Assembly: GCA_016699995.1 (NCBI GenBank)
Contig: CP064996.1
Location: 690,963-754,962 of the forward strand
Reading direction: 5' to 3'
DNA: 64,000 bases
Source of the DNA: a bacterium
Lineage (GTDB): Bacteria > Patescibacteriota > Doudnabacteria > UBA920
Shown here: piece by piece, positions 1-64,000 of the stretch
How positions within the stretch are numbered: the first letter of the stretch is position 1
Layout: each line of letters opens with the position of its first letter
Notes under the pieces: generated by a model
Told to the model about the DNA's origin: nothing
What the model saw: only the letters and a program-made list of their open reading frames with translations
The model's database searches: none
Translations under genes and position numbers: made by a program

Positions 1-1836
1 TCCAGTAGTATTAGAAGTAACAGTAAAAGTACAAGTTCGATCCGTAGCACCTGTCTCAAGGGTTACAGTAACGTTACCGGTCGAAGACACGGCTTTGGAA
101 AACACGACATCAATGTCGATTACTTCCCCGACACTGTACGTGCCGTCAGACTTACTAGAAGATATGGAGGCAATGATAGGAGCGGAAGTGTCTAAGGTTA
201 TTGCTTTGTCGAAATGAACTGCCCAGTTGTACAAGGTATTACCGTGCAGAGAAGGAGTGCTGTCTGTATCACGCAAGTTACCGCGAGCAGACCCTGCTAC
301 GGAAGCTCCCGGCTGAGACCCCGGGGTACCCGTGTACGCGTATCTCAGTCGCTGGTTTGACCCAGTAGGAGTGCCAGACAAAGTTATCTTGACCGTATCA
401 CCATCTAAAATTTCTACTGAGCTGATCGTAGCCGAAGAAGTTGAGTCATAGTATTCAAAACCATAATTAGCTTTAGCACTTACTATGGTCGTATCAAAAG
501 CTAACTCACCTCCTGGGACATGAAAGTTGGCCAGTATGACGTTGCCAGTACGAACGATAGAATCTGGACTTAACGGCCGCCAGTCTTGGTGATCAATCAA
601 AACTTTTTTCATTACCTTGCCGTAATACTCGCCCAACCATCGATAACTTGCTGCGGTTAAATGCGCTGAGTCAGAATAGTTTAAGAAGTATTTTGGACCG
701 ACCAATATAATTTCGTCTGGATTATTCTCCGAGGCGGATAATTGAGCGATGGGAATACCCGAAGTAGCGGCGTTATATCCTGTATGGGAACTCATTTGGT
801 CGGTAAATAATGGGATATCACCAGATTGACCAGTAATAGCCTTAACATCAGTTTCATAATCATTCTGCCACTGTACCAAATATGACTCATAAGCAGCACT
901 ATTCCCTGCCAAATGGTCTGATTCACCGTGAATAGTAGTTACTCCCACAACTCGGGCAACCCGCCCTAAAGCCGTAGCGGCATTTTTTACGTTCGTTACC
1001 TGAGTCATACCAGTACTATAAGGACCTGTTCCCTTCTTTAAACCAGAATAAGCAGTCCCACCCACGCCATGACGAGTGACTACTGACTGATAATTTCCAC
1101 CCGGAGATAAAGAAGTAAGCGTGTTCGCTAAGGCACTGCTCATAGTTTCTACTCCGCTCTCAACCAAGTTGACAAGGGACGCCCCATTTAGCATTAGATT
1201 ACTATATGGCTGAGTAGTCGATAGCGCCGGTGCGCCATTAGTGCCTGTAGAAAGACTTTGACCTGTAGAAAGAATGTGATTTAAATAATCAACCTCGTCT
1301 ATTTGTACAGTGGCACTGCTTAAAACTGGAGTACCGATCGCTGGCGAGTTGTTTGCAGTAGGTGTGACCTCAAATTTGATGTATTTGTTTAGATCATCAG
1401 AAGTAATTGTGTAATTTTGGCTAGTAGCGCCGGAAATTGCTGAATAACTCCCTCCAACAGTGTCGGCTCTAAGCCAACGGAAAGAAGTGCTTCCTTCGGT
1501 GTCGCCATTAGGATCGGCAAAGGTATAAGAGCCCACTAATAATTCGCCTACAGTTGGCGTGCCAGTAATGGTAACAGATACAGCCGAAGGAGCCTGAGGG
1601 GTGGCAGACAGCGGCGTTGCTGTGGCAACTGCTGAGGTATCGCTGGAGCCGTTTGTATTAATGGCAGACACCCTAAAGTTGTATGAGGCGCCATTTGTTA
1701 AACCGGTAACAGTAGCTGTGCTTTCGTTCGAAGTGCCATCATTAAAGGTTGCCCATGAGGAGTCAGAAGCTAGTTTATATTCAACTAGGTAATCTGTAAT
1801 TGGCGAACCGTTGTCGCTTGGAACCGACCAAACCAA
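1..1836 (-). CDS. 3'-ward continuation of the giant surface protein, truncated by the window edge. FN3 completion, bacterial Ig-like domain, then an SGNH/SASA-like carbohydrate-esterase-like region.
   Basis: I checked the minus-strand frame (codons 1-3 ... 1834-1836) codon by codon and found no stop over all 612 codons. The translation begins LVWSVPSDNGSPITDYLVEYKLASDSSWATFN, which completes the FN3 repeat consensus of the upstream ORF. Later motifs are TTIHGESDH and YSDSAH (SGNH block I/V-like). It is in the same frame as 1837..4965 across the TAA at 1837-1839. Confidence 0.6.
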   Translation of the reverse strand, partial: MVWSVPSDNGSPITDYLVEYKLASDSSWATFNDGTSNESTATVTGLTNGASYNFRVSAINTNGSSDTSAVATATPLSATPQAPSAVSVTITGTPTVGELLVGSYTFADPNGDTEGSTSFRWLRADTVGGSYSAISGATSQNYTITSDDLNKYIKFEVTPTANNSPAIGTPVLSSATVQIDEVDYLNHILSTGQSLSTGTNGAPALSTTQPYSNLMLNGASLVNLVESGVETMSSALANTLTSLSPGGNYQSVVTRHGVGGTAYSGLKKGTGPYSTGMTQVTNVKNAATALGRVARVVGVTTIHGESDHLAGNSAAYESYLVQWQNDYETDVKAITGQSGDIPLFTDQMSSHTGYNAATSGIPIAQLSASENNPDEIILVGPKYFLNYSDSAHLTAASYRWLGEYYGKVMKKVLIDHQDWRPLSPDSIVRTGNVILANFHVPGGELAFDTTIVSAKANYGFEYYDSTSSATISSVEILDGDTVKITLSGTPTGSNQRLRYAYTGTPGSQPGASVAGSARGNLRDTDSTPSLHGNTLYNWAVHFDKAITLDTSAPIIASISSSKSDGTYSVGEVIDIDVVFSKAVSSTGNVTVTLETGATDRTCTFTVTSNTTG

Positions 1837-4800
1837 TTACACTGCACCATCCCCTGCATCTGCTTGGGTAATAGATGGTACACCAGGGCCAGCAGCCGGT
1901 TCAGTAACAGTTATGCTTCGAAAGGTCGTTGTTACTCCCGCGGAATAATTCTGCAACCACACCGGAGCGTTGGTAAAAGTTCCCCATGCTTGAGTACCTG
2001 CCGGAGTCTGTGAATCATTAAAATAAACTTCGGCTCCACCCTCTTGCAAAACCACTAGCTTCAGAGTTAAATCCGTATCGGCAGTACAACTAATTCCAGT
2101 CAAACTTGTTACTCCAGCCGAAGAGCCGTTGTTCCATGAATATAATTGCCACGCACCAGCATTCTTCGTGACAATATAGCTTGTTCCCGCGTTAATGATA
2201 TCCATGTCACCATAACCAAACTCAAAACTATTGCCAGAAGTACAATGAGAGGCTCGCATCACCACTGTAATTTCAATATCACCGTCGGTCCGGTCAAAAG
2301 TATCGTCAGATTCAACGCCATTAGTACCCCAATTATCGTTGCCGGTTACTGTCAGCCCGTTGTTCTGTTGGACATTTCCTGCAGAACCACCTATCCCATT
2401 GACGGCAGAATCAGTTTCATTCCACTTATCAGTGTCAATTATTGTGCCACTAAAGTCATCGGACAATGCGTAACTGTTGGGGGTTGCTGTAATCGAGGAA
2501 GAAAAAACACCTGTACCGACCGAGTTAACGGCCGCGACTTTAAAATTATAGCTTTGCCCGTCGACCAAGCCAGATACAAACGCTGACGTAGAGGTAGACG
2601 TACCGTCGTTAAAAGTCATCCAAGTGGTTGGTTCGCTTGAGAGCTTATACTGCACAATATAGTCAGAAATTGCAGCACCACCATTGGACAGTGGGGTATC
2701 CCAATCCAAGCCAACTTGCCCACTAGAACCAGTGTCGGCTGTGAGAGCCTGGGGAGCCGAAGGGGCAGACAAGGCCGGAGTTGCCGATTCCGCGCCAGAG
2801 GCAGTCCCAGTCCCGATGGAATTAACAGCTGAAACCCTAAAATCATAGCTTAGATCATTTGTTAAACCTGTTACGGTTGCAGAGGTAGTAGTGGACGTAC
2901 CATCGTTAAAAGTCGTCCAAGTGGTTGGTTCACTAGTCAGCTTATACTCGACCAGGTAGTCTGTAATTGCCGCGCCTCCATTACTTCCAGGGGCAGTCCA
3001 TGATAATACTACTTGACCTGAACTTGGGCTGGCGGTTAATCCTGTTGGCGCATCAGGCGCAGCTGGATCGGATACATCCACAATAACACTATATACAGAA
3101 GTGGTCGTAGTGGAACTATACGAAGTGGTCAAAAAATGGCCAGTCGAAAAGGTTCCCAAGCTTATAGAGTTTACGCCGCCAGCCAAGAGATCGGTATCTT
3201 CTCCTGCATCTTCAAAATCATTATCCTCGTTGGAATCTTGATACAGCTGAAAAGTGACGCCTTGCGTTGGATTCACGGTCATAACAGAACGATAGCGCCG
3301 GTTAGCTACTATGGATACTCCAGTGCTAAGCAATGATTCCCAATTACCGCCATCCAAACCGTAAGCTAAGAAGAAGTAACCACTTGAATGACTCAAAATA
3401 AAATAATTATTAGATGTCACGGCATCTAAAGTGGTGTTGGAACCATAAACCATAGGGGCAGCAAAAGTGCCGATATTACTAAAGGAAAACTCTGTGGTTA
3501 TTACTGGCGAATCCTCCCTGCTGTACTGTTCTTGACTTACCAGCCTAGCTCCCCCCCAGGTGTTATTCCCAGTAGTGGTTAATTTATTATTCTGCTGTAC
3601 CAAGCCGGACGTCCCCCCTGCTCCGGCTGTATCTACTTCAATCCACTTATCGGTATTAATGGTGGTGCCTAGAAAATTATCTGATAGGGCGTAATTGGTG
3701 GGAGTGGCTGTCACGCTAGAAGAATTTGCTCCCGTTCCAACCTCGTTGACTGCAGCAACGCGAAAATTATAACTCACACCATTAGTTAAACCTGTTACTG
3801 TGGCAGCTAATGTTGTTGAAGTGCCATCATTAAGAGTGATCCATGTGCTAGGCTCGCTATTTAATTTATACTGCACTATATAATCGGTAATCGCGCTGCC
3901 GCCGTTGGTTAAGGGTGAAGACCAAGTCAGGCTTGCCTGACCATCTACTCCTGTACTTGCTGCCAGACTCAAAGGGGCAGAAGGCACGGAAAGCGCTGGG
4001 GTCGCAGAGTCGGGCTCCGATGAATCCCCAGTCCCCACCAGATTGGTAGCCGAGATTCTGAAGTCGTAACTCAAACCATTGGTTAAGCCTGTAACAATGG
4101 TGGCGGTTGTAGTAGAGGTCCCGTCGTTAAAAGTGGTCCATGTAGTGGGCTCGCTAGACAACTTATACTCCACTAAATAATCTGTGATCGCCGATCCTCC
4201 ATTATCAGCTGGTGCGGACCATGTCAAAGCCACCTCTCCGGCTCCCGGAGTCGCAGACAAATTTGTTGGAGCATCTGGCTCCACGGCATCTACTCCCTGA
4301 GTAACGGACAAGTTATCTATGGTAATAGTAGAAGTGTCATACTGCATTATTTGAATAGTATGATTGTTGAAACTATTCGGCGCCTGTCCAGCAGTCAGAC
4401 TCCCGTTTGGCGTTGGGCTGTTATTTAAATATACATCAACCCCTCCTGCTTGCTTAATAACCATGCGCACATGAATCGGTGTTCCATTAGTGCAAGTCAC
4501 ACCTGTCACATCTGCAGAGGTATTAAAAGACCAAAGCTTAAAGGCACCACTTAATCGGTTAAGTAAAATGGTGTTATTTTGCAAGGTGCCGTTAACCCAG
4601 CTCCCGTAGGTTAAACCACCGGTGGTAGCCGCGCAGTTGCTTAAAGTCCAATCCGCCTCTATATTAATGTCGCCCTGGCTGCGGTCAAAGGTACTTACTG
4701 ATTTTATGCCGTTCGAATTCCATGCGTTATTTCCTACCACAGTCAAAGATCCGTTCTGTTGAACATTACCAGCAGAGCCTCCATTACCAGCCCCTTGGTT

Positions 4801-4965
4801 TTCGTATTCCATCCATTTGTCTGTATCAATAGTAGTGCCAGAAAAATCATCCTCTAACAAAACAGCAGCCTTAGCCTGATTGTTTAAAGATGGTTGCGTG
4901 AAGAAACCTGAAAATACAGCTATGCACAGCAACACCGCGACAGATGTTCGTAGTATTTGTGGCAA
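1837..4965 (-). CDS. Secreted modular surface protein (1042 aa before the in-frame stop): N-terminal signal peptide, then three modules of a concanavalin/LamG-like jelly-roll domain followed by two fibronectin type III domains.
   Basis: The ORF track gives a 1042-aa ORF. The N-terminus MPQILRTSVAVLLCIAVFSG is hydrophobic. DDFSGTTIDTDKW / SDNFLGTTINTDKW / SDDFSGTIIDTDKW repeat three times at about 340-aa periodicity. The FN3 signatures L(T/S)W(S/T)AP...GG(S/A)AITDY(L/I)V(E/Q)YKL...W...(N/F)NDGTSTT...VTGLTNG.SY.FRV.A.N occur six times. Confidence 0.8.
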   Translation of the reverse strand: MPQILRTSVAVLLCIAVFSGFFTQPSLNNQAKAAVLLEDDFSGTTIDTDKWMEYENQGAGNGGSAGNVQQNGSLTVVGNNAWNSNGIKSVSTFDRSQGDINIEADWTLSNCAATTGGLTYGSWVNGTLQNNTILLNRLSGAFKLWSFNTSADVTGVTCTNGTPIHVRMVIKQAGGVDVYLNNSPTPNGSLTAGQAPNSFNNHTIQIMQYDTSTITIDNLSVTQGVDAVEPDAPTNLSATPGAGEVALTWSAPADNGGSAITDYLVEYKLSSEPTTWTTFNDGTSTTTATIVTGLTNGLSYDFRISATNLVGTGDSSEPDSATPALSVPSAPLSLAASTGVDGQASLTWSSPLTNGGSAITDYIVQYKLNSEPSTWITLNDGTSTTLAATVTGLTNGVSYNFRVAAVNEVGTGANSSSVTATPTNYALSDNFLGTTINTDKWIEVDTAGAGGTSGLVQQNNKLTTTGNNTWGGARLVSQEQYSREDSPVITTEFSFSNIGTFAAPMVYGSNTTLDAVTSNNYFILSHSSGYFFLAYGLDGGNWESLLSTGVSIVANRRYRSVMTVNPTQGVTFQLYQDSNEDNDFEDAGEDTDLLAGGVNSISLGTFSTGHFLTTSYSSTTTTSVYSVIVDVSDPAAPDAPTGLTASPSSGQVVLSWTAPGSNGGAAITDYLVEYKLTSEPTTWTTFNDGTSTTTSATVTGLTNDLSYDFRVSAVNSIGTGTASGAESATPALSAPSAPQALTADTGSSGQVGLDWDTPLSNGGAAISDYIVQYKLSSEPTTWMTFNDGTSTSTSAFVSGLVDGQSYNFKVAAVNSVGTGVFSSSITATPNSYALSDDFSGTIIDTDKWNETDSAVNGIGGSAGNVQQNNGLTVTGNDNWGTNGVESDDTFDRTDGDIEITVVMRASHCTSGNSFEFGYGDMDIINAGTSYIVTKNAGAWQLYSWNNGSSAGVTSLTGISCTADTDLTLKLVVLQEGGAEVYFNDSQTPAGTQAWGTFTNAPVWLQNYSAGVTTTFRSITVTEPAAGPGVPSITQADAGDGAV

Positions 4966-5210
4966 ATTTTCTATTTATTTTTGTTTCTTATGATTCCGAA
5001 TAATGCTTAGATTCGTGCCAGCATCCTCAGAACAAACAAAGTGTATATCTGGCTTAATTATAACATAATATTTGGATTTTGTAAATACTAATATCTAAGT
5101 GGTATTTAAAAACGTAGAATTGAATACTCATACGTTCGTAATGCCTACTACACTCAACCCAGTTGACCTGCCCATGCTTTAGTGATATTTTACTTATTCT
5201 AGGAGGAAGT

Positions 5211-5693
5211 ATGAATTCAGGACAAAAACAGTACGCAGACAATATGGTTCGTCATAATTTCGACGAGCTGGTACCGTTCTATACCGTTACGTATGAGGAG
5301 ATAATCACTGACCCATCGGACTGCAACCACAAACCAAGCGATATTGACATTTCATCCCACCTTACGGGAGCCTTTGGTGCATTCGAAAATGAAACTGCTG
5401 CAGCCAAGATCATCGAATTCTGCAGGGAAAGAGATAACACTTGGGACCCTTTCACTTTTGAACAAATCCATAGCTACTTCAAAAGCAAAGCTGGAACAAT
5501 CAAAGATAACACGTATTATTTTTCTTTTTGGGGTTTGCTCCTTGGCGAGTATATTGCCACCGACGACGTGGGCAATTATTATGTGACCAAGGGTTTCGTT
5601 GCCCGCTGCATCGAATCTGTCGAAGGCAGAAAAGCCAATCGAAGAATAACCGGTAATTGCCGTTTCAACTCGGCAACCGTTCTTGCACTATAA
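5211..5693 (+). CDS. Hypothetical protein (160 aa).
   Basis: ATG at 5211 follows an AGGAGG motif (5201-5206). The ORF is complete; I recognise no family. Confidence 0.5.
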   Translation: MNSGQKQYADNMVRHNFDELVPFYTVTYEEIITDPSDCNHKPSDIDISSHLTGAFGAFENETAAAKIIEFCRERDNTWDPFTFEQIHSYFKSKAGTIKDNTYYFSFWGLLLGEYIATDDVGNYYVTKGFVARCIESVEGRKANRRITGNCRFNSATVLAL

Positions 5694-5704
5694 AACTTAA
5701 GGAG

Positions 5705-5965
5705 ATGAAGTTTTTAAGCCGCTACGAACCCTCGGACGAAGAAGGTGTCTATAACGCAAAAGGATATTGCCGAGCCATCCCCAACCCCTTCAACGAGCCC
5801 ATCGAAATTATGGCTTCGTGGGGCGCCCCTCAAATGGGAGATGAAAATTGCATGCTCGCCGATACGTGCGATGCAGACGGGAACACTGACGGCGAACCAT
5901 ATATTATAGAGGCGAAGGCTTTTGCAGAGACTTACAAAGTGCTGAGACTTACAAAGCTGCATTGA
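5705..5965 (+). CDS. Hypothetical small protein (86 aa).
   Basis: ATG at 5705 is directly abutted by AAGGAG (5699-5704); the spacing is atypically short. The only other in-frame start is TTG at 5657. Confidence 0.35.
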   Translation: MKFLSRYEPSDEEGVYNAKGYCRAIPNPFNEPIEIMASWGAPQMGDENCMLADTCDADGNTDGEPYIIEAKAFAETYKVLRLTKLH

Positions 5966-6046
5966 CTGCCCAAAGCTGGAAACCAGCGCCTTTACAAATA
6001 CCACAAACCGTGGTATTTTTATTTATTAAAATCACAGGAGGAATAT

Positions 6047-6796
6047 ATGGGAAAAATATTCTTAGGGCTTTTTGAACTGTCTGTGCTTGCTTGCACGAGC
6101 GCAATGAACAAACCTTATGGCGTTCAGATTGTAAAATACATCGAAGAGTCGTTAGGGAAGAAAGTTTCGAAAGGCGCAATGTACACAACCCTGCAGCGTC
6201 TCAAAAATAAAGGCTATTTAAGCACCGAAAAGAGCAAAATAACCCACAAAAGAGGCGGCCGCAGGCGCATTATGTATTGCATTACCGACGAGGGCAAAAG
6301 AGTCTTGCACGAAAATATGCAAACCATGACCGACCTCTTTTCAGCTCTGATCAGAGATAGCCAAAAAGGTGCGCAACTCAATTTATTCGACGAAAAGGAA
6401 TCAATACAAGGGGACTCCCAAAGCAACATCTGGACACCATTCCAAGGCGAAGGATACCAACTTGTCGATTTGGGACGAGCCGCTCAATTTTTACTGCCTT
6501 CTCATAAGCTGCAAACCGAACTCGGCGAGAGCACTGTCGAAAAAGATCTGGAAAGGTTTATGTTCGACAATTTCGGTGCATTCAGCGCCACCACTCTGCC
6601 GACAGCCGGTTTCTGGAGAAACAATCAGCAGAAAATCGTTTACGACGAGTGTCGGAGATACGAAGTATCGTTCGTAGGCAAACAAAAAATTCCAGTGCTT
6701 CTAAAAAAGCTTGCCGATATTGCGAAGCATATCAAAGAGGATTGCATCTACTTTCAGGCCGGTCAATACAACTGCCTGATTTTCCCGAAAGAATAA
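6047..6796 (+). CDS. PadR-family-like winged-helix transcriptional regulator with a C-terminal domain of unknown function.
   Basis: AGGAGG at 6036-6041, ATG at 6047. The N-terminal ~100 aa (LGLFELSVLACTS...PYGVQIVKYIEESLGKKVSKGAMYTTLQRLKNKGYLS...RRIMYCITDEGKRVL) fit the PadR winged-helix pattern. Confidence 0.6.
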   Translation: MGKIFLGLFELSVLACTSAMNKPYGVQIVKYIEESLGKKVSKGAMYTTLQRLKNKGYLSTEKSKITHKRGGRRRIMYCITDEGKRVLHENMQTMTDLFSALIRDSQKGAQLNLFDEKESIQGDSQSNIWTPFQGEGYQLVDLGRAAQFLLPSHKLQTELGESTVEKDLERFMFDNFGAFSATTLPTAGFWRNNQQKIVYDECRRYEVSFVGKQKIPVLLKKLADIAKHIKEDCIYFQAGQYNCLIFPKE

Positions 6797-6801
6797 TTAA
6801 A

Positions 6802-6826
6802 AACCACTAACTAAATGTTAGTGGTT
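6802..6826. terminator. Bidirectional hairpin terminator; copy A of the recurrent AAACC(A/G)CTAAC...GTTAG(T/C)GGTTT element.
   Basis: Perfect 10-bp stem aaccactaac / gttagtggtt with loop taaat, followed by a T-rich run. It lies between convergent genes ending at 6796 and 6830. Confidence 0.7.
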
Positions 6827-6829
6827 ATT

Positions 6830-7447
6830 TTATTGATTGACCGAATTGGTCTGATACCTGCCTTTAGGCGTTGTGCTGATACTACATCCTCCCCATAATC
6901 CTAGGCTATTCTCACGGGCAATGCGCTCGGCATTTTTCAGCTCAGCCTGCTTAGAAACGTCCGGCGGGTAAGACACTGCAAAGGCGTAGCCAGACTTAAC
7001 CAGCTCCAGATTCACAAACGTTCCATCAGCTAAGTAAACGTAACCCAGAAGCCGGCCGTAACGGTCCTTCTCGTTAACATCATGGACAAACCAGATGAAC
7101 TTCCCTTCTACTAATTCCCTATTCTTTTGAGTCGCCTGCTCGGCAAAACATTGCACAGGTTTGCGAGGATCATTTTTTTCCGGGGTGTCGATGCCAATAT
7201 ACCGCAAACGACTATTGTTCTCCAGGACTATTGTATCGCCGTCGACAACCTGCTTTACCTTAACGTAAATTCTGCTGGCCGGCGCTTTGGATTTCTTGGG
7301 CTTGTTACGGGCCACATTTTGTTCCTTATCATTCGCTTTATTGGCCGCATTGGAAACAAGCGAAGCAGTATTTTGGTAATAGATGGTAAAGCCTATGAGC
7401 AAAGCCCCAAAACAGCACACTACCAACACCAAAAATAGTGATTTCAT
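6830..7447 (-). CDS. Membrane-anchored thermonuclease (staphylococcal nuclease / SNase-like).
   Basis: N-terminal TM helix. DGDTIVL...RLRYIGIDTPE...YGRLLGYVY match the SNase fold signature. Confidence 0.8.
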   Translation of the reverse strand: MKSLFLVLVVCCFGALLIGFTIYYQNTASLVSNAANKANDKEQNVARNKPKKSKAPASRIYVKVKQVVDGDTIVLENNSRLRYIGIDTPEKNDPRKPVQCFAEQATQKNRELVEGKFIWFVHDVNEKDRYGRLLGYVYLADGTFVNLELVKSGYAFAVSYPPDVSKQAELKNAERIARENSLGLWGGCSISTTPKGRYQTNSVNQ

Positions 7448-7544
7448 ACAGCCCTCCTTAGCTGGTCTTCAAACATCTAATAGTGCCAGAAAATGGCTTA
7501 TCTGTCAATGCTTTTTTCAGCAAGAAGTTCGCTATACTGAATAT

Positions 7545-8546
7545 ATGAACAAACTATCGAATAAACTATTATTGCCAATTGCATTCTTATCATTTGTAGC
7601 CGCTGGCTGCTCTCCGCAAACTCAAGATTCCAACCAAAATCAGGGCACCGACAACACCACCGCGAAAGAAACTCAGCAGGAAGCGGATCCCGTCTCCCTG
7701 CCGGCATTAATGCAAAAACAGTTCGACGGCCGCGACTTAACTTTAGGGCAAGTGCAAGCCCAAACAGCAACGTACACCCGCTACTATATAACCTACAAAA
7801 GCGGCAGCTTAACCATTTCTGGAATAATGAATATTCCAAAAGGGACCGGTCCGTTCCCTGTGGTAATAATGAACCATGGCTACATTGATCCGGCTATCTA
7901 TACCAACGGCCGCGGCCTGCGCCGGGAACAAGACTATTTTGCCAGCCGAGGCTATATCGTCATTCATCCAGACTACCGCAACCATGCGCAATCCGGCAAA
8001 GACGACAATGTCGAAGGCAACATCCGACTGGGATACATAGAAGACGTTATCAACTCCATTTACGCGCTTAAGGCAGCTGATCTTGCCTCTGCAAATACTA
8101 ACCGCATTTATATGATCGGCCACTCCATGGGCGGCGGCATAGCCCAAGCCATTATGGTTACCCAACCAGACCTGGTAGAAGGCTTTATGCTCTATGCTCC
8201 AGTATCCAGCGATGCAAGAGAAAGCTATTATCGCTGGACGGAGAGCCGGCCCGAAGCAGTAGCTCAAATAAAACAGCAGCATGGCGATCCGCAAACTAAT
8301 CCTAAGTTCTGGGACAACATGTCGCCGGTCAATTTCTTCGACAAAGTTTCTGCGCCGGTAATGATCAACCATGGAGTAAATGATGCCGACGTTCCGCTGG
8401 AGTGGAGCCAACGCACTTATGATGCACTGAAGGCAAAAAACAAAGAAGTTGTATTCCACCAATACCCAGGCGAAGGACACGAATTCGGGCCGGCGTGGCC
8501 GACTGTAATGCAGCGCACCATTGACTTCTTCAACTCAGTAAAGTAA
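7545..8546 (+). CDS. Lipoprotein alpha/beta-hydrolase (dienelactone hydrolase / S9-like esterase).
   Basis: Internal ATG at 7545 gives MNKLSNKLLLPIAFLSFVAAGCS, a lipobox signal peptide. GHSMGGG is a nucleophile elbow, followed by ...DADVP...GEGHEF (catalytic Asp/His). Confidence 0.7.
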   Translation: MNKLSNKLLLPIAFLSFVAAGCSPQTQDSNQNQGTDNTTAKETQQEADPVSLPALMQKQFDGRDLTLGQVQAQTATYTRYYITYKSGSLTISGIMNIPKGTGPFPVVIMNHGYIDPAIYTNGRGLRREQDYFASRGYIVIHPDYRNHAQSGKDDNVEGNIRLGYIEDVINSIYALKAADLASANTNRIYMIGHSMGGGIAQAIMVTQPDLVEGFMLYAPVSSDARESYYRWTESRPEAVAQIKQQHGDPQTNPKFWDNMSPVNFFDKVSAPVMINHGVNDADVPLEWSQRTYDALKAKNKEVVFHQYPGEGHEFGPAWPTVMQRTIDFFNSVK

Positions 8547-8580
8547 ATGGCAAAATAAAAAAGGTGTCCTACACGGACAC

Positions 8581-9519
8581 CTATTCGAATATCGAAATAC
8601 TACCTGATGGGAAAAAAATCCGGTAAGGATTGTTTTGTGCTGTGCCACCATACAACACCTCGATTATCATTTTTTCCTGGTATGCTAAAGTCCTTACCCC
8701 GTTCTCAAACTCTCCTGTAACTGACTCAGCTTTAAATTTCTTACCAGTTTCGTCAGTCAAATAGGTTGCCAGAAGATCTTCGGAATTAAGCGAGACAGGC
8801 AGGCGATAATACCCACCATCATTATCACAACTAAACCGCGCTATATAACCCACATTGGTGGCAGATAGCCTCTCCATATAGAAGTCCAGGTATTTGTAAT
8901 CTACCGTCCCCCCTCTCCAGGAACGGCCAGAGTCGACCAACGTATTAGAGGCCAAACTCTTAAGCACACCACCAGATTTTGATTCACCTGGTTTATTAAG
9001 TCTATTAAACTCAAACTTAAAGCCCGGGTTCTGAGCCACGAACTCGCCCATTACATCGGTTGTCACAGCTGGTAAAGCTACTCCTAAGATTGGGTGATGC
9101 TTTACATCTGCAGGAAATAACTCCACGACTCCCTCTGTGGTTTTGTAGTAATTATAGTTAGCCTGCCCGGTGATCGGATTGAATATCAAATCACCGCTGT
9201 TGTAAGTAAATAGGTAAAGTAACAGAAACCAACTGGCATACAGCGCAACTATTCCCGCCACTGCCCTTGTCCTCTGAAACTTGATAAAACTAAAGATCAA
9301 AAGGGGTACAGCGATGTACCATATTGCCGACACCACCACTGCAATTGTCTTGGCAAGGTAAACATTCTTTACACCACCGGAATTAAGAATCCCCTTAAAA
9401 GTGGATTGATAAAGAAAGAACCCTGACGCAATGTCAACTGCAATAATAAAAATACCGGCCAGGATAGCGACACAAATCACAATCCCTACACCCAGAGAGA
9501 TCTTCGCAAACGTCTTCAT
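8581..9519 (-). CDS. Hypothetical membrane protein (312 aa; N-terminal TM helices plus a soluble C-terminal domain).
   Basis: Complete ORF. Strong RBS: the reverse complement upstream reads TTAGAGGAGGAAAT followed by ATG. Confidence 0.6.
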   Translation of the reverse strand: MKTFAKISLGVGIVICVAILAGIFIIAVDIASGFFLYQSTFKGILNSGGVKNVYLAKTIAVVVSAIWYIAVPLLIFSFIKFQRTRAVAGIVALYASWFLLLYLFTYNSGDLIFNPITGQANYNYYKTTEGVVELFPADVKHHPILGVALPAVTTDVMGEFVAQNPGFKFEFNRLNKPGESKSGGVLKSLASNTLVDSGRSWRGGTVDYKYLDFYMERLSATNVGYIARFSCDNDGGYYRLPVSLNSEDLLATYLTDETGKKFKAESVTGEFENGVRTLAYQEKMIIEVLYGGTAQNNPYRIFFPSGSISIFE

Positions 9520-9699
9520 ATTTCCTCCTCTAAGCTGCGGTGTCTAAATTATGACGTCCGCCGACTTGCGGTCATTATATAGTTTATTTCAATTTTGTCA
9601 ACTCGAACTGACAAAACCTACAAGCCCCATGCATTGACAAATACCACCGCATGTGGTATTTTTCTAAGTCTTTATGCAAGACCTTAAGGAGGATAGTAA

Positions 9700-10257
9700 A
9701 TGAAAAGATTGTTGTTTTTGGTAGTAGCGCCCATCGCTTTGCACAGGAGCATCATGGATAAAATTACAACTGGCTTTAAAAACCACTGTCAGTCGCTTTC
9801 GGTGATAACTGCTGAAGCTCTGGAAGAGATTGAGCCGTACCTGAATGGTACAATCAACATCGATCGGGACTCTACGGCGCTGATCTGCACCGACCAGGTT
9901 CTGGAACCCAGGCAATATGTCTATAAAGACGTTCTCTGTGCTCCTATCCATGCAAAAGCCAACTTCGAATCGGAAGTCTGTGAAGAGCATTCAACCTGCT
10001 GGGACTGGATCATCCAATTCATCAGCAGGGATCTTAAGCTCATCAAGCACCGTGATCCCCAGCCGCACGTTACCAAGCGCCGGCCAGGCAGAGTACTCAT
10101 CGGTGATGATCCCGACAAGATGGGATCAGCCGGAATTAACAACGCCCCAGGCGTGACAGCAACACCGCGCACGCCGAACCCGCAGAGACTGGACACCCCG
10201 CAAACAGTTACGGCCGAGGAGCGCGATGCGCGCAATAACGCATCCAACTGCGCCTAA
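9700..10257 (+). CDS. Hypothetical protein with a low-complexity C-terminus.
   Basis: AAGGAGGA at 9685-9692, ATG at 9700. The overlapping minus-strand ORFs lack an RBS and translate to low-complexity sequence. Confidence 0.45.
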   Translation: MKRLLFLVVAPIALHRSIMDKITTGFKNHCQSLSVITAEALEEIEPYLNGTINIDRDSTALICTDQVLEPRQYVYKDVLCAPIHAKANFESEVCEEHSTCWDWIIQFISRDLKLIKHRDPQPHVTKRRPGRVLIGDDPDKMGSAGINNAPGVTATPRTPNPQRLDTPQTVTAEERDARNNASNCA

Positions 10258-10312
10258 AATGGCAATACAATTGTAGCCTTATATGGCAATCCGCTATCGT
10301 TATAGCGGATTT

Positions 10313-11005
10313 TTATTTAGACAGAACCAAAACTATTTTTCTATCCGGTTTCATTTCCTGAGCATGGTTGTCCCAATCTGCAGCTGCGTTGTGCAAATCC
10401 TGAAAAGTGAATTCATTGCCATTCCCCCGTTCTGTGCCAGGATCATTAATAATAAATTTACCATTCCGATAGCCGCGGATTACCACCATATGGTATGTGG
10501 GGCCCTCATTGCGGTACTGCTGACCCTTTATTAGCTTGGCATTGATAGGCAGCAATATAGGATAACCCGAAGCTAATTCTCTCTTGAGGTCCTGCTCAGT
10601 AAAACCAGCTATTTGAGTCACTTTCAAAGAGAAAGCCCCTTCAGCCATTCTGGTTGTAGCGTCCGCACCAGTATCCACATTGAAACCCAAATTAGCATCC
10701 TCCCAAATTTTTAAATTATCAATAGATTTTTGGGCTTCACTTGACTCAAGCGTATTGGAAGTATTGCCGCTCAAAAACGCATTCGCCATAGTGATGCTTG
10801 TCTCTTCACAGTCTTCATTGCGGCTCCAGTTATCATTGGGAGCTTGCGGGCTAAAGGGTATGGGGAGAATTACCTGATCGGGCAAATTCTCGGACCGATC
10901 GGAAGAAGCAGGGAATGATTTTGTAAAAGTAAATAAGCCTGCCACGGCAAGGGCGACTATGCCAATTGCCAAAGGTAAATTAAAAAGTTTTTCTTGTGCG
11001 CTCAT
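10313..11005 (-). CDS. Membrane-anchored papain-like peptidase with a C39-like domain (PF13529-like).
   Basis: Start taken at the internal ATG (11005), which yields a short cytoplasmic tail followed by a TM helix. Cys motif NEDCEETSITMANAF resembles the Q..N..CGPTSLAM core; His motif YHMVVIRGY...FIINDPG follows. Confidence 0.55.
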   Translation of the reverse strand: MSAQEKLFNLPLAIGIVALAVAGLFTFTKSFPASSDRSENLPDQVILPIPFSPQAPNDNWSRNEDCEETSITMANAFLSGNTSNTLESSEAQKSIDNLKIWEDANLGFNVDTGADATTRMAEGAFSLKVTQIAGFTEQDLKRELASGYPILLPINAKLIKGQQYRNEGPTYHMVVIRGYRNGKFIINDPGTERGNGNEFTFQDLHNAAADWDNHAQEMKPDRKIVLVLSK

Positions 11006-11105
11006 ATTAAGTATTTTAAGGTTGTACCGTATGAATCGGATATTTAGCAACAATTGTTTCAGAAAATATTTGAAACTTTTCTTAACTAACAGCGATTTTA
11101 CTAAC

Positions 11106-11528
11106 ATGGAACAACAAATCGAACAATCTCAAACCCCAACGAGCAAGCCGCATTACCACGGTCCCGTGGTGCGCTACCTGTTTCTCACTACAGCCGTCAT
11201 GCTGCTAGTGAGTCTCCCCTATGCCACTAAAGAAGCCGGTGGATTTTCGCAATCGGTATTAGTTATGGTCATTGCCATATTAGTTATAGCTGCCGGATTC
11301 ACCAGCCGTATCCAAAAAGCCGGAGTGGTGGTAGATTTTGTCATCGCCATGATCGGCTTCTTTATTGCCGAAAGCTCAGCGCTAAGTCTGTACCAAGCAG
11401 AGAATTTAGATACTAAAATCTTCACTACATATCTGGCCGTTTCGATTATGATGCTTTTTGCTATGTACTTTAGTATCCGAAGTATAGTAAGATTGTTTTA
11501 CACAGACAACGATTCGCGGACGGGGTAA
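11106..11528 (+). CDS. Hypothetical 4-TM membrane protein.
   Basis: ATG at 11106. Choosing the longer 10959 start would overlap the divergent gene. Hydrophobic segments throughout. Confidence 0.45.
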   Translation: MEQQIEQSQTPTSKPHYHGPVVRYLFLTTAVMLLVSLPYATKEAGGFSQSVLVMVIAILVIAAGFTSRIQKAGVVVDFVIAMIGFFIAESSALSLYQAENLDTKIFTTYLAVSIMMLFAMYFSIRSIVRLFYTDNDSRTG

Positions 11529-11627
11529 TTTTTAGGGGGGTGTATGAGCAGCAACGAAGCTGATAAGATGATCTTGAAGGAATTAAAAGCTCGCGCCGAG
11601 AAAGAAAAGCAACTGTAGGTTAAACAG

Positions 11628-11942
11628 ATGCTGCGCCAGGAACAAACAAGCAGCCGCGCCGAAAAGGTTTCCGAAGAGACCATTCGCGCAGGGGTTTTAT
11701 CATCTCTTCTTAAGCAGCCTCAGCACATTTATATCAATGTAAAGCAACAAAGGCTTTTTCTGTCTCCGGAAGGCAAGGTGGATCTTAAGTCCGTACCTTT
11801 AAGAGAAAGGGTTTTAGCAACAGGCGAAAAGGTGATTATCCTCACAGATACCAGTGAGTACAGTGCGGCTGTCATTAGCGCCGTAAGATGTAAAAATGCT
11901 ACCCAGCTCGGCCAAACCGATATCGTCGTTCAACGCTGCTAA
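11628..11942 (+). CDS. Hypothetical protein (104 aa). A possible 24-aa ORF at 11544-11618 precedes it, with a GGGGGG RBS.
   Basis: Complete ORF, followed by a hairpin with a T-run at 11953-11996. Confidence 0.4.
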   Translation: MLRQEQTSSRAEKVSEETIRAGVLSSLLKQPQHIYINVKQQRLFLSPEGKVDLKSVPLRERVLATGEKVIILTDTSEYSAAVISAVRCKNATQLGQTDIVVQRC

Positions 11943-12071
11943 AAATAAAATGAATCCGCACACAGCTACTTAGCTTAATGAGCGGATTTTTTTATTTACC
12001 CTTATTTGAAACATTTTTACTTCCGGGACGATTTACCTAACAGAGGGAAATAAATAATAGAAAGGATATAT

Positions 12072-12425
12072 ATGAACGCATACAACTCAAACGCTACCCG
12101 CCCCCTATACCGCGGCACGCAAATTGTCTGGTATATTCTCGGCATCATCGAAGCCCTGCTGGCATTCCGTTTTGTCCTAAAGCTGCTAGGAGCAAATCCC
12201 AATGCAGGGTTTACCGACTTCATTTATTCTGTCACCTACCCTTTTGCGGCTCCCTTCCTGGCTGTATTCAATATCACCCAGGTAGAAGGCAGCGTCTTTG
12301 AATGGACAACTTTGCTAGCGATGCTAGTCTACTACCTCATTGCCCTAGCCCTTATCCAGCTATTTGTTATGAGCAAACCAGTTTCCACGCCCGAGGCTGC
12401 GGTAAAGTTAGACAACCAAGAATAG
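12072..12425 (+). CDS. YggT-family membrane protein.
   Basis: YILGIIEALLAFRFVLKLLGANPNAGFTDFIYSVTYPFAAPF matches the YGGT repeat pattern. RBS GAAAGGA. Confidence 0.6.
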   Translation: MNAYNSNATRPLYRGTQIVWYILGIIEALLAFRFVLKLLGANPNAGFTDFIYSVTYPFAAPFLAVFNITQVEGSVFEWTTLLAMLVYYLIALALIQLFVMSKPVSTPEAAVKLDNQE

Positions 12426-12492
12426 GCAGCAGTGAACTGCTGGTCAGTAACCTTATATAGAATCAACAAGAATAAAAAAACGCAATTATAAA

Positions 12493-12520
12493 AAGCTGCG
12501 AATTACTTCGCAGCTTTTGT
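12493..12520. terminator. Bidirectional rho-independent terminator.
   Basis: Perfect 10-bp stem aagctgcgaa / ttcgcagctt with loop ttac and T-runs on both sides. It lies between genes ending at 12425 (+) and 12522 (-). Confidence 0.7.
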
Positions 12521-12521
12521 A

Positions 12522-12830
12522 TTATCTACTCTCCGGTTCGGGCATCGCCTCCAGCGGTTCCACCTGAGGTATAATCTCAGTCTCAACCACGGGCCCAGCC
12601 GGATCCAGCCGGACGAAATCTTCGCCTTCGGTTGCAACATACTGGGCAGCGGCGTTTTCGTTTACGACAACAGGATCCCCGTTGTCATCCAAGCCAAGTC
12701 TTATGGCCGCGTCGTTATTCCGCCTAATCATACGCATGGAAGCGAGCGCGAAAAGGACAAAAATCAGAACTATAAACACAAGCCCCAGACTGTCCCCAGT
12801 GGTTGAAAAAAAGAGAAAAAGTGAAAACAT
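12522..12830 (-). CDS. Small membrane protein (102 aa).
   Basis: RBS TAGGAGG upstream (revcomp of 12833-12845); N-terminal TM helix. Confidence 0.5.
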   Translation of the reverse strand: MFSLFLFFSTTGDSLGLVFIVLIFVLFALASMRMIRRNNDAAIRLGLDDNGDPVVVNENAAAQYVATEGEDFVRLDPAGPVVETEIIPQVEPLEAMPEPESR

Positions 12831-12892
12831 AATTGTGCCTCCTAAAGGTTATTCGAACCCAGTAGTATATAAAAAAATTGGCCGGCTGTCAA

Positions 12893-14260
12893 TCAGCCGA
12901 CCATGGCAATTATTGCTCCTACAGCAGCCACCGTCATAAGGACCAAAGATATATACCCCACGGCCTTAGACCACAGACCGTTGACCCATTTCCCCATTAC
13001 GTTGCGGTTGCTGCTAATTTTAACAATAAAATAAATAATGAACGGCGCTACGATACCGTTTAGCACCGCCGACCAAATCAGAGCCTTAATAGGGTTAATA
13101 CCTATCAGGTTGAGAGCAAAACCAAACATCATGGCAAAAATTATTACCCCATAGAAAGCCTGCGCGTGCTTGAGTCCACGATTAAGGCCGAAACTCCAGT
13201 GGAAGCTTTCAGCCAGGGCATAAGCAGCGCTACCCGCCAGTACCGGAACTGCCAAAAGGCCGGTTCCAATAATTCCTAATGCAAACAAAGTATAAGCCTG
13301 TTGTCCTGCTAATGGTAGCAAGGCTCTGGCCGCATCTTCGGCCGTGTTAACCATGATCCCCTGAGGAAAAAGCACGGCGGCACAAGTAACTATCACGAAA
13401 AACATCACTACATTAGAAAACAACATTCCAACAGTAACATCTAAGCGCATGCGGCGCACTTCCTTTTTTCTCAAAGACTGGTGGCGAAGCTTGATGTTAA
13501 TCTTCCCGTTTGCCCTACGCTCCTCTACTTCCTGTGAAGTCTGCCAAAAAAACAGATACGGCGAAATTGTAGTTCCAAGTATTGCGGTCACGATAACAAA
13601 ACCTTCTTTGGTAAGAGGCATGTGGGGCACTAGTGTATGGTACCAGATTTCCTTCCAGGGAAGATTATCCAGAGTTAGAGCTGTAGCAATATATAGAAGT
13701 AATACAAAAGAGAGATACTTTAGAAATCTTGCATAGCTGGAATAAGAAACGAAGACCTGCAGCCCCATACTAACAATCGTAAAAATTAAAAGCAGGGTGA
13801 GAAAGTGAAAGCCGGGAAGCATTAATTGGGCAGCTTTAGACATCGCCCCTAAATTTGCTCCCAGATTAAAAGTATTAGTGAAAAAAAGCACAGCAGCCAA
13901 AACTGCTACCACATTCTTAGAATAGCTAGTGCGAATATTAGACGCCAAGCCCCGACCAGTCGCCATACCAATGCGCGCGCACATCTCTTGAATCGTAGCC
14001 ATCAATGGAAAAGTCAGTGGCGCGAGCCATAAAAACATATACCCAAACTGGGCTCCGGTCTGTGAGTAAGTCGCTATGCCAGAAGGGTCATCATCGGAGG
14101 CGCCGGTTGTTAATCCTGGGCCAACAGCATGCCAGTAGTCTTGAGCCTCATGCAAAGGCTTGTTTAAAGAACTAAGCGCGTGCTCGCTGCCAGCAATGGC
14201 ATCTTCTAAAGCTTTTGCAGGAGCCTCTGCAACTTTAGTTATTATTTCTTCGGTTTTCAT
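12893..14260 (-). CDS. mntH: NRAMP-family divalent metal (Mn2+/Fe2+) transporter.
   Basis: GPGLTTGASDDDPSGIATYSQTGAQFGY matches the Nramp DPGN-region signature. About 11 TM segments; 455 aa. Confidence 0.85.
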   Translation of the reverse strand: MKTEEIITKVAEAPAKALEDAIAGSEHALSSLNKPLHEAQDYWHAVGPGLTTGASDDDPSGIATYSQTGAQFGYMFLWLAPLTFPLMATIQEMCARIGMATGRGLASNIRTSYSKNVVAVLAAVLFFTNTFNLGANLGAMSKAAQLMLPGFHFLTLLLIFTIVSMGLQVFVSYSSYARFLKYLSFVLLLYIATALTLDNLPWKEIWYHTLVPHMPLTKEGFVIVTAILGTTISPYLFFWQTSQEVEERRANGKINIKLRHQSLRKKEVRRMRLDVTVGMLFSNVVMFFVIVTCAAVLFPQGIMVNTAEDAARALLPLAGQQAYTLFALGIIGTGLLAVPVLAGSAAYALAESFHWSFGLNRGLKHAQAFYGVIIFAMMFGFALNLIGINPIKALIWSAVLNGIVAPFIIYFIVKISSNRNVMGKWVNGLWSKAVGYISLVLMTVAAVGAIIAMVG

Positions 14261-14419
14261 TTAGGGCTTGTTTTGATTTCTATTAGTTAAATGGCAGAAA
14301 ATGCCGCTGTCTCAACAGCACTCCTCGCTTCGCCATCCGGCTCGCTCGTGCGTTTGCGGACTGTCTCGCCATCGGCATTTTCTGCCAATATGTCCTAATA
14401 ATAACCAAATAAACAGCCT

Positions 14420-14448
14420 TTGACAAATTCAGGCAGAAAAGTTATAAT
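14420..14448 (+). promoter_or_regulatory. Consensus sigma-70 promoter (TTGACA-17-TATAAT) for infC-rpmI-rplT.
   Basis: ttgaca at 14420-14425, a 17-nt spacer, tataat at 14443-14448. It sits 34 nt upstream of the infC start. Confidence 0.65.
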
Positions 14449-14481
14449 ATACAACAGTTATACTAATATTTAAGCCCTCAA

Positions 14482-14988
14482 TTGCAAAAGACCAGAGTTA
14501 ACAAGCAAATTACCGCACCGGAAATCCGTCTTCTAAACGATGCCGGCGAACAGCTGGGAATCTTCCCTATAGCTAAAGCGCAGGAATTGGCAGCTGAATA
14601 CGGCTTAGATTTAGTAGAAGTGTCTCCAGGCGCACAGCCTCCTGTGGTCAAACTTATCAGTTTTGATAAGTTTAAATACCAGCAGAAGAAAATGGAGCAG
14701 CAACAAAAAAAGAAGGTTAAGAAAGTGGAAGTCAAAACCATCCGGTTGAGCGCCAAAATCGCTTCTCACGACATTGCCACTAAAGCCAAGCGCGCCGATG
14801 AATTCTTGCAGGATGGCGACTGGGTAAAACTTGACCTCCGCATGCGAGGCCGTGAACAAGCTTTTGTGAATCTGGCCGAGCAACAGATGGAACTGTTTAA
14901 AACTTCGCTTACTACCCCCTTTAGAATCGAAGTGCCCCCAAAGCGTGCTGGTAATTCACTTAGCATGACCTTGGCTCCATCAAAATAA
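14482..14988 (+). CDS. infC: Translation initiation factor IF-3.
   Basis: KQITAPEIRLLNDAGEQLGI... and conserved IF-3 N- and C-domains. It starts at a non-ATG codon (TTG at 14482), as is typical for autoregulated infC. Confidence 0.9.
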   Translation: MQKTRVNKQITAPEIRLLNDAGEQLGIFPIAKAQELAAEYGLDLVEVSPGAQPPVVKLISFDKFKYQQKKMEQQQKKKVKKVEVKTIRLSAKIASHDIATKAKRADEFLQDGDWVKLDLRMRGREQAFVNLAEQQMELFKTSLTTPFRIEVPPKRAGNSLSMTLAPSK

Positions 14989-15005
14989 TTATTTCATTTA
15001 ACATT

Positions 15006-15200
15006 ATGCCTAAAGCAAAAACTCATCAAGGAACCGCCAAACGTTTCCGTAAGACCAAATCCGGCAAAATTATGCATCGCGTAAGCGGCCAGGATCACTT
15101 TAACAGCCGCGAAACTGGCAAGACCACCAAGAATAAGCGCCGTGACGTAACCATGAGCGCTGCTAACAACCGCCTTAAGCAGTTGATTGTTCACAAGTAA
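15006..15200 (+). CDS. rpmI: 50S ribosomal protein L35.
   Basis: MPKAKTHQGTAKRFRKTKSGKIMHR... Confidence 0.9.
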   Translation: MPKAKTHQGTAKRFRKTKSGKIMHRVSGQDHFNSRETGKTTKNKRRDVTMSAANNRLKQLIVHK

Positions 15201-15220
15201 TTCTGTAACCATATAAACCC

Positions 15221-15568
15221 ATGACAAGAATCAAACGAGGCGTTGCTGCTAGCAAGCGCCGTAAAAATTTAATTAAGCGAGCCAAAGGTTTTGACAACCG
15301 ACGCTCTACCAACTTCCGCCAGGCACGCGAGGCTTTGCTTAAAGCAGACAGCTATGCATACCGCGACCGCCGCAACAAAAAGCGCGACCAGCGCGCATTA
15401 TGGCTTGTACGCTTAGGCGCAGCCCTCCGCGACAATGGCACTACCTGGAGCAAGTTCGCAGCAATACTTAAAAAAGAAGGCATTACCGTTAACCGTAAAA
15501 TGCTTTCCGAAATGTCCATCAAGGCTCCAGCCGGATTCGACAAATTAGTAGCAGACTTAACGAAATAA
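15221..15568 (+). CDS. rplT: 50S ribosomal protein L20.
   Basis: MTRIKRGVAASKRRKNLIKRAKGF...ALWLVRLGAALR. Confidence 0.9.
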   Translation: MTRIKRGVAASKRRKNLIKRAKGFDNRRSTNFRQAREALLKADSYAYRDRRNKKRDQRALWLVRLGAALRDNGTTWSKFAAILKKEGITVNRKMLSEMSIKAPAGFDKLVADLTK

Positions 15569-15572
15569 TAAA

Positions 15573-15627
15573 AACCGGCTCCGGCCGGTTTTAAATTTTT
15601 AAAGACCGGCCAATGCCGGTCTTTTAA
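15573..15627. terminator. Tandem GC-rich hairpins with T-runs; bidirectional terminator.
   Basis: accggc-tccg-gccggt, then agaccggc-caat-gccggtct followed by tttt. It lies between rplT (+) and the gene ending at 15645 (-). Confidence 0.75.
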
Positions 15628-15644
15628 TTTGTACGAATTGCGGA

Positions 15645-16244
15645 TTAGCGATTAGTGCCAGTTGCCGGTGTTTGAGTCTGCTGTTGATTTTGGTTCTGCT
15701 GTTGCTGTTGCTGCTGTTGGTTGTTAGTGCCATTAGCGGTATTAGCTTTGTCTTCGCGGATCTTGGTCATAACTGTACCATCTTCTTTGATGTCTTCGTA
15801 GAACAAGATCTGGTCGCGGTTGATCTTCATTTCATCTACAGGACCATGCAGCTCTTTGCCTAACTTAACCAGCAATAGTTGCTGTTGTTGCTGTTGCTGT
15901 TGCTGACCGTTCTGACCAGAACCTTGCAAGCCTGGTTGAGGAGCTACCTGAAGATAATAAATGTCTGTCAAAGTGGCGTAAGTTGCGCTAACATCGCTAA
16001 GCTTGCCAAAGTAAACCTGGCCGTTTGTTAAGAATACAGCCTGATACCCAGACGGCTTGGATTCTTGAGCAGTTGTAGATGCATTATTGGCTGCATCGGA
16101 CGGGAACAAACGATCGCGGAACAATGCTACGCCCAAGATAATTAATAAAATTACTACTGCCAAGATCACCCAAGGCAAATTGCTGCGGCCAGCAGATTGG
16201 TTCATTCCAAATGACTGACCATTACGGTTATTTTCTTCTGACAT
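15645..16244 (-). CDS. Membrane-anchored hypothetical protein with two poly-glutamine tracts.
   Basis: TM helix LPWVILAVVILLIILGVAL. Tracts Q(11) and QQQQQQQQNQNQQQ are encoded by (CAG/CAA)n repeats visible as (ctg/ttg)n on the plus strand at 15681-15730 and 15884-15915. Confidence 0.6.
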   Translation of the reverse strand: MSEENNRNGQSFGMNQSAGRSNLPWVILAVVILLIILGVALFRDRLFPSDAANNASTTAQESKPSGYQAVFLTNGQVYFGKLSDVSATYATLTDIYYLQVAPQPGLQGSGQNGQQQQQQQQQLLLVKLGKELHGPVDEMKINRDQILFYEDIKEDGTVMTKIREDKANTANGTNNQQQQQQQQNQNQQQTQTPATGTNR

Positions 16245-16293
16245 ATTTGTTTAGTTAATTTAATTTATTAAAGGATAAGGAAACGGGAACTGC

Positions 16294-16833
16294 TCAACAG
16301 CGCATAACCACAAGGTGGTTATTGCCGGGAGAAACCCATCGGACAGGCTCATCAGCAATGGAGTCGGTTTGCTTTAGGGTCCATTCCCTTGTTAATTCAT
16401 TTAGGATTTTAACCCCCATAACAGGTACTATCCCCGCATCCGCCCTTTTATCGCTGGGAGCGAGCACAGGTTCCGGGATAAAGGAATCTTGGGTTGTCTT
16501 TATGGCTATTTCGGGCAAATTATTAGGCACCGAAAGTAACGCCACTGCATAGTCTGTTCTTGCTTCAGAGATGGCGATAGAATTACACCCTTGCCATAAC
16601 ATTAAGCTCACTGTGTCTGAGGAACTGCCGCATAAAACAGCGTCTGCTTTTGGCAATGAATTAGTTATCGTCACCGTTGAGCTTGCCGAATTAGCTAACT
16701 CCAATACAGCTTTGTTTTCGGTTGCAGGGGATATTGGTTCGAATTTATTTGCCTGACCAGAAGCAACTTGTGGTCCTAAGCCGCTTAATAACACGCTGGT
16801 TATAGCAATGATTTTGTATAATATCTGTCTCAT
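16294..16833 (-). CDS. Secreted hypothetical protein (signal peptide).
   Basis: N-terminus MRQILYKIIAITSVLLSGLG. Its ATG overlaps the stop of the upstream gene (TAATG) at 16831-16835. Confidence 0.55.
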   Translation of the reverse strand: MRQILYKIIAITSVLLSGLGPQVASGQANKFEPISPATENKAVLELANSASSTVTITNSLPKADAVLCGSSSDTVSLMLWQGCNSIAISEARTDYAVALLSVPNNLPEIAIKTTQDSFIPEPVLAPSDKRADAGIVPVMGVKILNELTREWTLKQTDSIADEPVRWVSPGNNHLVVMRC

Positions 16834-17714
16834 TATTCTGTAGGTGCTGCTACTTGATCCCCGGCGACTTGAGGAATAATTGTTTCTATCGGCTGGCCTT
16901 TATCCTTATAGATAACCGTGGTCATCTCTACTGCATCATTATTCTTCAAATTACTTAAAATGAACATGCTCGAAGCAGCAATTGCCAAAACCATCGCTAG
17001 GGCCGGCCATAACCAGACTATCTTTGTATCATTCGGGCGATATGTTTCTATGGGATCGGCAAACTCGAGCATGTCGACGCCTGATTGATGGGAATTTGTG
17101 ATGCCCAGGCTCGGCACATATTGACTGCGCAGATCTGTACGCCCTTGCAAAATCTGCTCATGGCGCATCAGCATTTCTTTTTGCTGTTCCTGTTCTGCGG
17201 CAACCCTCTTTACCAAACCGGACATCTGCAACACATCGGTGCGCAGCTCTTCCAGGCGCATCTTGGTTACTAAAGTTTGCAGGCTATGATGAGAACGAGC
17301 CGCTTGCGGACGCTGCTCTAAACGAATAGGAACGCTGTTCACTTCGCTAATCAAGTAATTAGAAGTCACAACCGGGGACTCCTGGACTCCGCTTTGCGTC
17401 TCCCCTTCTTGCGTGTCAGCTGCCATAGGTTCGATTGCTACAGACTCGGGCTGAATAAATTCTGCGACATCAGATGCTGCAGGATTGCTTAACAAGGATT
17501 GAATCTCGGACTGCGTCGTATACCAGTTGCGGCCTATTTTTGCAGCTCGCAACTTACCAAGCCGACAAAGCTGTCCTAAATAATCCTGGTGGTAGCCAGA
17601 GATTTGGGCAGCTTGGGATAAAGATATCCTGTGAGGGAATTGGGTTTTGATGAGGATTGAATCCACTTTTACTTTTGTTTCAGCCAGTTTTGGCATATTG
17701 CAAAACTCTGTCAT
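16833..17714 (-). CDS. Protein with an N-terminal MerR/excisionase-type HTH, a coiled coil and a C-terminal TM anchor.
   Basis: ISLSQAAQISGYHQDYLGQLCRLGKLRAAKIGRNWY is an HTH_17-like motif. The central Q/E-rich region is helical; TM helix WLWPALAMVLAIAASSMFIL near the C-terminus. Confidence 0.5.
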   Translation of the reverse strand: MTEFCNMPKLAETKVKVDSILIKTQFPHRISLSQAAQISGYHQDYLGQLCRLGKLRAAKIGRNWYTTQSEIQSLLSNPAASDVAEFIQPESVAIEPMAADTQEGETQSGVQESPVVTSNYLISEVNSVPIRLEQRPQAARSHHSLQTLVTKMRLEELRTDVLQMSGLVKRVAAEQEQQKEMLMRHEQILQGRTDLRSQYVPSLGITNSHQSGVDMLEFADPIETYRPNDTKIVWLWPALAMVLAIAASSMFILSNLKNNDAVEMTTVIYKDKGQPIETIIPQVAGDQVAAPTE

Positions 17715-17881
17715 TAAATATTTAGCAACAAGGTTTTACTATGAGGTTTACCGAATTATTATAGCACATTTGGGTGCTTTGTGTCAGGTTTTGTGAACTT
17801 ATCTAACTTTTTATACTTGACGGATATAGATATTAAAATGTATGATGATTTTGCGTTAAATTTTTAAACATTCAGACAAAC

Positions 17882-18361
17882 ATGCCACGCCCCCTCTCTC
17901 CATTCTCACAACAAATTCTTCTGCATTTGCAAGACACCGGTCCACAGATGCTGCACAAGCTGTATGAAAAGTTCGGAGACAAAGCCAGCAAGAAAAAAAT
18001 TTATGACACCATGTTTCGCTTAGTATCTCAAGGTGTTGTAAATTTGCAATCCGACCGTTACAGCGTTAGCGAAGATGCCAGTATTCTAATGCACACCATC
18101 AGCAAAGAGCGCGACGGCATCTGGAAAATGGTTATCTTCGATATCCCAGAAACCCAGCGCCAGGTTCGCAATGTACTGCGCGCCAAGCTTATCTCTTTAG
18201 GGTTCAAAAAATGGCAGAACAGCATTTGGATGTCGCCTTACACCTTGGCTCCAGAGATTGAAGAAGAATTAAACCAACTTGCAAAAAAATTCTTTATCCG
18301 CTTAATCAAAACTTCCGACATCAACGACACCACCGACCTCGAAAAACTGTTTAGAGAATAG
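17882..18361 (+). CDS. Putative transcriptional regulator: N-terminal winged helix plus a C-terminal region with a Cas2/PaaX_C-like sequence pattern.
   Basis: ...VIFDIPETQRQVRNVLRAKLISLGFKKWQNSIWMSP resembles the V.YDI...RR..V...L...G.R.Q.SVFE pattern of the Cas2/VapD fold. There is no CRISPR array or other cas gene nearby. Confidence 0.45.
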   Translation: MPRPLSPFSQQILLHLQDTGPQMLHKLYEKFGDKASKKKIYDTMFRLVSQGVVNLQSDRYSVSEDASILMHTISKERDGIWKMVIFDIPETQRQVRNVLRAKLISLGFKKWQNSIWMSPYTLAPEIEEELNQLAKKFFIRLIKTSDINDTTDLEKLFRE

Positions 18362-18484
18362 TTGTATTGTTGAAAAATAGAAAAGCATTACTTTAAGCGT
18401 ACTTCATCGCCCAGCTGCCATTTGCGAAAGCAAATGAACAGCGTAGCGATTCGGGAGCGCAAGTAATGCTTTTTTATCTTATAT

Positions 18485-19519
18485 CTACCAATCCAAAGTT
18501 CCGCCGGTCTTATATTCAATCACGCGAGTTTCGAAAAAGTTCTTTTCTTTGTTTAAGTCTACCGCTTCACTCATCCAAGGAAACGGATTCTCTACATTAA
18601 ATTGTGGAGGTAAACCAATACTGCTCAGACGACGGTCAGCAATATGCTCGATATACTGCCTAAAGCCATCGGCGTTCATGCCAAAAATTCCTTTCGGAAA
18701 TACTGTCTGGGCGAAAGTGTATTCCAACACTGCTGCTTCTTTAACCAAACTAATGATCTTCTCTTGGAATTCCGGAGTCCAAATTTCCGGCTGTTCCTGA
18801 CGAATAGTATTAATCAAGTAGATGCCGAAGTTTAAGTGCATAGATTCGTCGCGCATAATGTACTGAATCTGCTCGGCACTGCCAACCATCTTCTTTTGGC
18901 GTTGGAACCCGAACATTACGGCGAAGGCGCTATAGAAGAAGATTCCTTCCATGATGAGAGAGAAAACGACAATATTCTCCACAAACTTCTGATCTGCTTC
19001 CAAAGTGCCTGTTTTAAAATCTGGATTAAAGATGCCTTCGTTAAAAGTGAGTACAAAAGAAGCTTTGTTATAAATAGAATCGATCTCGCGGTACATGTTG
19101 AAGATCTTGCCTTCATCCATTCCCAAGCTCTCTACGATATATTGGTAAGCGTGAGTGTGAATGGCTTCTTCGTAAGCCTGGCGAAGCAGGTACATGCGAA
19201 TTTCCGGGGAGGTCACGTGCTTGTATGCGGCCATGACGATATTGTTAGCAGCAATGGAATCTGCGGTCGTAAAGAATCCTAGTACGGTCTCGAAGGCCTG
19301 GCGTTCGTCATCGGTGATTACTCCAGGGTTCTTCCATTGTTCGATGTCGAGCTGCATGCCGATTTCGGTAGGCAGCCAATGGTTTGCATTAGCGGCCAAG
19401 TAGGAATCCCAAGCATAAGTATGCTTCATCGGGTAAAGCTGAATTACGTCGGCATCCTTACCATTAATAACTCGGCGGTCATTGATGTTTACTCGTTTGT
19501 CTGTTTTTGTGATGGGCAT
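18485..19519 (-). CDS. nrdB: Class Ia ribonucleotide reductase small (beta, R2) subunit.
   Basis: Di-iron ligand motifs EEAIHTHAY and EGIFFYSAFA; 344 aa. Confidence 0.9.
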   Translation of the reverse strand: MPITKTDKRVNINDRRVINGKDADVIQLYPMKHTYAWDSYLAANANHWLPTEIGMQLDIEQWKNPGVITDDERQAFETVLGFFTTADSIAANNIVMAAYKHVTSPEIRMYLLRQAYEEAIHTHAYQYIVESLGMDEGKIFNMYREIDSIYNKASFVLTFNEGIFNPDFKTGTLEADQKFVENIVVFSLIMEGIFFYSAFAVMFGFQRQKKMVGSAEQIQYIMRDESMHLNFGIYLINTIRQEQPEIWTPEFQEKIISLVKEAAVLEYTFAQTVFPKGIFGMNADGFRQYIEHIADRRLSSIGLPPQFNVENPFPWMSEAVDLNKEKNFFETRVIEYKTGGTLDW

Positions 19520-19545
19520 TGTGATTCAGAAATTAATGGTAACAA

Positions 19546-22500
19546 TTATTGGCAGGATTCACAGCTTGGATCATCCAAGCGGCAAAGCTTGAAATCGGCT
19601 TGAGATAGAGACGGGCCGCTGGCGGTAGCTGGTTCGTTCTGAGTGAGGCCCAGCATCGCTCCCAAAGTTGCACTGCTTGCCTGTTCTGGCTCGACTTTGA
19701 TAGTAACAGATTCTTCTACAATTTGAGTTTCTTGCGGGGTGCTGATGCTAGATACGACTGTTTCGGTGATTACAGCGCTAGGGGCTGGTGCTGAAGCAGG
19801 CGCACTTGCGGCGAATGGGCTAGCTGCTGCCATGGCGATTTCCGGAACAGGCTGCTGCGCCGGAATAGTCTGCGGCTGTTCGCTCACTGCATCGGCTGGC
19901 GCAGAACCGCCGCGGACATGAGTATTGCCAAACTCCGAAGTATTGACTGTAGACTTCTCTACCTGAGAGGCAGCCATAGAACGCAAGTAGTAGGTCGTCT
20001 TTACACCCATATCCCAAGCGTACAAATAGATATCGTTAATATCTTTACCGGATTTGCCGGCGTAGAAAATATTTAAGGACTGGCTTTGATCGATCCATTT
20101 GCCACGATAAGCTGCGGCCTTAATGAGCCAGCGAGGATCGATTTCGAATACTTCCTTATACCTGTCTTTAAGATCCTGAGGTACATCCGGAATCTCAGTC
20201 ACGCGGCCATCGTAAAACTTAAGCTTAGATAACATTTCTTCGTTCCAAATGCCGCGGGCTTTAAAGTCTTTTACTAAGTATGGATTGACGACAACGAAAT
20301 CTCCAGAAATATTAGCCTTTACGTAGATGTTCTTGTAGATCGGTTCGATAGCAGGAATAGCCCCGGAGATGTTAGAAATGGTCGCTGTAGGCGCGATAGC
20401 CATACAGTTGGAGTTGCGCATCCCATGCTCGCGGATAGCGGCTCTTACGACGCTCCAGTCCATTTGGCCGGTGCGAGATACAGGAATTTCTGTGCCGCGT
20501 TCGGCTTCTAGCAGACCAATGGTATCTACAGGAAGAATACCCCGGTCCCACTTAGAACCACGGAAGGAAGCATAAGCGCCGCGTTCCTTGGCAAGTTCGG
20601 TGGAAGCCAGAATTGCATAATAAGCGATCACCTCTTGACTGCGGTCAGCCAGTTCTACCATGTCTTCGCTGTCGAAGTTGATGCCCATCTGGTAAAGCGC
20701 ATCGTGGAAGCCCATCACGCCCAAACCGACTGGGCGGTGCTTTAAGTTAGAATTGCGGCCTTCGATAGTCGGATAGAAGTTTAAGTCGATCACATTGTCG
20801 AGCATGCGCATAGCCACGGTGACAGTGTATTTGATCTTTTCCACATCGAGCTGGCCATTGGCTAATACATGGCGAGCCAAGTTAACAGAGCCCAGGTTGC
20901 AAACAGCAGTTTCTTCTGCGGTGGTATTTAAAGTAATTTCGGTGCAAAGGTTGGAGCTGTGAACCACGCCAGCATGATCCTGCGGACTGCGAATATTAGA
21001 AGGATCTTTAAAGGTAATCCAAGGATGGCCGGTTTCGAACAACATGATTAGCATCTTCTTCCACAAATCTTTTGCTGGCATTTGACGGAATAGATGCAAT
21101 TCGCCGTTCAAACCTTTTTGTTCGTACTGTTCGTAGCGACGCTTAAATTCTGCACCGTAAATCTCATGAAGGTCCGGTACTTCGTCCGGAGAAAACAGCG
21201 ACCACATTCCCCCGTTCTTTACGCGTTCCATGAACAAGTCTGGTACCCAGTTGGCTGTGTTCATGTCGTGAGTGCGGCGGCGCTCGTCGCCGGTATTTTT
21301 GCGAAGCTCTAAGAAATCTTCAATGTCCCAGTGCCAGGTTTCGAGATAAGCACAGGTTGCGCCGCGGCGGCGGCCGCTGCGGTTGATGGCAATGGTAGTA
21401 TCATTAGCGATCTTTAAGAAAGGAATTACACCCTGGCTTTCTACACCAGTCTTCTTAATGTAAGCGCCGGTGCCGCGGAGCTTGCTCCAGTCGTTGGCTA
21501 CGCCGCCTGCCCACTTAGACATCTGGGCGTTATCGCCGATAGACTTAAAGATGTTATCTAAATCGTCTTCGATTGTAGTTAGATAGCAAGAAGAAAGCTG
21601 GGGATGAACAGTACCGGCATGGAATAAAGTCGGCGAAGACGGCACAAAGTGCAAAGTCGAATTAATTCGGTAGAATTCTACGGCGCGGGCTTCTTTGTCT
21701 TTTTCGTTCAAAGCTACGCCCATAGCTACGCGCATCCAGAACATCTGGGGAGTTTCCAAAATCTGCTTGGTTTCTGGGTGCTTGGTAAAATAGCGGTCGG
21801 TTAGAGTTTGAATACCCAAATAGTTAAGAAACCCGTCGCGTTCGTTAACTAATTCGGAAGCCAGATACTCCAAATTAAAAGTAAGCATTTTTGGATCCAA
21901 GCGGCCTAAAGAAACGCCATCCTGGATTCGCTGGATAAAAATCTGGCGCAGCTGGGCTTCTAAAGCTTTCGGCTCAAAATCAATCTGATCGGCACCGATA
22001 ACTTCCTTATAAAGCTTATTAGTCAGTGCGCGCGCGGCAACATAAGAATAAGCGGGGTCCTTTTCAATGTAAGAGCGGAGCACCATGATCAGAGCGCGCT
22101 CGATCTCGGCAGTGGTAATGTCTTCGTACAGCTCTAAACGCAACTGGTTCATGACCATATTAACGTCGATGTCGCCTGCGTATTCGCCCAAAATCTTTTC
22201 CAGGCTAGCCTGGACCTTTTGCAAAGAAAAAGGCTCCTTCACGCCATTGCGCTTAATAACCATCAAACCGGCTTTGTCGATTTTCTCCAAAACTGCCTGC
22301 TTGGCAACTTCGCGTTCTTTGGTGTGCTCGTAGCGGTAAATGATGTAAGCCTTGGCTACTTCGAACAAACCCTGTTCCATTAGTTTGCGCTCTACAGAAT
22401 TCTGAACGTCTTCTACGCCAGGAGTGCGATCGGTAAAATTCTGCTCTAGATCTTCAATTACTTTCTCGGTGACATCTCGGGCCAAAACCTGGTCGGCTTT

Positions 22501-22656
22501 AAAATTAACTTCAACGTAAGCCTTGTTAATGGCGATTTCAATTTTCGCGACATCAAAAGGGACGATTTCGCCGCTGCGCTTTTTAATTTGAATGAGTTTG
22601 TTTGATGGGTTCATGATTATTGGTTTGTTTTTAAATAAATAATAGTTTTTTGCCAA
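19546..22656 (-). CDS. nrdA: Class Ia ribonucleotide reductase large (alpha, R1) subunit with an N-terminal ATP cone and an extended low-complexity C-terminal tail.
   Basis: ATP cone IQIKKRSGEIVPFDVAKI; active-site regions NLCTEI and SNCMAIAPTA. The last ~150 aa are Ala/Pro/Ser-rich (APASAPAPS...) and end in C..C...CESCQ. Confidence 0.9.
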   Translation of the reverse strand: MAKNYYLFKNKPIIMNPSNKLIQIKKRSGEIVPFDVAKIEIAINKAYVEVNFKADQVLARDVTEKVIEDLEQNFTDRTPGVEDVQNSVERKLMEQGLFEVAKAYIIYRYEHTKEREVAKQAVLEKIDKAGLMVIKRNGVKEPFSLQKVQASLEKILGEYAGDIDVNMVMNQLRLELYEDITTAEIERALIMVLRSYIEKDPAYSYVAARALTNKLYKEVIGADQIDFEPKALEAQLRQIFIQRIQDGVSLGRLDPKMLTFNLEYLASELVNERDGFLNYLGIQTLTDRYFTKHPETKQILETPQMFWMRVAMGVALNEKDKEARAVEFYRINSTLHFVPSSPTLFHAGTVHPQLSSCYLTTIEDDLDNIFKSIGDNAQMSKWAGGVANDWSKLRGTGAYIKKTGVESQGVIPFLKIANDTTIAINRSGRRRGATCAYLETWHWDIEDFLELRKNTGDERRRTHDMNTANWVPDLFMERVKNGGMWSLFSPDEVPDLHEIYGAEFKRRYEQYEQKGLNGELHLFRQMPAKDLWKKMLIMLFETGHPWITFKDPSNIRSPQDHAGVVHSSNLCTEITLNTTAEETAVCNLGSVNLARHVLANGQLDVEKIKYTVTVAMRMLDNVIDLNFYPTIEGRNSNLKHRPVGLGVMGFHDALYQMGINFDSEDMVELADRSQEVIAYYAILASTELAKERGAYASFRGSKWDRGILPVDTIGLLEAERGTEIPVSRTGQMDWSVVRAAIREHGMRNSNCMAIAPTATISNISGAIPAIEPIYKNIYVKANISGDFVVVNPYLVKDFKARGIWNEEMLSKLKFYDGRVTEIPDVPQDLKDRYKEVFEIDPRWLIKAAAYRGKWIDQSQSLNIFYAGKSGKDINDIYLYAWDMGVKTTYYLRSMAASQVEKSTVNTSEFGNTHVRGGSAPADAVSEQPQTIPAQQPVPEIAMAAASPFAASAPASAPAPSAVITETVVSSISTPQETQIVEESVTIKVEPEQASSATLGAMLGLTQNEPATASGPSLSQADFKLCRLDDPSCESCQ

Positions 22657-22683
22657 GCTTCTGCTGTGGCGCTCTGTAATTGC

Positions 22684-23130
22684 TTAAAGCTTCAATATGG
22701 CTTCTTTGAATTCTTGAATGTCTTCGAATTGCCTGTAGACGCTGGCGAAGCGGATATAAGCAACTTTATCGACTTTGCGGATAACCTTCATGATAATCTC
22801 TCCGATCTGCTCGCTGGAAATTTCTCCGCCCGAAGCTTTCTTTTGAATCTCCTGTTCGATTTCGGAAATTACTTTGCGAAAAGTGTAATCCGTTAGGCTG
22901 CGCTTTTCGAAGGCTCGCCTGAGACCTCTCTGCAGCTTGTCGCGCACATAAGGCTGGCAAGAACCGTCGCGCTTTTTGACTGATAAATCGAGAATTTCGA
23001 TCTGCTCGTAAGTGGAGAAACGGAAATTGCATTTCTCACACTCGCGGCGGCGGCGAATGGATCCCGCGTCTTCTACAGGTCGCGAATCTACCACCTTAGT
23101 GTCCTGATTTAAGCATTTTGGGCAATGCAT
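22684..23130 (-). CDS. nrdR: Transcriptional repressor NrdR (zinc ribbon plus ATP cone).
   Basis: MHCPKCLNQDTKVVDSR...CEKCNFRFSTYE. It sits 27 nt upstream of nrdA. Confidence 0.9.
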   Translation of the reverse strand: MHCPKCLNQDTKVVDSRPVEDAGSIRRRRECEKCNFRFSTYEQIEILDLSVKKRDGSCQPYVRDKLQRGLRRAFEKRSLTDYTFRKVISEIEQEIQKKASGGEISSEQIGEIIMKVIRKVDKVAYIRFASVYRQFEDIQEFKEAILKL

Positions 23131-23154
23131 TGAGTTTCTTTAGAAAATAAGAGG

Positions 23155-23203
23155 CACAAAATGTTGTGTACCTACATAAATTATACCCCTAGATGTTGTG
23201 TTA
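23155..23203 (-). promoter_or_regulatory. Putative tandem NrdR boxes overlapping the nrdR promoter (-10 TATAAT on the minus strand at 23180-23185).
   Basis: Minus-strand acacaacattttgtg (23155-23169) matches 13 of 16 positions of the acaCwAtATaTwGtgt consensus as I recall it. A second acacaacatctagg lies 31 bp upstream. The 9-mer atgttgtgt repeats at 23161 and 23192. Confidence 0.45.
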
Positions 23204-23360
23204 ACCCAAATTCTGAGAATTTGGCACACTTGAGGTACTTTTTATTTTTGGTCGATCGTTTGCGGGTAGTTATCCACATTAAAAAGAAAATTCCCATTCG
23301 GGAATTTATCTAAACCTTACTTTAGTTAACAAATCTTGGGGCCGACCCCGGGAACCGTTT

Positions 23361-24365
23361 TTAGTTCACACAGGAAATTTTTTGACCCTTTCTAAACTGC
23401 CCAATTATCTCGAAAGTTCTAGCCAAAATCCTCTCCGTAGCCTCCTTAGTCGCGTGAGCGGTATGGGGAGTTAAAAGTACATTTGGCATTTTTACTAGCT
23501 TTTTCTGAAGAGCCCAAATTTGCCTAGAGTCGGCCATAGAACCAGAGTTAGATCCCGAAAGAGCATGAAGCACCGAAGGTTTGGCCTCGAGCTCTAATAC
23601 GTCGCTTACAAAGCCCCCTAAACGCCCGGATTCCAAAGCCTTTACAACTGCCGACGTGTCCACTACTGCTCCCCGGGAAGTATTGACCAGCAGCAGGCCA
23701 GCCTTGGCCTTGGCCAAGAATTTGCCATTTACCATCTTAATAGTAGATTTTAAAGCTGGTACATGAAGGCTAATGATATCACTTGAGCTAACCAGCTTAT
23801 CTAGGCTTACATAGCGCAACACGCCACGTTTGACTAAGTCCTGATTCTTTCTTTCGTCATAACCCAACACCTTCATCCCAAAACCGCTAGCTATAGCAGC
23901 AACATGAGCCCCAATGCTGCCTGTGCCAATAATGCCTATAGTTTTGCCATACAGCTCTCGGCCATTATAAGTTTCGAACCCAAATTTCAAATCTCTGCCC
24001 TTTTTGAAAGCGGCGGGGAAATTGCGGAAGTTATTCATAATCAGGCCAAACACATACTCGGCAACGGAGATAGCATTTTGACCGGCGCAATTCGCCACCA
24101 TAACACCTGCGCTAGTAGCTGCTTTTAGATCAATATGATCAAACCCCGCCGTGCGGGTGATAATTAGCTTTAAGTTAGGCAGGCGCTTTATAGTATCGGC
24201 TGTTACCTTAGAATCCACATGAACCGACAGCACTTCGGTATGAGCGCTGGGAAAATTGTTACGGCTCAGACTACTGCTATGAATCTCTACCTCCAATTTT
24301 TTTACGTATTTAGAAATCAGCGCGCGTTCATCTTTGGAAACATCGTAAAACACAATCTTATGCAT
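23361..24365 (-). CDS. D-isomer-specific 2-hydroxyacid dehydrogenase (glycerate / hydroxypyruvate / D-lactate dehydrogenase-like).
   Basis: NAD-binding GIIGTGSIGAHVA and the catalytic R/E/H region of D-2-hydroxyacid dehydrogenases. A hairpin plus T-run terminator lies just downstream (23287-23310 on the minus strand). Confidence 0.8.
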   Translation of the reverse strand: MHKIVFYDVSKDERALISKYVKKLEVEIHSSSLSRNNFPSAHTEVLSVHVDSKVTADTIKRLPNLKLIITRTAGFDHIDLKAATSAGVMVANCAGQNAISVAEYVFGLIMNNFRNFPAAFKKGRDLKFGFETYNGRELYGKTIGIIGTGSIGAHVAAIASGFGMKVLGYDERKNQDLVKRGVLRYVSLDKLVSSSDIISLHVPALKSTIKMVNGKFLAKAKAGLLLVNTSRGAVVDTSAVVKALESGRLGGFVSDVLELEAKPSVLHALSGSNSGSMADSRQIWALQKKLVKMPNVLLTPHTAHATKEATERILARTFEIIGQFRKGQKISCVN

Positions 24366-24374
24366 AGGAGTGAA

Positions 24375-25679
24375 TTAATATTTTAGGCAAACTACTAAAT
24401 CAGAGACGTTAGAACCGGTAATACCGGTGAGGATTGATGCGTTGATATCCGAAAGCACCGTGTACTCGTCATGGCGGTTCAAATGATCCTGCAAATCTAT
24501 GCGAAGCCGCTTAGCCATTTCCAGATTATTCCTATCAACCAAGCCGCCGGCCACATCGCTGTTATCACGGCCGTCGGAAGCTAAAGATGCAAACACCGTA
24601 TCCTCTTTCATGGCCAGAAGAGCAGCCAGCGCCATTTCTTGATTTCGGCCGCCGCTGCCGGTCACAGAAGGTTTGCCGGAGCTATGCTTTTGCAGAGTTA
24701 CCACGCTTTCGCCGCCGGCGATAAGGCATTCCCCCCGCTTTACAGAATTGACTATCTGAGAAGCCAGCTCGCTCGCTTCGCCAGTAAATTCCGTGCTCCA
24801 TATCTTCGGCCTCAGGCCCAAATCTGCAGCCTTGTCTGCCATCGCTTGCAACGCTACTTTATTGCTACAAAAAAGAATATTGTTAACCTTCTCAAAATAT
24901 TTCTTATCCTTAGGAGTTTCTACCAAACCGCAAGAATCCATTTTACACCTATCGAGTATCTGATACTTGTTAAGGATATCCATTGCATCAGAGACTGTCG
25001 TTTGGTCATACACCGTAGGACCGCTAGCAACAAGGGATTTATCGTCTCCAGGAACATCGCTGAATATAAGACTGATGACCGTAGCAGGATAAGCTATCTC
25101 AGCTAGGCCCCCACCCTTTACCCGACTCATGTGCTTGCGTACGATGTTCGTCTCCTTAATGCTGGCTCCAGCTTCGGTGAGTGCTGTAAAAATCTTGCGT
25201 TCTTCGTCTAAAGTCACGCTTTCCGGGCTGCACAGCAAACTGCTCCCGCCGCCGCCTATTATAGCAATCACTAAATCCCGCTCCGTCACATTATTGAGCA
25301 TAGTAATAATTTCTTCGGTAGCAGAAACATTGGCGCTACTAGGGAGCGGATGAGTGCCGATCCGGCTGACAATTTTGCTAAGATTAGCCTCTACTATATC
25401 GATTATTACTCCGCCGTTGATCCGGCTCAACATCTGCTGCTCTATTTGCTCCGCAACCGGACCTGCTAGTTTGCCCGCCCCGACAACGACAACTCTGTTG
25501 AAAGGCTTTAAGCTGATTGGCCGCCTGTTGATATACAGGGCATCTTCCTTGGGGTGGTATGCAAAATTAGCCTTCATCAAATTTACAGGATGGATTGCGT
25601 TCAATCCTGCTTCTAAAATGCGCAAAACCTGCTTGCGCTCGGTAGAAGTAGCCAATTGGGTAAAATTATCGAAGACCAT
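24375..25679 (-). CDS. Glycerate 2-kinase (MOFRL family, GckA/TtuD-like).
   Basis: N-terminal DUF4147-like region with VVVGAGKLAG...IAIIGGGGSSLL, and a C-terminal MOFRL-like region. Sits 9 nt upstream of the dehydrogenase. Confidence 0.7.
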   Translation of the reverse strand: MVFDNFTQLATSTERKQVLRILEAGLNAIHPVNLMKANFAYHPKEDALYINRRPISLKPFNRVVVVGAGKLAGPVAEQIEQQMLSRINGGVIIDIVEANLSKIVSRIGTHPLPSSANVSATEEIITMLNNVTERDLVIAIIGGGGSSLLCSPESVTLDEERKIFTALTEAGASIKETNIVRKHMSRVKGGGLAEIAYPATVISLIFSDVPGDDKSLVASGPTVYDQTTVSDAMDILNKYQILDRCKMDSCGLVETPKDKKYFEKVNNILFCSNKVALQAMADKAADLGLRPKIWSTEFTGEASELASQIVNSVKRGECLIAGGESVVTLQKHSSGKPSVTGSGGRNQEMALAALLAMKEDTVFASLASDGRDNSDVAGGLVDRNNLEMAKRLRIDLQDHLNRHDEYTVLSDINASILTGITGSNVSDLVVCLKY

Positions 25680-25687
25680 ACAATACC

Positions 25688-25996
25688 TTATTTTTTAGGA
25701 GTATTTTTGAATTTATCTGTCTGGCTCTTATGGTACAAAGATGAAGCTGCAACGAAAGCTATTACTAAAAGCACAGCGGCCCCCAACCAATACCATGTGG
25801 TAGTTGGTATGCTCTTTGACTCTTCGAATTGAGGAACACTCTGGATTTGCTCATCTAAAATAACTCGATTGCCGCGAGCGCTTTCCGGGCGGTCATCCGA
25901 AGCCGCCGGTTGCAATACCGACTGAGACTGGTCCGAAGACTGGTCTGTACTGCCTGGATCGCCAGGGGTGATAGTTTGTATTTGGGCGATTTTCAT
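25688..25996 (-). CDS. Small membrane protein (102 aa).
   Basis: C-terminal TM helix WYWLGAAVLLVIAFVAASSL; 8 nt upstream of the glycerate kinase gene. Confidence 0.45.
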   Translation of the reverse strand: MKIAQIQTITPGDPGSTDQSSDQSQSVLQPAASDDRPESARGNRVILDEQIQSVPQFEESKSIPTTTWYWLGAAVLLVIAFVAASSLYHKSQTDKFKNTPKK

Positions 25997-26028
25997 ATAT
26001 TTAAATTATTTAAGATTAAAATTATTTA

Positions 26029-27837
26029 TTATTCCACGATAATATAAGTACCGGCAACTTTAGCCCAGCTCCCCCCAGGACCGCTGTTAAAGCTTTCGCT
26101 AATCAAGCCGCTATCGTAAGTAAGGCTCGCACCGCCATCCATAGTAATCTGCTTGCCAGTGACTGCCTTAAGCGAACTTCCCCCATTAATGCGCACATTA
26201 CCGTTTTGCGCCACGATCGCTACAGCACCCGCACCTCCAGACAGATAGATGGCATCATTACTCCCGCAACCAGGAGCTACAGGGCACGCACTAGTTGTAA
26301 TAAGAAAGGGGTAGCTTCCTGCCGTACCTGACCCGGCAAAGTTAGACCCTCCAGCGACGTTGATCCACCCGTCAGAAACAATTGCGCCACTATTACTGCC
26401 ATACGATGAATCTAAGCGGACCGTACCGCCGCCGCCGGTTGTAATATTTCCTGTTACCCACAGAGTACCTGTTACAGTTAATGTACCGCCGCCGCCGACC
26501 GTCAAGTTGCCGTTAATCTTTTTTGGCCCGATCGTGGCGCCTTGCCACCCTACGTTATAGTCTCCATTATGAACGCCGCCGGATTCCGCGTCTTCCTTCC
26601 AGTTCTCTATGTTGCCATCGGACAACGGCATTGGCTGAGGGGTTGGGTCCGGCCTGCTAGTATTACAGGCTTTATTAGTATAGCTGGAAGTTTGACAGTA
26701 CAGAGGACCAGAAACAGTAGCCCCCATCACATTATTAGCCCAAGCCAAGTCGGTACCAGTCGTTCCAACATACACTCCAGTATTATAAGTATTACCGCCG
26801 ATCATGGAGGTGCCGCCACCTAGATAAATTTGGAAGTAGCCGTCTAATCCGGAGGGGGATGTGTTAGCCCAGGTACCCGCAGATTGTCGGCCAATTTTAG
26901 CAGTACCATTAGCATAGCTAGTATTGGCGCCAATGATGTAGTAATTAGAGGCATTGGAAGAACCATCGAGAACTATCCAATATGTCTGAGAAGGCTCTAA
27001 AATTGGGGTGGGCGGCATAGTTACATTTACCCATCCAAAGTTAGTGGTAACACTGGCAGCGGATAAAGTAGCGGACATCAAAGTAGTACTGCTCGGACTT
27101 CCTGAGTTGTCTGTGACAATGCGAAGAGTTGAATTTGAAGGCGAACCATTTTTTCGTATATATAGAGAAATATAATTCATTCTTTCCGAGTCAGAAACCC
27201 TAAAGCTCTGCGCAAAATCTTCCGTCGCGGTTGCATTTCCATATGTTATGCAAGTAGAGCTCGAACAGCTGGAAATCGGCGTCGGACTGTTATTAGACTG
27301 ATCAGCAAAAGTTGCCGGGGGGTTGGCGGCCGATGCGCTGCCCGTAATGCGAACGCCGGTTGTGGCATTAATAGTACCGTTCGAATAAACATTACCGTTG
27401 ATTGTCGCGCCGCCGGTCATCACAAAACCACCAGAGCCAGCCTGAACACCATAATTAAAGGAGATAACTGTAGAGTCGATCCCAACGCGAACTTTTACTG
27501 TGATCTGTGAAGTCGGATTAGTGCTATTTGGAATATATGCAGTGGAGGTAACTTGCTTATTAGTCGCATCAATATTTGTCACAGTAGTCGTGTAAGTCCC
27601 TTCGCCTATAGCCACGTTGCTTTCCCCCACGAAAGAAGTATTTTGATTCAGCTCATACACCGCCTTATCCAAACCAGCCTCTGCCATATGCAGCAGCTGG
27701 GTATTGGATACTGCCTGCTTGCTGGATTTAATCTGCACAGTAGTATAACCCCAAACTACTCCCGACATGGTCATAAGCACGGCCATAATGACCAGGCCGA
27801 CAAGCATTACATATCCTTGTTGTTGTGTTTTTTCCAT
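26029..27837 (-). CDS. PilX-like type IV pilus-associated protein (602 aa; N-terminal TM helix and a Gly/Thr/Ser-rich probable beta-helical body).
   Basis: MLVGLVIMAVLMTMSGVVWGY...QLLHMAEAGLDKAVYEL fits the PilX_N (PF14341-like) pattern. It lies downstream of the two prepilin genes. Confidence 0.55.
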   Translation of the reverse strand: MEKTQQQGYVMLVGLVIMAVLMTMSGVVWGYTTVQIKSSKQAVSNTQLLHMAEAGLDKAVYELNQNTSFVGESNVAIGEGTYTTTVTNIDATNKQVTSTAYIPNSTNPTSQITVKVRVGIDSTVISFNYGVQAGSGGFVMTGGATINGNVYSNGTINATTGVRITGSASAANPPATFADQSNNSPTPISSCSSSTCITYGNATATEDFAQSFRVSDSERMNYISLYIRKNGSPSNSTLRIVTDNSGSPSSTTLMSATLSAASVTTNFGWVNVTMPPTPILEPSQTYWIVLDGSSNASNYYIIGANTSYANGTAKIGRQSAGTWANTSPSGLDGYFQIYLGGGTSMIGGNTYNTGVYVGTTGTDLAWANNVMGATVSGPLYCQTSSYTNKACNTSRPDPTPQPMPLSDGNIENWKEDAESGGVHNGDYNVGWQGATIGPKKINGNLTVGGGGTLTVTGTLWVTGNITTGGGGTVRLDSSYGSNSGAIVSDGWINVAGGSNFAGSGTAGSYPFLITTSACPVAPGCGSNDAIYLSGGAGAVAIVAQNGNVRINGGSSLKAVTGKQITMDGGASLTYDSGLISESFNSGPGGSWAKVAGTYIIVE

Positions 27838-27838
27838 A

Positions 27839-28413
27839 TTAACGGTTTCTTAAGAATATAGTATCTGTAGCGCGAGCAGTAGCTGCACTAGTATTACGGG
27901 TAGTTACTCTGGTCTGCAGATCTATAGTCACTGCGGTGGCTGCAGTTACATCGCCATTATTATAAGTTAGGGCAAAAGTTTGAACGTTCTCCGCAAGACG
28001 TTTTGATCCCGGAATGCGAACGCTGCCGCTACCGGCCTCCGTGACCTGATTAACAGAACCACTGGTTAAACAAAAAGCCATATAATCAAAAATTCCGCTT
28101 AGCAAGTTTCCGCTGCCATCCAGGCCTGGAATCTTTACCACAACACAATCGTTGTCAGTGCTATAAGATGTGCCGGCAATCGTGCGTGGAAGTTTTCTAT
28201 ATTACTGGCCTGGGCCACATACTTACTCATATTATTCATCGTGCTGCGTACAGAACTTGTAGCGCGCACATCTGCTTGCTCTAGTATGAATATCTTCTGA
28301 TGCCAGTCAAACAAGCTTAACAGAGCTACCAGAATAATAGCGAACAGCGCTATCACTATCACCACTTCCATTATAGTAAAACCTTGTTGCTGGCTCGTAC
28401 CTTTATGATTCAT
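27839..28413 (-). pseudogene. Prepilin-type (class III signal) protein split into two ORFs by a frameshift near 28196-28210.
   Basis: The 28135..28413 ORF starts MNHKGTSQQQGFTIMEVVIVIALFAIIL, with the G/FTxxE cleavage motif. The 27839..28141 ORF starts with GTG and its frame stays open upstream as YRKLPRTIAGTSYSTDNDCVVVKIPG..., so the two are one ~190-aa pilin. Confidence 0.55.
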
Positions 28414-28826
28414 TGCCCCAGCCCTCCCTCGGTAATGTAGGTTTGCAACTCTACCGAATTATTGCCGTTACTGCGGGAATTGCTCCATGTAACTCTCACT
28501 GTAACATCCTTTAAGGTGTCGTTTACGTCTACGACAGTAATGTTGCCTGCGCCGCTTGGGATAGATGACATTAGCGAATCATTGAATGTTCCGGTACTGG
28601 GAATAGAATCAAAGTCGGTAGTACGGATTGACTGCATTTTTTGGTCGGCAATGCGAGTCGCGATCTCTTTGTAGCGCGCTTGTTTGTTCAATACTACAGA
28701 ATTGGCGCTCATCTGAAGCAGTACTAAAGTAAGCCCGATGATGAACAGGGTCACCACGACTTCGATAATAGAAAATCCTGATTGTGTTTTTGTGGAATTT
28801 TGAAGACGCACTTTTGTTTCGTACAA
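28410..28826 (-). CDS. Prepilin-type N-terminal cleavage/methylation domain protein (type IV pilin / pseudopilin).
   Basis: TQSGFSIIEVVVTLFIIGLTLVLL. Its 4-nt overlap (ATGA) with the next pilin gene indicates an operon. Confidence 0.7.
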   Translation of the reverse strand: MYETKVRLQNSTKTQSGFSIIEVVVTLFIIGLTLVLLQMSANSVVLNKQARYKEIATRIADQKMQSIRTTDFDSIPSTGTFNDSLMSSIPSGAGNITVVDVNDTLKDVTVRVTWSNSRSNGNNSVELQTYITEGGLGQ

Positions 28827-28990
28827 TTAGTTTCTCTCTATTATATTAGCAGTTTTTAGCCGAAAAATCATGACCGAATAGCGTTTCTATTGATTATTTA
28901 GACGACTTTTGCTAATATAGCTAAGTACTTGGCGAAGTTGTGGGCCATATTTAATGGCTCTAAGCCCGCCTGGTAAGGAAAATTAAATAT

Positions 28991-29065
28991 TCGGGAGTAG
29001 CTCAGCGGTAGAGCTATCGGCTGTTAACCGATCGGTCCTGGGTTCGAATCCCAGCTCCCGAGCCA
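28991..29065 (+). tRNA. tRNA-Asn (anticodon GTT), with encoded CCA.
   Basis: Hand-folded cloverleaf: acceptor tcgggag / ctcccga, D-stem gctc / gagc, anticodon stem atcgg / ccgat with loop ctGTTaa, T-arm ctggg-ttcgaat-cccag, discriminator g, then cca. Confidence 0.9.
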
Positions 29066-29189
29066 ATCAAAATGCATCTCTTCAAAAGAGGTGCTTTTTG
29101 ATTTATTTATAGTACCTTTCGCAGGTCTAAAAACTTTTGTCGACAATTTGCTTTAACGGAGCTATTATTTAATTAATTAGCGCTTATAA

Positions 29190-29972
29190 ATGCTGTATTT
29201 AGACCAAAGGGATACCTACATTAATAGTGTTTTAGACAAATACAAGACAAACGGTCTTACTGTTTTTCTAAGTCCCACTGTCGCTTATATAATTAACCCT
29301 ATCAAGGCCATAGTAAGTACGTGGGCTGGAGGCCAATTAAAGGCGATCGAGTTATCAGGCTCTTTTGCCAAGGGAACGGCAACAGCCCTGTCTACAGATG
29401 CTGACCTGTTTATTTCTTTAAAATCGGACACCACTCAAAGTCTTAAAGATATTTATAAGATGCTCTATAACAGAATGAAAGCCAACGGTTACTCTGTAAG
29501 GGAGCAAAATGTATCGATAGGTGTGACTGTTAATAATTTTAAAGTTGACCTTGTTCCAGCCGTTCATAGAGGAGGTCTGACCAGAGACCATTCTTTATAT
29601 CGTAGAAAGGCTGACACTTGGACGCAAACCAATATTTATAAGCATATTGACTTGGTAAAAAATTCAAAGCGACTAGATGAGATCAGGGCTTTAAAAATAT
29701 GGAGAACACTTAATGGACTAGATTTTCCTTCATTCTATCTTGAACTTACAGTGATTGAAGCACTAAAAGGACACGGATTTAACAAACCAGGGCAAAACTT
29801 ACTTACAGTGCTGGATTATATTGCAAACAAATTTACTTATGCTCGCGTTGTTGATCCTTCGAACACAAATAATATTATTTCAGATGAACTTACGGCAGGA
29901 GAAAAACAGACTATAGCGAACTTGGCGAAAAACACACGCCAGAAACAATATATGAAAGATATTATCTGGTAA
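29190..29972 (+). CDS. Pol-beta superfamily nucleotidyltransferase with SMODS / CD-NTase-like motif spacing (260 aa).
   Basis: SGSFAKGTATALSTDADLFI gives the GS-x10-DxD motif. The third acidic residue is in NFKVDLVPA, about 45 aa downstream. The C-terminal ~120 aa are helical. Weak RBS; low-GC context. Confidence 0.55.
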   Translation: MLYLDQRDTYINSVLDKYKTNGLTVFLSPTVAYIINPIKAIVSTWAGGQLKAIELSGSFAKGTATALSTDADLFISLKSDTTQSLKDIYKMLYNRMKANGYSVREQNVSIGVTVNNFKVDLVPAVHRGGLTRDHSLYRRKADTWTQTNIYKHIDLVKNSKRLDEIRALKIWRTLNGLDFPSFYLELTVIEALKGHGFNKPGQNLLTVLDYIANKFTYARVVDPSNTNNIISDELTAGEKQTIANLAKNTRQKQYMKDIIW

Positions 29973-29974
29973 AT

Positions 29975-30718
29975 ATGGCAAAGAAGAAAATAAGTATAAA
30001 AGAAATATTTGCAGGGCTCCAAGATCAAATGGAGGCGCGGTTAACATTGAACAAAAAAGTTCTAAACCATCCCGTAACAAAAGGCGATGCGTCTGAATTG
30101 GAGTGGTTAGATATGCTTAGGCATTATTTACCGCGAAGATATTGCGTTGATAAAGCCTTTGTCATAGACAACAAAGGCAACATAAGCGAACAAATAGATA
30201 TTGTTATTTTTGACCGTCATTATTCGCCATTTATCCTGCATCAAAACGGGGCTATTTATATCCCAGCAGAATGTGTCTATGCAGTCATAGAAGTAAAGCC
30301 CACTATTAGCACTGCAACAATTGAGTACGCCGCAAAAAAAGCTGCATCTGTAAGGAGATTGCAGCGTAGCAGTGCTAAAATCGTACAGGCTGATGGAAGA
30401 GAGTTTGAACCTAAAAAGGCACCTAGGATTATTGCTGGGTTATTAGCAATAGATGGCAATTGTAGTAACGCGGCCTTAAACAAGCTAAAAAAGATGAATG
30501 AGACGCAGCTGATAAATATGGGATGCGCTCTCAGCGGCACATTCTTTAATGTTTTAGATTATAAACCTTGGGGAAAGCTAAACAAGGCTAGAGATTACCA
30601 AGTAAAAAATAACGATAGGAATAGTTTGATATTATTCTTCTTAACATTAGTTAAAGAACTGCAAAAAATGGGTACGGTGCCAGCCATAGAAATTGGTACG
30701 TATTTAGATAACCTATAA
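29975..30718 (+). CDS. PD-(D/E)xK (Hjc/restriction-endonuclease-like) nuclease domain protein with a C-terminal domain of unknown function (247 aa).
   Basis: E in ASELEWLDML, D in QIDIVIFD and E-x-K in YAVIEVKPT, with canonical spacing. The start ATG lies 2 nt after the stop of the NTase gene. Confidence 0.55.
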   Translation: MAKKKISIKEIFAGLQDQMEARLTLNKKVLNHPVTKGDASELEWLDMLRHYLPRRYCVDKAFVIDNKGNISEQIDIVIFDRHYSPFILHQNGAIYIPAECVYAVIEVKPTISTATIEYAAKKAASVRRLQRSSAKIVQADGREFEPKKAPRIIAGLLAIDGNCSNAALNKLKKMNETQLINMGCALSGTFFNVLDYKPWGKLNKARDYQVKNNDRNSLILFFLTLVKELQKMGTVPAIEIGTYLDNL

Positions 30719-30931
30719 AGATATGCCCGTAGTTGAACTAAAAGGCACTGAACCAACTCCAGAAAAATAGCTGAAGAAATCAAAAGGATTTTTTCCGATA
30801 CAAATGGTTGCTTTGGAAGAATAAACTCCTGGGGACAGAGACCTACCAAGTATGTTTACATTGGATGTGTTTCTGATACTGATTTTATTGATTTTATAGC
30901 TAGCCTTAATGACGACCAACGGAAAGGCTTA

Positions 30932-31465
30932 ATGAGAATGCTTTCCTATTTTGAGATACATATGGAGCCGCTTAAAAGCATATTAGAAAGTCATACGGAA
31001 ATGTCTTTAGATAGGTTTTACGCGGAAACAGCCTGGTCACACTTTGCCATAGTAATTATGTTCGGTCTTTTAGAAGTAGCTGTAAAGGTGGGTAAAGGTA
31101 TAGCCATCGAAGACTTCTTGGGTGATAAAGGCAGAGAAATTAAAGCTTTTTTTGTTAAGTATTTAGATGTTGAGAGGCAAACAAAAATTGCTGAAGACTA
31201 TAAACCGATTGATGATACAAGAAAATTAACGACTTTCGAAGATGTGGTACAAGATATGTGGGATGAATACCGATCAGGTTTCGTACATTCAGTGGGCGTT
31301 CATTCTGTACCTCACGAACCAGTTTCTTTCGGTGATGGTGGAGAAAAGGACGGTATTCCAGTAATAGCAATAAGCAAAGAGGTTCCTGTATTTACTTGGC
31401 TAATTATTACTTGGCAGGCTATTTTTAAGTCCTTAGGTTTCAAAGGTAACTTAAATTCAAATTAA
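30932..31465 (+). CDS. Hypothetical protein (177 aa).
   Basis: Complete ORF in the low-GC island; I recognise no family. Confidence 0.4.
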   Translation: MRMLSYFEIHMEPLKSILESHTEMSLDRFYAETAWSHFAIVIMFGLLEVAVKVGKGIAIEDFLGDKGREIKAFFVKYLDVERQTKIAEDYKPIDDTRKLTTFEDVVQDMWDEYRSGFVHSVGVHSVPHEPVSFGDGGEKDGIPVIAISKEVPVFTWLIITWQAIFKSLGFKGNLNSN

Positions 31466-31476
31466 CAAAAAATAAT

Positions 31477-31884
31477 ATGGAAACTAAAGCTCAAGATTTT
31501 GTCAGGAATGAAATGTTAAAAAACGAAAATAGGATTTTTGTTGGCAAAATTATAACTATCTCGGTTTTTTATTTGGTCATTACGCTCCTACTAAATCACA
31601 TACGTACCACTGCATCGTTATGGATAGTATGGCCGTTGATAATAATTCAATTTGTATTGTATTTCTCCATTTTTGTCGCGACTATTTCACGTGCTAAAGT
31701 CTTCGGACTAAAAAATTGGTCAGCATTTATAATCTTTCTAGTATTGGCTGTACTAGGTAGAATAAATGACTGGGAAATGATAATTATCCCAATAACCGTT
31801 TTGGTTATGACCATACTTTCCGTAATGAACAAGAAGCTATCGGCACAAGGTCAATTTATATTGATGCCAAAAAACGAACAGTAA
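31477..31884 (+). CDS. Hypothetical 4-TM membrane protein.
   Basis: Strongly hydrophobic, very AT-rich coding sequence; 11 nt after the previous gene. Confidence 0.5.
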   Translation: METKAQDFVRNEMLKNENRIFVGKIITISVFYLVITLLLNHIRTTASLWIVWPLIIIQFVLYFSIFVATISRAKVFGLKNWSAFIIFLVLAVLGRINDWEMIIIPITVLVMTILSVMNKKLSAQGQFILMPKNEQ

Positions 31885-31908
31885 GATATAAACCATTAAC
31901 TTTTAAAT

Positions 31909-32328
31909 ATGAAGGCTATAAAACAATTTTTCTTGGCTTTATTTAGCGCCTTGGCCGCCTTAGGACTTTTTGCTGCATTCGTAGGTTTCATAAATGGGTA
32001 TTTTGGATATAATGCAGGGATGTTTTCTGTGTGGATTTTTCTAGGCTTATTCTTCGTCTCAGTAATTTACTTCAATTATCGAGACAAAAGCTTACCCGCA
32101 ACAACTAATATTAAGAACCTTTCTACGGAGGCTGTTAAAGGCGGGTTTAAATTCGTAAAAATAGTTTCTTTAACTTTTGCCATATTAATCGGAATAATAA
32201 TTAGTATAGGTGCATTCATTTATATCGCTGCTCAAATTGGTAAATTAGGGGCTTTGGGAATAATTATAGTCCTTTTGATAATAATTATATTTCAAATCTC
32301 TAGCCTACTACAGAGACTGGATCAATAA
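31909..32328 (+). CDS. Hypothetical 4-TM membrane protein.
   Basis: Hydrophobic segments. Followed by copy B of the hairpin terminator. Confidence 0.5.
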   Translation: MKAIKQFFLALFSALAALGLFAAFVGFINGYFGYNAGMFSVWIFLGLFFVSVIYFNYRDKSLPATTNIKNLSTEAVKGGFKFVKIVSLTFAILIGIIISIGAFIYIAAQIGKLGALGIIIVLLIIIIFQISSLLQRLDQ

Positions 32329-32368
32329 AGTACGTTCTAACATCGCTCACAACTCGGAGCCATCAGAA

Positions 32369-32398
32369 AACCACTAACTCGTTTAGCGGTTTTTTGTT
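32369..32398 (+). terminator. Hairpin terminator, copy B of the recurrent element.
   Basis: aaccactaa-ctcgt-ttagcggtt (one A.C mismatch) followed by ttttttgttat. Confidence 0.65.
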
Positions 32399-32409
32399 AT
32401 GCTTAGGTT

Positions 32410-33117
32410 ATGATTAGAAAAATTCCGTCTAATGCTCGCTACAGGGCTGAGCACGACTGGCTTACAACCTACCACCTGTTCTCCTTTGCCATGTACTTTG
32501 ACCGAGGCAATATGAATTTTGGCGCACTCCGGGTTTTTAATGACGATTACATAGACGGCGAAAACGGTTTCGGCGCGCATCAACACGACAACATGGAGAT
32601 TGTTACCATTATCCATGAGGGCCGGCTTACTCACCAAGACAGCCTTGGCAACACAGGCATAATTAGCAAAGGCGAAGTTCAGTATATGTCAGCGGGAACA
32701 GGGGTAACGCACGCCGAAGTGAATCAGGAGAAAGCTCCAATACACTTATATCAAATTTGGATAATGCCGGATGAGCAAAATTTGCCGCCTCAATATGCAC
32801 AGAAGGATTTTAGCAACATAGAATCAAATGCCCTCGTACCGGTTGCCTCCGGGCAAAACCTGCCAGGCGCAATTCCAATTCGCACCAACTCCACCATATA
32901 CCTTTCTAAGCTCGATGCAGGGCATGCTATAACACACCGGCTCGAACCTGATCGCGGACTGTTTGTTTATATCAAAGAAGGATCTTTGGAGATCAATGGT
33001 ACCCAGTTTGCAAAGGAAGACCAGGCTAGAATAATGGATGAAGACCTGGTCCTAATAAAAACAAATGGGAATACTGAATTCGTTGCTATTGATGTGCCAA
33101 TGAGGCTGCCTATTTAG
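32410..33117 (+). CDS. Pirin-family cupin protein (quercetin 2,3-dioxygenase-like, YhhW-like).
   Basis: FGAHQHDNMEIVTIIHEGRLTHQDSLGN...GEVQYMSAGTGVTHAE matches the pirin metal-binding motifs. Confidence 0.85.
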   Translation: MIRKIPSNARYRAEHDWLTTYHLFSFAMYFDRGNMNFGALRVFNDDYIDGENGFGAHQHDNMEIVTIIHEGRLTHQDSLGNTGIISKGEVQYMSAGTGVTHAEVNQEKAPIHLYQIWIMPDEQNLPPQYAQKDFSNIESNALVPVASGQNLPGAIPIRTNSTIYLSKLDAGHAITHRLEPDRGLFVYIKEGSLEINGTQFAKEDQARIMDEDLVLIKTNGNTEFVAIDVPMRLPI

Positions 33118-33178
33118 CAATTACGGCGTTTAGAATATATAATATAACTGTCGATACTATATTATAGTAAACAAGCAT

Positions 33179-33373
33179 ATGCGCATTACATCTGGTTTCC
33201 AAAAACTGATGCCTTCCATTTTAAGCGGTGCAGCAGGAATTGCTATGCTTATTTATGGAGTGAATAGTAGCAAGTCCCAAATCCAAATCTTCGGGCTAGT
33301 TATCTTCATAGTCTCAATGGTGATTATGATGAGAACCAGACGAAGGATTGCATGTGATATAAAAAATAATTAA
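33179..33373 (+). CDS. Small membrane protein (64 aa).
   Basis: Two hydrophobic segments. Low confidence. Confidence 0.3.
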   Translation: MRITSGFQKLMPSILSGAAGIAMLIYGVNSSKSQIQIFGLVIFIVSMVIMMRTRRRIACDIKNN

Positions 33374-33382
33374 TCTACCAAT

Positions 33383-33860
33383 ATGACAAACAAAGAATTT
33401 TTCTTGGAGACATTAAAAGAAGAGGTGCAAAAGTTTCGGGTAGCTATTGATGCTTTGCCGGACGACCAGCACGGATACAAGGTTCATGACCGCGCCCGTA
33501 CGGCAGTAAACTTAACTGCCCAGCTGGCTGTCCAATGGAAAGCCATGTCCGGAATTATAAACAACGGTACGCCTGACTTTAACCCTCACGATATGGACGA
33601 CCAATCTAAGGCGGATATGCTGGCTAAATTTGACGGGAAGCATCGCGCAGCTGCAAAAGGACGTTGGAGCTATTTCCGACGCAGAGTGGGAATCTGGAGA
33701 TGCGGCTATGGGCGAAGAATGGAAGGATAAGAAATTTAAGATGGTATGGGGATTCTTTTTCGATGCGATCCATCACCGCGGACAGCTTGCTACCTACCTC
33801 CGCGCAATGGGCGCAAAGGTTCCTCCTATCTACGGACCATCCGCCGATTCGCAAAATTAA
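33383..33860 (+). pseudogene. DinB/YfiT-family (DinB_2-like) metal-dependent protein, interrupted by a +1 frameshift near 33630-33660.
   Basis: The N-terminal part is the 33383..33730 ORF. The C-terminal part in the next frame carries the hallmark FFFDAIHHRGQLATYLRAMG. Together they make about 160 aa. Confidence 0.55.
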
Positions 33861-33895
33861 AAAGTTTTGTCCCGCAATTTATTAGCCTGATCTAA

Positions 33896-33926
33896 AACCG
33901 CTAACCAGTTTAGCGGTTTTTTGTTA
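33896..33926 (+). terminator. Hairpin terminator, copy C of the recurrent element.
   Basis: aaccgctaa-ccagt-ttagcggtt (perfect) followed by ttttttgttat. Confidence 0.7.
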
Positions 33927-33936
33927 TCATTACTGT

Positions 33937-34410
33937 ATGAAAAACAAATACGTTCGATTCATTGTTTCTATAATTATCCCCCAGCTCGCTGGCGGCATCG
34001 GTTCCATCTTTACCTCATCTAAGATCCCGACCTGGTACGCATCAATTCAGAAGCCGGCGCTTAACCCGCCTAATTGGGTTTTCGGCCCGGTATGGACTAC
34101 CCTCTTCCTATTGATGGGTATTGCGTTTTATATCGTTTGGACAAAAGGCCGACAGGGAACAAACATCAAAGCCGCGACTGCGATTTTCATTGTTCAACTA
34201 ATAGTAAACACTTTTTGGTCTATCGCATTTTTCAACTTCCAAAGCCCGTTCCTGGCCCTGGGAGTAATTGCCGTGCTGTGGATACTGATCTTAATAAACA
34301 TCGTTCTTTTCTACCGGGTTTCCAAGACGGCAGGGTTATTGCTGATCCCTTATCTATTATGGGTGTCTTTCGCAACCTACCTCAATTATTCAATTTGGAG
34401 ATTAAACTAG
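33937..34410 (+). CDS. tspO: TspO/MBR family tryptophan-rich sensory protein.
   Basis: PPNWVFGPVWTTLFLLMGIA...LWVSFATYLNYSIWRLN; 5 TM helices; an intact ORF. Confidence 0.85.
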   Translation: MKNKYVRFIVSIIIPQLAGGIGSIFTSSKIPTWYASIQKPALNPPNWVFGPVWTTLFLLMGIAFYIVWTKGRQGTNIKAATAIFIVQLIVNTFWSIAFFNFQSPFLALGVIAVLWILILINIVLFYRVSKTAGLLLIPYLLWVSFATYLNYSIWRLN

Positions 34411-34414
34411 TTTG

Positions 34415-34719
34415 ATGAAAGCTCGCATTTCCAGCGGCACAGCCCACACTGTTCCGCCTGATTTAAAAAGGCCTTAACTTAAGCTCCAAGGCCTTAGCTG
34501 CCTGGAACGACCTCACTCCCCTGGCCCGCAACGAATGGATCTGCTGGGTTACTTTTGTTAAAAAACAAGAAACCAGAATAGACCATGTTAAGCGCACCGT
34601 CATTCATTTAAACGAAGGTAAGCGCCGCCCCTGCTGCTGGATCGGCTGTCCGCACCGCAAAGACAAACCGGTGAGCCCATCGGTAAAATCTATTCTGGCA
34701 CTATCTAAGAAAATATAAT
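34415..34719 (+). pseudogene. YdeI/OmpD-associated family (DUF1801-like) protein with a frameshift in an A5 run (34465-34469).
   Basis: MKARISSGTAHTVPPDLKRP* is followed in the +1 frame by KGLNLSSKALAAWNDLTPLARNEWICWVTFVKKQETRIDHVKRTVIHLNEGKRRPCCW.... Removing one A restores a continuous family-typical sequence. Confidence 0.5.
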
Positions 34720-34721
34720 TA

Positions 34722-34752
34722 AACCACTAACCAGTTTAGTGGTTTTTGTTAT
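34722..34752 (+). terminator. Hairpin terminator, copy D of the recurrent element.
   Basis: aaccactaa-ccagt-ttagtggtt (perfect) followed by tttgttattat. Confidence 0.7.
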
Positions 34753-34782
34753 TATTTATCTATAACATTAACTCGAAATAAA

Positions 34783-35142
34783 ATGAAACAAGGATCATAT
34801 GTGGATGGGTTCGTTATCTCCATCCCAAAAAAGGCAGTGCCAAATATAAAGAAAATTGCTACTGGAAGCATGCGCGGTATGGAAGAAGTTCGGCGCGTTG
34901 GACTACAAAGAATGCAAAATTGATGATGCTGCTCCGAAATATGTAACCTTTACCTTTGCTAAGATGGCAAAAACCAAGCCGACCGAAGACGTGTGGTTCT
35001 CTTTTATTACCTTCAAGTCCAAAGCACATCGCAACGAAGTAAATAAAAAGTCATGGCTTTCTTCGATAAAAAGTACGGTGACAAAATGGATATGCCGTTC
35101 GACATGGAAGCAGCTTCTCCTATGCCAGGCTTCCAAAGTTGA
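34783..35142 (+). pseudogene. DUF1428-family protein carrying two compensating frameshifts, near 34868 and near 35045-35049 (an A5 run).
   Basis: Frame 1 gives MKQGSYVDGFVISIPKKAVPNIKKIAT. Frame 2 gives EACAVWKKFGALDYKECKIDDAAPKYVTFTF...FKSKAHRNEVNKK. Frame 1 then resumes with VMAFFDKKYGDKMDMPFDMEAASPMPGFQS*. Confidence 0.5.
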
Positions 35143-35206
35143 AGTGGGAATGTAAACAACGCTCACAAAACACGGCGAAAGCAGCATTGCTATCATTAAC
35201 CAAAAC

Positions 35207-36112
35207 TTGTATGCAAAAATTATTCCCCACCTATGGTTTGATACTCAAGCCAAGGAGGCAGCAGAATTTTATACTGCTTTGTTTCGGACTCTCGGGTAAA
35301 AATACCACCACCTTACATAACACGCCCTCTGGCGACTGTGACATTGTCACTTTCAGTGATGGGATACACCATTATGTGCATGAGTGCAGGGCCAGCATTC
35401 AAAGTTAATCCATCGGTATCGTTCATGGTGAATTTCGACCCTTCCCGCATAGAGAATGCCAAAGAAAAACTGGATCAAGTATGGAAAAGGCTTGCTGATG
35501 ACGGAAAGATCATGATGCCGCTGCAAGAATACCCTTTTAGCAAACATTACGGCTGGGTAGAAGATAAGTTCGGTGTTTCCTGGCAACTAATGCTAACGGA
35601 TCCGTCTGGTGATGAACGGCCAAATATTATTCCTTCTATGATGTTTATAGGGGAAAATTATGGCAAAGCCCGCAGAGCTACAGATTTTTATCTTTCTGTA
35701 TTCAAAGACACGGAACGGGGCACTATCGCCACCTATCCGGCAGGCATGAAACCAGACACAGAGGGTAACATTATGTTTACCGATTTTAAATTAGAAAAAC
35801 AGTGGTTTGCAGCCATGGATAGCGCGCGAATGCATGACTTCAACTTCACCGGAAGCAATTTCCTTTATCATTAATTGTAAAGACCAGGAAGAAATGGACT
35901 ATTACTGGAACAAGCTCACCGCGATACCAGAGTCCGAACAATGCGGCTGGCTTAAAGATAAGTACGGATTCTCGTGGCAAATCAACCCAATAGAAATGAG
36001 TGAGATGATGGAAAAAGGAACACCAGAACAAATTGACCGAGTTACCCAGGCTTTTTTGCCAATGAAGCGCTTAGATCTGGCAACGCTCCGCCAAGCTTAC
36101 GAAAGAAAGTAG
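35207..36112 (+). pseudogene. Duplicated PhnB-like VOC-superfamily protein (PF06983-like, ~300 aa) interrupted by three +1 frameshifts.
   Basis: The four segments in successive frames read KIIPHLWFDTQAKEAAEFYTALF, then GKNTTTLHNTPSGDCDIVTFS, then MGYTIMCMSAGPAFKVNPSVSFMV...[17 protein letters not shown], then [22 protein letters not shown]...[14 protein letters not shown]. Each is family-typical. Confidence 0.55.
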
Positions 36113-36150
36113 CTTAATGTTATACTTAATCTAGTAATTAACATAAATTT

Positions 36151-36735
36151 ATGGATTGGCATATAGTAGCCTTAGCAGGGCATTTAATTGGCTTCGCACT
36201 TGGAGCTGGAGGGGCAACCATCAGCGACATCACCTTTCTTAACGCAATTCGCGAGCGAAAATTATCAGCAGAGCAGCACCGCTTTCTGATGATGATCTCT
36301 AAAGTAGTATGGCTGGGATTCATTTTACTGGTAATCTCTGGGGCGGCAATGTTTGCTCTTATATACATAGAGAACCATTCTCTGCCGATGCTCGCTGCTG
36401 CCCGATGGCAGGCAAAACTGACATTAGTCGGAATTGTATTGATTAACGGTATATACTTTAAAGTCAAAGTCTTTCCAGCGCTAAAAAACATGGTTGGCCA
36501 GGAGCTAAATCACAAGAGTATTGGCGTGAGCTTATGGAGGCTCGCCGTGCCTGGCACTATTTCTATCTTATCCTGGTATAGCATCCTAGTATTGAGCATT
36601 TTACCGCGAGGATTAAATATTCCCCTTGGGTATTTTATCTTCATTTATGCAGTGCTGCTGATTTGCGGAATTATCATCAGCAAAACTTTGCTAAAAAAAC
36701 TGCTGGGCAATTACAGTTTGTCTCTCCATAACTAA
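36151..36735 (+). CDS. Hypothetical polytopic membrane protein (194 aa).
   Basis: Six hydrophobic segments; intact ORF. Confidence 0.5.
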   Translation: MDWHIVALAGHLIGFALGAGGATISDITFLNAIRERKLSAEQHRFLMMISKVVWLGFILLVISGAAMFALIYIENHSLPMLAAARWQAKLTLVGIVLINGIYFKVKVFPALKNMVGQELNHKSIGVSLWRLAVPGTISILSWYSILVLSILPRGLNIPLGYFIFIYAVLLICGIIISKTLLKKLLGNYSLSLHN

Positions 36736-36778
36736 ACTGCCAAACAAAATTCTACTCTGATCAAGAAATAATTTAAAA

Positions 36779-37044
36779 ATGACCTTCTTTTATATCGCAG
36801 TTGTGTTGATAAATCTGCTCGCCTTTGCGGTAATCGGCTCAGATAAAAAGCGCAGCATCAATAACGGCGAACGCGTTAGCGAAGTAAACTTATTTTTTGT
36901 GGGCCATATTTTTTTGGCTCTGCAGGGGTGTTGCTGGGCATGCTCGCTTTTAGACATAAGACTCAAAAACTCAAATTTATTTTTGGCATCACTATTCTGC
37001 TGCTGCAGCAAGTGATTACTTTTTACCTGCTTTGGACAAAATAA
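36779..37044 (+). pseudogene. DUF1294-family small membrane protein with a frameshift in a T7 run (about 36911-36917).
   Basis: MTFFYIAVVLINLLAFAVIGSDKKRSINNGER... The alternative frame then gives GPYFFGSAGVLLGMLAFRHKTQKLKFIFGITILLLQQVITFYLLWTK*. Confidence 0.5.
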
Positions 37045-37065
37045 AAAACCGGCCCAAAAGGCGGT

Positions 37066-37510
37066 TTTTATTTTAAGTGGTTTTGCTTTAGAAAGTAGAG
37101 TCTCCTTAAGGTCAACCGTAATGGCCATGTTTAAAGCTTCTGTGAAAGTAGAACCCATAGCCCGTTTCCGAATATCCTTTAATTCGGAGTTGTAACCGAT
37201 TAAATCCACCACGATGCCTTTGTTGGTTTTAAAAGCTTTCATAGAGTTCCCCCGGCATATCCATGACGATAAGAACCCTAGGTTGTCCCCAAACTTCAGA
37301 AGCTCGGAAAAGTTTTTCCACATCTTTGAAAAATTTGGAACAAGCTCTATTGGTTTTCTCCAACATGGTGCTCGCTAAGGTGGACCACTCTGCGAAAATT
37401 TCTTTTCCATCGTGGGTATCGATGCGCATAACCACATCACGCGCTGAAGATGACCAAGCTTTCAATATTGCTCCCTGGCTAATCGCCAAGTCAATCCCTT
37501 CTAATTTCAT
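37066..37510 (-). pseudogene. Hypothetical protein (about 145 aa) with probable frameshifts at a C5 run (about 37246-37250) and an A-run near 37069-37072.
   Basis: The 37229..37510 ORF (MKLEGIDLAISQGAILKAW...) continues in the next frame as RGNSMKAFKTNKGIVVDLIGYNSELKDIRKR...LSKAKPLK. That frame otherwise reads through the 37046-37065 terminator hairpin into antisense DUF1294 sequence. No plus-strand RBS. Confidence 0.4.
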
Positions 37511-37632
37511 ACTTCCTCCTAAGTTAAGCTAGCTGGTTATGATACCTAAAAAGAGGCCGTATGTCAACTTCCTGATTTTGACCCATCTATCAAAATCCAG
37601 TACTATTAAATTAGCAATTAAACATTTTTATT

Positions 37633-38156
37633 ATGGACTCTCAACAAAACCATGGTCAAAACCACGGGCACCATGACCAAACCAAACATCACGAACCAAA
37701 GAGCACCTTAACCGGCTTGGAAGGTTTCTTCGACACTTACTTGCGCGAAAAGGCTCCTTTTCAATTCCCGCCAAATGCCCGCGAATGGATCGTAAAGTAT
37801 GGTCCCTGGATTATGCTGATTTTCGTGATCCTCGGCGCCCTAATCCTCATCCCTGCAACGCTAATCGCCCTTGGCCTGACTGCAGTGAGCGTCCCATTCG
37901 CTGCCGCAACAGGCAATCTTGGCCTTACCGGTCTAGGCGTAATCAGCTTGCTGCTAAGCGTAGTTGTACTGATTATGGGAAAGCAGTGGCCATCCCTGCT
38001 TTAATAGAGCGCAAAATGTCTGGCTGGCAATTAGCTTATTATGCCTCCCTGCTGTCCGCCGTGAGTTCGTTATTAATGATGAGCATCCTCGGCGCAGTTA
38101 TCGGTTTAGCTATCAGTATGTATATTTTGTTCCAAATCCGCTCCTACTATAAATAA
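37633..38156 (+). pseudogene. Small membrane protein with a His-rich N-terminus, split by a frameshift near 37980-37995.
   Basis: MDSQQNHGQNHGHHDQTKHHEPK... then TM helices. The C-terminal part continues in another frame (...AVAIPALIERKMSGWQLAYYASLLSAVSSLLMMSILGAVIGLAISMYILFQIRSYYK). Confidence 0.45.
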
Positions 38157-38419
38157 TTTATTAAAATAATATGAAAGTGAAAGTTGAACAACACTTCTTT
38201 TCCGGAGGCCTCTGGATCGCAGCCTGGCTGTTTACCATCGGCTCCTTAGGACTATCTTTCGGACAAGGCGTCCTGGCTATCCTGCTATGGCAGTTCTACC
38301 TAGGCCGACACTTTGGTCCATAAGACAAACACCTCGCCCAGATGGCGAGGTGTTCTAATTTAGCTGGGCTTTACAGAAACATTTGAAAATGATAACATTC
38401 AAAATCAAATGGAGGACAT

Positions 38420-39067
38420 ATGAACTTAATCTTACCCGTCGATTATGTGAATCTCTCTTCTCTTAAGAGAATTAACCCGCGCGTATACTTCCTGGCCGGG
38501 CCGATAATGGGAGGAGATGACTGGCAAGCCAAGGCCTGCAAAATGCTGGGTGAAAAAGATCCCGGCTGTGTAATTATCAACCCGTGCAGATATGGAGTCG
38601 ATCACGAACTGTACCCCTACGCACTACAAACCACCGACAATCTTAAAAGCGAAGAAATCTTCCCTAACCAAACTAAGTGGGAGCGTTATTACATGCTTCA
38701 GGCGGCATCAAAAGGCTGCCTAATCTTTTGGCTGCCGGAAGAAAGCAAGACTGATCCCCGACCACCAGAAAAAGGGCCCTATGCCCGGGACACTTATGGT
38801 GAAATCGGTGAGTGGCGATATCGCCTGAGCCAAAAACGCGAAGCAGAAAGACCATGGGTTCCGGAACACGAAGTCAAGGTAGTGTTCGGAGCTGAACCGA
38901 ACTTTCCAGGACTAAGCATTATCAACAAAAACTTGCAGTACTGTCATGGCATAGAACCTAATAGCGAAAGAGAACAGGTCCCCATCTATACTACCCTCGA
39001 GGAGACTGTAGAAATGGCAGTAATGATGGCAAAAGGCGGACACCGTTTCGCTGGAGCACAAATTTAA
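38420..39067 (+). CDS. Nucleoside 2-deoxyribosyltransferase-like (flavodoxin-like fold) protein; a tentative call.
   Basis: VYFLAGPIMGGDDW...CLIFWLPEES...DTYGEIGEW loosely resembles the Nuc_deoxyrib_tr / DNPH1 pattern (YLAGP ... D.GT..E.G.A). It lies next to the NAD-salvage cluster. Confidence 0.3.
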   Translation: MNLILPVDYVNLSSLKRINPRVYFLAGPIMGGDDWQAKACKMLGEKDPGCVIINPCRYGVDHELYPYALQTTDNLKSEEIFPNQTKWERYYMLQAASKGCLIFWLPEESKTDPRPPEKGPYARDTYGEIGEWRYRLSQKREAERPWVPEHEVKVVFGAEPNFPGLSIINKNLQYCHGIEPNSEREQVPIYTTLEETVEMAVMMAKGGHRFAGAQI

Positions 39068-39148
39068 AACGAGCAGTAAGCTCGTTTTTTTTATTTGCCT
39101 GCTTATTCACCTTGGTCGTAGTTTTCCAGATAAGTAGTTAACTGGCGA

Positions 39149-40519
39149 TTAACTCTGATAAAAGTAGCTCGCTTTGGAAATTCCTTGAGCTGGCGAGCGC
39201 CGATGTAAGTACCAGTACTGCGCAAGCTGCCGAACAGTCTTATACGTGCCGTTGTCTAGGACCAGCTTCAGCCGGCCGGCTTTCGACCTTTTACCAGGAT
39301 CCGTCACTGGATCCTTGTAAACGTCGCTCCAGATACCGCCGTTGCGAACTGCCGAGGCTTTGAAAGCAAACTTCATGGTATCGCGATCAACCTTCTGCAG
39401 CAAGCCGCCGCCCGATCCAAATGCTACGTTATCTGCAGACCACTTGCTAGCCTTCATGGCTTCCAGAATGGTTCCAAGCATGGGATGGGTAATGCCATCG
39501 CCCTGGATAACCCGAACTTTCGGATTAAGCAGCTTGTAGCCTTTGTCGTTGTAAGTGAAGCCGAAGCGCTCTCCCAAAATGTCGAGAACTTTAACCACGA
39601 CTTCCGGAGGATAACCGCTGTCGGGCCGGACGACTAGAACGCCGTCTCGGTCGAGAACCATTTCTTTCAGCTTATTACCCCACAACTCACGGCAAGCATA
39701 AAACACATCATAGCTGTCGCTAACCACAGCAACCAAACCTGTCGGAAAAGAAGCCAGCATATTCGCATAAGCTCCCTCTTCTCGATTGCACCCCCACGAG
39801 GTAATCGTGCTGTGTTCCGCAGCTGGAATCGAAAATCCGGCCATAGCTTCGTGATAATACTTAGCTGCCAGAGTGACTGCGGCCATGGTATCGGTTCCCT
39901 TAAAATTAATTAAGTGAGCCGCACCGCCAATCGCAGCCGATTCGTCCGAAGTGCTGCCGCGATAGCCAAAGTCATGAAGCTTGAAGTCGATCAAGGCAGG
40001 GTCGCCAGTTTCGCGAAGCGCCCGCATGATCAATTCGCGCATAGCACGGCTCTGGGTAGCGACAGTGATTGGATACCAGATCTGGCACAGGATCGTTTCT
40101 AGATAGTTAGTCAGCCAAGGCACCTTGGGATCGGTGTTCTCGACTGTCATAAGCACATTAGAAACAGGCATAACTGATCCTTCGGGAACAGCTTTGATCC
40201 TTATCGGTAAGCGGCCATTGTGCTTGTCGACAATGTGCTGCCAACCCTCTTCGTTGAACAGGGTAGCATCGCCAAAGTGCTGAGCAAAAATTTCCCGCGC
40301 TTCAACAATATCTTCCTGAGTCACAACTACACCCTCTAAGTGGCGCTTGATCAAATACTGCAGGCCGAAGAAAACAGCTTGCGGAAATATTCCGCCGCGG
40401 CTTTCCAAAAAAGAGAACACAGTCGATGTATTCGGAGGATACTGCCTCCAGTGACTAACCTTATAGCTGTCGCTCATTAGAATTATGTTTTCGTGTTTTC
40501 TGTTTAACATGATATTCAC
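39149..40519 (-). CDS. nadV: Nicotinamide phosphoribosyltransferase (NAMPT).
   Basis: FGYRGSTSDESAAIGGAAHLINFKGTDTMAA closely matches the NAMPT active-site region; 456 aa. Confidence 0.9.
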   Translation of the reverse strand: MNIMLNRKHENIILMSDSYKVSHWRQYPPNTSTVFSFLESRGGIFPQAVFFGLQYLIKRHLEGVVVTQEDIVEAREIFAQHFGDATLFNEEGWQHIVDKHNGRLPIRIKAVPEGSVMPVSNVLMTVENTDPKVPWLTNYLETILCQIWYPITVATQSRAMRELIMRALRETGDPALIDFKLHDFGYRGSTSDESAAIGGAAHLINFKGTDTMAAVTLAAKYYHEAMAGFSIPAAEHSTITSWGCNREEGAYANMLASFPTGLVAVVSDSYDVFYACRELWGNKLKEMVLDRDGVLVVRPDSGYPPEVVVKVLDILGERFGFTYNDKGYKLLNPKVRVIQGDGITHPMLGTILEAMKASKWSADNVAFGSGGGLLQKVDRDTMKFAFKASAVRNGGIWSDVYKDPVTDPGKRSKAGRLKLVLDNGTYKTVRQLAQYWYLHRRSPAQGISKASYFYQS

Positions 40520-41433
40520 CTCGCACTTTTAGCCAAAGTTTGGCCTAAATATTCCTTGAGCATCTCTACCAGGGGCAAGTGCTCGTCAATAACTTTGCCT
40601 TCCAGTTCACTCAACGGGACCCAAGCCAAGGCATTCAAATCATCGCTGGCCTGCGGCCGGCCATAAATATACTTAGCAACAAAGAAAGCAGACATTACTC
40701 CATCCAATCCGCCGCGATACCGCCAGTCGGCGATTCTCGCAGAACCGAGATATTTATAACAATCAGTTTCGATGGAACCCACTTCTTCGAGGGTTTCCCG
40801 CTTAGCAGCCCGCTCGAGGCTGGGATCCGTAGGATCTACAAATCCGCCCACGAACCGAAATTTCTCGCCGTCGCCGATCTTATGACCGAGCAGCACTGAC
40901 TGATCGCTGTCTCTAATGATAGCCGTATCCACCACCTGGTAAGAGGTAGGGAAAGGCAATTTAGAAGCATAGATCATGCCAACCCGGAAGTCGGGACTGC
41001 CCAGAGCTCCGACCGCTTCCCGCATTTCCGTGGCATTGTATTCCTGACCATTACGATCACTCTGAGCCTCAACCAATTCGGTACGATGCTTGCCCTTATA
41101 ATGCTCAAAGAAACAGTCTCTCGAGCCATAAAGCACAGCATTCGTAGATGGAAAGTATCCTTCGATAATTTCGTCCAGTCGAGCGGACCAGATTTCATCG
41201 CTGCGATTGTCCTCGATTCTGGCAATTACAACATCTGGGAAATAGCGGCTGATCATCATCGATCTGGTTTCGAAGTCCAACGGGTTACGCCTCGATAAAG
41301 GCAACGGAGAACACCCTATCACAACCAAAACTCGGTCATGATGAGCCAAAGCATAATTCAATATGAATTTATGGCCTGGATGAAGGTACGGAACCTGAAA
41401 ACGCCCAACGACAACAGCAACATCTCTACGCAT
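40516..41433 (-). CDS. nadM: Bifunctional NMN adenylyltransferase / Nudix ADP-ribose pyrophosphatase (NadM-Nudix).
   Basis: N-terminal GRFQVPYLHPGHKF (archaeal-type NMNAT), C-terminal Nudix box GGFVDPTDPSLERAAKRETLEEVG. The stop overlaps the nadV start (ATGA). Confidence 0.85.
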   Translation of the reverse strand: MRRDVAVVVGRFQVPYLHPGHKFILNYALAHHDRVLVVIGCSPLPLSRRNPLDFETRSMMISRYFPDVVIARIEDNRSDEIWSARLDEIIEGYFPSTNAVLYGSRDCFFEHYKGKHRTELVEAQSDRNGQEYNATEMREAVGALGSPDFRVGMIYASKLPFPTSYQVVDTAIIRDSDQSVLLGHKIGDGEKFRFVGGFVDPTDPSLERAAKRETLEEVGSIETDCYKYLGSARIADWRYRGGLDGVMSAFFVAKYIYGRPQASDDLNALAWVPLSELEGKVIDEHLPLVEMLKEYLGQTLAKSAR

Positions 41434-41571
41434 ATAATTTCCTCCCTAAATATGAAAAGGTTCTGTCTTAGCTGTTGAGCTAAGGTCTCTGTGGTGTACG
41501 GCCACAAGGATCTTGTCTTAACAATGATTTGTTATTAGTGTATTATTTACACTAACTAAAGATAAAAAATA

Positions 41572-42291
41572 TTAAAGAACCTCGATCACTTCTACATTGA
41601 GTGAACGGAATGCATATAACTTTGCCGGTCGAAACTTGCCTCCCCTACGCTCTTTGCCGGTATCTTTGAGTATCCCTAAGCTGAGTATCTTCTTTCGGAA
41701 ATTACGCTTATCAATATCTTTATCCAGTATCAATTCGTAAGCCTGCTCTAGTTCGGTTAAAGTGAATTCCTTAGGCATGAACTGCGCTACTATAGTCGTG
41801 TAAGCCGCTTTCGTCTTCAGCCTGTCTAAGGCAGTAGCAATTATCTCTTTGTGGTCGTAAGCCATGCTTGGTAATTTTTTTACATTTTGCCACCATGAGT
41901 CGGCAGAATTTTCCCGTTCGCGCGTACTAAGCCGATCCCATGGAACAATCCCCGTATAAGCCAAGGCCACTACACGGCCGCGCGGATCGCGGTTGATATC
42001 CGAAAAAGTATACAATTGCTCTAAATAGACTTTGGAATCTATCACACCCGCTTTATCGCGAAGCAGTCTCTTCACGGATTGCTCCGCATTAACTTCCGTA
42101 GGAAGAATCAGCCCGCCCGGCAAACCAGCTTTATTATTGAAATAAGGAGGGACATTAACCGAGACCAAGCGAATCAAAAGCTGGCCGTCGGCAACTGTCC
42201 AAAGTGCTGCGTCGGCGGCAATAATAGCAAATTTAAGATCCTTAGGATCCAGCGCCGGTTTAAACAATTTGTTCTTAGCTGTGTTCTTCAT
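41572..42291 (-). CDS. nrtR: NrtR: Nudix-related transcriptional regulator of NAD metabolism.
   Basis: N-terminal Nudix-like domain with a degenerate Nudix box (PGGLILPTEVNAEQSVKRLLRDKAG). C-terminal winged helix ...RNFRKKILSLGILKDTGKERRGGKFRPAKLYAF. Confidence 0.75.
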   Translation of the reverse strand: MKNTAKNKLFKPALDPKDLKFAIIAADAALWTVADGQLLIRLVSVNVPPYFNNKAGLPGGLILPTEVNAEQSVKRLLRDKAGVIDSKVYLEQLYTFSDINRDPRGRVVALAYTGIVPWDRLSTRERENSADSWWQNVKKLPSMAYDHKEIIATALDRLKTKAAYTTIVAQFMPKEFTLTELEQAYELILDKDIDKRNFRKKILSLGILKDTGKERRGGKFRPAKLYAFRSLNVEVIEVL

Positions 42292-42365
42292 ACATACCCA
42301 GTATATACTAGTTATTAGTTAGTGTCAAGTTTACACTATATATTTTAATTGGCTTATTTATAGGG

Positions 42366-43049
42366 TTATTTCTTAGGAAACTGGAGTTTTACACTTTTAC
42401 CTTTTGCTTGCCACTCGATAATTTTGCCTGCTTCTATTTCTATTGGGTCAGCTTTGCGCAATCCCCTCGCCTGGTTGGGCCTAAGTATATTATAGTGAAA
42501 GGAATCTTCGAGAGCATTATTGATCTCCCATAAGTTTTCAGTGCTTGTCATCCAGCTCTTATCTTTTATCTTAGATAGGTCAAAGGGTCTGGAAAATTTG
42601 CGCAGAGTCTTATGGCCGCTGTCTTTAAAGTACTCATGAAAATACGACATGGCCAATTCGCGTACAGTTTTATAAACCGGCTCACGATAACGCAGCACGG
42701 CGTGATTGGTCTTGCTGATAGCTCCCCACAATCTATTTTGACGGAATAAAGCGACTACATGATCGTCATCATTTTTCGTTGTCACTAAATCGAGCAATAA
42801 TGGCTTTTGCCCATGATACCAGAGCGCCACGGCCGCCAGTAAAGCCCCTTCCATGCAATGGGCTGTCTTTAGTCTGAGTACTTCCCGCGGCGAGCGGGAT
42901 GTATCGCCTTGCTCTTCAAAATTGATCGGCAGCCTATTAAGATAATCCTGAATCTTCTGAGGCGTATTAAGTTTTTGTAATAGTCTGAGTTCAGCATTGT
43001 TAAAACCGAAAAACTTCTTCATATATATAATCATGACACAACACAGCAA
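42366..43049 (-). CDS. Transglutaminase-like (papain-fold Cys-His-Asp) domain protein.
   Basis: AHCMEGALLAAVALWYHGQKPLLLDL...DDDHVVALF...WGAISKTNH shows Cys, His and Asp/Asn spacing like the PF01841 core. Confidence 0.45.
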   Translation of the reverse strand: MLCCVMIIYMKKFFGFNNAELRLLQKLNTPQKIQDYLNRLPINFEEQGDTSRSPREVLRLKTAHCMEGALLAAVALWYHGQKPLLLDLVTTKNDDDHVVALFRQNRLWGAISKTNHAVLRYREPVYKTVRELAMSYFHEYFKDSGHKTLRKFSRPFDLSKIKDKSWMTSTENLWEINNALEDSFHYNILRPNQARGLRKADPIEIEAGKIIEWQAKGKSVKLQFPKK

Positions 43050-43133
43050 GGTGTCAATAAATTTTGGGGCGAATCGGGCCTTTGCCCAATCCTAAAAAAG
43101 TGCTACGATAATAAACTATTGTGAGGAGGAATC

Positions 43134-43862
43134 ATGAATAAATACAGAGTAGCTTTTGGCAGTAAGAAAACCCTGCTGGCCGTGGTTCACTGCGAAGATG
43201 TCGAGCATTCGATCCGCAATACCAGACTCGCTAAGGAAAACGGAGCCCATGGGGTATTCCTTATTAACCATAATTTCGGACCCAAAGAGTTAATGGAAAA
43301 CTATCGGGCAGTTCGCACTGAATTTCCAGATTACTGGATAGGTATTAACCTACTTGGTGTAAGCCTGAAAAACATTTTCGATTACGCCACCCGCCATGTC
43401 AATGGTATCTGGACAGACAACGCCGGCGTGCCAGACGAGGAATGGAAGCGAACCCGCGGGAAATGCCAAGCCGACGATTTCCTTAAAGAAACAAGCAATT
43501 GGCCAGGGATTTACTTTGGCGGAACAGCCTTCAAGTACACGCATCAGGTAAACGACGACCCGGCGACCGCTGCAGAGAATGCCATGGCTTATATGGATGT
43601 AATCACAACCAGTGGATCGGGTACTGGCAGTGCTCCAATGGTGGACAAGCTAAAAGCCATGCGCAAAGCAGTCGGTAATTTCCCCATTGCCAATGCAAGC
43701 GGCAACAGTCTTGAGAACGCAATAGATTTTTGCGAGCATGTTGATTGCCTTATCACAGCTTCATCTTTACTCAAGACCAAAGTGCGCACCTACGGACCCG
43801 ATGAGTTCGATCCGGACAAAATCTACCAGATGGTTCGACTACTGGAACAGCTAAGCGATTAG
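43134..43862 (+). CDS. TIM-barrel protein, BtpA/SgcQ-family-like; a tentative call.
   Basis: LLAVVHCEDVEHSIRNTRLAKENGAHGVFLINH...TTSGSGTGSAPMVDKLKAMRKAVGNFPIANASGNS gives a phosphate-binding-like Gly-rich C-terminus. RBS GAGGAGG. Confidence 0.4.
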   Translation: MNKYRVAFGSKKTLLAVVHCEDVEHSIRNTRLAKENGAHGVFLINHNFGPKELMENYRAVRTEFPDYWIGINLLGVSLKNIFDYATRHVNGIWTDNAGVPDEEWKRTRGKCQADDFLKETSNWPGIYFGGTAFKYTHQVNDDPATAAENAMAYMDVITTSGSGTGSAPMVDKLKAMRKAVGNFPIANASGNSLENAIDFCEHVDCLITASSLLKTKVRTYGPDEFDPDKIYQMVRLLEQLSD

Positions 43863-43985
43863 ATCTGTAAAAATTATAAAACCGCTGCCATTTTGAGCAA
43901 CGGTTTTTATTAATTTTTTCAAAAAATTTTCGTCTATATATAAAAACTGCCTTTAATGGCAGTTTTTTGCTTAGGACAGTGAGCT

Positions 43986-44387
43986 TTAAGCCTTTGCCAC
44001 CGGCTGGGTACAATGCTTGCAGCGTGAGGCCTGATAAGGAATCTCCCCCAAGCATTCCTCGCACGCTTTACTGGTCGGACTCCCAGGCTTAGAAACCTTG
44101 GCTAAAATCTTCCCCATGGGTACCACCACAAAAAAGTAAATTGCCGCCGCCACCAGTACGAATGCAATCAGAGCATTCAGTAGCTTGCCATAACCGATTG
44201 CGCTGCCATTAATGACAAATGCCAGCTTCGAAAAATCGGGCACCTTGGCTAAAGCAGAGATAAGTGGTGTAATTACATCTGCTACTAATGAATTAACTAC
44301 GCTTCCGAAGGAGGCACCAATAACCACACCAACCGCTAGGTCTACGACATTGCCCCGCATTAAGAAAGCCTTAAAGCCTTGTAACAT
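43986..44387 (-). CDS. mscL: Large-conductance mechanosensitive channel MscL with a C-terminal Cys4 zinc-ribbon extension.
   Basis: [35 protein letters not shown]-terminus [22 protein letters not shown] gives CxxC-x11-CxxC. Confidence 0.85.
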
Positions 44388-44518
44388 AATTTTTGGATTA
44401 ATTGTTTGCTCTTAAAAATACTATCATACTCTGCACCATAAAAACAGAGAAAAAAACACCCTGTTGGCAACAGGGGTTTTTAATAATGCTATTTAATTTT
44501 TGTTTTTATATTTAGTTG

Positions 44519-46816
44519 TTATGGCAAGTAGCCCATAGTTCCTTCGAACTTGTAACCGCCTTTGACAGCCGCATCTCGTTCGGCAGCCTGCGTGGTATAG
44601 AAGTGATCGCCCAGCTTAGAATTATTTAAGCGGTAGAGCTGTGCGCGATTACTGCTAGGGCTATTGTAGATGTATCCGATGATGCCCTCGCGAGCATATC
44701 CAGAAGCCTTGGCTTCGGCATCGCTGGTAGTATAGAAGTGATCGCCGAATTTGGCGCTCCATAGTCGGTATACTGCGATACGGTCGCTGCCCGGAACGCT
44801 AAGCATATTGCCCGCAATTCCTTCGGATACATATCCGCGCTTTAATGCATCGTCGCGTTCATCCATACGGGTAGTATAGAAGTGATCGGTGGTTTTAGAA
44901 TTCCATAATCGGTAGACTGGGATGATTTCGCTGCCCGGGCGAGGAGTACCGCAAGTGTATCCTACGAATCCCTGCTGTACGAAACCTAAGCCTAAGATGG
45001 CATCACGCTCTACGGTAGAGGAAGTCGCCAAATAATGCTTGGATGAATCGTTGTACATGCGATACAAAGGGCTAGATCCGGTTACCTGAGTCGGATAAAC
45101 ATAGCCGATTGTTCCGTCTAGCTTATAACCGTAAGTCTGCGCGCCGGCCAAATCAGTCGTATAGTAGTGATCTCGTCGTTCTGCATTATAAGATTGGTAA
45201 AGAGGCACGGTGCCAGCAGCCTGGTTTGGGTAAATATATGTTGTAATGCCTTCGGAAGCATAGCCGCTTGGGGCAGTAGCGCTGGTGCTGTAATAATGGT
45301 CGGTGTCGCGAGCGCTATAGTAGCGGTAGAGGGCAGTTAAAGTATTAACCGGGCCGTCTACACAATTGGCGGCAATAGGAGGCTGGGTAGTCTGATTGAT
45401 AGTTACCGAATAAGTTTTCTCTGCGTAAGAGGTCTTGATTTTAGCTTCTGGGAATGGTTCCCCAACACCAGCTCCATGAGGAGCATCGAGACGCTGGCCG
45501 CTGTCAGTAACTCCTACTTTGATCTTGTAGGTGCCAGCTGCAACAAAAGTTGCGCTGATCTGGCCGCTGTTATCGATGCTAACTTTAGCCGGTGGGGTAA
45601 CTCCCACAATACTGAAATTATATGGCTGTATGCCGCCAGTCGCAGAAACCTTTGCGTTGTAGGGAACATTAACTGTGCCGGATGGCAAAGTACCATCGCC
45701 TGTCAAAGTTAAGTCTCCACCAGCAATTATGATACATGTCGCATTCGCGCCGATGCGCAAGGAAGCTTCTTGTCGTGTCGCAATTCTAACGCGCGCGCGG
45801 TCGTACCCTAAACAAGAAAGAACTTGATCGTTAGGAATGAGGCGCAGCTGGCCATCCTTCACCAGATAAATCGAATTGAAAGGAGTATTAGGTACGCCGC
45901 TTACAATTTGATTATCCCGTATTTGTGCAGGGAACTGAGGATTACAGTAAATTGGTTCTGCTTCAGGGATGCGTTCATGAGCTGGAATGCCGTTGCGAAT
46001 CAATGCGGGGTTTAATCCCAAACATGCCATCACCTCTTCGGCTGGGTAAGGTAACGGATGCTTTACACCGTCGCCCATTTTGAATACATAATTCGGATTG
46101 CTCAATAAGCGGATGTAAGTTCCTGGTGGATAATCATCTCCTGGATCGGAATTAGTTTTTACGATCTGCACAGATGTCTGCGCACGATATATGCCATCAA
46201 TGGTAAGAATCAAGTTGCTCGCGCCATCGAAAAACTCTTTAGGCAAATTAGTTGGCACAGTCCATTTGGTGGAGCCGGAATTTTCCTCTTCTTTCACGAT
46301 CACCACTTGAGGAGTACAAGAAGGAGGAATAGCATTGGTACAGGCCGCCGGACTGCTTGGCTCCAAGACTAATGAGTAGACAGACCTTCGTGCGCTATCT
46401 AAGCGTGGAGGACTATTCCACGAAATGCTATAAGTCTGACCCTGCACCCACTTTGCATTGGGCTCTGGGTTAACAATCGAAATGTTAGGATCAATACACG
46501 GATATCGGATACAATTAAACACAGGAGTGCATTGCTTGTCTATTGCAGGATCGCAAGAGGGTGGAGGATCACAATGGGTTGTTACCCCGTCGATCTCACA
46601 CATAGGTTGCGGGATCGGAGCCGGTCGTTCTACGTCGGCACTGGAAAACAGACTGCTTAGGTTTACACCTAATAAACGTTCGGACATTGGCGTAGCCATA
46701 AATGCCAACGTACCTCCCAAGACAACCAACAGAGCCAAAAGCAACCGAACTTTTCGGTCGTGATGCTGGGGCTGGTTTCCCTGAGGAGGGTTTGATCCAT
46801 TATTAAGATGGTTCAT
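44519..46816 (-). CDS. Secreted or cell-surface protein (765 aa) with an N-terminal Cys/Pro-rich region, Ig-like domains and C-terminal tandem DUF5648-like repeats.
   Basis: Signal/TM LLLALLVVLGGTLAFMA. Repeats such as PLYRMYNDSSKHYLATSS, IPVYRLWNSKTTDHFYTTRMDERDDALKRGYVSEGIAG and AVYRLWSAKFGDHFYTTS recur six or more times. Confidence 0.6.
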   Translation of the reverse strand: MNHLNNGSNPPQGNQPQHHDRKVRLLLALLVVLGGTLAFMATPMSERLLGVNLSSLFSSADVERPAPIPQPMCEIDGVTTHCDPPPSCDPAIDKQCTPVFNCIRYPCIDPNISIVNPEPNAKWVQGQTYSISWNSPPRLDSARRSVYSLVLEPSSPAACTNAIPPSCTPQVVIVKEEENSGSTKWTVPTNLPKEFFDGASNLILTIDGIYRAQTSVQIVKTNSDPGDDYPPGTYIRLLSNPNYVFKMGDGVKHPLPYPAEEVMACLGLNPALIRNGIPAHERIPEAEPIYCNPQFPAQIRDNQIVSGVPNTPFNSIYLVKDGQLRLIPNDQVLSCLGYDRARVRIATRQEASLRIGANATCIIIAGGDLTLTGDGTLPSGTVNVPYNAKVSATGGIQPYNFSIVGVTPPAKVSIDNSGQISATFVAAGTYKIKVGVTDSGQRLDAPHGAGVGEPFPEAKIKTSYAEKTYSVTINQTTQPPIAANCVDGPVNTLTALYRYYSARDTDHYYSTSATAPSGYASEGITTYIYPNQAAGTVPLYQSYNAERRDHYYTTDLAGAQTYGYKLDGTIGYVYPTQVTGSSPLYRMYNDSSKHYLATSSTVERDAILGLGFVQQGFVGYTCGTPRPGSEIIPVYRLWNSKTTDHFYTTRMDERDDALKRGYVSEGIAGNMLSVPGSDRIAVYRLWSAKFGDHFYTTSDAEAKASGYAREGIIGYIYNSPSSNRAQLYRLNNSKLGDHFYTTQAAERDAAVKGGYKFEGTMGYLP

Positions 46817-46963
46817 TTTTCTTTATTTAATTGTGTTTTTATTTTTGTTTCTTAAACAAACTCTGCGTTTGTTTGTACTTGTTACTTATATCATACCATA
46901 GATTAGAAAAAATTTCAAGTTTATCCTCTGGAAATTTTCATATTCCTTTGCCACAATGTACAT

Positions 46964-47947
46964 ATGGATTTATCAAATGTCGGGTTAAAGCATTACACCA
47001 CACAATATCCGAAACTCCAAGAGTTAGCCACCCAAGAAAACTTGGGTCGCATTTTTAGCGAACACAAGACCGATTGGGATATGGTCACAGCATCCGGACC
47101 CATAAAAGGCATTATACTCACTACAATGAGACAGAAAACTTTACCAGCAGATTTGCCGAAGGTCGGCGACTGGGTGGTATACGAAATAATTCCTGGAGAA
47201 CGCAAAGCAAAAATTTTACGCACCCTCCCCCGCTATTCTGTATTATCCAGATTCAAAATCAAAGATGAAGCCGAGCAGATTATCGCAGCCAATATTGACC
47301 TGATGTTTTTAGTGCTGAGCGTTGATCAAATTTACAACGCAATGCAATTGAACCGCTATCTGACAATCGCACAAAACGGCGGCATCACTCCCGTCATAGT
47401 GATTAACAAAACAGATAAAGCGCGAGGAGCAAACTCTCTTGCAGGGGGAATAAAAAAACTTCATCCGACTCTAAAAATTATCTCTACCAGTGCAAAAACA
47501 AAAATCGGCCTGCAAGAATTAGAAAGAAATATTTCTGCTGGGCAAACTGCTGTGTTGGTCGGAAATTCCGGTGCGGGCAAATCAAGTATTGTAAACGCAC
47601 TCTTAGCTGACAGTAGACAGGCAACTAAAAATGTAGGCAACGAAGGACGCGGCCGGCACACTACCACCCGCAGAGAAATGTTTGTTCTGCCGAATGGCGG
47701 AGTTGTGATCGACACCCCAGGCATGAGAACCTTAGAAACCAGCAAATCAAGTGGCAGTATATTTAGCGAACTAGAAGTGCTAAGTCGTAATTGCAAATTT
47801 CGTAATTGTGACCATATCAAGAGCAGCGGGTGCGCTCTGCAAAAAGCCCTCGTGGAAAAAACTATCACCGAAAAACAACTTCAACAATTTATTGCTCTGA
47901 CCAATAGCCCTACCCCGAGACCAAGCTATCACAAATCAAGTAGATAG
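46964..47947 (+). CDS. rsgA: Ribosome small-subunit-dependent GTPase A.
   Basis: VINKTDKA, GNSGAGKSSIVNALL, GRGRHTTT..., DTPGMR and the C-terminal zinc knuckle CKFRNCDHIKSSGC. Confidence 0.85.
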   Translation: MDLSNVGLKHYTTQYPKLQELATQENLGRIFSEHKTDWDMVTASGPIKGIILTTMRQKTLPADLPKVGDWVVYEIIPGERKAKILRTLPRYSVLSRFKIKDEAEQIIAANIDLMFLVLSVDQIYNAMQLNRYLTIAQNGGITPVIVINKTDKARGANSLAGGIKKLHPTLKIISTSAKTKIGLQELERNISAGQTAVLVGNSGAGKSSIVNALLADSRQATKNVGNEGRGRHTTTRREMFVLPNGGVVIDTPGMRTLETSKSSGSIFSELEVLSRNCKFRNCDHIKSSGCALQKALVEKTITEKQLQQFIALTNSPTPRPSYHKSSR

Positions 47948-48064
47948 ATAAAATAAAAAAGTAGTCCATATTGCTGTAGCGTAACTCATTACACAGCCGC
48001 CAGTCACAGGCATATGACATGGTCGGCGTGGTAATTCTGGAGCGTAACAATATGTACTACTTTT

Positions 48065-48490
48065 TTATTTGTTATTTCTTGAACTTTTTTTAGCTTTAGA
48101 GTGCTTTGGACAGCGGCAATGCTTACCGATAAATTCATCGAAATATTCCTTGCCGTAATCATAAAATAGTTCTTCACCTGCTTTGATATTCCGCTTTGCC
48201 TTAATCTTAATGCGTTGTGCATACTGAATAGGTTCGCAGTTTGGCAGACAAGAATGGTTAATGTAACGAGCTATATTTTTTCGATTGGTGCCATCGATAG
48301 TCCATTTCTTGCCCAAAGCAAACAGGTATTTCCCGCCCTTTTTTTGAACCTGTTCATCATTAAGCAGCGGTCCCACATACTCGATAATAAAGCTGCCTTT
48401 TTTTATTGGCTGTTTTGTAAATAGGCCTAGGCCTGCAATAGAGCGCTTAACCTGCAGCTGCTCCCTTAGATCTTTTTGTTCCTTTTTCAT
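48065..48490 (-). CDS. SET-domain protein (putative protein-lysine methyltransferase).
   Basis: GLGLFTKQPIKKGSFIIEYVG...NHSCLPNCEP...ELFYDYG gives the canonical SET motifs, with a post-SET-like CRCPKH at the C-terminus. Confidence 0.7.
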   Translation of the reverse strand: MKKEQKDLREQLQVKRSIAGLGLFTKQPIKKGSFIIEYVGPLLNDEQVQKKGGKYLFALGKKWTIDGTNRKNIARYINHSCLPNCEPIQYAQRIKIKAKRNIKAGEELFYDYGKEYFDEFIGKHCRCPKHSKAKKSSRNNK

Positions 48491-48544
48491 TTCTCAAAAA
48501 AAGACTGCCTTTGGGTATTCCAAAGACAGTCTTTGGTAAATAGT

Positions 48545-49198
48545 TTATTTGGCCAATTCGGCTTCGATCAACTCCTTAAGTTCGGTACGATTTAGCACCT
48601 TGTTCTGCTTTTGGCCGTTGATGAAGAAAGTTGGCGTCGAATTGACACCGATCGCTTCACCGTCTTTATAGTCGGTGTTGATGATATCTGCATACAGGCG
48701 CTGCTGAACAGCTTGCTTAAACTGGTCGACATTCAACCCGAGCTCTGCTGCGTACCCTGCAAAAATATCTATTGGGGTAAGGCTAGTAGACCACTCGCTT
48801 TGCTTTTCGTAGAGCATATCATTCATTTCCCAATACTTACCCTGTGCACCGGCAGCTTCTGCAGCCTCAGCAGACACATGGGCATTCGGGTGAATTGTAT
48901 CTAAAGGAAAATTTCTAAACACGAAATTAAAGTTTGGATTATCTTTATACTCGTCTAAAATCGCCTTGACTTCTGGCTGAGCAGCCTTGCACGCAGGGCA
49001 CTGGAAATCACCAAATTCGACAATAGTAACTTTAGCATCACGACTGCCAGTCATGTGACTGTTTTCTCTTACCAGAGAATCTTTATCTACGGGAGCACCA
49101 GGCTCTTTAGGCTGAGGGTTTGCAAAAATTGCCAACAACACCCCTCCGATAATTACCGCACCTGCAATTCCTAATAAAATTTTTACTTCTTTAGACAT
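48545..49198 (-). CDS. Membrane-anchored DsbA-like thiol:disulfide oxidoreductase.
   Basis: N-terminal TM helix; thioredoxin-fold active site FGDFQCPACKAA. Confidence 0.75.
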   Translation of the reverse strand: MSKEVKILLGIAGAVIIGGVLLAIFANPQPKEPGAPVDKDSLVRENSHMTGSRDAKVTIVEFGDFQCPACKAAQPEVKAILDEYKDNPNFNFVFRNFPLDTIHPNAHVSAEAAEAAGAQGKYWEMNDMLYEKQSEWSTSLTPIDIFAGYAAELGLNVDQFKQAVQQRLYADIINTDYKDGEAIGVNSTPTFFINGQKQNKVLNRTELKELIEAELAK

Positions 49199-49634
49199 TG
49201 TTAACTTCCTTTTGGGGCTTAGTAGCCTTCCAATGAATTACTAATAAAATTAATACGCCTGTAAAACCAGCGAAAGCGAGCAGCGGAATAGTCACAAAGC
49301 CAAACCATTCGATAAACTTTGTTGTGCACGAAACGCCGGCAATGCAAGGCGCTGCTGCCTCTGGCAAAATTTCGTAGTAAAGCAAGTTGTGATACAAGCC
49401 AATAATCCAGCCTATCGCTGCTAATACGAACGCCGGCAGGAGCATATCGCGACTTTTCTTGTAAATCGCAAAGCCGATTATCACCACCAAAGGGTACATG
49501 GCAATGCGCTGGTACCAGCACAGCACGCAAGGAGGATAATTAGCGATCTCGCTAAAGTACAGACTTCCCAGCATTCCCACAAGGCTGCCCGTCCATGCTA
49601 AATACAATGCATTCTTTTTTATTAAATCAATCAT
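49191..49634 (-). CDS. Disulfide bond formation protein B (BdbC-type DsbB).
   Basis: PPCVLCWYQRIAMYP, a second Cys pair in AAPCIAGVSCTTK, four TM helices. Overlaps dsbA by 8 nt. Confidence 0.75.
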   Translation of the reverse strand: MIDLIKKNALYLAWTGSLVGMLGSLYFSEIANYPPCVLCWYQRIAMYPLVVIIGFAIYKKSRDMLLPAFVLAAIGWIIGLYHNLLYYEILPEAAAPCIAGVSCTTKFIEWFGFVTIPLLAFAGFTGVLILLVIHWKATKPQKEVNNV

Positions 49635-49658
49635 AAAATCATTATATCACAACAAAAA

Positions 49659-51005
49659 ATGGTACAATTCTTATATATGAAAAGGTTAGCTATATATTCA
49701 TTCTTCCTGACCAACTTTGCTATAACCCTAGGTTTTTGGTGGTATTTTAACGGCGAGTCGTTCGTTGCTGGAGGTATTCCCGTTAAACTCCTGATGATCG
49801 GAAAGCTATCCGGCCTGATCGCGACTATCTTTGCATTAAACCAGCTGCTGTTAATCGGCCGCATCAAATGGATTGAATCCGTGTTCGGATTGGACAAGCT
49901 TTCTCGTGTCCACAAGTGGACAGGCTACATTACTCTCTTGCTCATAGTAAGCCATGTCAGCCTGGTGACCAGGGCCTACTCCCTGATTAATGACATAGGT
50001 TATTTCTCGCAGTACTTTTCCTTTCTAACCGAATACGATGACGTAATTTACGCATTCATTGCACTGGTGATTTTGTTCACCACGGTCGGGCTGTCTATTA
50101 CCATAATCCGGCGGAACTTAAAATACGAATGGTGGTACTACGTTCATATTTTTAACTACGCGGCTTTCTTTCTGTTTGCGCTGCACCAGTTTGAATACGG
50201 ATTAGCAAGTTCCAGCGAGTGGTTCCGAGCTTACTGGCTGGCGCTGTACAGTTTTGTAGCTTTGCATATTTTGTATTTTCGGTTTTTTAAGCCGTTATAT
50301 AATTTTCAACGCTTTGGTTTTACTATCGATAAGGTTGAATCAGAAAACGGCGTAGCCACCAGCGTATACATTACCGGCAATAACATCGAGAAATTTACAC
50401 GCCGCAGCGGACAATTTATGATCTTCCGTTTTTTGCAAAAAGGTTTTTATTGGCAGAAGCATCCGTTCTCTTTATCCTGGGGAGCGCACAACAAGGAAAT
50501 CAGGCTAACCGCTAAAAAGCTGGGTGACTTTACCGAACTAATGCCAAACTTGAAGCCAGGAACTAAAGTTTTAGTCGACGGCCCTCACGGAGTATTCACT
50601 TCGGATAAGATCAGGCAAAATAAAGTCTTATTAATCGCCGGCGGGATAGGAATCACCCCGCTGCGATCCCTGAGCGAGGAGTTGGCGGGAAATATAGATC
50701 TTACTCTTATATATAGTGCTAAAACGAGAAACGAAGCCGTACTCCTCGAAGAACTAAAAAACATTCAAAATTTTAGCAGCTCACAGCATCCATTCAAACT
50801 AATAGAAATCTATTCCGATGAAAAGGTAACCGGCGCAGAACACGGCATGCTTAATAAGGGTAAGCTGGTTCAGTTAGTGCCGGATCTTACGGAACGTGAC
50901 GTCTTCTTATGCGGCCCCCCTGCCATGATGAAGGCGCTAAAAAGCGCCATGGCCGAATTAGGCCTGCCTAAAAAACAACTCCATTGGGAACGTTTCGCGT
51001 TGTAA
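49659..51005 (+). CDS. Ferric-reductase / NADPH-oxidase-like flavocytochrome (FRD transmembrane heme domain plus FAD- and NAD(P)-binding FNR-like domain).
   Basis: TM domain with paired His residues (LSRVHKWTGY...VSHV; YVHIFNY...ALHQFE). HPFSLS (FAD site) and GGIGITPL (NAD site). Confidence 0.7.
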   Translation: MVQFLYMKRLAIYSFFLTNFAITLGFWWYFNGESFVAGGIPVKLLMIGKLSGLIATIFALNQLLLIGRIKWIESVFGLDKLSRVHKWTGYITLLLIVSHVSLVTRAYSLINDIGYFSQYFSFLTEYDDVIYAFIALVILFTTVGLSITIIRRNLKYEWWYYVHIFNYAAFFLFALHQFEYGLASSSEWFRAYWLALYSFVALHILYFRFFKPLYNFQRFGFTIDKVESENGVATSVYITGNNIEKFTRRSGQFMIFRFLQKGFYWQKHPFSLSWGAHNKEIRLTAKKLGDFTELMPNLKPGTKVLVDGPHGVFTSDKIRQNKVLLIAGGIGITPLRSLSEELAGNIDLTLIYSAKTRNEAVLLEELKNIQNFSSSQHPFKLIEIYSDEKVTGAEHGMLNKGKLVQLVPDLTERDVFLCGPPAMMKALKSAMAELGLPKKQLHWERFAL

Positions 51006-51043
51006 ACCGGCTAAAAGCCGGTTTTGTCTTGCTAACATTACTT

Positions 51044-51072
51044 TTGACATTTTGTTGAAAAAATGTTATAAT
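51044..51072 (+). promoter_or_regulatory. Consensus sigma-70 promoter TTGACA-17-TATAAT with an extended -10 TG.
   Basis: ttgaca at 51044-51049, tgt + tataat at 51064-51072; RBS GGAGGA at 51085-51090. Confidence 0.6.
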
Positions 51073-51097
51073 GCGAGTGATAATGGAGGATATATTA

Positions 51098-51502
51098 ATG
51101 AACAATACTGTTGCGGCGATCGTAACCGGATTTCTATTCGCATGGTGGCCGCTTATGATGCAGCGGACCAACCTCAGTAGCTTTTGGCAAGGCGCTGTCT
51201 TCTCGGCATTTGTGACTGTGAGCATGGTAATACCTGCTGTCCTCAATGGAACCGCCTCATGGCAAAACGCAGACTGGAAATTCGCGATCATAGCAGGAGT
51301 AAGCGGTGCGCTCGGCATGGTAGTATTTACCAGCATGCTTTCCAGCTCTACCCCCATAGAGATCGGGCCATTACTAACGACTATGCTCATCACTCAAGTG
51401 GCTGTAGCTGCAATTTACCATGCGGTGGTAAATGGCGAAGTAAGCAGTAAAAAGATTGTCGGATTCGTTCTGACAGGTGTCGTGGTTTATCTGCTCAAGT
51501 AG
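51098..51502 (+). CDS. Small 4-TM membrane protein (half-size DMT/EamA-like).
   Basis: The internal ATG at 51098 is preferred because GGAGGA lies 7 nt upstream. A stem-loop terminator follows (51512-51535). Confidence 0.5.
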   Translation: MNNTVAAIVTGFLFAWWPLMMQRTNLSSFWQGAVFSAFVTVSMVIPAVLNGTASWQNADWKFAIIAGVSGALGMVVFTSMLSSSTPIEIGPLLTTMLITQVAVAAIYHAVVNGEVSSKKIVGFVLTGVVVYLLK

Positions 51503-51694
51503 TACAGTCCTACCAGGCCTAATCAGGCCGGCTAATATTTTAGTTAGCCGGTCTTTATTTTTTGTTCAGAAGATCTTGATGAGTTATTCACAACTAAAAC
51601 TCTTGACGCTAAGATCGAAAGAAATTAAAATATCTTCTTAACCAAAATAAAAACTAAAGGCTGCAGGGTTAGGGTGCAGCTAAATAAGGAATAT

Positions 51695-52366
51695 ATGAGG
51701 CTCCTCATAATAAGCGATGACGAGCTCTTCGCAAAAAAACTCGACCTCAGCCTTAGGCAAGTTCATTTTAATGTCGACGTAGCCGGGACTGTGGAACAAG
51801 GAGAATTCTGGGCACGCAGCACAGATTATGATTTGGCGGTTGTCGAGCATTCACAGCAGTGCAACGCCACCAACATTTGTAGGGAAATCAGGGCCAGGGG
51901 GCGCAATACCATTATCATGGTCGTCACCGAACTGCTATCCAGCGATGAAGCTATCGAATTATTTAACGCCGGTGTAGATGACTACATAAGCAAGTTCAGC
52001 CACTTCTCAGAAATCATTGCCAGGATTAAAGCCTTGTTGCGACGACCTAGACAAATGATATCTGATGAGCATACTTTAGGGGATTTAGTATTAGACGCTC
52101 GCCGCTACGTAGTGCGGCGCGGCAAAAAGCAAGTTCATCTTACAAAAAAAGAGTTTGGCATTTTAGAATACATGCTGCGCAACAAAGATATTGTCTTAAC
52201 GCGCACCGACCTTATCGAACATGTCTGGGATATCAATACTGACCTCTTTTCCAATTCGCTAGAAACTCATATCTTAAATTTAAGAAAGAAAATAGAAAAG
52301 ACAGGACATCCCAAGCTGATCCACACCGTTTCCGGACGGGGTTACAAGATAGCCCTGCAGCCATAA
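51695..52366 (+). CDS. OmpR/PhoB-family response regulator with Glu at the phospho-acceptor position; an orphan, with no histidine kinase in the window.
   Basis: The receiver reads RLLIISDDELF...DYDLAVVEHS, where Glu replaces the conserved Asp; VVTEL (Thr) and ISKFS (Lys) are conserved. The C-terminal winged helix is ...HLTKKEFGILEYMLRNKDIVLTRTDLIEHVW...TVSGRGYKI. Confidence 0.7.
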   Translation: MRLLIISDDELFAKKLDLSLRQVHFNVDVAGTVEQGEFWARSTDYDLAVVEHSQQCNATNICREIRARGRNTIIMVVTELLSSDEAIELFNAGVDDYISKFSHFSEIIARIKALLRRPRQMISDEHTLGDLVLDARRYVVRRGKKQVHLTKKEFGILEYMLRNKDIVLTRTDLIEHVWDINTDLFSNSLETHILNLRKKIEKTGHPKLIHTVSGRGYKIALQP

Positions 52367-52471
52367 TTTAGACTCTTTTGCCTTATTTAAGCCATTAAAC
52401 GCCTCGTCAGCGCCTTGACTGAGCCCATTTTTGCTTCTATAATTAAGAACTACCAATTAATAGTAAAAAAT

Positions 52472-53161
52472 ATGTTAAGCAGACTGAAGTTAATATTTGC
52501 CTCCATTTGGGCAAAGATCAAAGGAGCGGGAAAATGGCTAGTTGGCGGATTAATCGCATTGGTTTTAATCGTCGGGGCAATCATTGGGATAAATCAAAAT
52601 GATGACAAAAAATCCGATACCAGCGATCAGCCGGAAATCGCCCAGGTTTACGAACCTTCTATTAGCACTCCTCTGCCGCCAGATAACAACAGCGAAAGCG
52701 CCTCTTCCGGGCAGGTCGCGGGTGACAGCACCACTAGCGTAAGCGCTACTGTCAACGACCAAAGCACCTCTGCCAGTGAACCAGCAACTACCTTCATCGC
52801 TCCGGCTGCAGGCGTTGATCCTAGCCAGCCTATTAAATACGAAAACTCAGCGTTCGGCCTAAAAGCAGTGCTTCCGGCAGGTGCAAAAGTAGACGAGCAG
52901 GCAGGAACAGTCACTTTTTACTCAGCTTCCGGAAAATTACTTTACAACGTAAATGTAGTCGACTCTAAGGATAGCTACGAAACCATAACAGCACAGCTAA
53001 AATCCAGCAGCGAAGTGGGTAAGATCTCTAAGGCGACTTTCGCCGGCTCAGAAGCTATACAGTTCTCTACAAACAACTTGACCGGTTATGTTGTATTAAA
53101 AAACAGTAAAGCGTATTACTTCATCGGTAACAGCTCCAGCTTAAACAACATCACTATATAA
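52472..53161 (+). CDS. Membrane-anchored hypothetical protein with a Ser/Thr-rich linker.
   Basis: Internal ATG at 52472; TM helix WLVGGLIALVLIVGAIIGI. Confidence 0.45.
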   Translation: MLSRLKLIFASIWAKIKGAGKWLVGGLIALVLIVGAIIGINQNDDKKSDTSDQPEIAQVYEPSISTPLPPDNNSESASSGQVAGDSTTSVSATVNDQSTSASEPATTFIAPAAGVDPSQPIKYENSAFGLKAVLPAGAKVDEQAGTVTFYSASGKLLYNVNVVDSKDSYETITAQLKSSSEVGKISKATFAGSEAIQFSTNNLTGYVVLKNSKAYYFIGNSSSLNNITI

Positions 53162-53165
53162 TTAA

Positions 53166-53192
53166 AAAGCACGAGAATCTCTCGTGCTTTTA
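53166..53192. terminator. Bidirectional hairpin terminator.
   Basis: agcacgaga-atc-tctcgtgct, A/T-rich on both sides; lies between convergent genes. Confidence 0.7.
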
Positions 53193-53202
53193 TAATTTAG
53201 AA

Positions 53203-53955
53203 TTAAGCAACTGCTTCTACGTGGACCGCTCCTGATTGCGGAATATTAACGCTAAAGATCGGCAGGCCTTTGGCAATTCTACCTAGAGTCGCTCCAAGCT
53301 GGTCGTGAAAAACTTCATCAATCGCTTTTCGCAAACTCCCCTCTTCGACCACCTGACCGGATGCCTTAAGCTTATAAGCCAACGGCTTGGTAAGTTTGCC
53401 CAATTGCTGCTCGTGCAACCGCTTTTGGTAAACGAACACCTGAGTGTCGCCGTTGTTTGGCTTGACCCCATAAAAGTCTGACTCAATCACCAAAACAGCT
53501 TTTTCGGCATGATCGCCGTTTAAAACAATCTGCTTTGCGCCTTCATCCAACAGCTTTGGAAGCTGTTCTAGAATAAATTCAGTCTGATCCTCCGACAAAT
53601 GATAGTCTTCGGGATGCTGGGTTGCAAAGTTGATGTGCCCGCAGCCAAGACCGGGCCCAGCACCCTTTTCCAGTGCATGAGCATCGGTATGAAACTTTAG
53701 ATTAAAAGGGCCACCGTAGGTTTCGGTAATGGTATCCAGCACCATTTTAGGATCAGCTTTGATTTCCAATTTGTTCAAAGCGCCTAAAGTGATAATTAAA
53801 TCGCCGATGTCAGCACCAGGCTTAGAAATAGCCGGGATACGGGCCTCATCCTCTTTTTGTGGAGAACGTCCGTCTACACAGCGACTCTGCAAGTTGGTAA
53901 ATTGGACAGGAAATTTATTGCTGTCTACGAACTGTTTTGCTTCTTCTTGATTCAT
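53203..53955 (-). CDS. Hypothetical conserved protein with Cys/His motifs (CVDGR, HTDAH, GCGH); a possible metal-dependent enzyme.
   Basis: Start taken at the internal ATG 53955, preceded by AAGAGGA. I recognise no family. Confidence 0.45.
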   Translation of the reverse strand: MNQEEAKQFVDSNKFPVQFTNLQSRCVDGRSPQKEDEARIPAISKPGADIGDLIITLGALNKLEIKADPKMVLDTITETYGGPFNLKFHTDAHALEKGAGPGLGCGHINFATQHPEDYHLSEDQTEFILEQLPKLLDEGAKQIVLNGDHAEKAVLVIESDFYGVKPNNGDTQVFVYQKRLHEQQLGKLTKPLAYKLKASGQVVEEGSLRKAIDEVFHDQLGATLGRIAKGLPIFSVNIPQSGAVHVEAVA

Positions 53956-54057
53956 GGTTCCTCTTACGTATATTTTACTTATCAAAAAACTTAGTATAGC
54001 TTAAAAATCGCTAAAAGTCAATAAGCTGTATAATAAAAACCGCACCTAAGAATGCGG

Positions 54058-54558
54058 TTATTGTGGTATTTGAGTTGCCCCGGCCGAAACCGATTTTTCC
54101 AACTCTAATATTTGATGAAAAACTTTTAGCTCGCCCTTCATAACGATAATATAACCTTCAACGGTCAAATTACCGAACTGTCCTTTAAACTGGTTAAGGA
54201 TAGCTCGGATGGCTCCCTGGGCTGCAGAGACCTTCCGGTTAAACTTACCTTCCTGCGCGGTTTTATCTTTGCAATCCGAGTAGTCGACATGAGTAACAAG
54301 CAAAATTTTCCTTACTCCGCAATCAAGATTGCGCTTGATCATGCTGATCGAGTACGGACGGTCCTTGTTGTAATTAAAAGCGAGGGAATCAATTACGTCC
54401 TTATTGCGGTAAAAGAAATAGTCGCGTACGGCAAGTTTCTCTTCTATTAAATTCCGATAAGCCATTCCCAAACTTGCATTGTCGGAAGCTATCACCATCG
54501 TCTCTGCGCGCACGAAAGGATATCTGACACTGCCTACCTTTTTGATGCCAGCGTTCAT
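54058..54558 (-). CDS. Hypothetical protein (166 aa).
   Basis: RBS AGGAGG 8 nt upstream; motif LLVTHVDYSDCKD; no family recognised. Confidence 0.45.
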   Translation of the reverse strand: MNAGIKKVGSVRYPFVRAETMVIASDNASLGMAYRNLIEEKLAVRDYFFYRNKDVIDSLAFNYNKDRPYSISMIKRNLDCGVRKILLVTHVDYSDCKDKTAQEGKFNRKVSAAQGAIRAILNQFKGQFGNLTVEGYIIVMKGELKVFHQILELEKSVSAGATQIPQ

Positions 54559-54698
54559 TAAAGGTTCCTCCTAACATATTAGTGCAAACAAAAACCTATT
54601 GTACATAATTTTTCAGTCTGTGTCAACCTCTCATCGCTTTAACCTACAACGCACTGCTCAGCATTACTCTTTATTTCAGAAATTGCTAAAATACTTGC

Positions 54699-55754
54699 AT
54701 GCAATCCTTTCAAAAATTATTGGAATCTTATGATTATAAGTTTCCTCCAGAACTTATAGCACAGGCTCCGGTTTCGCCCCGCGACGCGGCCAAGCTGTTA
54801 GTTTACGATCGTACCACTGGCCAAACATCACATGACATTTACAGAAACATCCTAAAACATCTGCCTAAAAACTCAGTGCTGGTTTTAAACCAAACCAAGG
54901 TTGTGCCAGCCAGGCTGGAAGTCATCAAGCCCAGCGGAGGCAAAGCCCGTATTCTATATATATCGAGCGAAAAAGAGTATCTTATATTTTTAAGCGACCG
55001 GAAACTCGAGCCGGGCAGCTTGGTTAAAATGAGTTCAGTTACACCAAAAGGCAAAGCTATAGCATTTACCGTTTTTAAAAAATCGGACCAGTTCTACTAT
55101 TTAAAACCATCATTTCCTGTTAAGAAAGTTTATGAAGTACTAAACGAATATGGTCAAACTCCGCTGCCTCCTTATATCAAAAGTCCACGCCTGAAAGGGA
55201 AAAAATTACTAAAAGAATACAACACAGTTTTTGCCAAAACTTTAGGCTCAGTTGCGGCACCAACAGCCAGCCTGCACTTTACACCAGCCTTGCTTAATAA
55301 AATTCAAAAAGCGGGAATTCAAATTGTTTATACAACACTGCATGTTAATCTTGGCACTTTTGCACCACTTCACGAAGACCAGTGGAAAAAGCAAAGGCTG
55401 CATGAAGAATGGTATGAGATTAGCAACGCCGCTGCAAAAACCTTAAACTCGGCAAAAAAGTCCGGGTCCACGATCATTGCGGTAGGCACAACGGTTGTGC
55501 GAACACTGGAATCAGCCAGTAACCCAGCAGGAAAACTAACTAAACTCTCGGGAAACACACACCTATTTATTACAGAAAGGACCAAGCTAAGGTTTGTAGA
55601 TTCCTTACTAACGAATTTTCACGTCCCTCGATCAAGCTTGCTTATGCTTGTGTCTAGTCTTATTGGAAGAAAGAGACTCTTAGAGTTGTACAAGATGGCG
55701 ATTAGAAAAAAATACCGCTTATTCTCGTTCGGTGATGGTATGTATATAAAATAA
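54699..55754 (+). CDS. queA: S-adenosylmethionine:tRNA ribosyltransferase-isomerase.
   Basis: YDYKFPPELIAQAPVSPRDAAKLLV...VAAPTASLHFT...VGTTVVRTLES...LTNFHVPRSSLLMLVS is collinear with E. coli QueA. Confidence 0.85.
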   Translation: MQSFQKLLESYDYKFPPELIAQAPVSPRDAAKLLVYDRTTGQTSHDIYRNILKHLPKNSVLVLNQTKVVPARLEVIKPSGGKARILYISSEKEYLIFLSDRKLEPGSLVKMSSVTPKGKAIAFTVFKKSDQFYYLKPSFPVKKVYEVLNEYGQTPLPPYIKSPRLKGKKLLKEYNTVFAKTLGSVAAPTASLHFTPALLNKIQKAGIQIVYTTLHVNLGTFAPLHEDQWKKQRLHEEWYEISNAAAKTLNSAKKSGSTIIAVGTTVVRTLESASNPAGKLTKLSGNTHLFITERTKLRFVDSLLTNFHVPRSSLLMLVSSLIGRKRLLELYKMAIRKKYRLFSFGDGMYIK

Positions 55755-55823
55755 TGGGATACAACAACTTTTAACATTAAATGACTGCTAGTTTTACGGC
55801 AGTTATTTTGTTAAAATAAAGCC

Positions 55824-56573
55824 ATGCATACATACCGAACAAGGTTTGCCAGAGAAATTGTGGCGGAATTTTTACCACCAGCCCGTGCTACAAAAAAGCA
55901 GCGAGTAATTTTACTGTGCGACGGCGCACCAAGCATGCCTAACAAAAAGCAGATGTTGGAATTTTTCAGCAAGAAGGGTTTTTGGGCAATTCACGTCCAC
56001 TACCGCGGCAGCTGGGAAAGCGATGGTAAATTTTTAGCGAAATCCCCCCATCAGGATGTTTTGGATGTTATTGAACAACTTCCAGAAGGCTTTACGGAAC
56101 TATGGGGAAATAAAAAATTCAAAGTTAAACCAGACAAAATTTATGTAATCGGCGGCAGCTTCGGTGGCGCTGCAGCCATACTAGCGAGTATGGACAAACG
56201 GATAGATAAAGTGGCAGCAATTTCTGCTATGCTCGACTGGACAAAGCCAGGGCCCGACGAGCCATATCCTAAGATGGTTCGGTTCTTTAAAGAAGCTTTC
56301 GGCAACGGATACAGGCTGCACCCGAAAGGCTGGGACAAGCTAAAAAGCGGTAAATTTTATAATCCAGTAAACCATGTTGAGGATATAGACGGGCAAAAAA
56401 TCCTGATGATTCACGCTAGAGATGACCGTACCTGCCCTTATAGCATAACCAAGAAATTTGCCGAACAGACAAAAAGCAAGCTTATCTCCCTCCCGCGTGG
56501 CGACCACATGAGCTCCAGTCTGATCATGAAGCCCCGTTTCTATAAATCATTTCTTAAATTCATCAAATCCTAA
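55824..56573 (+). CDS. Alpha/beta hydrolase (dienelactone hydrolase / prolyl-oligopeptidase-like).
   Basis: Nucleophile elbow GGSFGG; HARDDRTCP (Asp) and GDHM (His). Confidence 0.65.
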   Translation: MHTYRTRFAREIVAEFLPPARATKKQRVILLCDGAPSMPNKKQMLEFFSKKGFWAIHVHYRGSWESDGKFLAKSPHQDVLDVIEQLPEGFTELWGNKKFKVKPDKIYVIGGSFGGAAAILASMDKRIDKVAAISAMLDWTKPGPDEPYPKMVRFFKEAFGNGYRLHPKGWDKLKSGKFYNPVNHVEDIDGQKILMIHARDDRTCPYSITKKFAEQTKSKLISLPRGDHMSSSLIMKPRFYKSFLKFIKS

Positions 56574-56575
56574 CC

Positions 56576-57601
56576 ATGAAACTGAAAATTGCTGTAATCA
56601 TAATCCTTGTTCTAGTAGTTGGCTTTACCGGCTGGCGCATTTGGAAGGCTACGCGCAACGATTCCAGCAATACTACCTCACAAGAAGAAGTAAAAAAATT
56701 ACCAAGTATAAATGGCGAATTAGTGGATGAAGACAAAGCCACCCGAAGGCCCATTGCGGTAGTAATAGAAAACCATTCCGACAGCCGGCCCCAGTCCGGC
56801 TTAAACGAAGCTGATATAGTTTATGAAACTTTGGCAGAAGGCGGAATCACCCGCTTCCTGGCTATTTTTCAGACAAAGGATCCAAAGGAAGCTGGCCCGG
56901 TTCGTTCCGCGCGCCCGTATTTTAACTTTTTATCCAACATGTGGGGAGCTTCATACGTACACGCCGGTGGCAGTAAGCAGGCGTTGTCGGAATTAGCCTC
57001 CAGAGTTCATAAAAACCTGTTTGACGTTAATGAATTCAGCTACGGCGATTACTTCTACCGGGATACCGAACGTTACGCGCCCCACAACCTTTACACCGAT
57101 ATTAAAGATGACCAGCGCAAGCTGCTGCAAAAGAAAGACGAAAACCTATGGCAAAGCCGGATCATCTTCCAAACACAAACCACTGCGCCAGAACAGATTA
57201 TTCCCGAAATAACCAAAGTTACCCTGCCTTTCTCGACGGATAGCTACGAGGCTACTTACACGTACGACCAGCAAAGCAATTCGTACAAACGCTTCATAAA
57301 GAGTATTGCCACCATAGACAAAAATGGTAGTGTCCAAGTTTCGCCAAAGAATGTACTGATTATGCTTACAGATATTTCCACTAACCCCAATGACGATTTA
57401 GGTACGCAAAACATCAAGCTCACTGGCAATGGACCCTGCTTCCTATTTAACAACGGTAAATTCAAGCGATGCAATTGGGAATACCTGGAAAACAGACACG
57501 TTTATACCGATGCCGAAGGTCTACCGCTGGTATTGGAGGCTGGCCAAACCTGGATTGAAGTTTTCCCAAGAAACAGGCAAAATGACATTAAATGGCAGTA
57601 G
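56576..57601 (+). CDS. DUF3048-family membrane-anchored protein (YerB-like).
   Basis: RPIAVVIENHSDSRPQSGLNEADIVYETLAEGGITRFLAIF...GPVRSARPYF. Confidence 0.65.
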   Translation: MKLKIAVIIILVLVVGFTGWRIWKATRNDSSNTTSQEEVKKLPSINGELVDEDKATRRPIAVVIENHSDSRPQSGLNEADIVYETLAEGGITRFLAIFQTKDPKEAGPVRSARPYFNFLSNMWGASYVHAGGSKQALSELASRVHKNLFDVNEFSYGDYFYRDTERYAPHNLYTDIKDDQRKLLQKKDENLWQSRIIFQTQTTAPEQIIPEITKVTLPFSTDSYEATYTYDQQSNSYKRFIKSIATIDKNGSVQVSPKNVLIMLTDISTNPNDDLGTQNIKLTGNGPCFLFNNGKFKRCNWEYLENRHVYTDAEGLPLVLEAGQTWIEVFPRNRQNDIKWQ

Positions 57602-57626
57602 TTAAAGCCTTATTATCCTTTATTAT

Positions 57627-58097
57627 ATGACTCTTAAAATAAACCAAAAAGCCCCTGACTTCACACTTCCGGACCAGGATGGCGCAAAACATAAGCTCTC
57701 CGATTACCAGGGCCAATGGGTGCTTGTCTACTTCTATCCAAAAGACGACACACCAGGATGCACCACTGAAGCCTGCACCTTGCGCGACAATTTTCCGGCC
57801 TTTAAAAAATTAAAGGTTAAAGTCTTCGGCATAAGCGTGGACAGCGAAAAGAGCCATAAAAAGTTCGCAGATAAATACCAGTTACCCTTCACAATATTGG
57901 CAGACGAAGACAAGAAAGTGGTCGAGAAATATGGAGTGTGGCAAGAAAAAAGTATGTACGGCAAAAAATATATGGGCACCGTACGAAACTCTTATTTGAT
58001 CAACCCAGAAGGCAAGATTGCCAAAATTTACGAAAAGGTTAAGCCTGCTATGCATGCAGAAGAAGTTCTGGCAGATATTAAAGAATTATCGAAATAA
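57627..58097 (+). CDS. bcp: Peroxiredoxin Bcp (thiol peroxidase, AhpC/TSA family).
   Basis: FTLPDQDGAKHKLSDYQGQWVLVYFYPKDDTPGCTTEAC. Confidence 0.85.
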   Translation: MTLKINQKAPDFTLPDQDGAKHKLSDYQGQWVLVYFYPKDDTPGCTTEACTLRDNFPAFKKLKVKVFGISVDSEKSHKKFADKYQLPFTILADEDKKVVEKYGVWQEKSMYGKKYMGTVRNSYLINPEGKIAKIYEKVKPAMHAEEVLADIKELSK

Positions 58098-58109
58098 TAA
58101 ATATAGAGA

Positions 58110-58394
58110 TTGGAAAATATGAAGAAACACGTATCAATTACAGTCCATGGCAAAGTTCAAAAAGTTGGATTCCGCTTTAGCGCAATCGAAAAGGCTTTGG
58201 AATGGAATTTGGTTGGAGTGGTAAAAAACTATGACAACGATAAGGTCCAAATTGAAGTTGAAGGAGAGCTTGATGATCTGCAAAAGTTTCTAAAATGGTG
58301 CCATGTTGGACCGCAAGGATCCAAAATCGACAAAGTTGATTACGTTTCCACCGAGGAGCTACAGAATTACGAGACCTTTCAGGGAGAATGGTAA
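58110..58394 (+). CDS. acyP: Acylphosphatase.
   Basis: VHGKVQKVGFRFSAIEKALEWNLVGVVKNYDNDKVQIEVEG; followed by a terminator at 58409-58433. Confidence 0.8.
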   Translation: MENMKKHVSITVHGKVQKVGFRFSAIEKALEWNLVGVVKNYDNDKVQIEVEGELDDLQKFLKWCHVGPQGSKIDKVDYVSTEELQNYETFQGEW

Positions 58395-58434
58395 ATTCTA
58401 ATACAAAATAAAACCGGCGAATGCCGGTTTTTAA

Positions 58435-58750
58435 TATACAAATTAATGACTAGTGTTGAGTAAAATTAAAACTCCTGCATGCAGGTAACCTATTTTCTGT
58501 TAGGTTGCTCTGCCGTAGGAGTCTTAGCGTAGGTCTTGAGCCATGTGCGATATTTAATTGTCTTATAGATGACTGCCAGGCGTTCGCGCCTGTGGGCTTA
58601 TCGCTTTTGGCTAAAGCACCTTTCCCATTACTGGATTAATCATCAAAGGCTTTCCCCTTTCTACCTTTAGGCTACACCCGTCCTTCACTAGGGTCAAGGG
58701 TAGTTTTCCACTGTTTTTCCATACTTCCCATACCTAAAAAGAAAAAAATA
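58435..58750 (+). ncRNA. Candidate structured non-coding RNA of about 300 nt. Part of it resembles the 3' region (P15-P18-P4-P1 strands) of bacterial RNase P RNA; its identity is unresolved.
   Basis: No ORF of 60 aa or more on either strand. It is flanked by the acyP terminator and the 58755 promoter. GC-rich, with hairpins: the palindrome cctgcatgcagg at 58474-58485 and caggcg-uucg-cgccug at 58576-58591. The plus strand at 58531-58621 is collinear with E. coli M1 RNA 3' end motifs CUUGAGCCA, GUG.GCGAU, UAGAUGA..GACUG, GGCUUAUCG (61 vs 60 nt spacing) and CACCU. CR-I and the S-domain are absent. Confidence 0.3.
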
Positions 58751-58754
58751 ATCA

Positions 58755-58783
58755 TTGACTTTGCCAAGAGGATTATTTATACT
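58755..58783 (+). promoter_or_regulatory. Sigma-70-like promoter TTGACT-17-TATACT for the 58820 gene.
   Basis: ttgact at 58755-58760; tatact at 58778-58783; RBS AAGGAGGA at 58806-58813. Confidence 0.5.
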
Positions 58784-58819
58784 TTAAGGTATTTTTAGCC
58801 TATTTAAGGAGGATTTAAG

Positions 58820-59230
58820 ATGGGAAAAATGGATAAAACGGATCGTTTGTTCTTGCTCGTATTTATGGCAGCCGTGGGAATAATTTTCTCTGCCTTTGAT
58901 ATCAAGGAATATGCCAAAAGCATGAATGACAGCTGGTTGGCATTTCTCAATATGGGAATTTCGCTTGGGGCCTTTGTAGGTGCTGCAATATTGGCCAAAA
59001 GGCCCTGGCAAAAAATCATTTTGCTTTCACTAATGACCATCAGCGGATTTGCCCATTGCGGACTGTCCTTGCTCAAAGCAGTTTCTGTACTCAGAGACAG
59101 CGCCTCGGTGCTGTTTTACCTGTCCGGAATTCTGATAATGGGCATAATCATGCTTCTGGGCTGGCTAATGGCTTATACGGAAATCAGCGAACCGGCAGTC
59201 GAAAACAACAACCTACTCGGCAACGAGTAG
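58820..59230 (+). CDS. Hypothetical 4-TM membrane protein (136 aa).
   Basis: Strong RBS; hydrophobic segments; followed by the hairpin terminator at 59242-59270. Confidence 0.55.
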   Translation: MGKMDKTDRLFLLVFMAAVGIIFSAFDIKEYAKSMNDSWLAFLNMGISLGAFVGAAILAKRPWQKIILLSLMTISGFAHCGLSLLKAVSVLRDSASVLFYLSGILIMGIIMLLGWLMAYTEISEPAVENNNLLGNE

Positions 59231-59288
59231 GTTTTAATTTAAAAGCTGCCAGTGAAGGCAGCTTTTTATTTGGCAATCTTTTATTAAA

Positions 59289-60650
59289 TTAGTAATCGCG
59301 GAGCTTGTGAATATCTGGATGTTCTTTAATCCGATCTAAGGCTTTAGCCTCAATCTGGCGAATACGTTCGCGGGTCACGCCAAATTCTTCGCCGACTTCT
59401 TCCAAAGTATGGGTTACACCGTCTTCCAAACCAAAACGCATCTTAAGAATTTTTTGCTCGCGCGGGTCCAGATCTTTCAAGATTGATTCAACATACTCGC
59501 GCAGCAATTGACGGCCTGCCATTTCTGTTGGCTTGGGCTTATCTTCGTCCTCGATGAAATCCTGCAAATAGGAACTTTCTTCGTCACTACTGTCTTCTCC
59601 AACTGGCGCATCGATTGATACGGTTTCCTGGGAAATCTTTTTTAAATGATAGACTTTTTCTACTTCGATTCCCATTTCGGCGGCAATTTCTTCCGGCAAC
59701 GGCTCGCGTCCCAAATCTTGCACTAACTGGCGCTCTGCCTGGGCATACTTGTTCAGAGTTTCCACCATATGAACAGGGATACGAATGGTTCGGGATTGAT
59801 CCGCTAAAGCGCGAGTAATGGCCTGGCGGATCCACCAAGTGGCATAAGTGGAAAACTTATAGCCTTTGGTCCAGTCGAACTTTTCTACAGCGCGGAATAA
59901 ACCAAGATTACCTTCTTGGATAAGATCCAATAATCCTAGGTTTCGGCCCATGTATTTCTTGGCGATAGATACAACCAAACGCAGGTTGGCTTCGGTTAAG
60001 CGCTTGCGGGCCCCTTCGTCGCCTTTGCCGATACGCTGCGCTAAGTCGATTTCTTCCTCGCCTTTCAGCAAAGGCACTTTGCCGATTTCACGAAGGTACA
60101 TCTGAATAGAGTCGTCGTAAATATCTCCCAAATCGAAGCCTTCCAGCAATTCATCTTTCTTCTTCTTGGTAGAGCCTTCTTCTTCTAGCAGTCCCTTGCC
60201 TTGTTCCCAAACGCTGGCAACTTCCTGATCGACAATTTCTACGCCGTTGTCTTCCAAGGTATCCATTACCCGTTCCAGCAAGTTGATGTCGTCTTCTAAC
60301 TGCGGGAAGATATGCAAAATTTCAGCTTCAGTAACGAAGCCCCGACCCTGCCCTTTAGCCATTAAGCTGTCTAAAGCTTCCTGGAACTTTTGGGTTTCTT
60401 CCTCAGTTAAAACTAGCTTTGCGAGCTTGCGTCCAATGCGCTTGCCTTTTTTCTTTTTTACTTCCGGAGCTGCGGGTTTTGGAGCCGGCTTAGCGGTGGC
60501 TTTTGGTGCAGGCTTAGAAACTGGTTTTACCGCCGGTTTCTTAGCGGGCTTAACAGGTTTGGCCGCTTGTTTTTTGGCAGGTTTCTTAACAACTGCTTTT
60601 TTTGTTTTAGCAGGCTTCACAGCCTTCTTCACAACTTTCTTCTTAACCAT
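59289..60650 (-). CDS. rpoD: RNA polymerase primary sigma factor (sigma-70) with a Lys/Ala/Pro-rich histone-H1-like N-terminal extension.
   Basis: Regions 2-4 include [27 protein letters not shown] and ...[23 protein letters not shown]. The N-terminal ~75 aa are [36 protein letters not shown].... Confidence 0.9.
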
Positions 60651-60694
60651 GTATTAAATTATTTAAAAATTAAACTTAAGCATGAACTATTGTA

Positions 60695-60778
60695 TGAATT
60701 TATTTTTGTTAAGCTGACAGTCCGCTAGCGCCGGCCACACCGGGCCGAAAGCGCTGTCGGCGTACAAAAATAAATTCA
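60695..60778. promoter_or_regulatory. Long intercistronic hairpin between dnaG and rpoD: a 14-bp perfect inverted repeat enclosing GC-rich sub-hairpins.
   Basis: tgaatttatttttg (60695-60708) pairs with caaaaataaattca (60765-60778). Inner stems are agcgc/gcgct and cggcc/ggccg. Confidence 0.45.
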
Positions 60779-60831
60779 TGAACATAATAATTCATGTTTA
60801 TCATTACAGTTTTAAATTGTTTTTTTATTTC

Positions 60832-62613
60832 TTATGCCTCGCGCAGTTTAGTTTCGATTTCAAAGCGCACCTTGGTTAGTTGGGCAAACCGGGCGCCTAA
60901 CTGCTTGGCAAAATCTAAGTTGTTTTCTAATTCAGCTTTCTTGATGGCAATAGTCAGCTCTTGCAAGTAATTTTTTAACTTGGCTAACTTAAACAAGAAA
61001 AAGCTTTTCTTTAACTCGCGCATATACGCCAGTTGGTTGTTGGACAAATTTTCTAAGTTAGATTCTACCATAAAGATAGCTTCTTTGACAAGCGAATCTT
61101 CGCAATTAGACAGATCTTCGCCTAAAATGGCTTTCTGAAAATATTCTAAAAGTTCTTCCGATAAGAGCTGATCCGGTAGGCTTTCTACCTGAACAAACTC
61201 TAAAAACTCAGGAAAAACAATCATTCCGCCCAAAATCTCTTTCTCCCAAAGGTTAACCTCTGGCACGTGAGTCTTGGTTATTTCGGGCTGTTTTGGCTCT
61301 ACAAACTGGCCGGTTGGACCATAGCCAGAAATAACCGCCTGAGACAATTCCTGCTTAAGGGCCGATTCCGTAATCACAAACTCAGAACTGATTTTGCGCA
61401 AATAATGATCGGCCTCAACCGCTCCGGTAATTTGCTTAATTAGGGGTAAAATTGTCTCGATAATAAACTGCTTCTGCTCGAGCGAACCATAGCTATAATC
61501 ATTCCTTGCCTGCTCTAGGTAATATTCCACCACCGGATAACTGCCGCTAATCAGCTTCTCCCACATCGCAGGACTCTTATTAATCAGCTCATCGGGATCT
61601 TTGGCAGAACGCAAATCTACCACGCGAACTTCCATTTCTAACCCCAAAGCCAAAGCTGCGGTGCGCAGCGTAGCCTTGTGCCCAGCCGAATCATTGTCGA
61701 AGGCTAAAACCAAAACTGGGTTAAGTCGTTTTAATACTCGCAGCTGATCTTCCGTAAAAGCCGTACCGCTGCTGCCAACTGTATTTTTAAATCCAGCCTG
61801 ATGCGCTGAGATTACATCCATCTGACCCTCCATTACTACTACCTGTCCGCTTTGCCTAATAGCATCCTTGGCAAAATTTAAACCAAAAATTATTTTGCTT
61901 TTGTTATAAACCGGCGTTTCCGGACTGTTGATGTACTTGGCCTGGTCTTCTTTTGCTCCAGGAAGCACGCGTGCAGAAAAACCCACCACTTCGCCATTGA
62001 AAGTAAAAATAGGAAATGTCACCCGGTCGCGGAAGCGGTCAAAGACTTTGCCATTACTGCTCTCTGCTAATACTCCGGCCTGCAATGCCAAAGGCTGGTT
62101 AACATCTTTCTTTTTCAGTGCAGTTAACAGCTGGTCAAAACTGTTCGGAGCCAAGCCGATACGCCAGCGTATAATTGTCTCTTCGGCAATGCCGCGCTCC
62201 TTTAAATACTCGCGGGCATACGCGCCATTCAAACTCTGTAAATATTTTTCATAATAGCTGCAGGCAAATTCATTGATGCGGGTAAGCTCTTCTAAGACAG
62301 ATTTTTCTGGACCGTTCTGAGCCTTAAACTTCGGCAATTCGATGCCCGCCATATCCGCGGCCATTTCTAGCGCCTCGCGGAATTCTACATTCTCATAGCG
62401 TTTAATGAAACCGAATACGTCTCCGCCCTCACCGCAACCAAAACAATGCCAAATCTGCTTGGATGGCGAAACCATAAAGCTGGAAGATTTTTCATTATGA
62501 AAAGGGCACAAACCTTTAAGGTTAGCACCGCTTTTCTTAAGCTGAACATAGCGGCCAATAACCGTGGCTATATCGAGCCTGTCTTTTACATCCTGGATGG
62601 TGTTATCTGTCAC
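60832..62613 (-). CDS. dnaG: DNA primase.
   Basis: Zinc-binding CPFHNEKSSSFMVSPSKQIWHCFGCGEGGD; Toprim motifs EGQMDVIS and DNDSAG; 593 aa. Confidence 0.9.
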   Translation of the reverse strand: MTDNTIQDVKDRLDIATVIGRYVQLKKSGANLKGLCPFHNEKSSSFMVSPSKQIWHCFGCGEGGDVFGFIKRYENVEFREALEMAADMAGIELPKFKAQNGPEKSVLEELTRINEFACSYYEKYLQSLNGAYAREYLKERGIAEETIIRWRIGLAPNSFDQLLTALKKKDVNQPLALQAGVLAESSNGKVFDRFRDRVTFPIFTFNGEVVGFSARVLPGAKEDQAKYINSPETPVYNKSKIIFGLNFAKDAIRQSGQVVVMEGQMDVISAHQAGFKNTVGSSGTAFTEDQLRVLKRLNPVLVLAFDNDSAGHKATLRTAALALGLEMEVRVVDLRSAKDPDELINKSPAMWEKLISGSYPVVEYYLEQARNDYSYGSLEQKQFIIETILPLIKQITGAVEADHYLRKISSEFVITESALKQELSQAVISGYGPTGQFVEPKQPEITKTHVPEVNLWEKEILGGMIVFPEFLEFVQVESLPDQLLSEELLEYFQKAILGEDLSNCEDSLVKEAIFMVESNLENLSNNQLAYMRELKKSFFLFKLAKLKNYLQELTIAIKKAELENNLDFAKQLGARFAQLTKVRFEIETKLREA

Positions 62614-62794
62614 TTTCGTGGGCTGTTAAAAGGGTTTTCTCCTATTACTGTACCAATAAAAGGGCCTTTTGAACACTCGACAAAATCGGGCCAAAATGCT
62701 AGAATAAACACTGAATTTACTATAGTAAGTGAGCGATGGCTCTGCCAGCGCGAACGAGGAGCAGGGCGGTTTACCGCATCTGCGGCCAAATCAT

Positions 62795-62882
62795 GGAGAC
62801 GTCGCATAGTGGTCTAGTGCGCTCGCTTGGAAAGCGAGTAAGGGTCAAACCTTCGAGAGTTCGAATCTCTCCGTCTCCGCCA
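62795..62882 (+). tRNA. tRNA-Ser (anticodon GGA), class II with a long variable arm and encoded CCA.
   Basis: Acceptor ggagacg / cgtctcc; anticodon stem ctcgc / gcgag with loop ttGGAaa; long variable arm taagggtcaaaccttc; T-arm gagag-ttcgaat-ctctc; discriminator g, then cca. Confidence 0.85.
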
Positions 62883-62912
62883 GGAAGATTTTCATTAACT
62901 TATAGAAATAGT

Positions 62913-63215
62913 ATGGCAAAGTCCCAACTCAACAACTTAAGCAAGCGCCAAATTTTGGAAAGCTTGATGTACGAACAAAACCAAAGCAACGCTACCCTCT
63001 CCCGCTTGGTCACCGCAGTAGCCCGCACTGCGGGCATTGATCCGGAAAAGTTGGCAGAAAATTTTATCGATGACAAAGCCAATCAAGAATTTATCGATAA
63101 ATTCAATACCAGCGTAAAGAGCAAGCACGCTACAGCTCATGGCCACAACGATGCTGCAAATATCGCAGGGGTAGAAAATACCCCAGCAGAAGGATCGGAA
63201 GAAAAAACTGAATAA
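62913..63215 (+). CDS. Hypothetical protein (100 aa).
   Basis: The start must lie after the tRNA-Ser; ATG at 62913. Followed by the terminator atggtctc-gcga-gagaccat at 63231-63258. Confidence 0.5.
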   Translation: MAKSQLNNLSKRQILESLMYEQNQSNATLSRLVTAVARTAGIDPEKLAENFIDDKANQEFIDKFNTSVKSKHATAHGHNDAANIAGVENTPAEGSEEKTE

Positions 63216-63264
63216 CTATGATAAAATAAAATGGTCTCGCGAGAGACCATTTTATTTTTACAAG

Positions 63265-63675
63265 ATGAAGCAGCAGTATTCAAGGTTAAAAAATTATTTT
63301 CCGATTATGGTCTGGCCGATGCTAGTCCTGGCTTTCCATTTAATATCCCAGGAGCTGGGTCTATATGCGACTTTGCGCTGGCTCGATACCCCTATGCATT
63401 TCCTGGGTGGACTAGCAATTAGTTACAGCAGCTACTACTTATTCGCACACCTGGAAACTAAAAATGAGCTGAAGGCCGTGCCGAGCGTGAAGATGTTTTT
63501 GGCCATAGCTATTACAGCCTTGGCCGCTGTCCTCTGGGAATTTTCCGAATATGCCAGCGATTCGCTGTTAGGGACTTTAATGCAGCCGAGCATTATTGAT
63601 ACTCTCAAAGATTTAATGATGGGGTTGCTCGGAGCCGCGGTCGTGGCTTTCTACAAAAAATTCAAGAATAAGTAA
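63265..63675 (+). CDS. Hypothetical 4-TM membrane protein (136 aa).
   Basis: Hydrophobic segments; followed by the bidirectional terminator aacgctgtc-ctgc-gacagcgtt at 63680-63708. Confidence 0.5.
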   Translation: MKQQYSRLKNYFPIMVWPMLVLAFHLISQELGLYATLRWLDTPMHFLGGLAISYSSYYLFAHLETKNELKAVPSVKMFLAIAITALAAVLWEFSEYASDSLLGTLMQPSIIDTLKDLMMGLLGAAVVAFYKKFKNK

Positions 63676-63710
63676 ACAAAAAACGCTGTCCTGCGACAGC
63701 GTTTTTAAAT

Positions 63711-64000
63711 TTATCGGAATTGGCCGGCGCCGCGGGCTTCTATGACGGCTGACTTTTCCTTTGCTATATCATGCTTGTTGGCTGGCACAGCATCTGAAGC
63801 ATCATAGCCCCAGGAGCTCAAGACGCTCATAGTTGGAATGCCCTTGAGCCCGTCCTCGCCCACCAAGTAAATGGTTTTGCCGATTTTAACCAAGGTTCCG
63901 GTGCGATGTGCTTGATCTTCATTGTCGATCAGACTCGTCGGCTCCATAAAGGAAACGTCGCCATTCTGTGATTTGCTAAAGGAATAACCGAGGCCTTTAA
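63711..64000 (-). CDS. Hypothetical protein, 5'-truncated by the window edge.
   Basis: The minus-strand frame is open from 64000 down to the stop at 63711 (...VKIGKTIYLVGEDGLKGIPTMSVLSSWGYDASDAV...). Confidence 0.45.
   Translation of the reverse strand, partial: KGLGYSFSKSQNGDVSFMEPTSLIDNEDQAHRTGTLVKIGKTIYLVGEDGLKGIPTMSVLSSWGYDASDAVPANKHDIAKEKSAVIEARGAGQFR

Follow-up and report, generated by a model that had tools for sequence, protein, structure and literature searches.

A predicted two-gene type I CBASS, CD-NTase and NucC, on an acquired island next to a Patescibacteria tRNA-Asn gene

Positions 29066–32398 of the window (the whole stretch of DNA analysed, 64 kb) hold, with a probability of about 0.9, a type I two-gene CBASS on an acquired 3.3-kb island at the 3′ end of a tRNA-Asn gene in the chromosome of an ultra-small CPR bacterium, its activity being predicted from characterised homologues. 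The two genes encode a CD-NTase (the CBASS oligonucleotide cyclase) and the nuclease NucC. A first-pass annotation of this DNA had offered a minimal type I CBASS on an acquired, tRNA-adjacent island as a candidate, and this is borne out by PADLOC models, by solved structures and by the pairing of the two genes in 74 of 80 loci. The locus is one more instance of a characterised defence system and adds little beyond cataloguing.

The cyclase gene

Gene 1 (29190–29972, + strand) encodes a 260 aa protein, a short CdnC/CdnD-like CD-NTase. The PADLOC Cyclase model PDLC00803 matches it with an E-value of 4.8e-88 over model positions 3–253 of 253, and Pfam SMODS with an E-value of 4.7e-7 (30.6 bits vs. 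a gathering score of 26.5). The NCBIfam models CBASS_cyclase_a and CBASS_cyclase_b give 62 and 48 bits, below their cut-off of 200, thus the cyclase falls outside those curated subfamilies. A Foldseek search with an AF2 model of the protein (pLDDT 89.5) yielded only CD-NTases among the top 25 matches, led by E. coli CdnC (EcCdnC) and P. aeruginosa CdnD (PaCdnD) with TM scores of 0.70–0.78 and E-values of 1e-12. By sequence, the best PDB matches are BcCdnD (E-value = 1e-9) and EcCdnC.

Gene 1 displays the Pol-beta nucleotidyltransferase (NTase) core, [G/S]S ... DxD ... D. The active site residues are G57-S58, D70, D72 and D120; the three Asp residues are invariant in 21 homologues and S56-G57-S58 is near-invariant. 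The GS and DxD elements had been recognised in the first-pass annotation and are conserved, but the spacing is GS-x11-DxD and not x10. The third acidic residue that it pointed to is D120.

The earlier reading also left a choice between SMODS/CD-NTase proteins and AbiEii. The Pol-beta core is common to AbiEii and MNT proteins, weak matches to PADLOC PDC-S09 and Pfam NTP_transf_2 are found in the core only, and gene 3 (described below) may be HEPN-like. These properties could suggest an NTase/nuclease module that acts without signalling, either a toxin-antitoxin or an Abi system, of the AbiEii or the MNT-HEPN kind. Such a module is extremely improbable, as the whole gene 1 protein, including its helical C-terminal half, resembles CD-NTases both in sequence and in fold, and it is paired with a true NucC whose cA3 pocket residues are intact. 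AbiEii/DUF1814 toxin identity was rejected: there is no match at E ≤ 1 in Pfam or PADLOC, and the partner is NucC, not AbiEi. The CD-NTase assignment (PADLOC, SMODS, AF2/Foldseek) is the part that stands.

EcCdnC and PaCdnD are cyclic tri-AMP (cA3) synthases with NucC partners, and BcCdnD is also a cA3 maker. The XGSX motif of gene 1 is SGSF, with Ser first. Enzymes that make cA3 have SGSL, SGSY or TGSY at this motif and cAAG makers have QGSI (PMC13424991). Because of the Ser-first motif, the nearest relatives and the cA3-specific partner NucC, the predicted product of the cyclase is most probably 3′3′3′ cyclic tri-AMP.

The NucC gene

Gene 2 (29975–30718, + strand) encodes a 247 aa protein that is, by homology, NucC, a DNA endonuclease effector activated by cyclic tri-AMP. 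It matches the PADLOC NucC effector model PDLC00745 (E-value = 6.5e-86), Pfam DUF6602 (E-value = 8e-32) and the solved NucC structures 7zgv, 6p7o, 6p7p and 6uxf (E-values of 2e-45 to 7e-43).

In E. coli NucC (Ec NucC), catalysis depends on D73/E104/K106 and cAAA binding on R53/Y81/T226/V227 (bioRxiv 10.1101/694703). These map onto the catalytic residues D75/E106/K108 and the predicted cA3 contacts R55/Y83/T234/V235 of gene 2, the offset being reported as a constant +2. The active site is of the IDx30EAK type (I74-D75 ... E106-V107-K108), with a gapless alignment to positions 72–106 of Ec NucC. Among 74 NucC sequences paired with a cyclase, D75, K108, Y83 and T234 are present in all, E106 and R55 in 73, and V235 in 58. 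The PD-(D/E)xK residues first picked out by eye are well conserved, the remaining one, E41, being found in 73 of the 74.

A separate C-terminal sensor domain had also been proposed for gene 2, but there is none. In NucC the cyclic tri-AMP pocket lies at the trimer axis and is formed jointly by residues of the N-terminal and the C-terminal part (bioRxiv 10.1101/694703); the contacts predicted here are R55 and Y83 plus T234 and V235.

The gate loop of gene 2 is atypical. It has Q138 and a one-residue insertion at F144, where the latch of Ec NucC is H136/Y141, thus the Ec-type latch is not found. Mutation of the H136 latch in Ec NucC abolishes activation (bioRxiv 10.1101/694703). The latch position is His in 52 of the 74 paired homologues and Gln in gene 2. 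A Serratia NucC functions with type III CRISPR. The cA3-responsive Serratia NucC has Asn at the aligned position (PDB 7zgv), so the latch is variable and does not provide a strict criterion for the family.

NucC homologues are found in type III CRISPR loci (bioRxiv 10.1101/694703), and both the CRISPR-type NucC and the Cas-associated PD-DExK models of PADLOC match gene 2. Gene 2 might then be a type III CRISPR accessory NucC, with the adjoining NTase incidental. This is hardly credible, as the CBASS-type NucC model scores far higher (286 bits vs. 185 bits), no CRISPR-like array is present within the 64-kb window, and the cyclase-NucC adjacency is kept in 74/80 loci. The NucC proteins of type III CRISPR in Vibrio metoecus and Serratia (PDB 6uxf, 7zgv) belong to the same family and share the cA3-activated DNase mechanism, which is assigned to gene 2 by homology; the Serratia sequence is its top match (E-value = 2.3e-45). 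In those systems Cas10 supplies the signal, whereas here a CD-NTase adjoins the nuclease.

The gene pair as a type I CBASS

Genes 1 and 2 are adjacent and co-oriented, with a spacing of 2 nt. In 74 of the 80 reference-genome loci, which come from many phyla, NucC lies directly 3′ of the short cyclase, and no third gene family was found to recur across the 80. Genes 3–5 show no match at E ≤ 1 to the PADLOC models, including HORMA, TRIP13, Cap2 and Cap3. The gene content is that of a type I CBASS: there are no Cap2/Cap3 genes (type II), no HORMA/TRIP13 genes (type III) and no type IV accessory genes.

A two-gene operon of this kind, XpCdnC03-NucC, restricts phages experimentally (bioRxiv 10.1101/2023.05.21.541620). 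As in that system (PADLOC models PDLC00803 + PDLC00745), a CD-NTase gene is followed by NucC without accessory genes. The present locus differs in its CPR host, in the absence of the usual His latch and in having three unrelated cargo genes in the same apparent operon. The suggestion that an NTase with an Hjc-like nuclease formed an unnamed architecture is not upheld: gene 2 is NucC, and a cyclase with NucC is an already classified anti-phage system, present in PADLOC and phage-tested.

In structure, the cyclase is closest to those of the type III CBASS of E. coli MS115-1 (CdnC + HORMA + TRIP13 + NucC; PDB 6p80, 6p7o-q) and the CdnD/HORMA/Trip13/NucC operon of P. aeruginosa ATCC27853. The NucC match has an E-value of about 1e-44, all catalytic and cAAA-contact residues of the E. 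coli MS115-1 NucC are identical in gene 2, and cA3 is the signal predicted here too. However, a type III CBASS has a HORMA-domain protein and a TRIP13-like ATPase in its operon and neither is found here, and the cyclase is 260 aa long vs. 300–321 aa, with about 20% identity. Without HORMA/TRIP13, and with a short, divergent cyclase, activation cannot go through HORMA binding.

The pair might also be considered the decayed remainder of a type III CBASS whose regulators are gone, and which is either no longer active or no longer under control. The nearest solved cyclases, EcCdnC and PaCdnD, belong to operons regulated by HORMA/TRIP13, gene 1 is ~40–60 aa shorter than these enzymes, and the NucC gate loop is atypical. 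Decay is very improbable. The short (~250 aa) cyclases form a large, well conserved family of their own with 2421 homologues, a dedicated 253-position PADLOC model matches gene 1 from end to end, NucC is the sole partner in the 74 loci with no recurrent third gene, and the catalytic residues are intact.

BcCdnD, from a type II CBASS of Bacillus cereus (PDB 9sa4; PMC13424991), is the closest PDB cyclase by sequence and also has a Ser-first XGSX motif. It makes cA3, and its product activates NucC in vitro (PMC13424991). BcCdnD is however 340 aa long, acts together with Cap2/Cap3 and with Cap4 as effector, and is under the control of conjugation, and the present locus has no such features.

For the type I CBASS reading, characterised homologues suggest the following mechanism. 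Upon phage infection the CD-NTase (GS...DxD...D) would convert ATP into a cyclic oligonucleotide, which is most probably 3′3′3′ cyclic tri-AMP. Trimeric NucC would bind this signal in its three-fold pocket and two trimers would pair to form a hexamer, which would cut double-stranded DNA non-specifically. Phage and host DNA would both be destroyed and the infection aborted. The nature of the signal, the switch from trimer to hexamer, the abortive outcome and any activity in this host are inferred from these homologues. Short CdnC/D-like cyclases of ~250 aa work without HORMA/TRIP13 and so provide a compact model for infection sensing by a minimal cyclase.

Genes 3–5

Gene 3 (30723–31465, + strand) encodes an orphan protein of 247 aa, but in the window it is split by a homopolymer indel at position 30763, and the window open reading frame at 30932–31465 represents its C-terminal part only. 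In the short-read contig L001, which is 99.6% identical, gene 3 is intact, with a chain length of 247 aa, and begins 4 nt after the NucC stop codon. Position 30763 is in a run of A5 in the window vs. A6 in L001. There are 27 gap openings between the window and L001, many in homopolymer runs, and because the indel at 30763 is one of these, the split has most likely arisen through an error in the long-read assembly. The coordinates previously given for five co-oriented open reading frames hold for the window sequence, but gene 3 is not a 177 aa protein that follows a 213-nt gap.

Gene 3 shows weak HEPN-like hints and has a conserved Rx4H motif. The family to which it belongs is rare, with just 27 members in a set of 1.84 billion proteins. 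Gene 4 (31477–31884, + strand) and gene 5 (31909–32328, + strand) encode small membrane proteins of 135 and 139 aa. Kyte-Doolittle analysis shows about four hydrophobic segments in gene 4 and four in gene 5, in accordance with their earlier description as 4-TM proteins. Gene 4 has no family match in the family/profile searches, and gene 5 has sub-threshold matches only in Pfam.

With the indel corrected, the intergenic gaps of genes 1–5 are 2, 4, 11 and 24 nt. This operon-like spacing, the low GC content common to all five genes and the HEPN-like hints in gene 3 might point to one composite system, in which genes 3–5 would supply additional effectors or regulate the CBASS signal; two-effector CBASS operons are known, e.g. 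VvCdnG09-CapV-Cap5 (bioRxiv 10.1101/2023.05.21.541620). A composite system is nevertheless improbable. Genes 3, 4 and 5 are found in 0 of the 80 reference loci with a cyclase and are without any PADLOC match, and a gene 3 homologue (P0122) has only housekeeping genes around it, with neither CBASS nor genes 4 and 5 beside it. Because none of the 80 cyclase loci carries them, genes 3–5 are placed outside the system. As judged by these sequence comparisons they are island cargo unrelated to CBASS, and would be co-transcribed with it as passengers. It is rather unlikely that genes 3–5 (30723–32328) are instead an undescribed small defence/toxin module within the CBASS transcript, i.e. a HEPN-like Rx4H protein with two 4-TM proteins that would either bring about abortive infection independently or serve as a second output of cA3.

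The island and its integration site

The tRNA-Asn(GTT) gene, with an encoded CCA, is at positions 28991–29065 (+ strand), and ARAGORN confirms the first-pass call. Its 3′ end, GAGCCA (29060–29065), is the integration point. The island (29066–32398) has a GC content of 36.1% vs. 45% elsewhere in the window, and is the lowest-GC 3.3-kb stretch of the 64 kb; the next lowest outside it is 42%. It is also the strongest tetranucleotide outlier of the window, thus both profiles mark the low-GC region noted earlier as extreme. The five open reading frames are all on the + strand between two terminator-like hairpins. The flanks consist of the tRNA, pilin-like genes and pirin. No integrase gene is carried by the island. 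The host genome is about 0.94 Mb, and a CBASS predicted to act by abortive infection is here kept in a CPR/Patescibacteria genome of that size, where each kilobase is costly.

The left-end hairpin with its T-run (29066–29102, + strand) follows the tRNA directly. It has a folding energy of −17.1 kcal/mol (z = −5.7), 0 of 200 shuffles fold as well, and a terminator scan gives a match at 29074–29094. This hairpin remains joined to the island in L001. A sigma-70-like promoter match, TCGACA-17-TATTAT (29140–29168, + strand), precedes the start codon of the cyclase by 22 nt; it is the best match (10/12), by consensus only, and the total of such matches is not above that in shuffles. The right-end hairpin (32364–32396, + strand) has a folding energy of −12.1 kcal/mol (z = −2.8) and a U-run behind it. 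It had been described as a copy of another hairpin, and a near-copy with 3 mismatches is indeed present at 33896–33922 (0 matches expected by chance). The right hairpin is probably the native terminator that stood after the tRNA before the insertion.

At the right island border (32332–32362, + strand) the 3′ end of the tRNA recurs in decayed form, as ctcgGAGCCA at 32353–32362. The 25 nt before this GAGCCA resemble the right end of a serine-recombinase element in L001 (GTTCTAAC-N17-GAGCCA). The border tops 32 GAGCCA sites with 14/25; because the next sites score 13 and 12, the border repeat is weak when taken alone. However, the arrangement of a tRNA-end copy plus hairpin is also found in the relatives L084 (19/19 nt) and L085 (14/16 nt). 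The island-flanking repeat is decayed (ctcccGAGCCA vs. ctcgGAGCCA), and its architecture is that of the clear L084 and L085 scars. Thus the att remnant suggested earlier gains from its position and architecture, which match att-type scars in relatives.

In the relatives L084 and L085 the CBASS is missing from the equivalent slot. With its deviant composition, its insertion at a tRNA 3′ end with a flanking repeat and its absence from relatives, the island is horizontally acquired. Integration is recurrent at the 3′ end of tRNA-Asn, a hot spot that has other cargo in each relative, and this supports the island reading. A hot spot so well resolved could help to find other mobile cargo in CPR genomes. 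Short-read contigs diverge from the window at 29065 (L082) and 29060 (L001), and one short-read population variant has an inserted serine-recombinase element at this tRNA-Asn end.

The low-GC island next to tRNA-Asn

ARAGORN places a tRNA-Asn(GTT) gene at positions 28991–29065, and five co-oriented open reading frames lie 3′ of it, at the positions reported by the first-pass annotation (gene 1, 29190–29972; gene 2, 29975–30718; genes 3–5, 30932–32328). The AT-rich character of this region, described there by eye, is also borne out: GC content is 0.34–0.40 across 29000–32400 vs. 0.42–0.50 in both flanks. The island as a whole has 36.1% GC compared with 45% outside of it in the 64-kb window, and is the lowest-GC 3.3-kb stretch present (minimum elsewhere, 42%) as well as the strongest tetranucleotide outlier. 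Low GC and low GC3 are common to all five genes. The GC, open reading frame, tRNA and k-mer results together thus show that the island is real.

A promoter-like site with a 10/12 match is found 22 nt 5′ of the start of gene 1. The intergenic gaps are only 2, 4, 11 and 24 nt (with gene 3 read as in L001, a short-read contig described below), and genes 1–5 therefore probably form a single transcript, which would terminate at the hairpin at positions 32364–32396. Within 1.5 kb there are two copies of a terminator-like hairpin of 27 nt (AACCRCTAAC-NNN-GTTTAGCGGTTTTTT), at positions 32369–32395 and 33896–33922. The copies differ by 3 mismatches, with 0 such matches expected by chance, and may belong to a terminator element that recurs in the genome.

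Gene 1 encodes a CD-NTase cyclase

The 260 aa product of gene 1 (29190–29972) matches the PADLOC CBASS "Cyclase" model PDLC00803 end-to-end (E-value = 4.8e-88). Ten further PADLOC cyclase models also match and the Pfam SMODS gathering score is passed; the NCBIfam CBASS cyclase equivalogs give sub-cut-off matches only. The closest solved sequences are BcCdnD of B. cereus (9sa4, E-value = 1e-9) and CdnC of E. coli MS115-1 (6p80, E-value = 9e-8). In an alignment with 21 homologues, D70, D72 and D120 are invariant and S56-G57-S58 and K61 are near-invariant. The spacing of the nucleotidyltransferase motif is GS-x11-DxD, and not GS-x10-DxD as first read. The short-cyclase family is large, with 2421 homologues at E<1e-5, nearly all of them 250–254 aa in length.

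The AlphaFold2 model, built on the 21-homologue alignment, is confident (pLDDT 89.5, pTM 0.85). A Foldseek search of the PDB with this model gives EcCdnC and PaCdnD as best matches (E-values ~1e-12 to 1e-10, TM up to 0.78), and other CD-NTases rank behind them. An AbiEii/MNT identity, of which the first-pass annotation had left the AbiEii type open beside the CBASS-type one, is ruled out by the lack of any match to that family in Pfam or PADLOC and by the complete CD-NTase fold.

The "XGSX" motif of gene 1 is SGSF. A Ser or Thr at the first position goes with synthesis of cyclic tri-AMP, as in EcCdnC (SGSL), BcCdnD (SGSY) and PaCdnD (TGSY), and enzymes that make cAAG carry QGSI instead (PMC13424991).

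A homologue of the short cyclase with 47% identity was found in a Patescibacteria MAG (L062, positions 6651–10155), where no NucC follows it. It is preceded by a 445-aa open reading frame with NTase-like motifs, and 3′ of it, on the opposite strand, is a 449-aa serine recombinase-like open reading frame (both judged by eye). This locus may have a different effector arrangement.

Gene 2 encodes NucC

Gene 2 (29975–30718, 247 aa) matches the PADLOC CBASS effector "Endonuclease (NucC)" end-to-end with an E-value of 6.5e-86. Further matches are to the CRISPR-type NucC model (E-value = 5.6e-55) and to Pfam DUF6602 (E-value = 8e-32), and the solved NucC proteins of Serratia, E. coli MS115-1, P. aeruginosa and Vibrio metoecus align with it over nearly the full length (E-values 2e-45 to 7e-43).

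The characterized NucC has an IDx30EAK active site (D73, E104, K106), contacts cAAA through R53, Y81, T226 and V227, and has a gate-loop latch formed by H136/Y141 (bioRxiv 10.1101/694703). Within the gap-free part of the alignment the numbering of the window NucC is shifted by +2. The aligned, predicted catalytic residues are D75, E106 and K108, and the predicted ligand contacts are R55, Y83, T234 and V235. D75, K108, Y83 and T234 are present in all 74 NucC sequences that adjoin this cyclase family, and E106 and R55 in 73 of the 74. The separate C-terminal sensor domain proposed in the first reading of gene 2 does not exist; in NucC the N- and C-terminal parts of the chain together form the ligand pocket, which lies on the trimer axis (bioRxiv 10.1101/694703).

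The gate loop (window positions 30380–30410, NucC residues 136–146) shows a Gln in place of the usual His of the latch, together with a one-residue insertion. His occupies this position in 52 of the 74 homologues. The latch is thus variable within the NucC family, since the Serratia NucC (7zgv) has an Asn at the aligned position.

The cyclase–NucC pair is a type I CBASS

When one genome per species was scanned, 233 relatives of the cyclase were obtained, and 80 loci were kept from these. These span the Bacillota, Alpha- and Gammaproteobacteria, Acidobacteriota, Chloroflexota, Patescibacteria and one Bathyarchaeia MAG. NucC lies directly 3′ of the cyclase in 74 of the 80 loci, usually with a gap of ~10–80 nt. 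When all open reading frames within roughly 5–6 kb on each side of the cyclase were clustered, the only recurrent clusters were the cyclase itself (80 loci) and NucC (75 loci); the remainder are shadow open reading frames over these two genes or sporadic neighbours, e.g. type I restriction-modification genes and recombinases. In five loci that have the short cyclase (L013, L038, L049, L070 and L072) tblastn gives no match to NucC. Genes 3, 4 and 5 and the pirin gene beyond the island are found in none of the 80 loci, and genes 3–5 are thereby ruled out as conserved CBASS partners; they also show no PADLOC match even at E≤1. No HORMA, TRIP13, Cap2 or Cap3 gene is present in the window, nor is there a CRISPR-like array within its 64 kb.

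The conserved cyclase–NucC pair, which stands without accessory genes and without a CRISPR-like array, is therefore a type I CBASS by the accepted definition. A type III CBASS, a CRISPR-associated NucC locus and an AbiE-type module were each rejected as the class of this locus. The two-gene XpCdnC03–NucC operon is a type I system that restricts phages experimentally (bioRxiv 10.1101/2023.05.21.541620).

The locus is thus one further member of the already known type I CBASS–NucC systems, as judged by the non-biochemical criteria of membership, and by analogy would work like them. It differs from the characterized examples in its CPR host, in the atypical gate loop of NucC and in the three passenger genes that its apparent operon also contains. 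Defensome surveys have already reported many defence systems in CPR genomes (PMC12259885); a search of the literature for CBASS specifically in Patescibacteria found general surveys of this kind only.

The pair was also observed in the archaeal Bathyarchaeia MAG (L017) and in two IMG/VR viral contigs (L115 and L116). This distribution indicates a wide spread by horizontal transfer, which includes presence on viruses or proviruses.

Proposed mechanism

Both proteins retain their family membership and intact catalytic and ligand-contact residues, their pairing is conserved and accessory genes are absent. By analogy with characterized homologues, from which each step is taken, infection would activate the cyclase to produce 3′3′3′ cyclic tri-AMP, one molecule of which would occupy the three-fold pocket of trimeric NucC. 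The trimers would then join in pairs to give hexamers that cleave double-stranded DNA irrespective of sequence, and this cutting would kill the infected cell or destroy the phage genome. For other type I operons, a survey of such systems points to late virion-assembly proteins as loci of escape (bioRxiv 10.1101/2023.05.21.541620).

Genes 3–5 and assembly errors

A 13-kb short-read contig from SRR11674018 (L001) is 99.6% identical to window positions 29060–39237. Aligning the two requires 27 gap openings, many of which fall in runs of a single base; their sites include 30763, 33361 and 33635 and extend up to 38000. At 30763 an A5 in the window, A6 in L001, splits gene 3, and the DinB gene (33383–33860) is likewise split into two open reading frames. 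The window thus probably comes from a long-read assembly in which some indels persist, and the real gene 3 is probably unbroken. In L001 it is an intact gene of 247 aa that starts 4 nt past the NucC stop codon; the extent first assigned to it was too short. Other apparent pseudogenes in the window deserve distrust.

Gene 3 has no match in Pfam, PADLOC or PHROG. A word-indexed search found four relatives, and an exhaustive search of 1.84 billion proteins found 27 representatives. The best homologue (P0122, 49% identity) is isolated among genes for L32, NusB and HU, and its neighbourhood contains neither CBASS nor relatives of gene 4 or gene 5. The family alignment (A3) displays a near-invariant R-x-x-F-x-H motif. 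There is a weak structural resemblance to HEPN proteins, and the family profile gives only noise against PDB sequences. The small proteins encoded by genes 4 and 5 each have about four hydrophobic segments, and neither shows an informative family match. That genes 3–5 form an undescribed HEPN-like/membrane module is quite improbable. Gene 3, which is of Cap7-like size, was also considered as a hidden HORMA protein; this was rejected, as the full 247 aa has no PADLOC match and the model is mostly helical.

The tRNA-Asn 3′ end as an integration hot spot

The window carries genes for RpoD, DnaG, ribonucleotide reductase and NAPRTase and is therefore chromosomal. The closest named RpoD relatives are from Candidatus Doudnabacteria (94% identity) and "Patescibacteria group" (87%), thus the host is a CPR bacterium.

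A second contig from SRR11674018 (L082) matches window positions 25898–29065, including the entire tRNA, and then runs into a gene for a 554-aa large serine recombinase. L001 joins the island at position 29060 to unrelated DNA, and only GAGCCA is common to the two junctions. A large serine recombinase element (L082 positions 1–1951; L001 positions 1–2814) is inserted here exactly at the 3′ end of tRNA-Asn, so that it separates the tRNA from the CBASS island; a PRK-like kinase and other open reading frames are at its far end. The window represents the form without this element, with positions 29060–29065 unoccupied.

Two relatives display different cargo between tRNA-Asn and pirin. L084 (pirin 80% identical), which is syntenic on both sides of the slot, has a membrane protein, Hsp20, a DUF368 protein and a YdeI-like gene, and L085 (76% identical) has a dehydrogenase and two methyltransferases. 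CBASS is absent from the slot in both. As both slots are filled, a clean empty site, with pirin directly after tRNA-Asn, is not seen in these relatives. In both, the inserted DNA is bounded on its far side by a repeat of the tRNA 3′ end (19/19 nt in L084; 14/16 nt in L085, where it lies 3.2 kb from the tRNA), and this repeat has a hairpin and T-run of its own behind it. The recombinase element in SRR11674018, the differing cargo in L084 and L085 and the tRNA-end copies found there show that the 3′ end of tRNA-Asn is an integration hot spot.

In L084 (positions 6169–6388), 19 nt of the tRNA-Asn 3′ end are repeated without a mismatch 183 nt 3′ of the tRNA, and the post-tRNA hairpin recurs behind them in nearly identical form; the site is a tandem att-type scar with almost no cargo inside it.

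The right border

The island has no integrase of its own. Its right border in the window is ctcgGAGCCA (32353–32362), followed by the hairpin at 32364–32396, an arrangement that L084 and L085 share and that is more decayed here. Over the 25 nt that precede the border there is a similarity to the right-hand end of the recombinase element (GTTCTAAC-N17-GAGCCA), which is the best among 32 GAGCCA sites (14/25, with runners-up at 13 and 12). The att remnant proposed in the first-pass annotation is plausible because the border shares the tRNA-end copy and hairpin with the relatives; taken by itself, the sequence similarity is no more than suggestive statistically. On this reading the island spans 29066–32362.

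The tRNA-Asn genes of L084 (positions 5506–6187) and L085 (positions 261–891) are split by a group I intron of ~560–610 nt (Rfam RF00028, 59 bits), located between nucleotides 34 and 35 in the anticodon loop. The intron contains a 102-aa HNH-like open reading frame; the tRNA-Asn of the window is without an intron.
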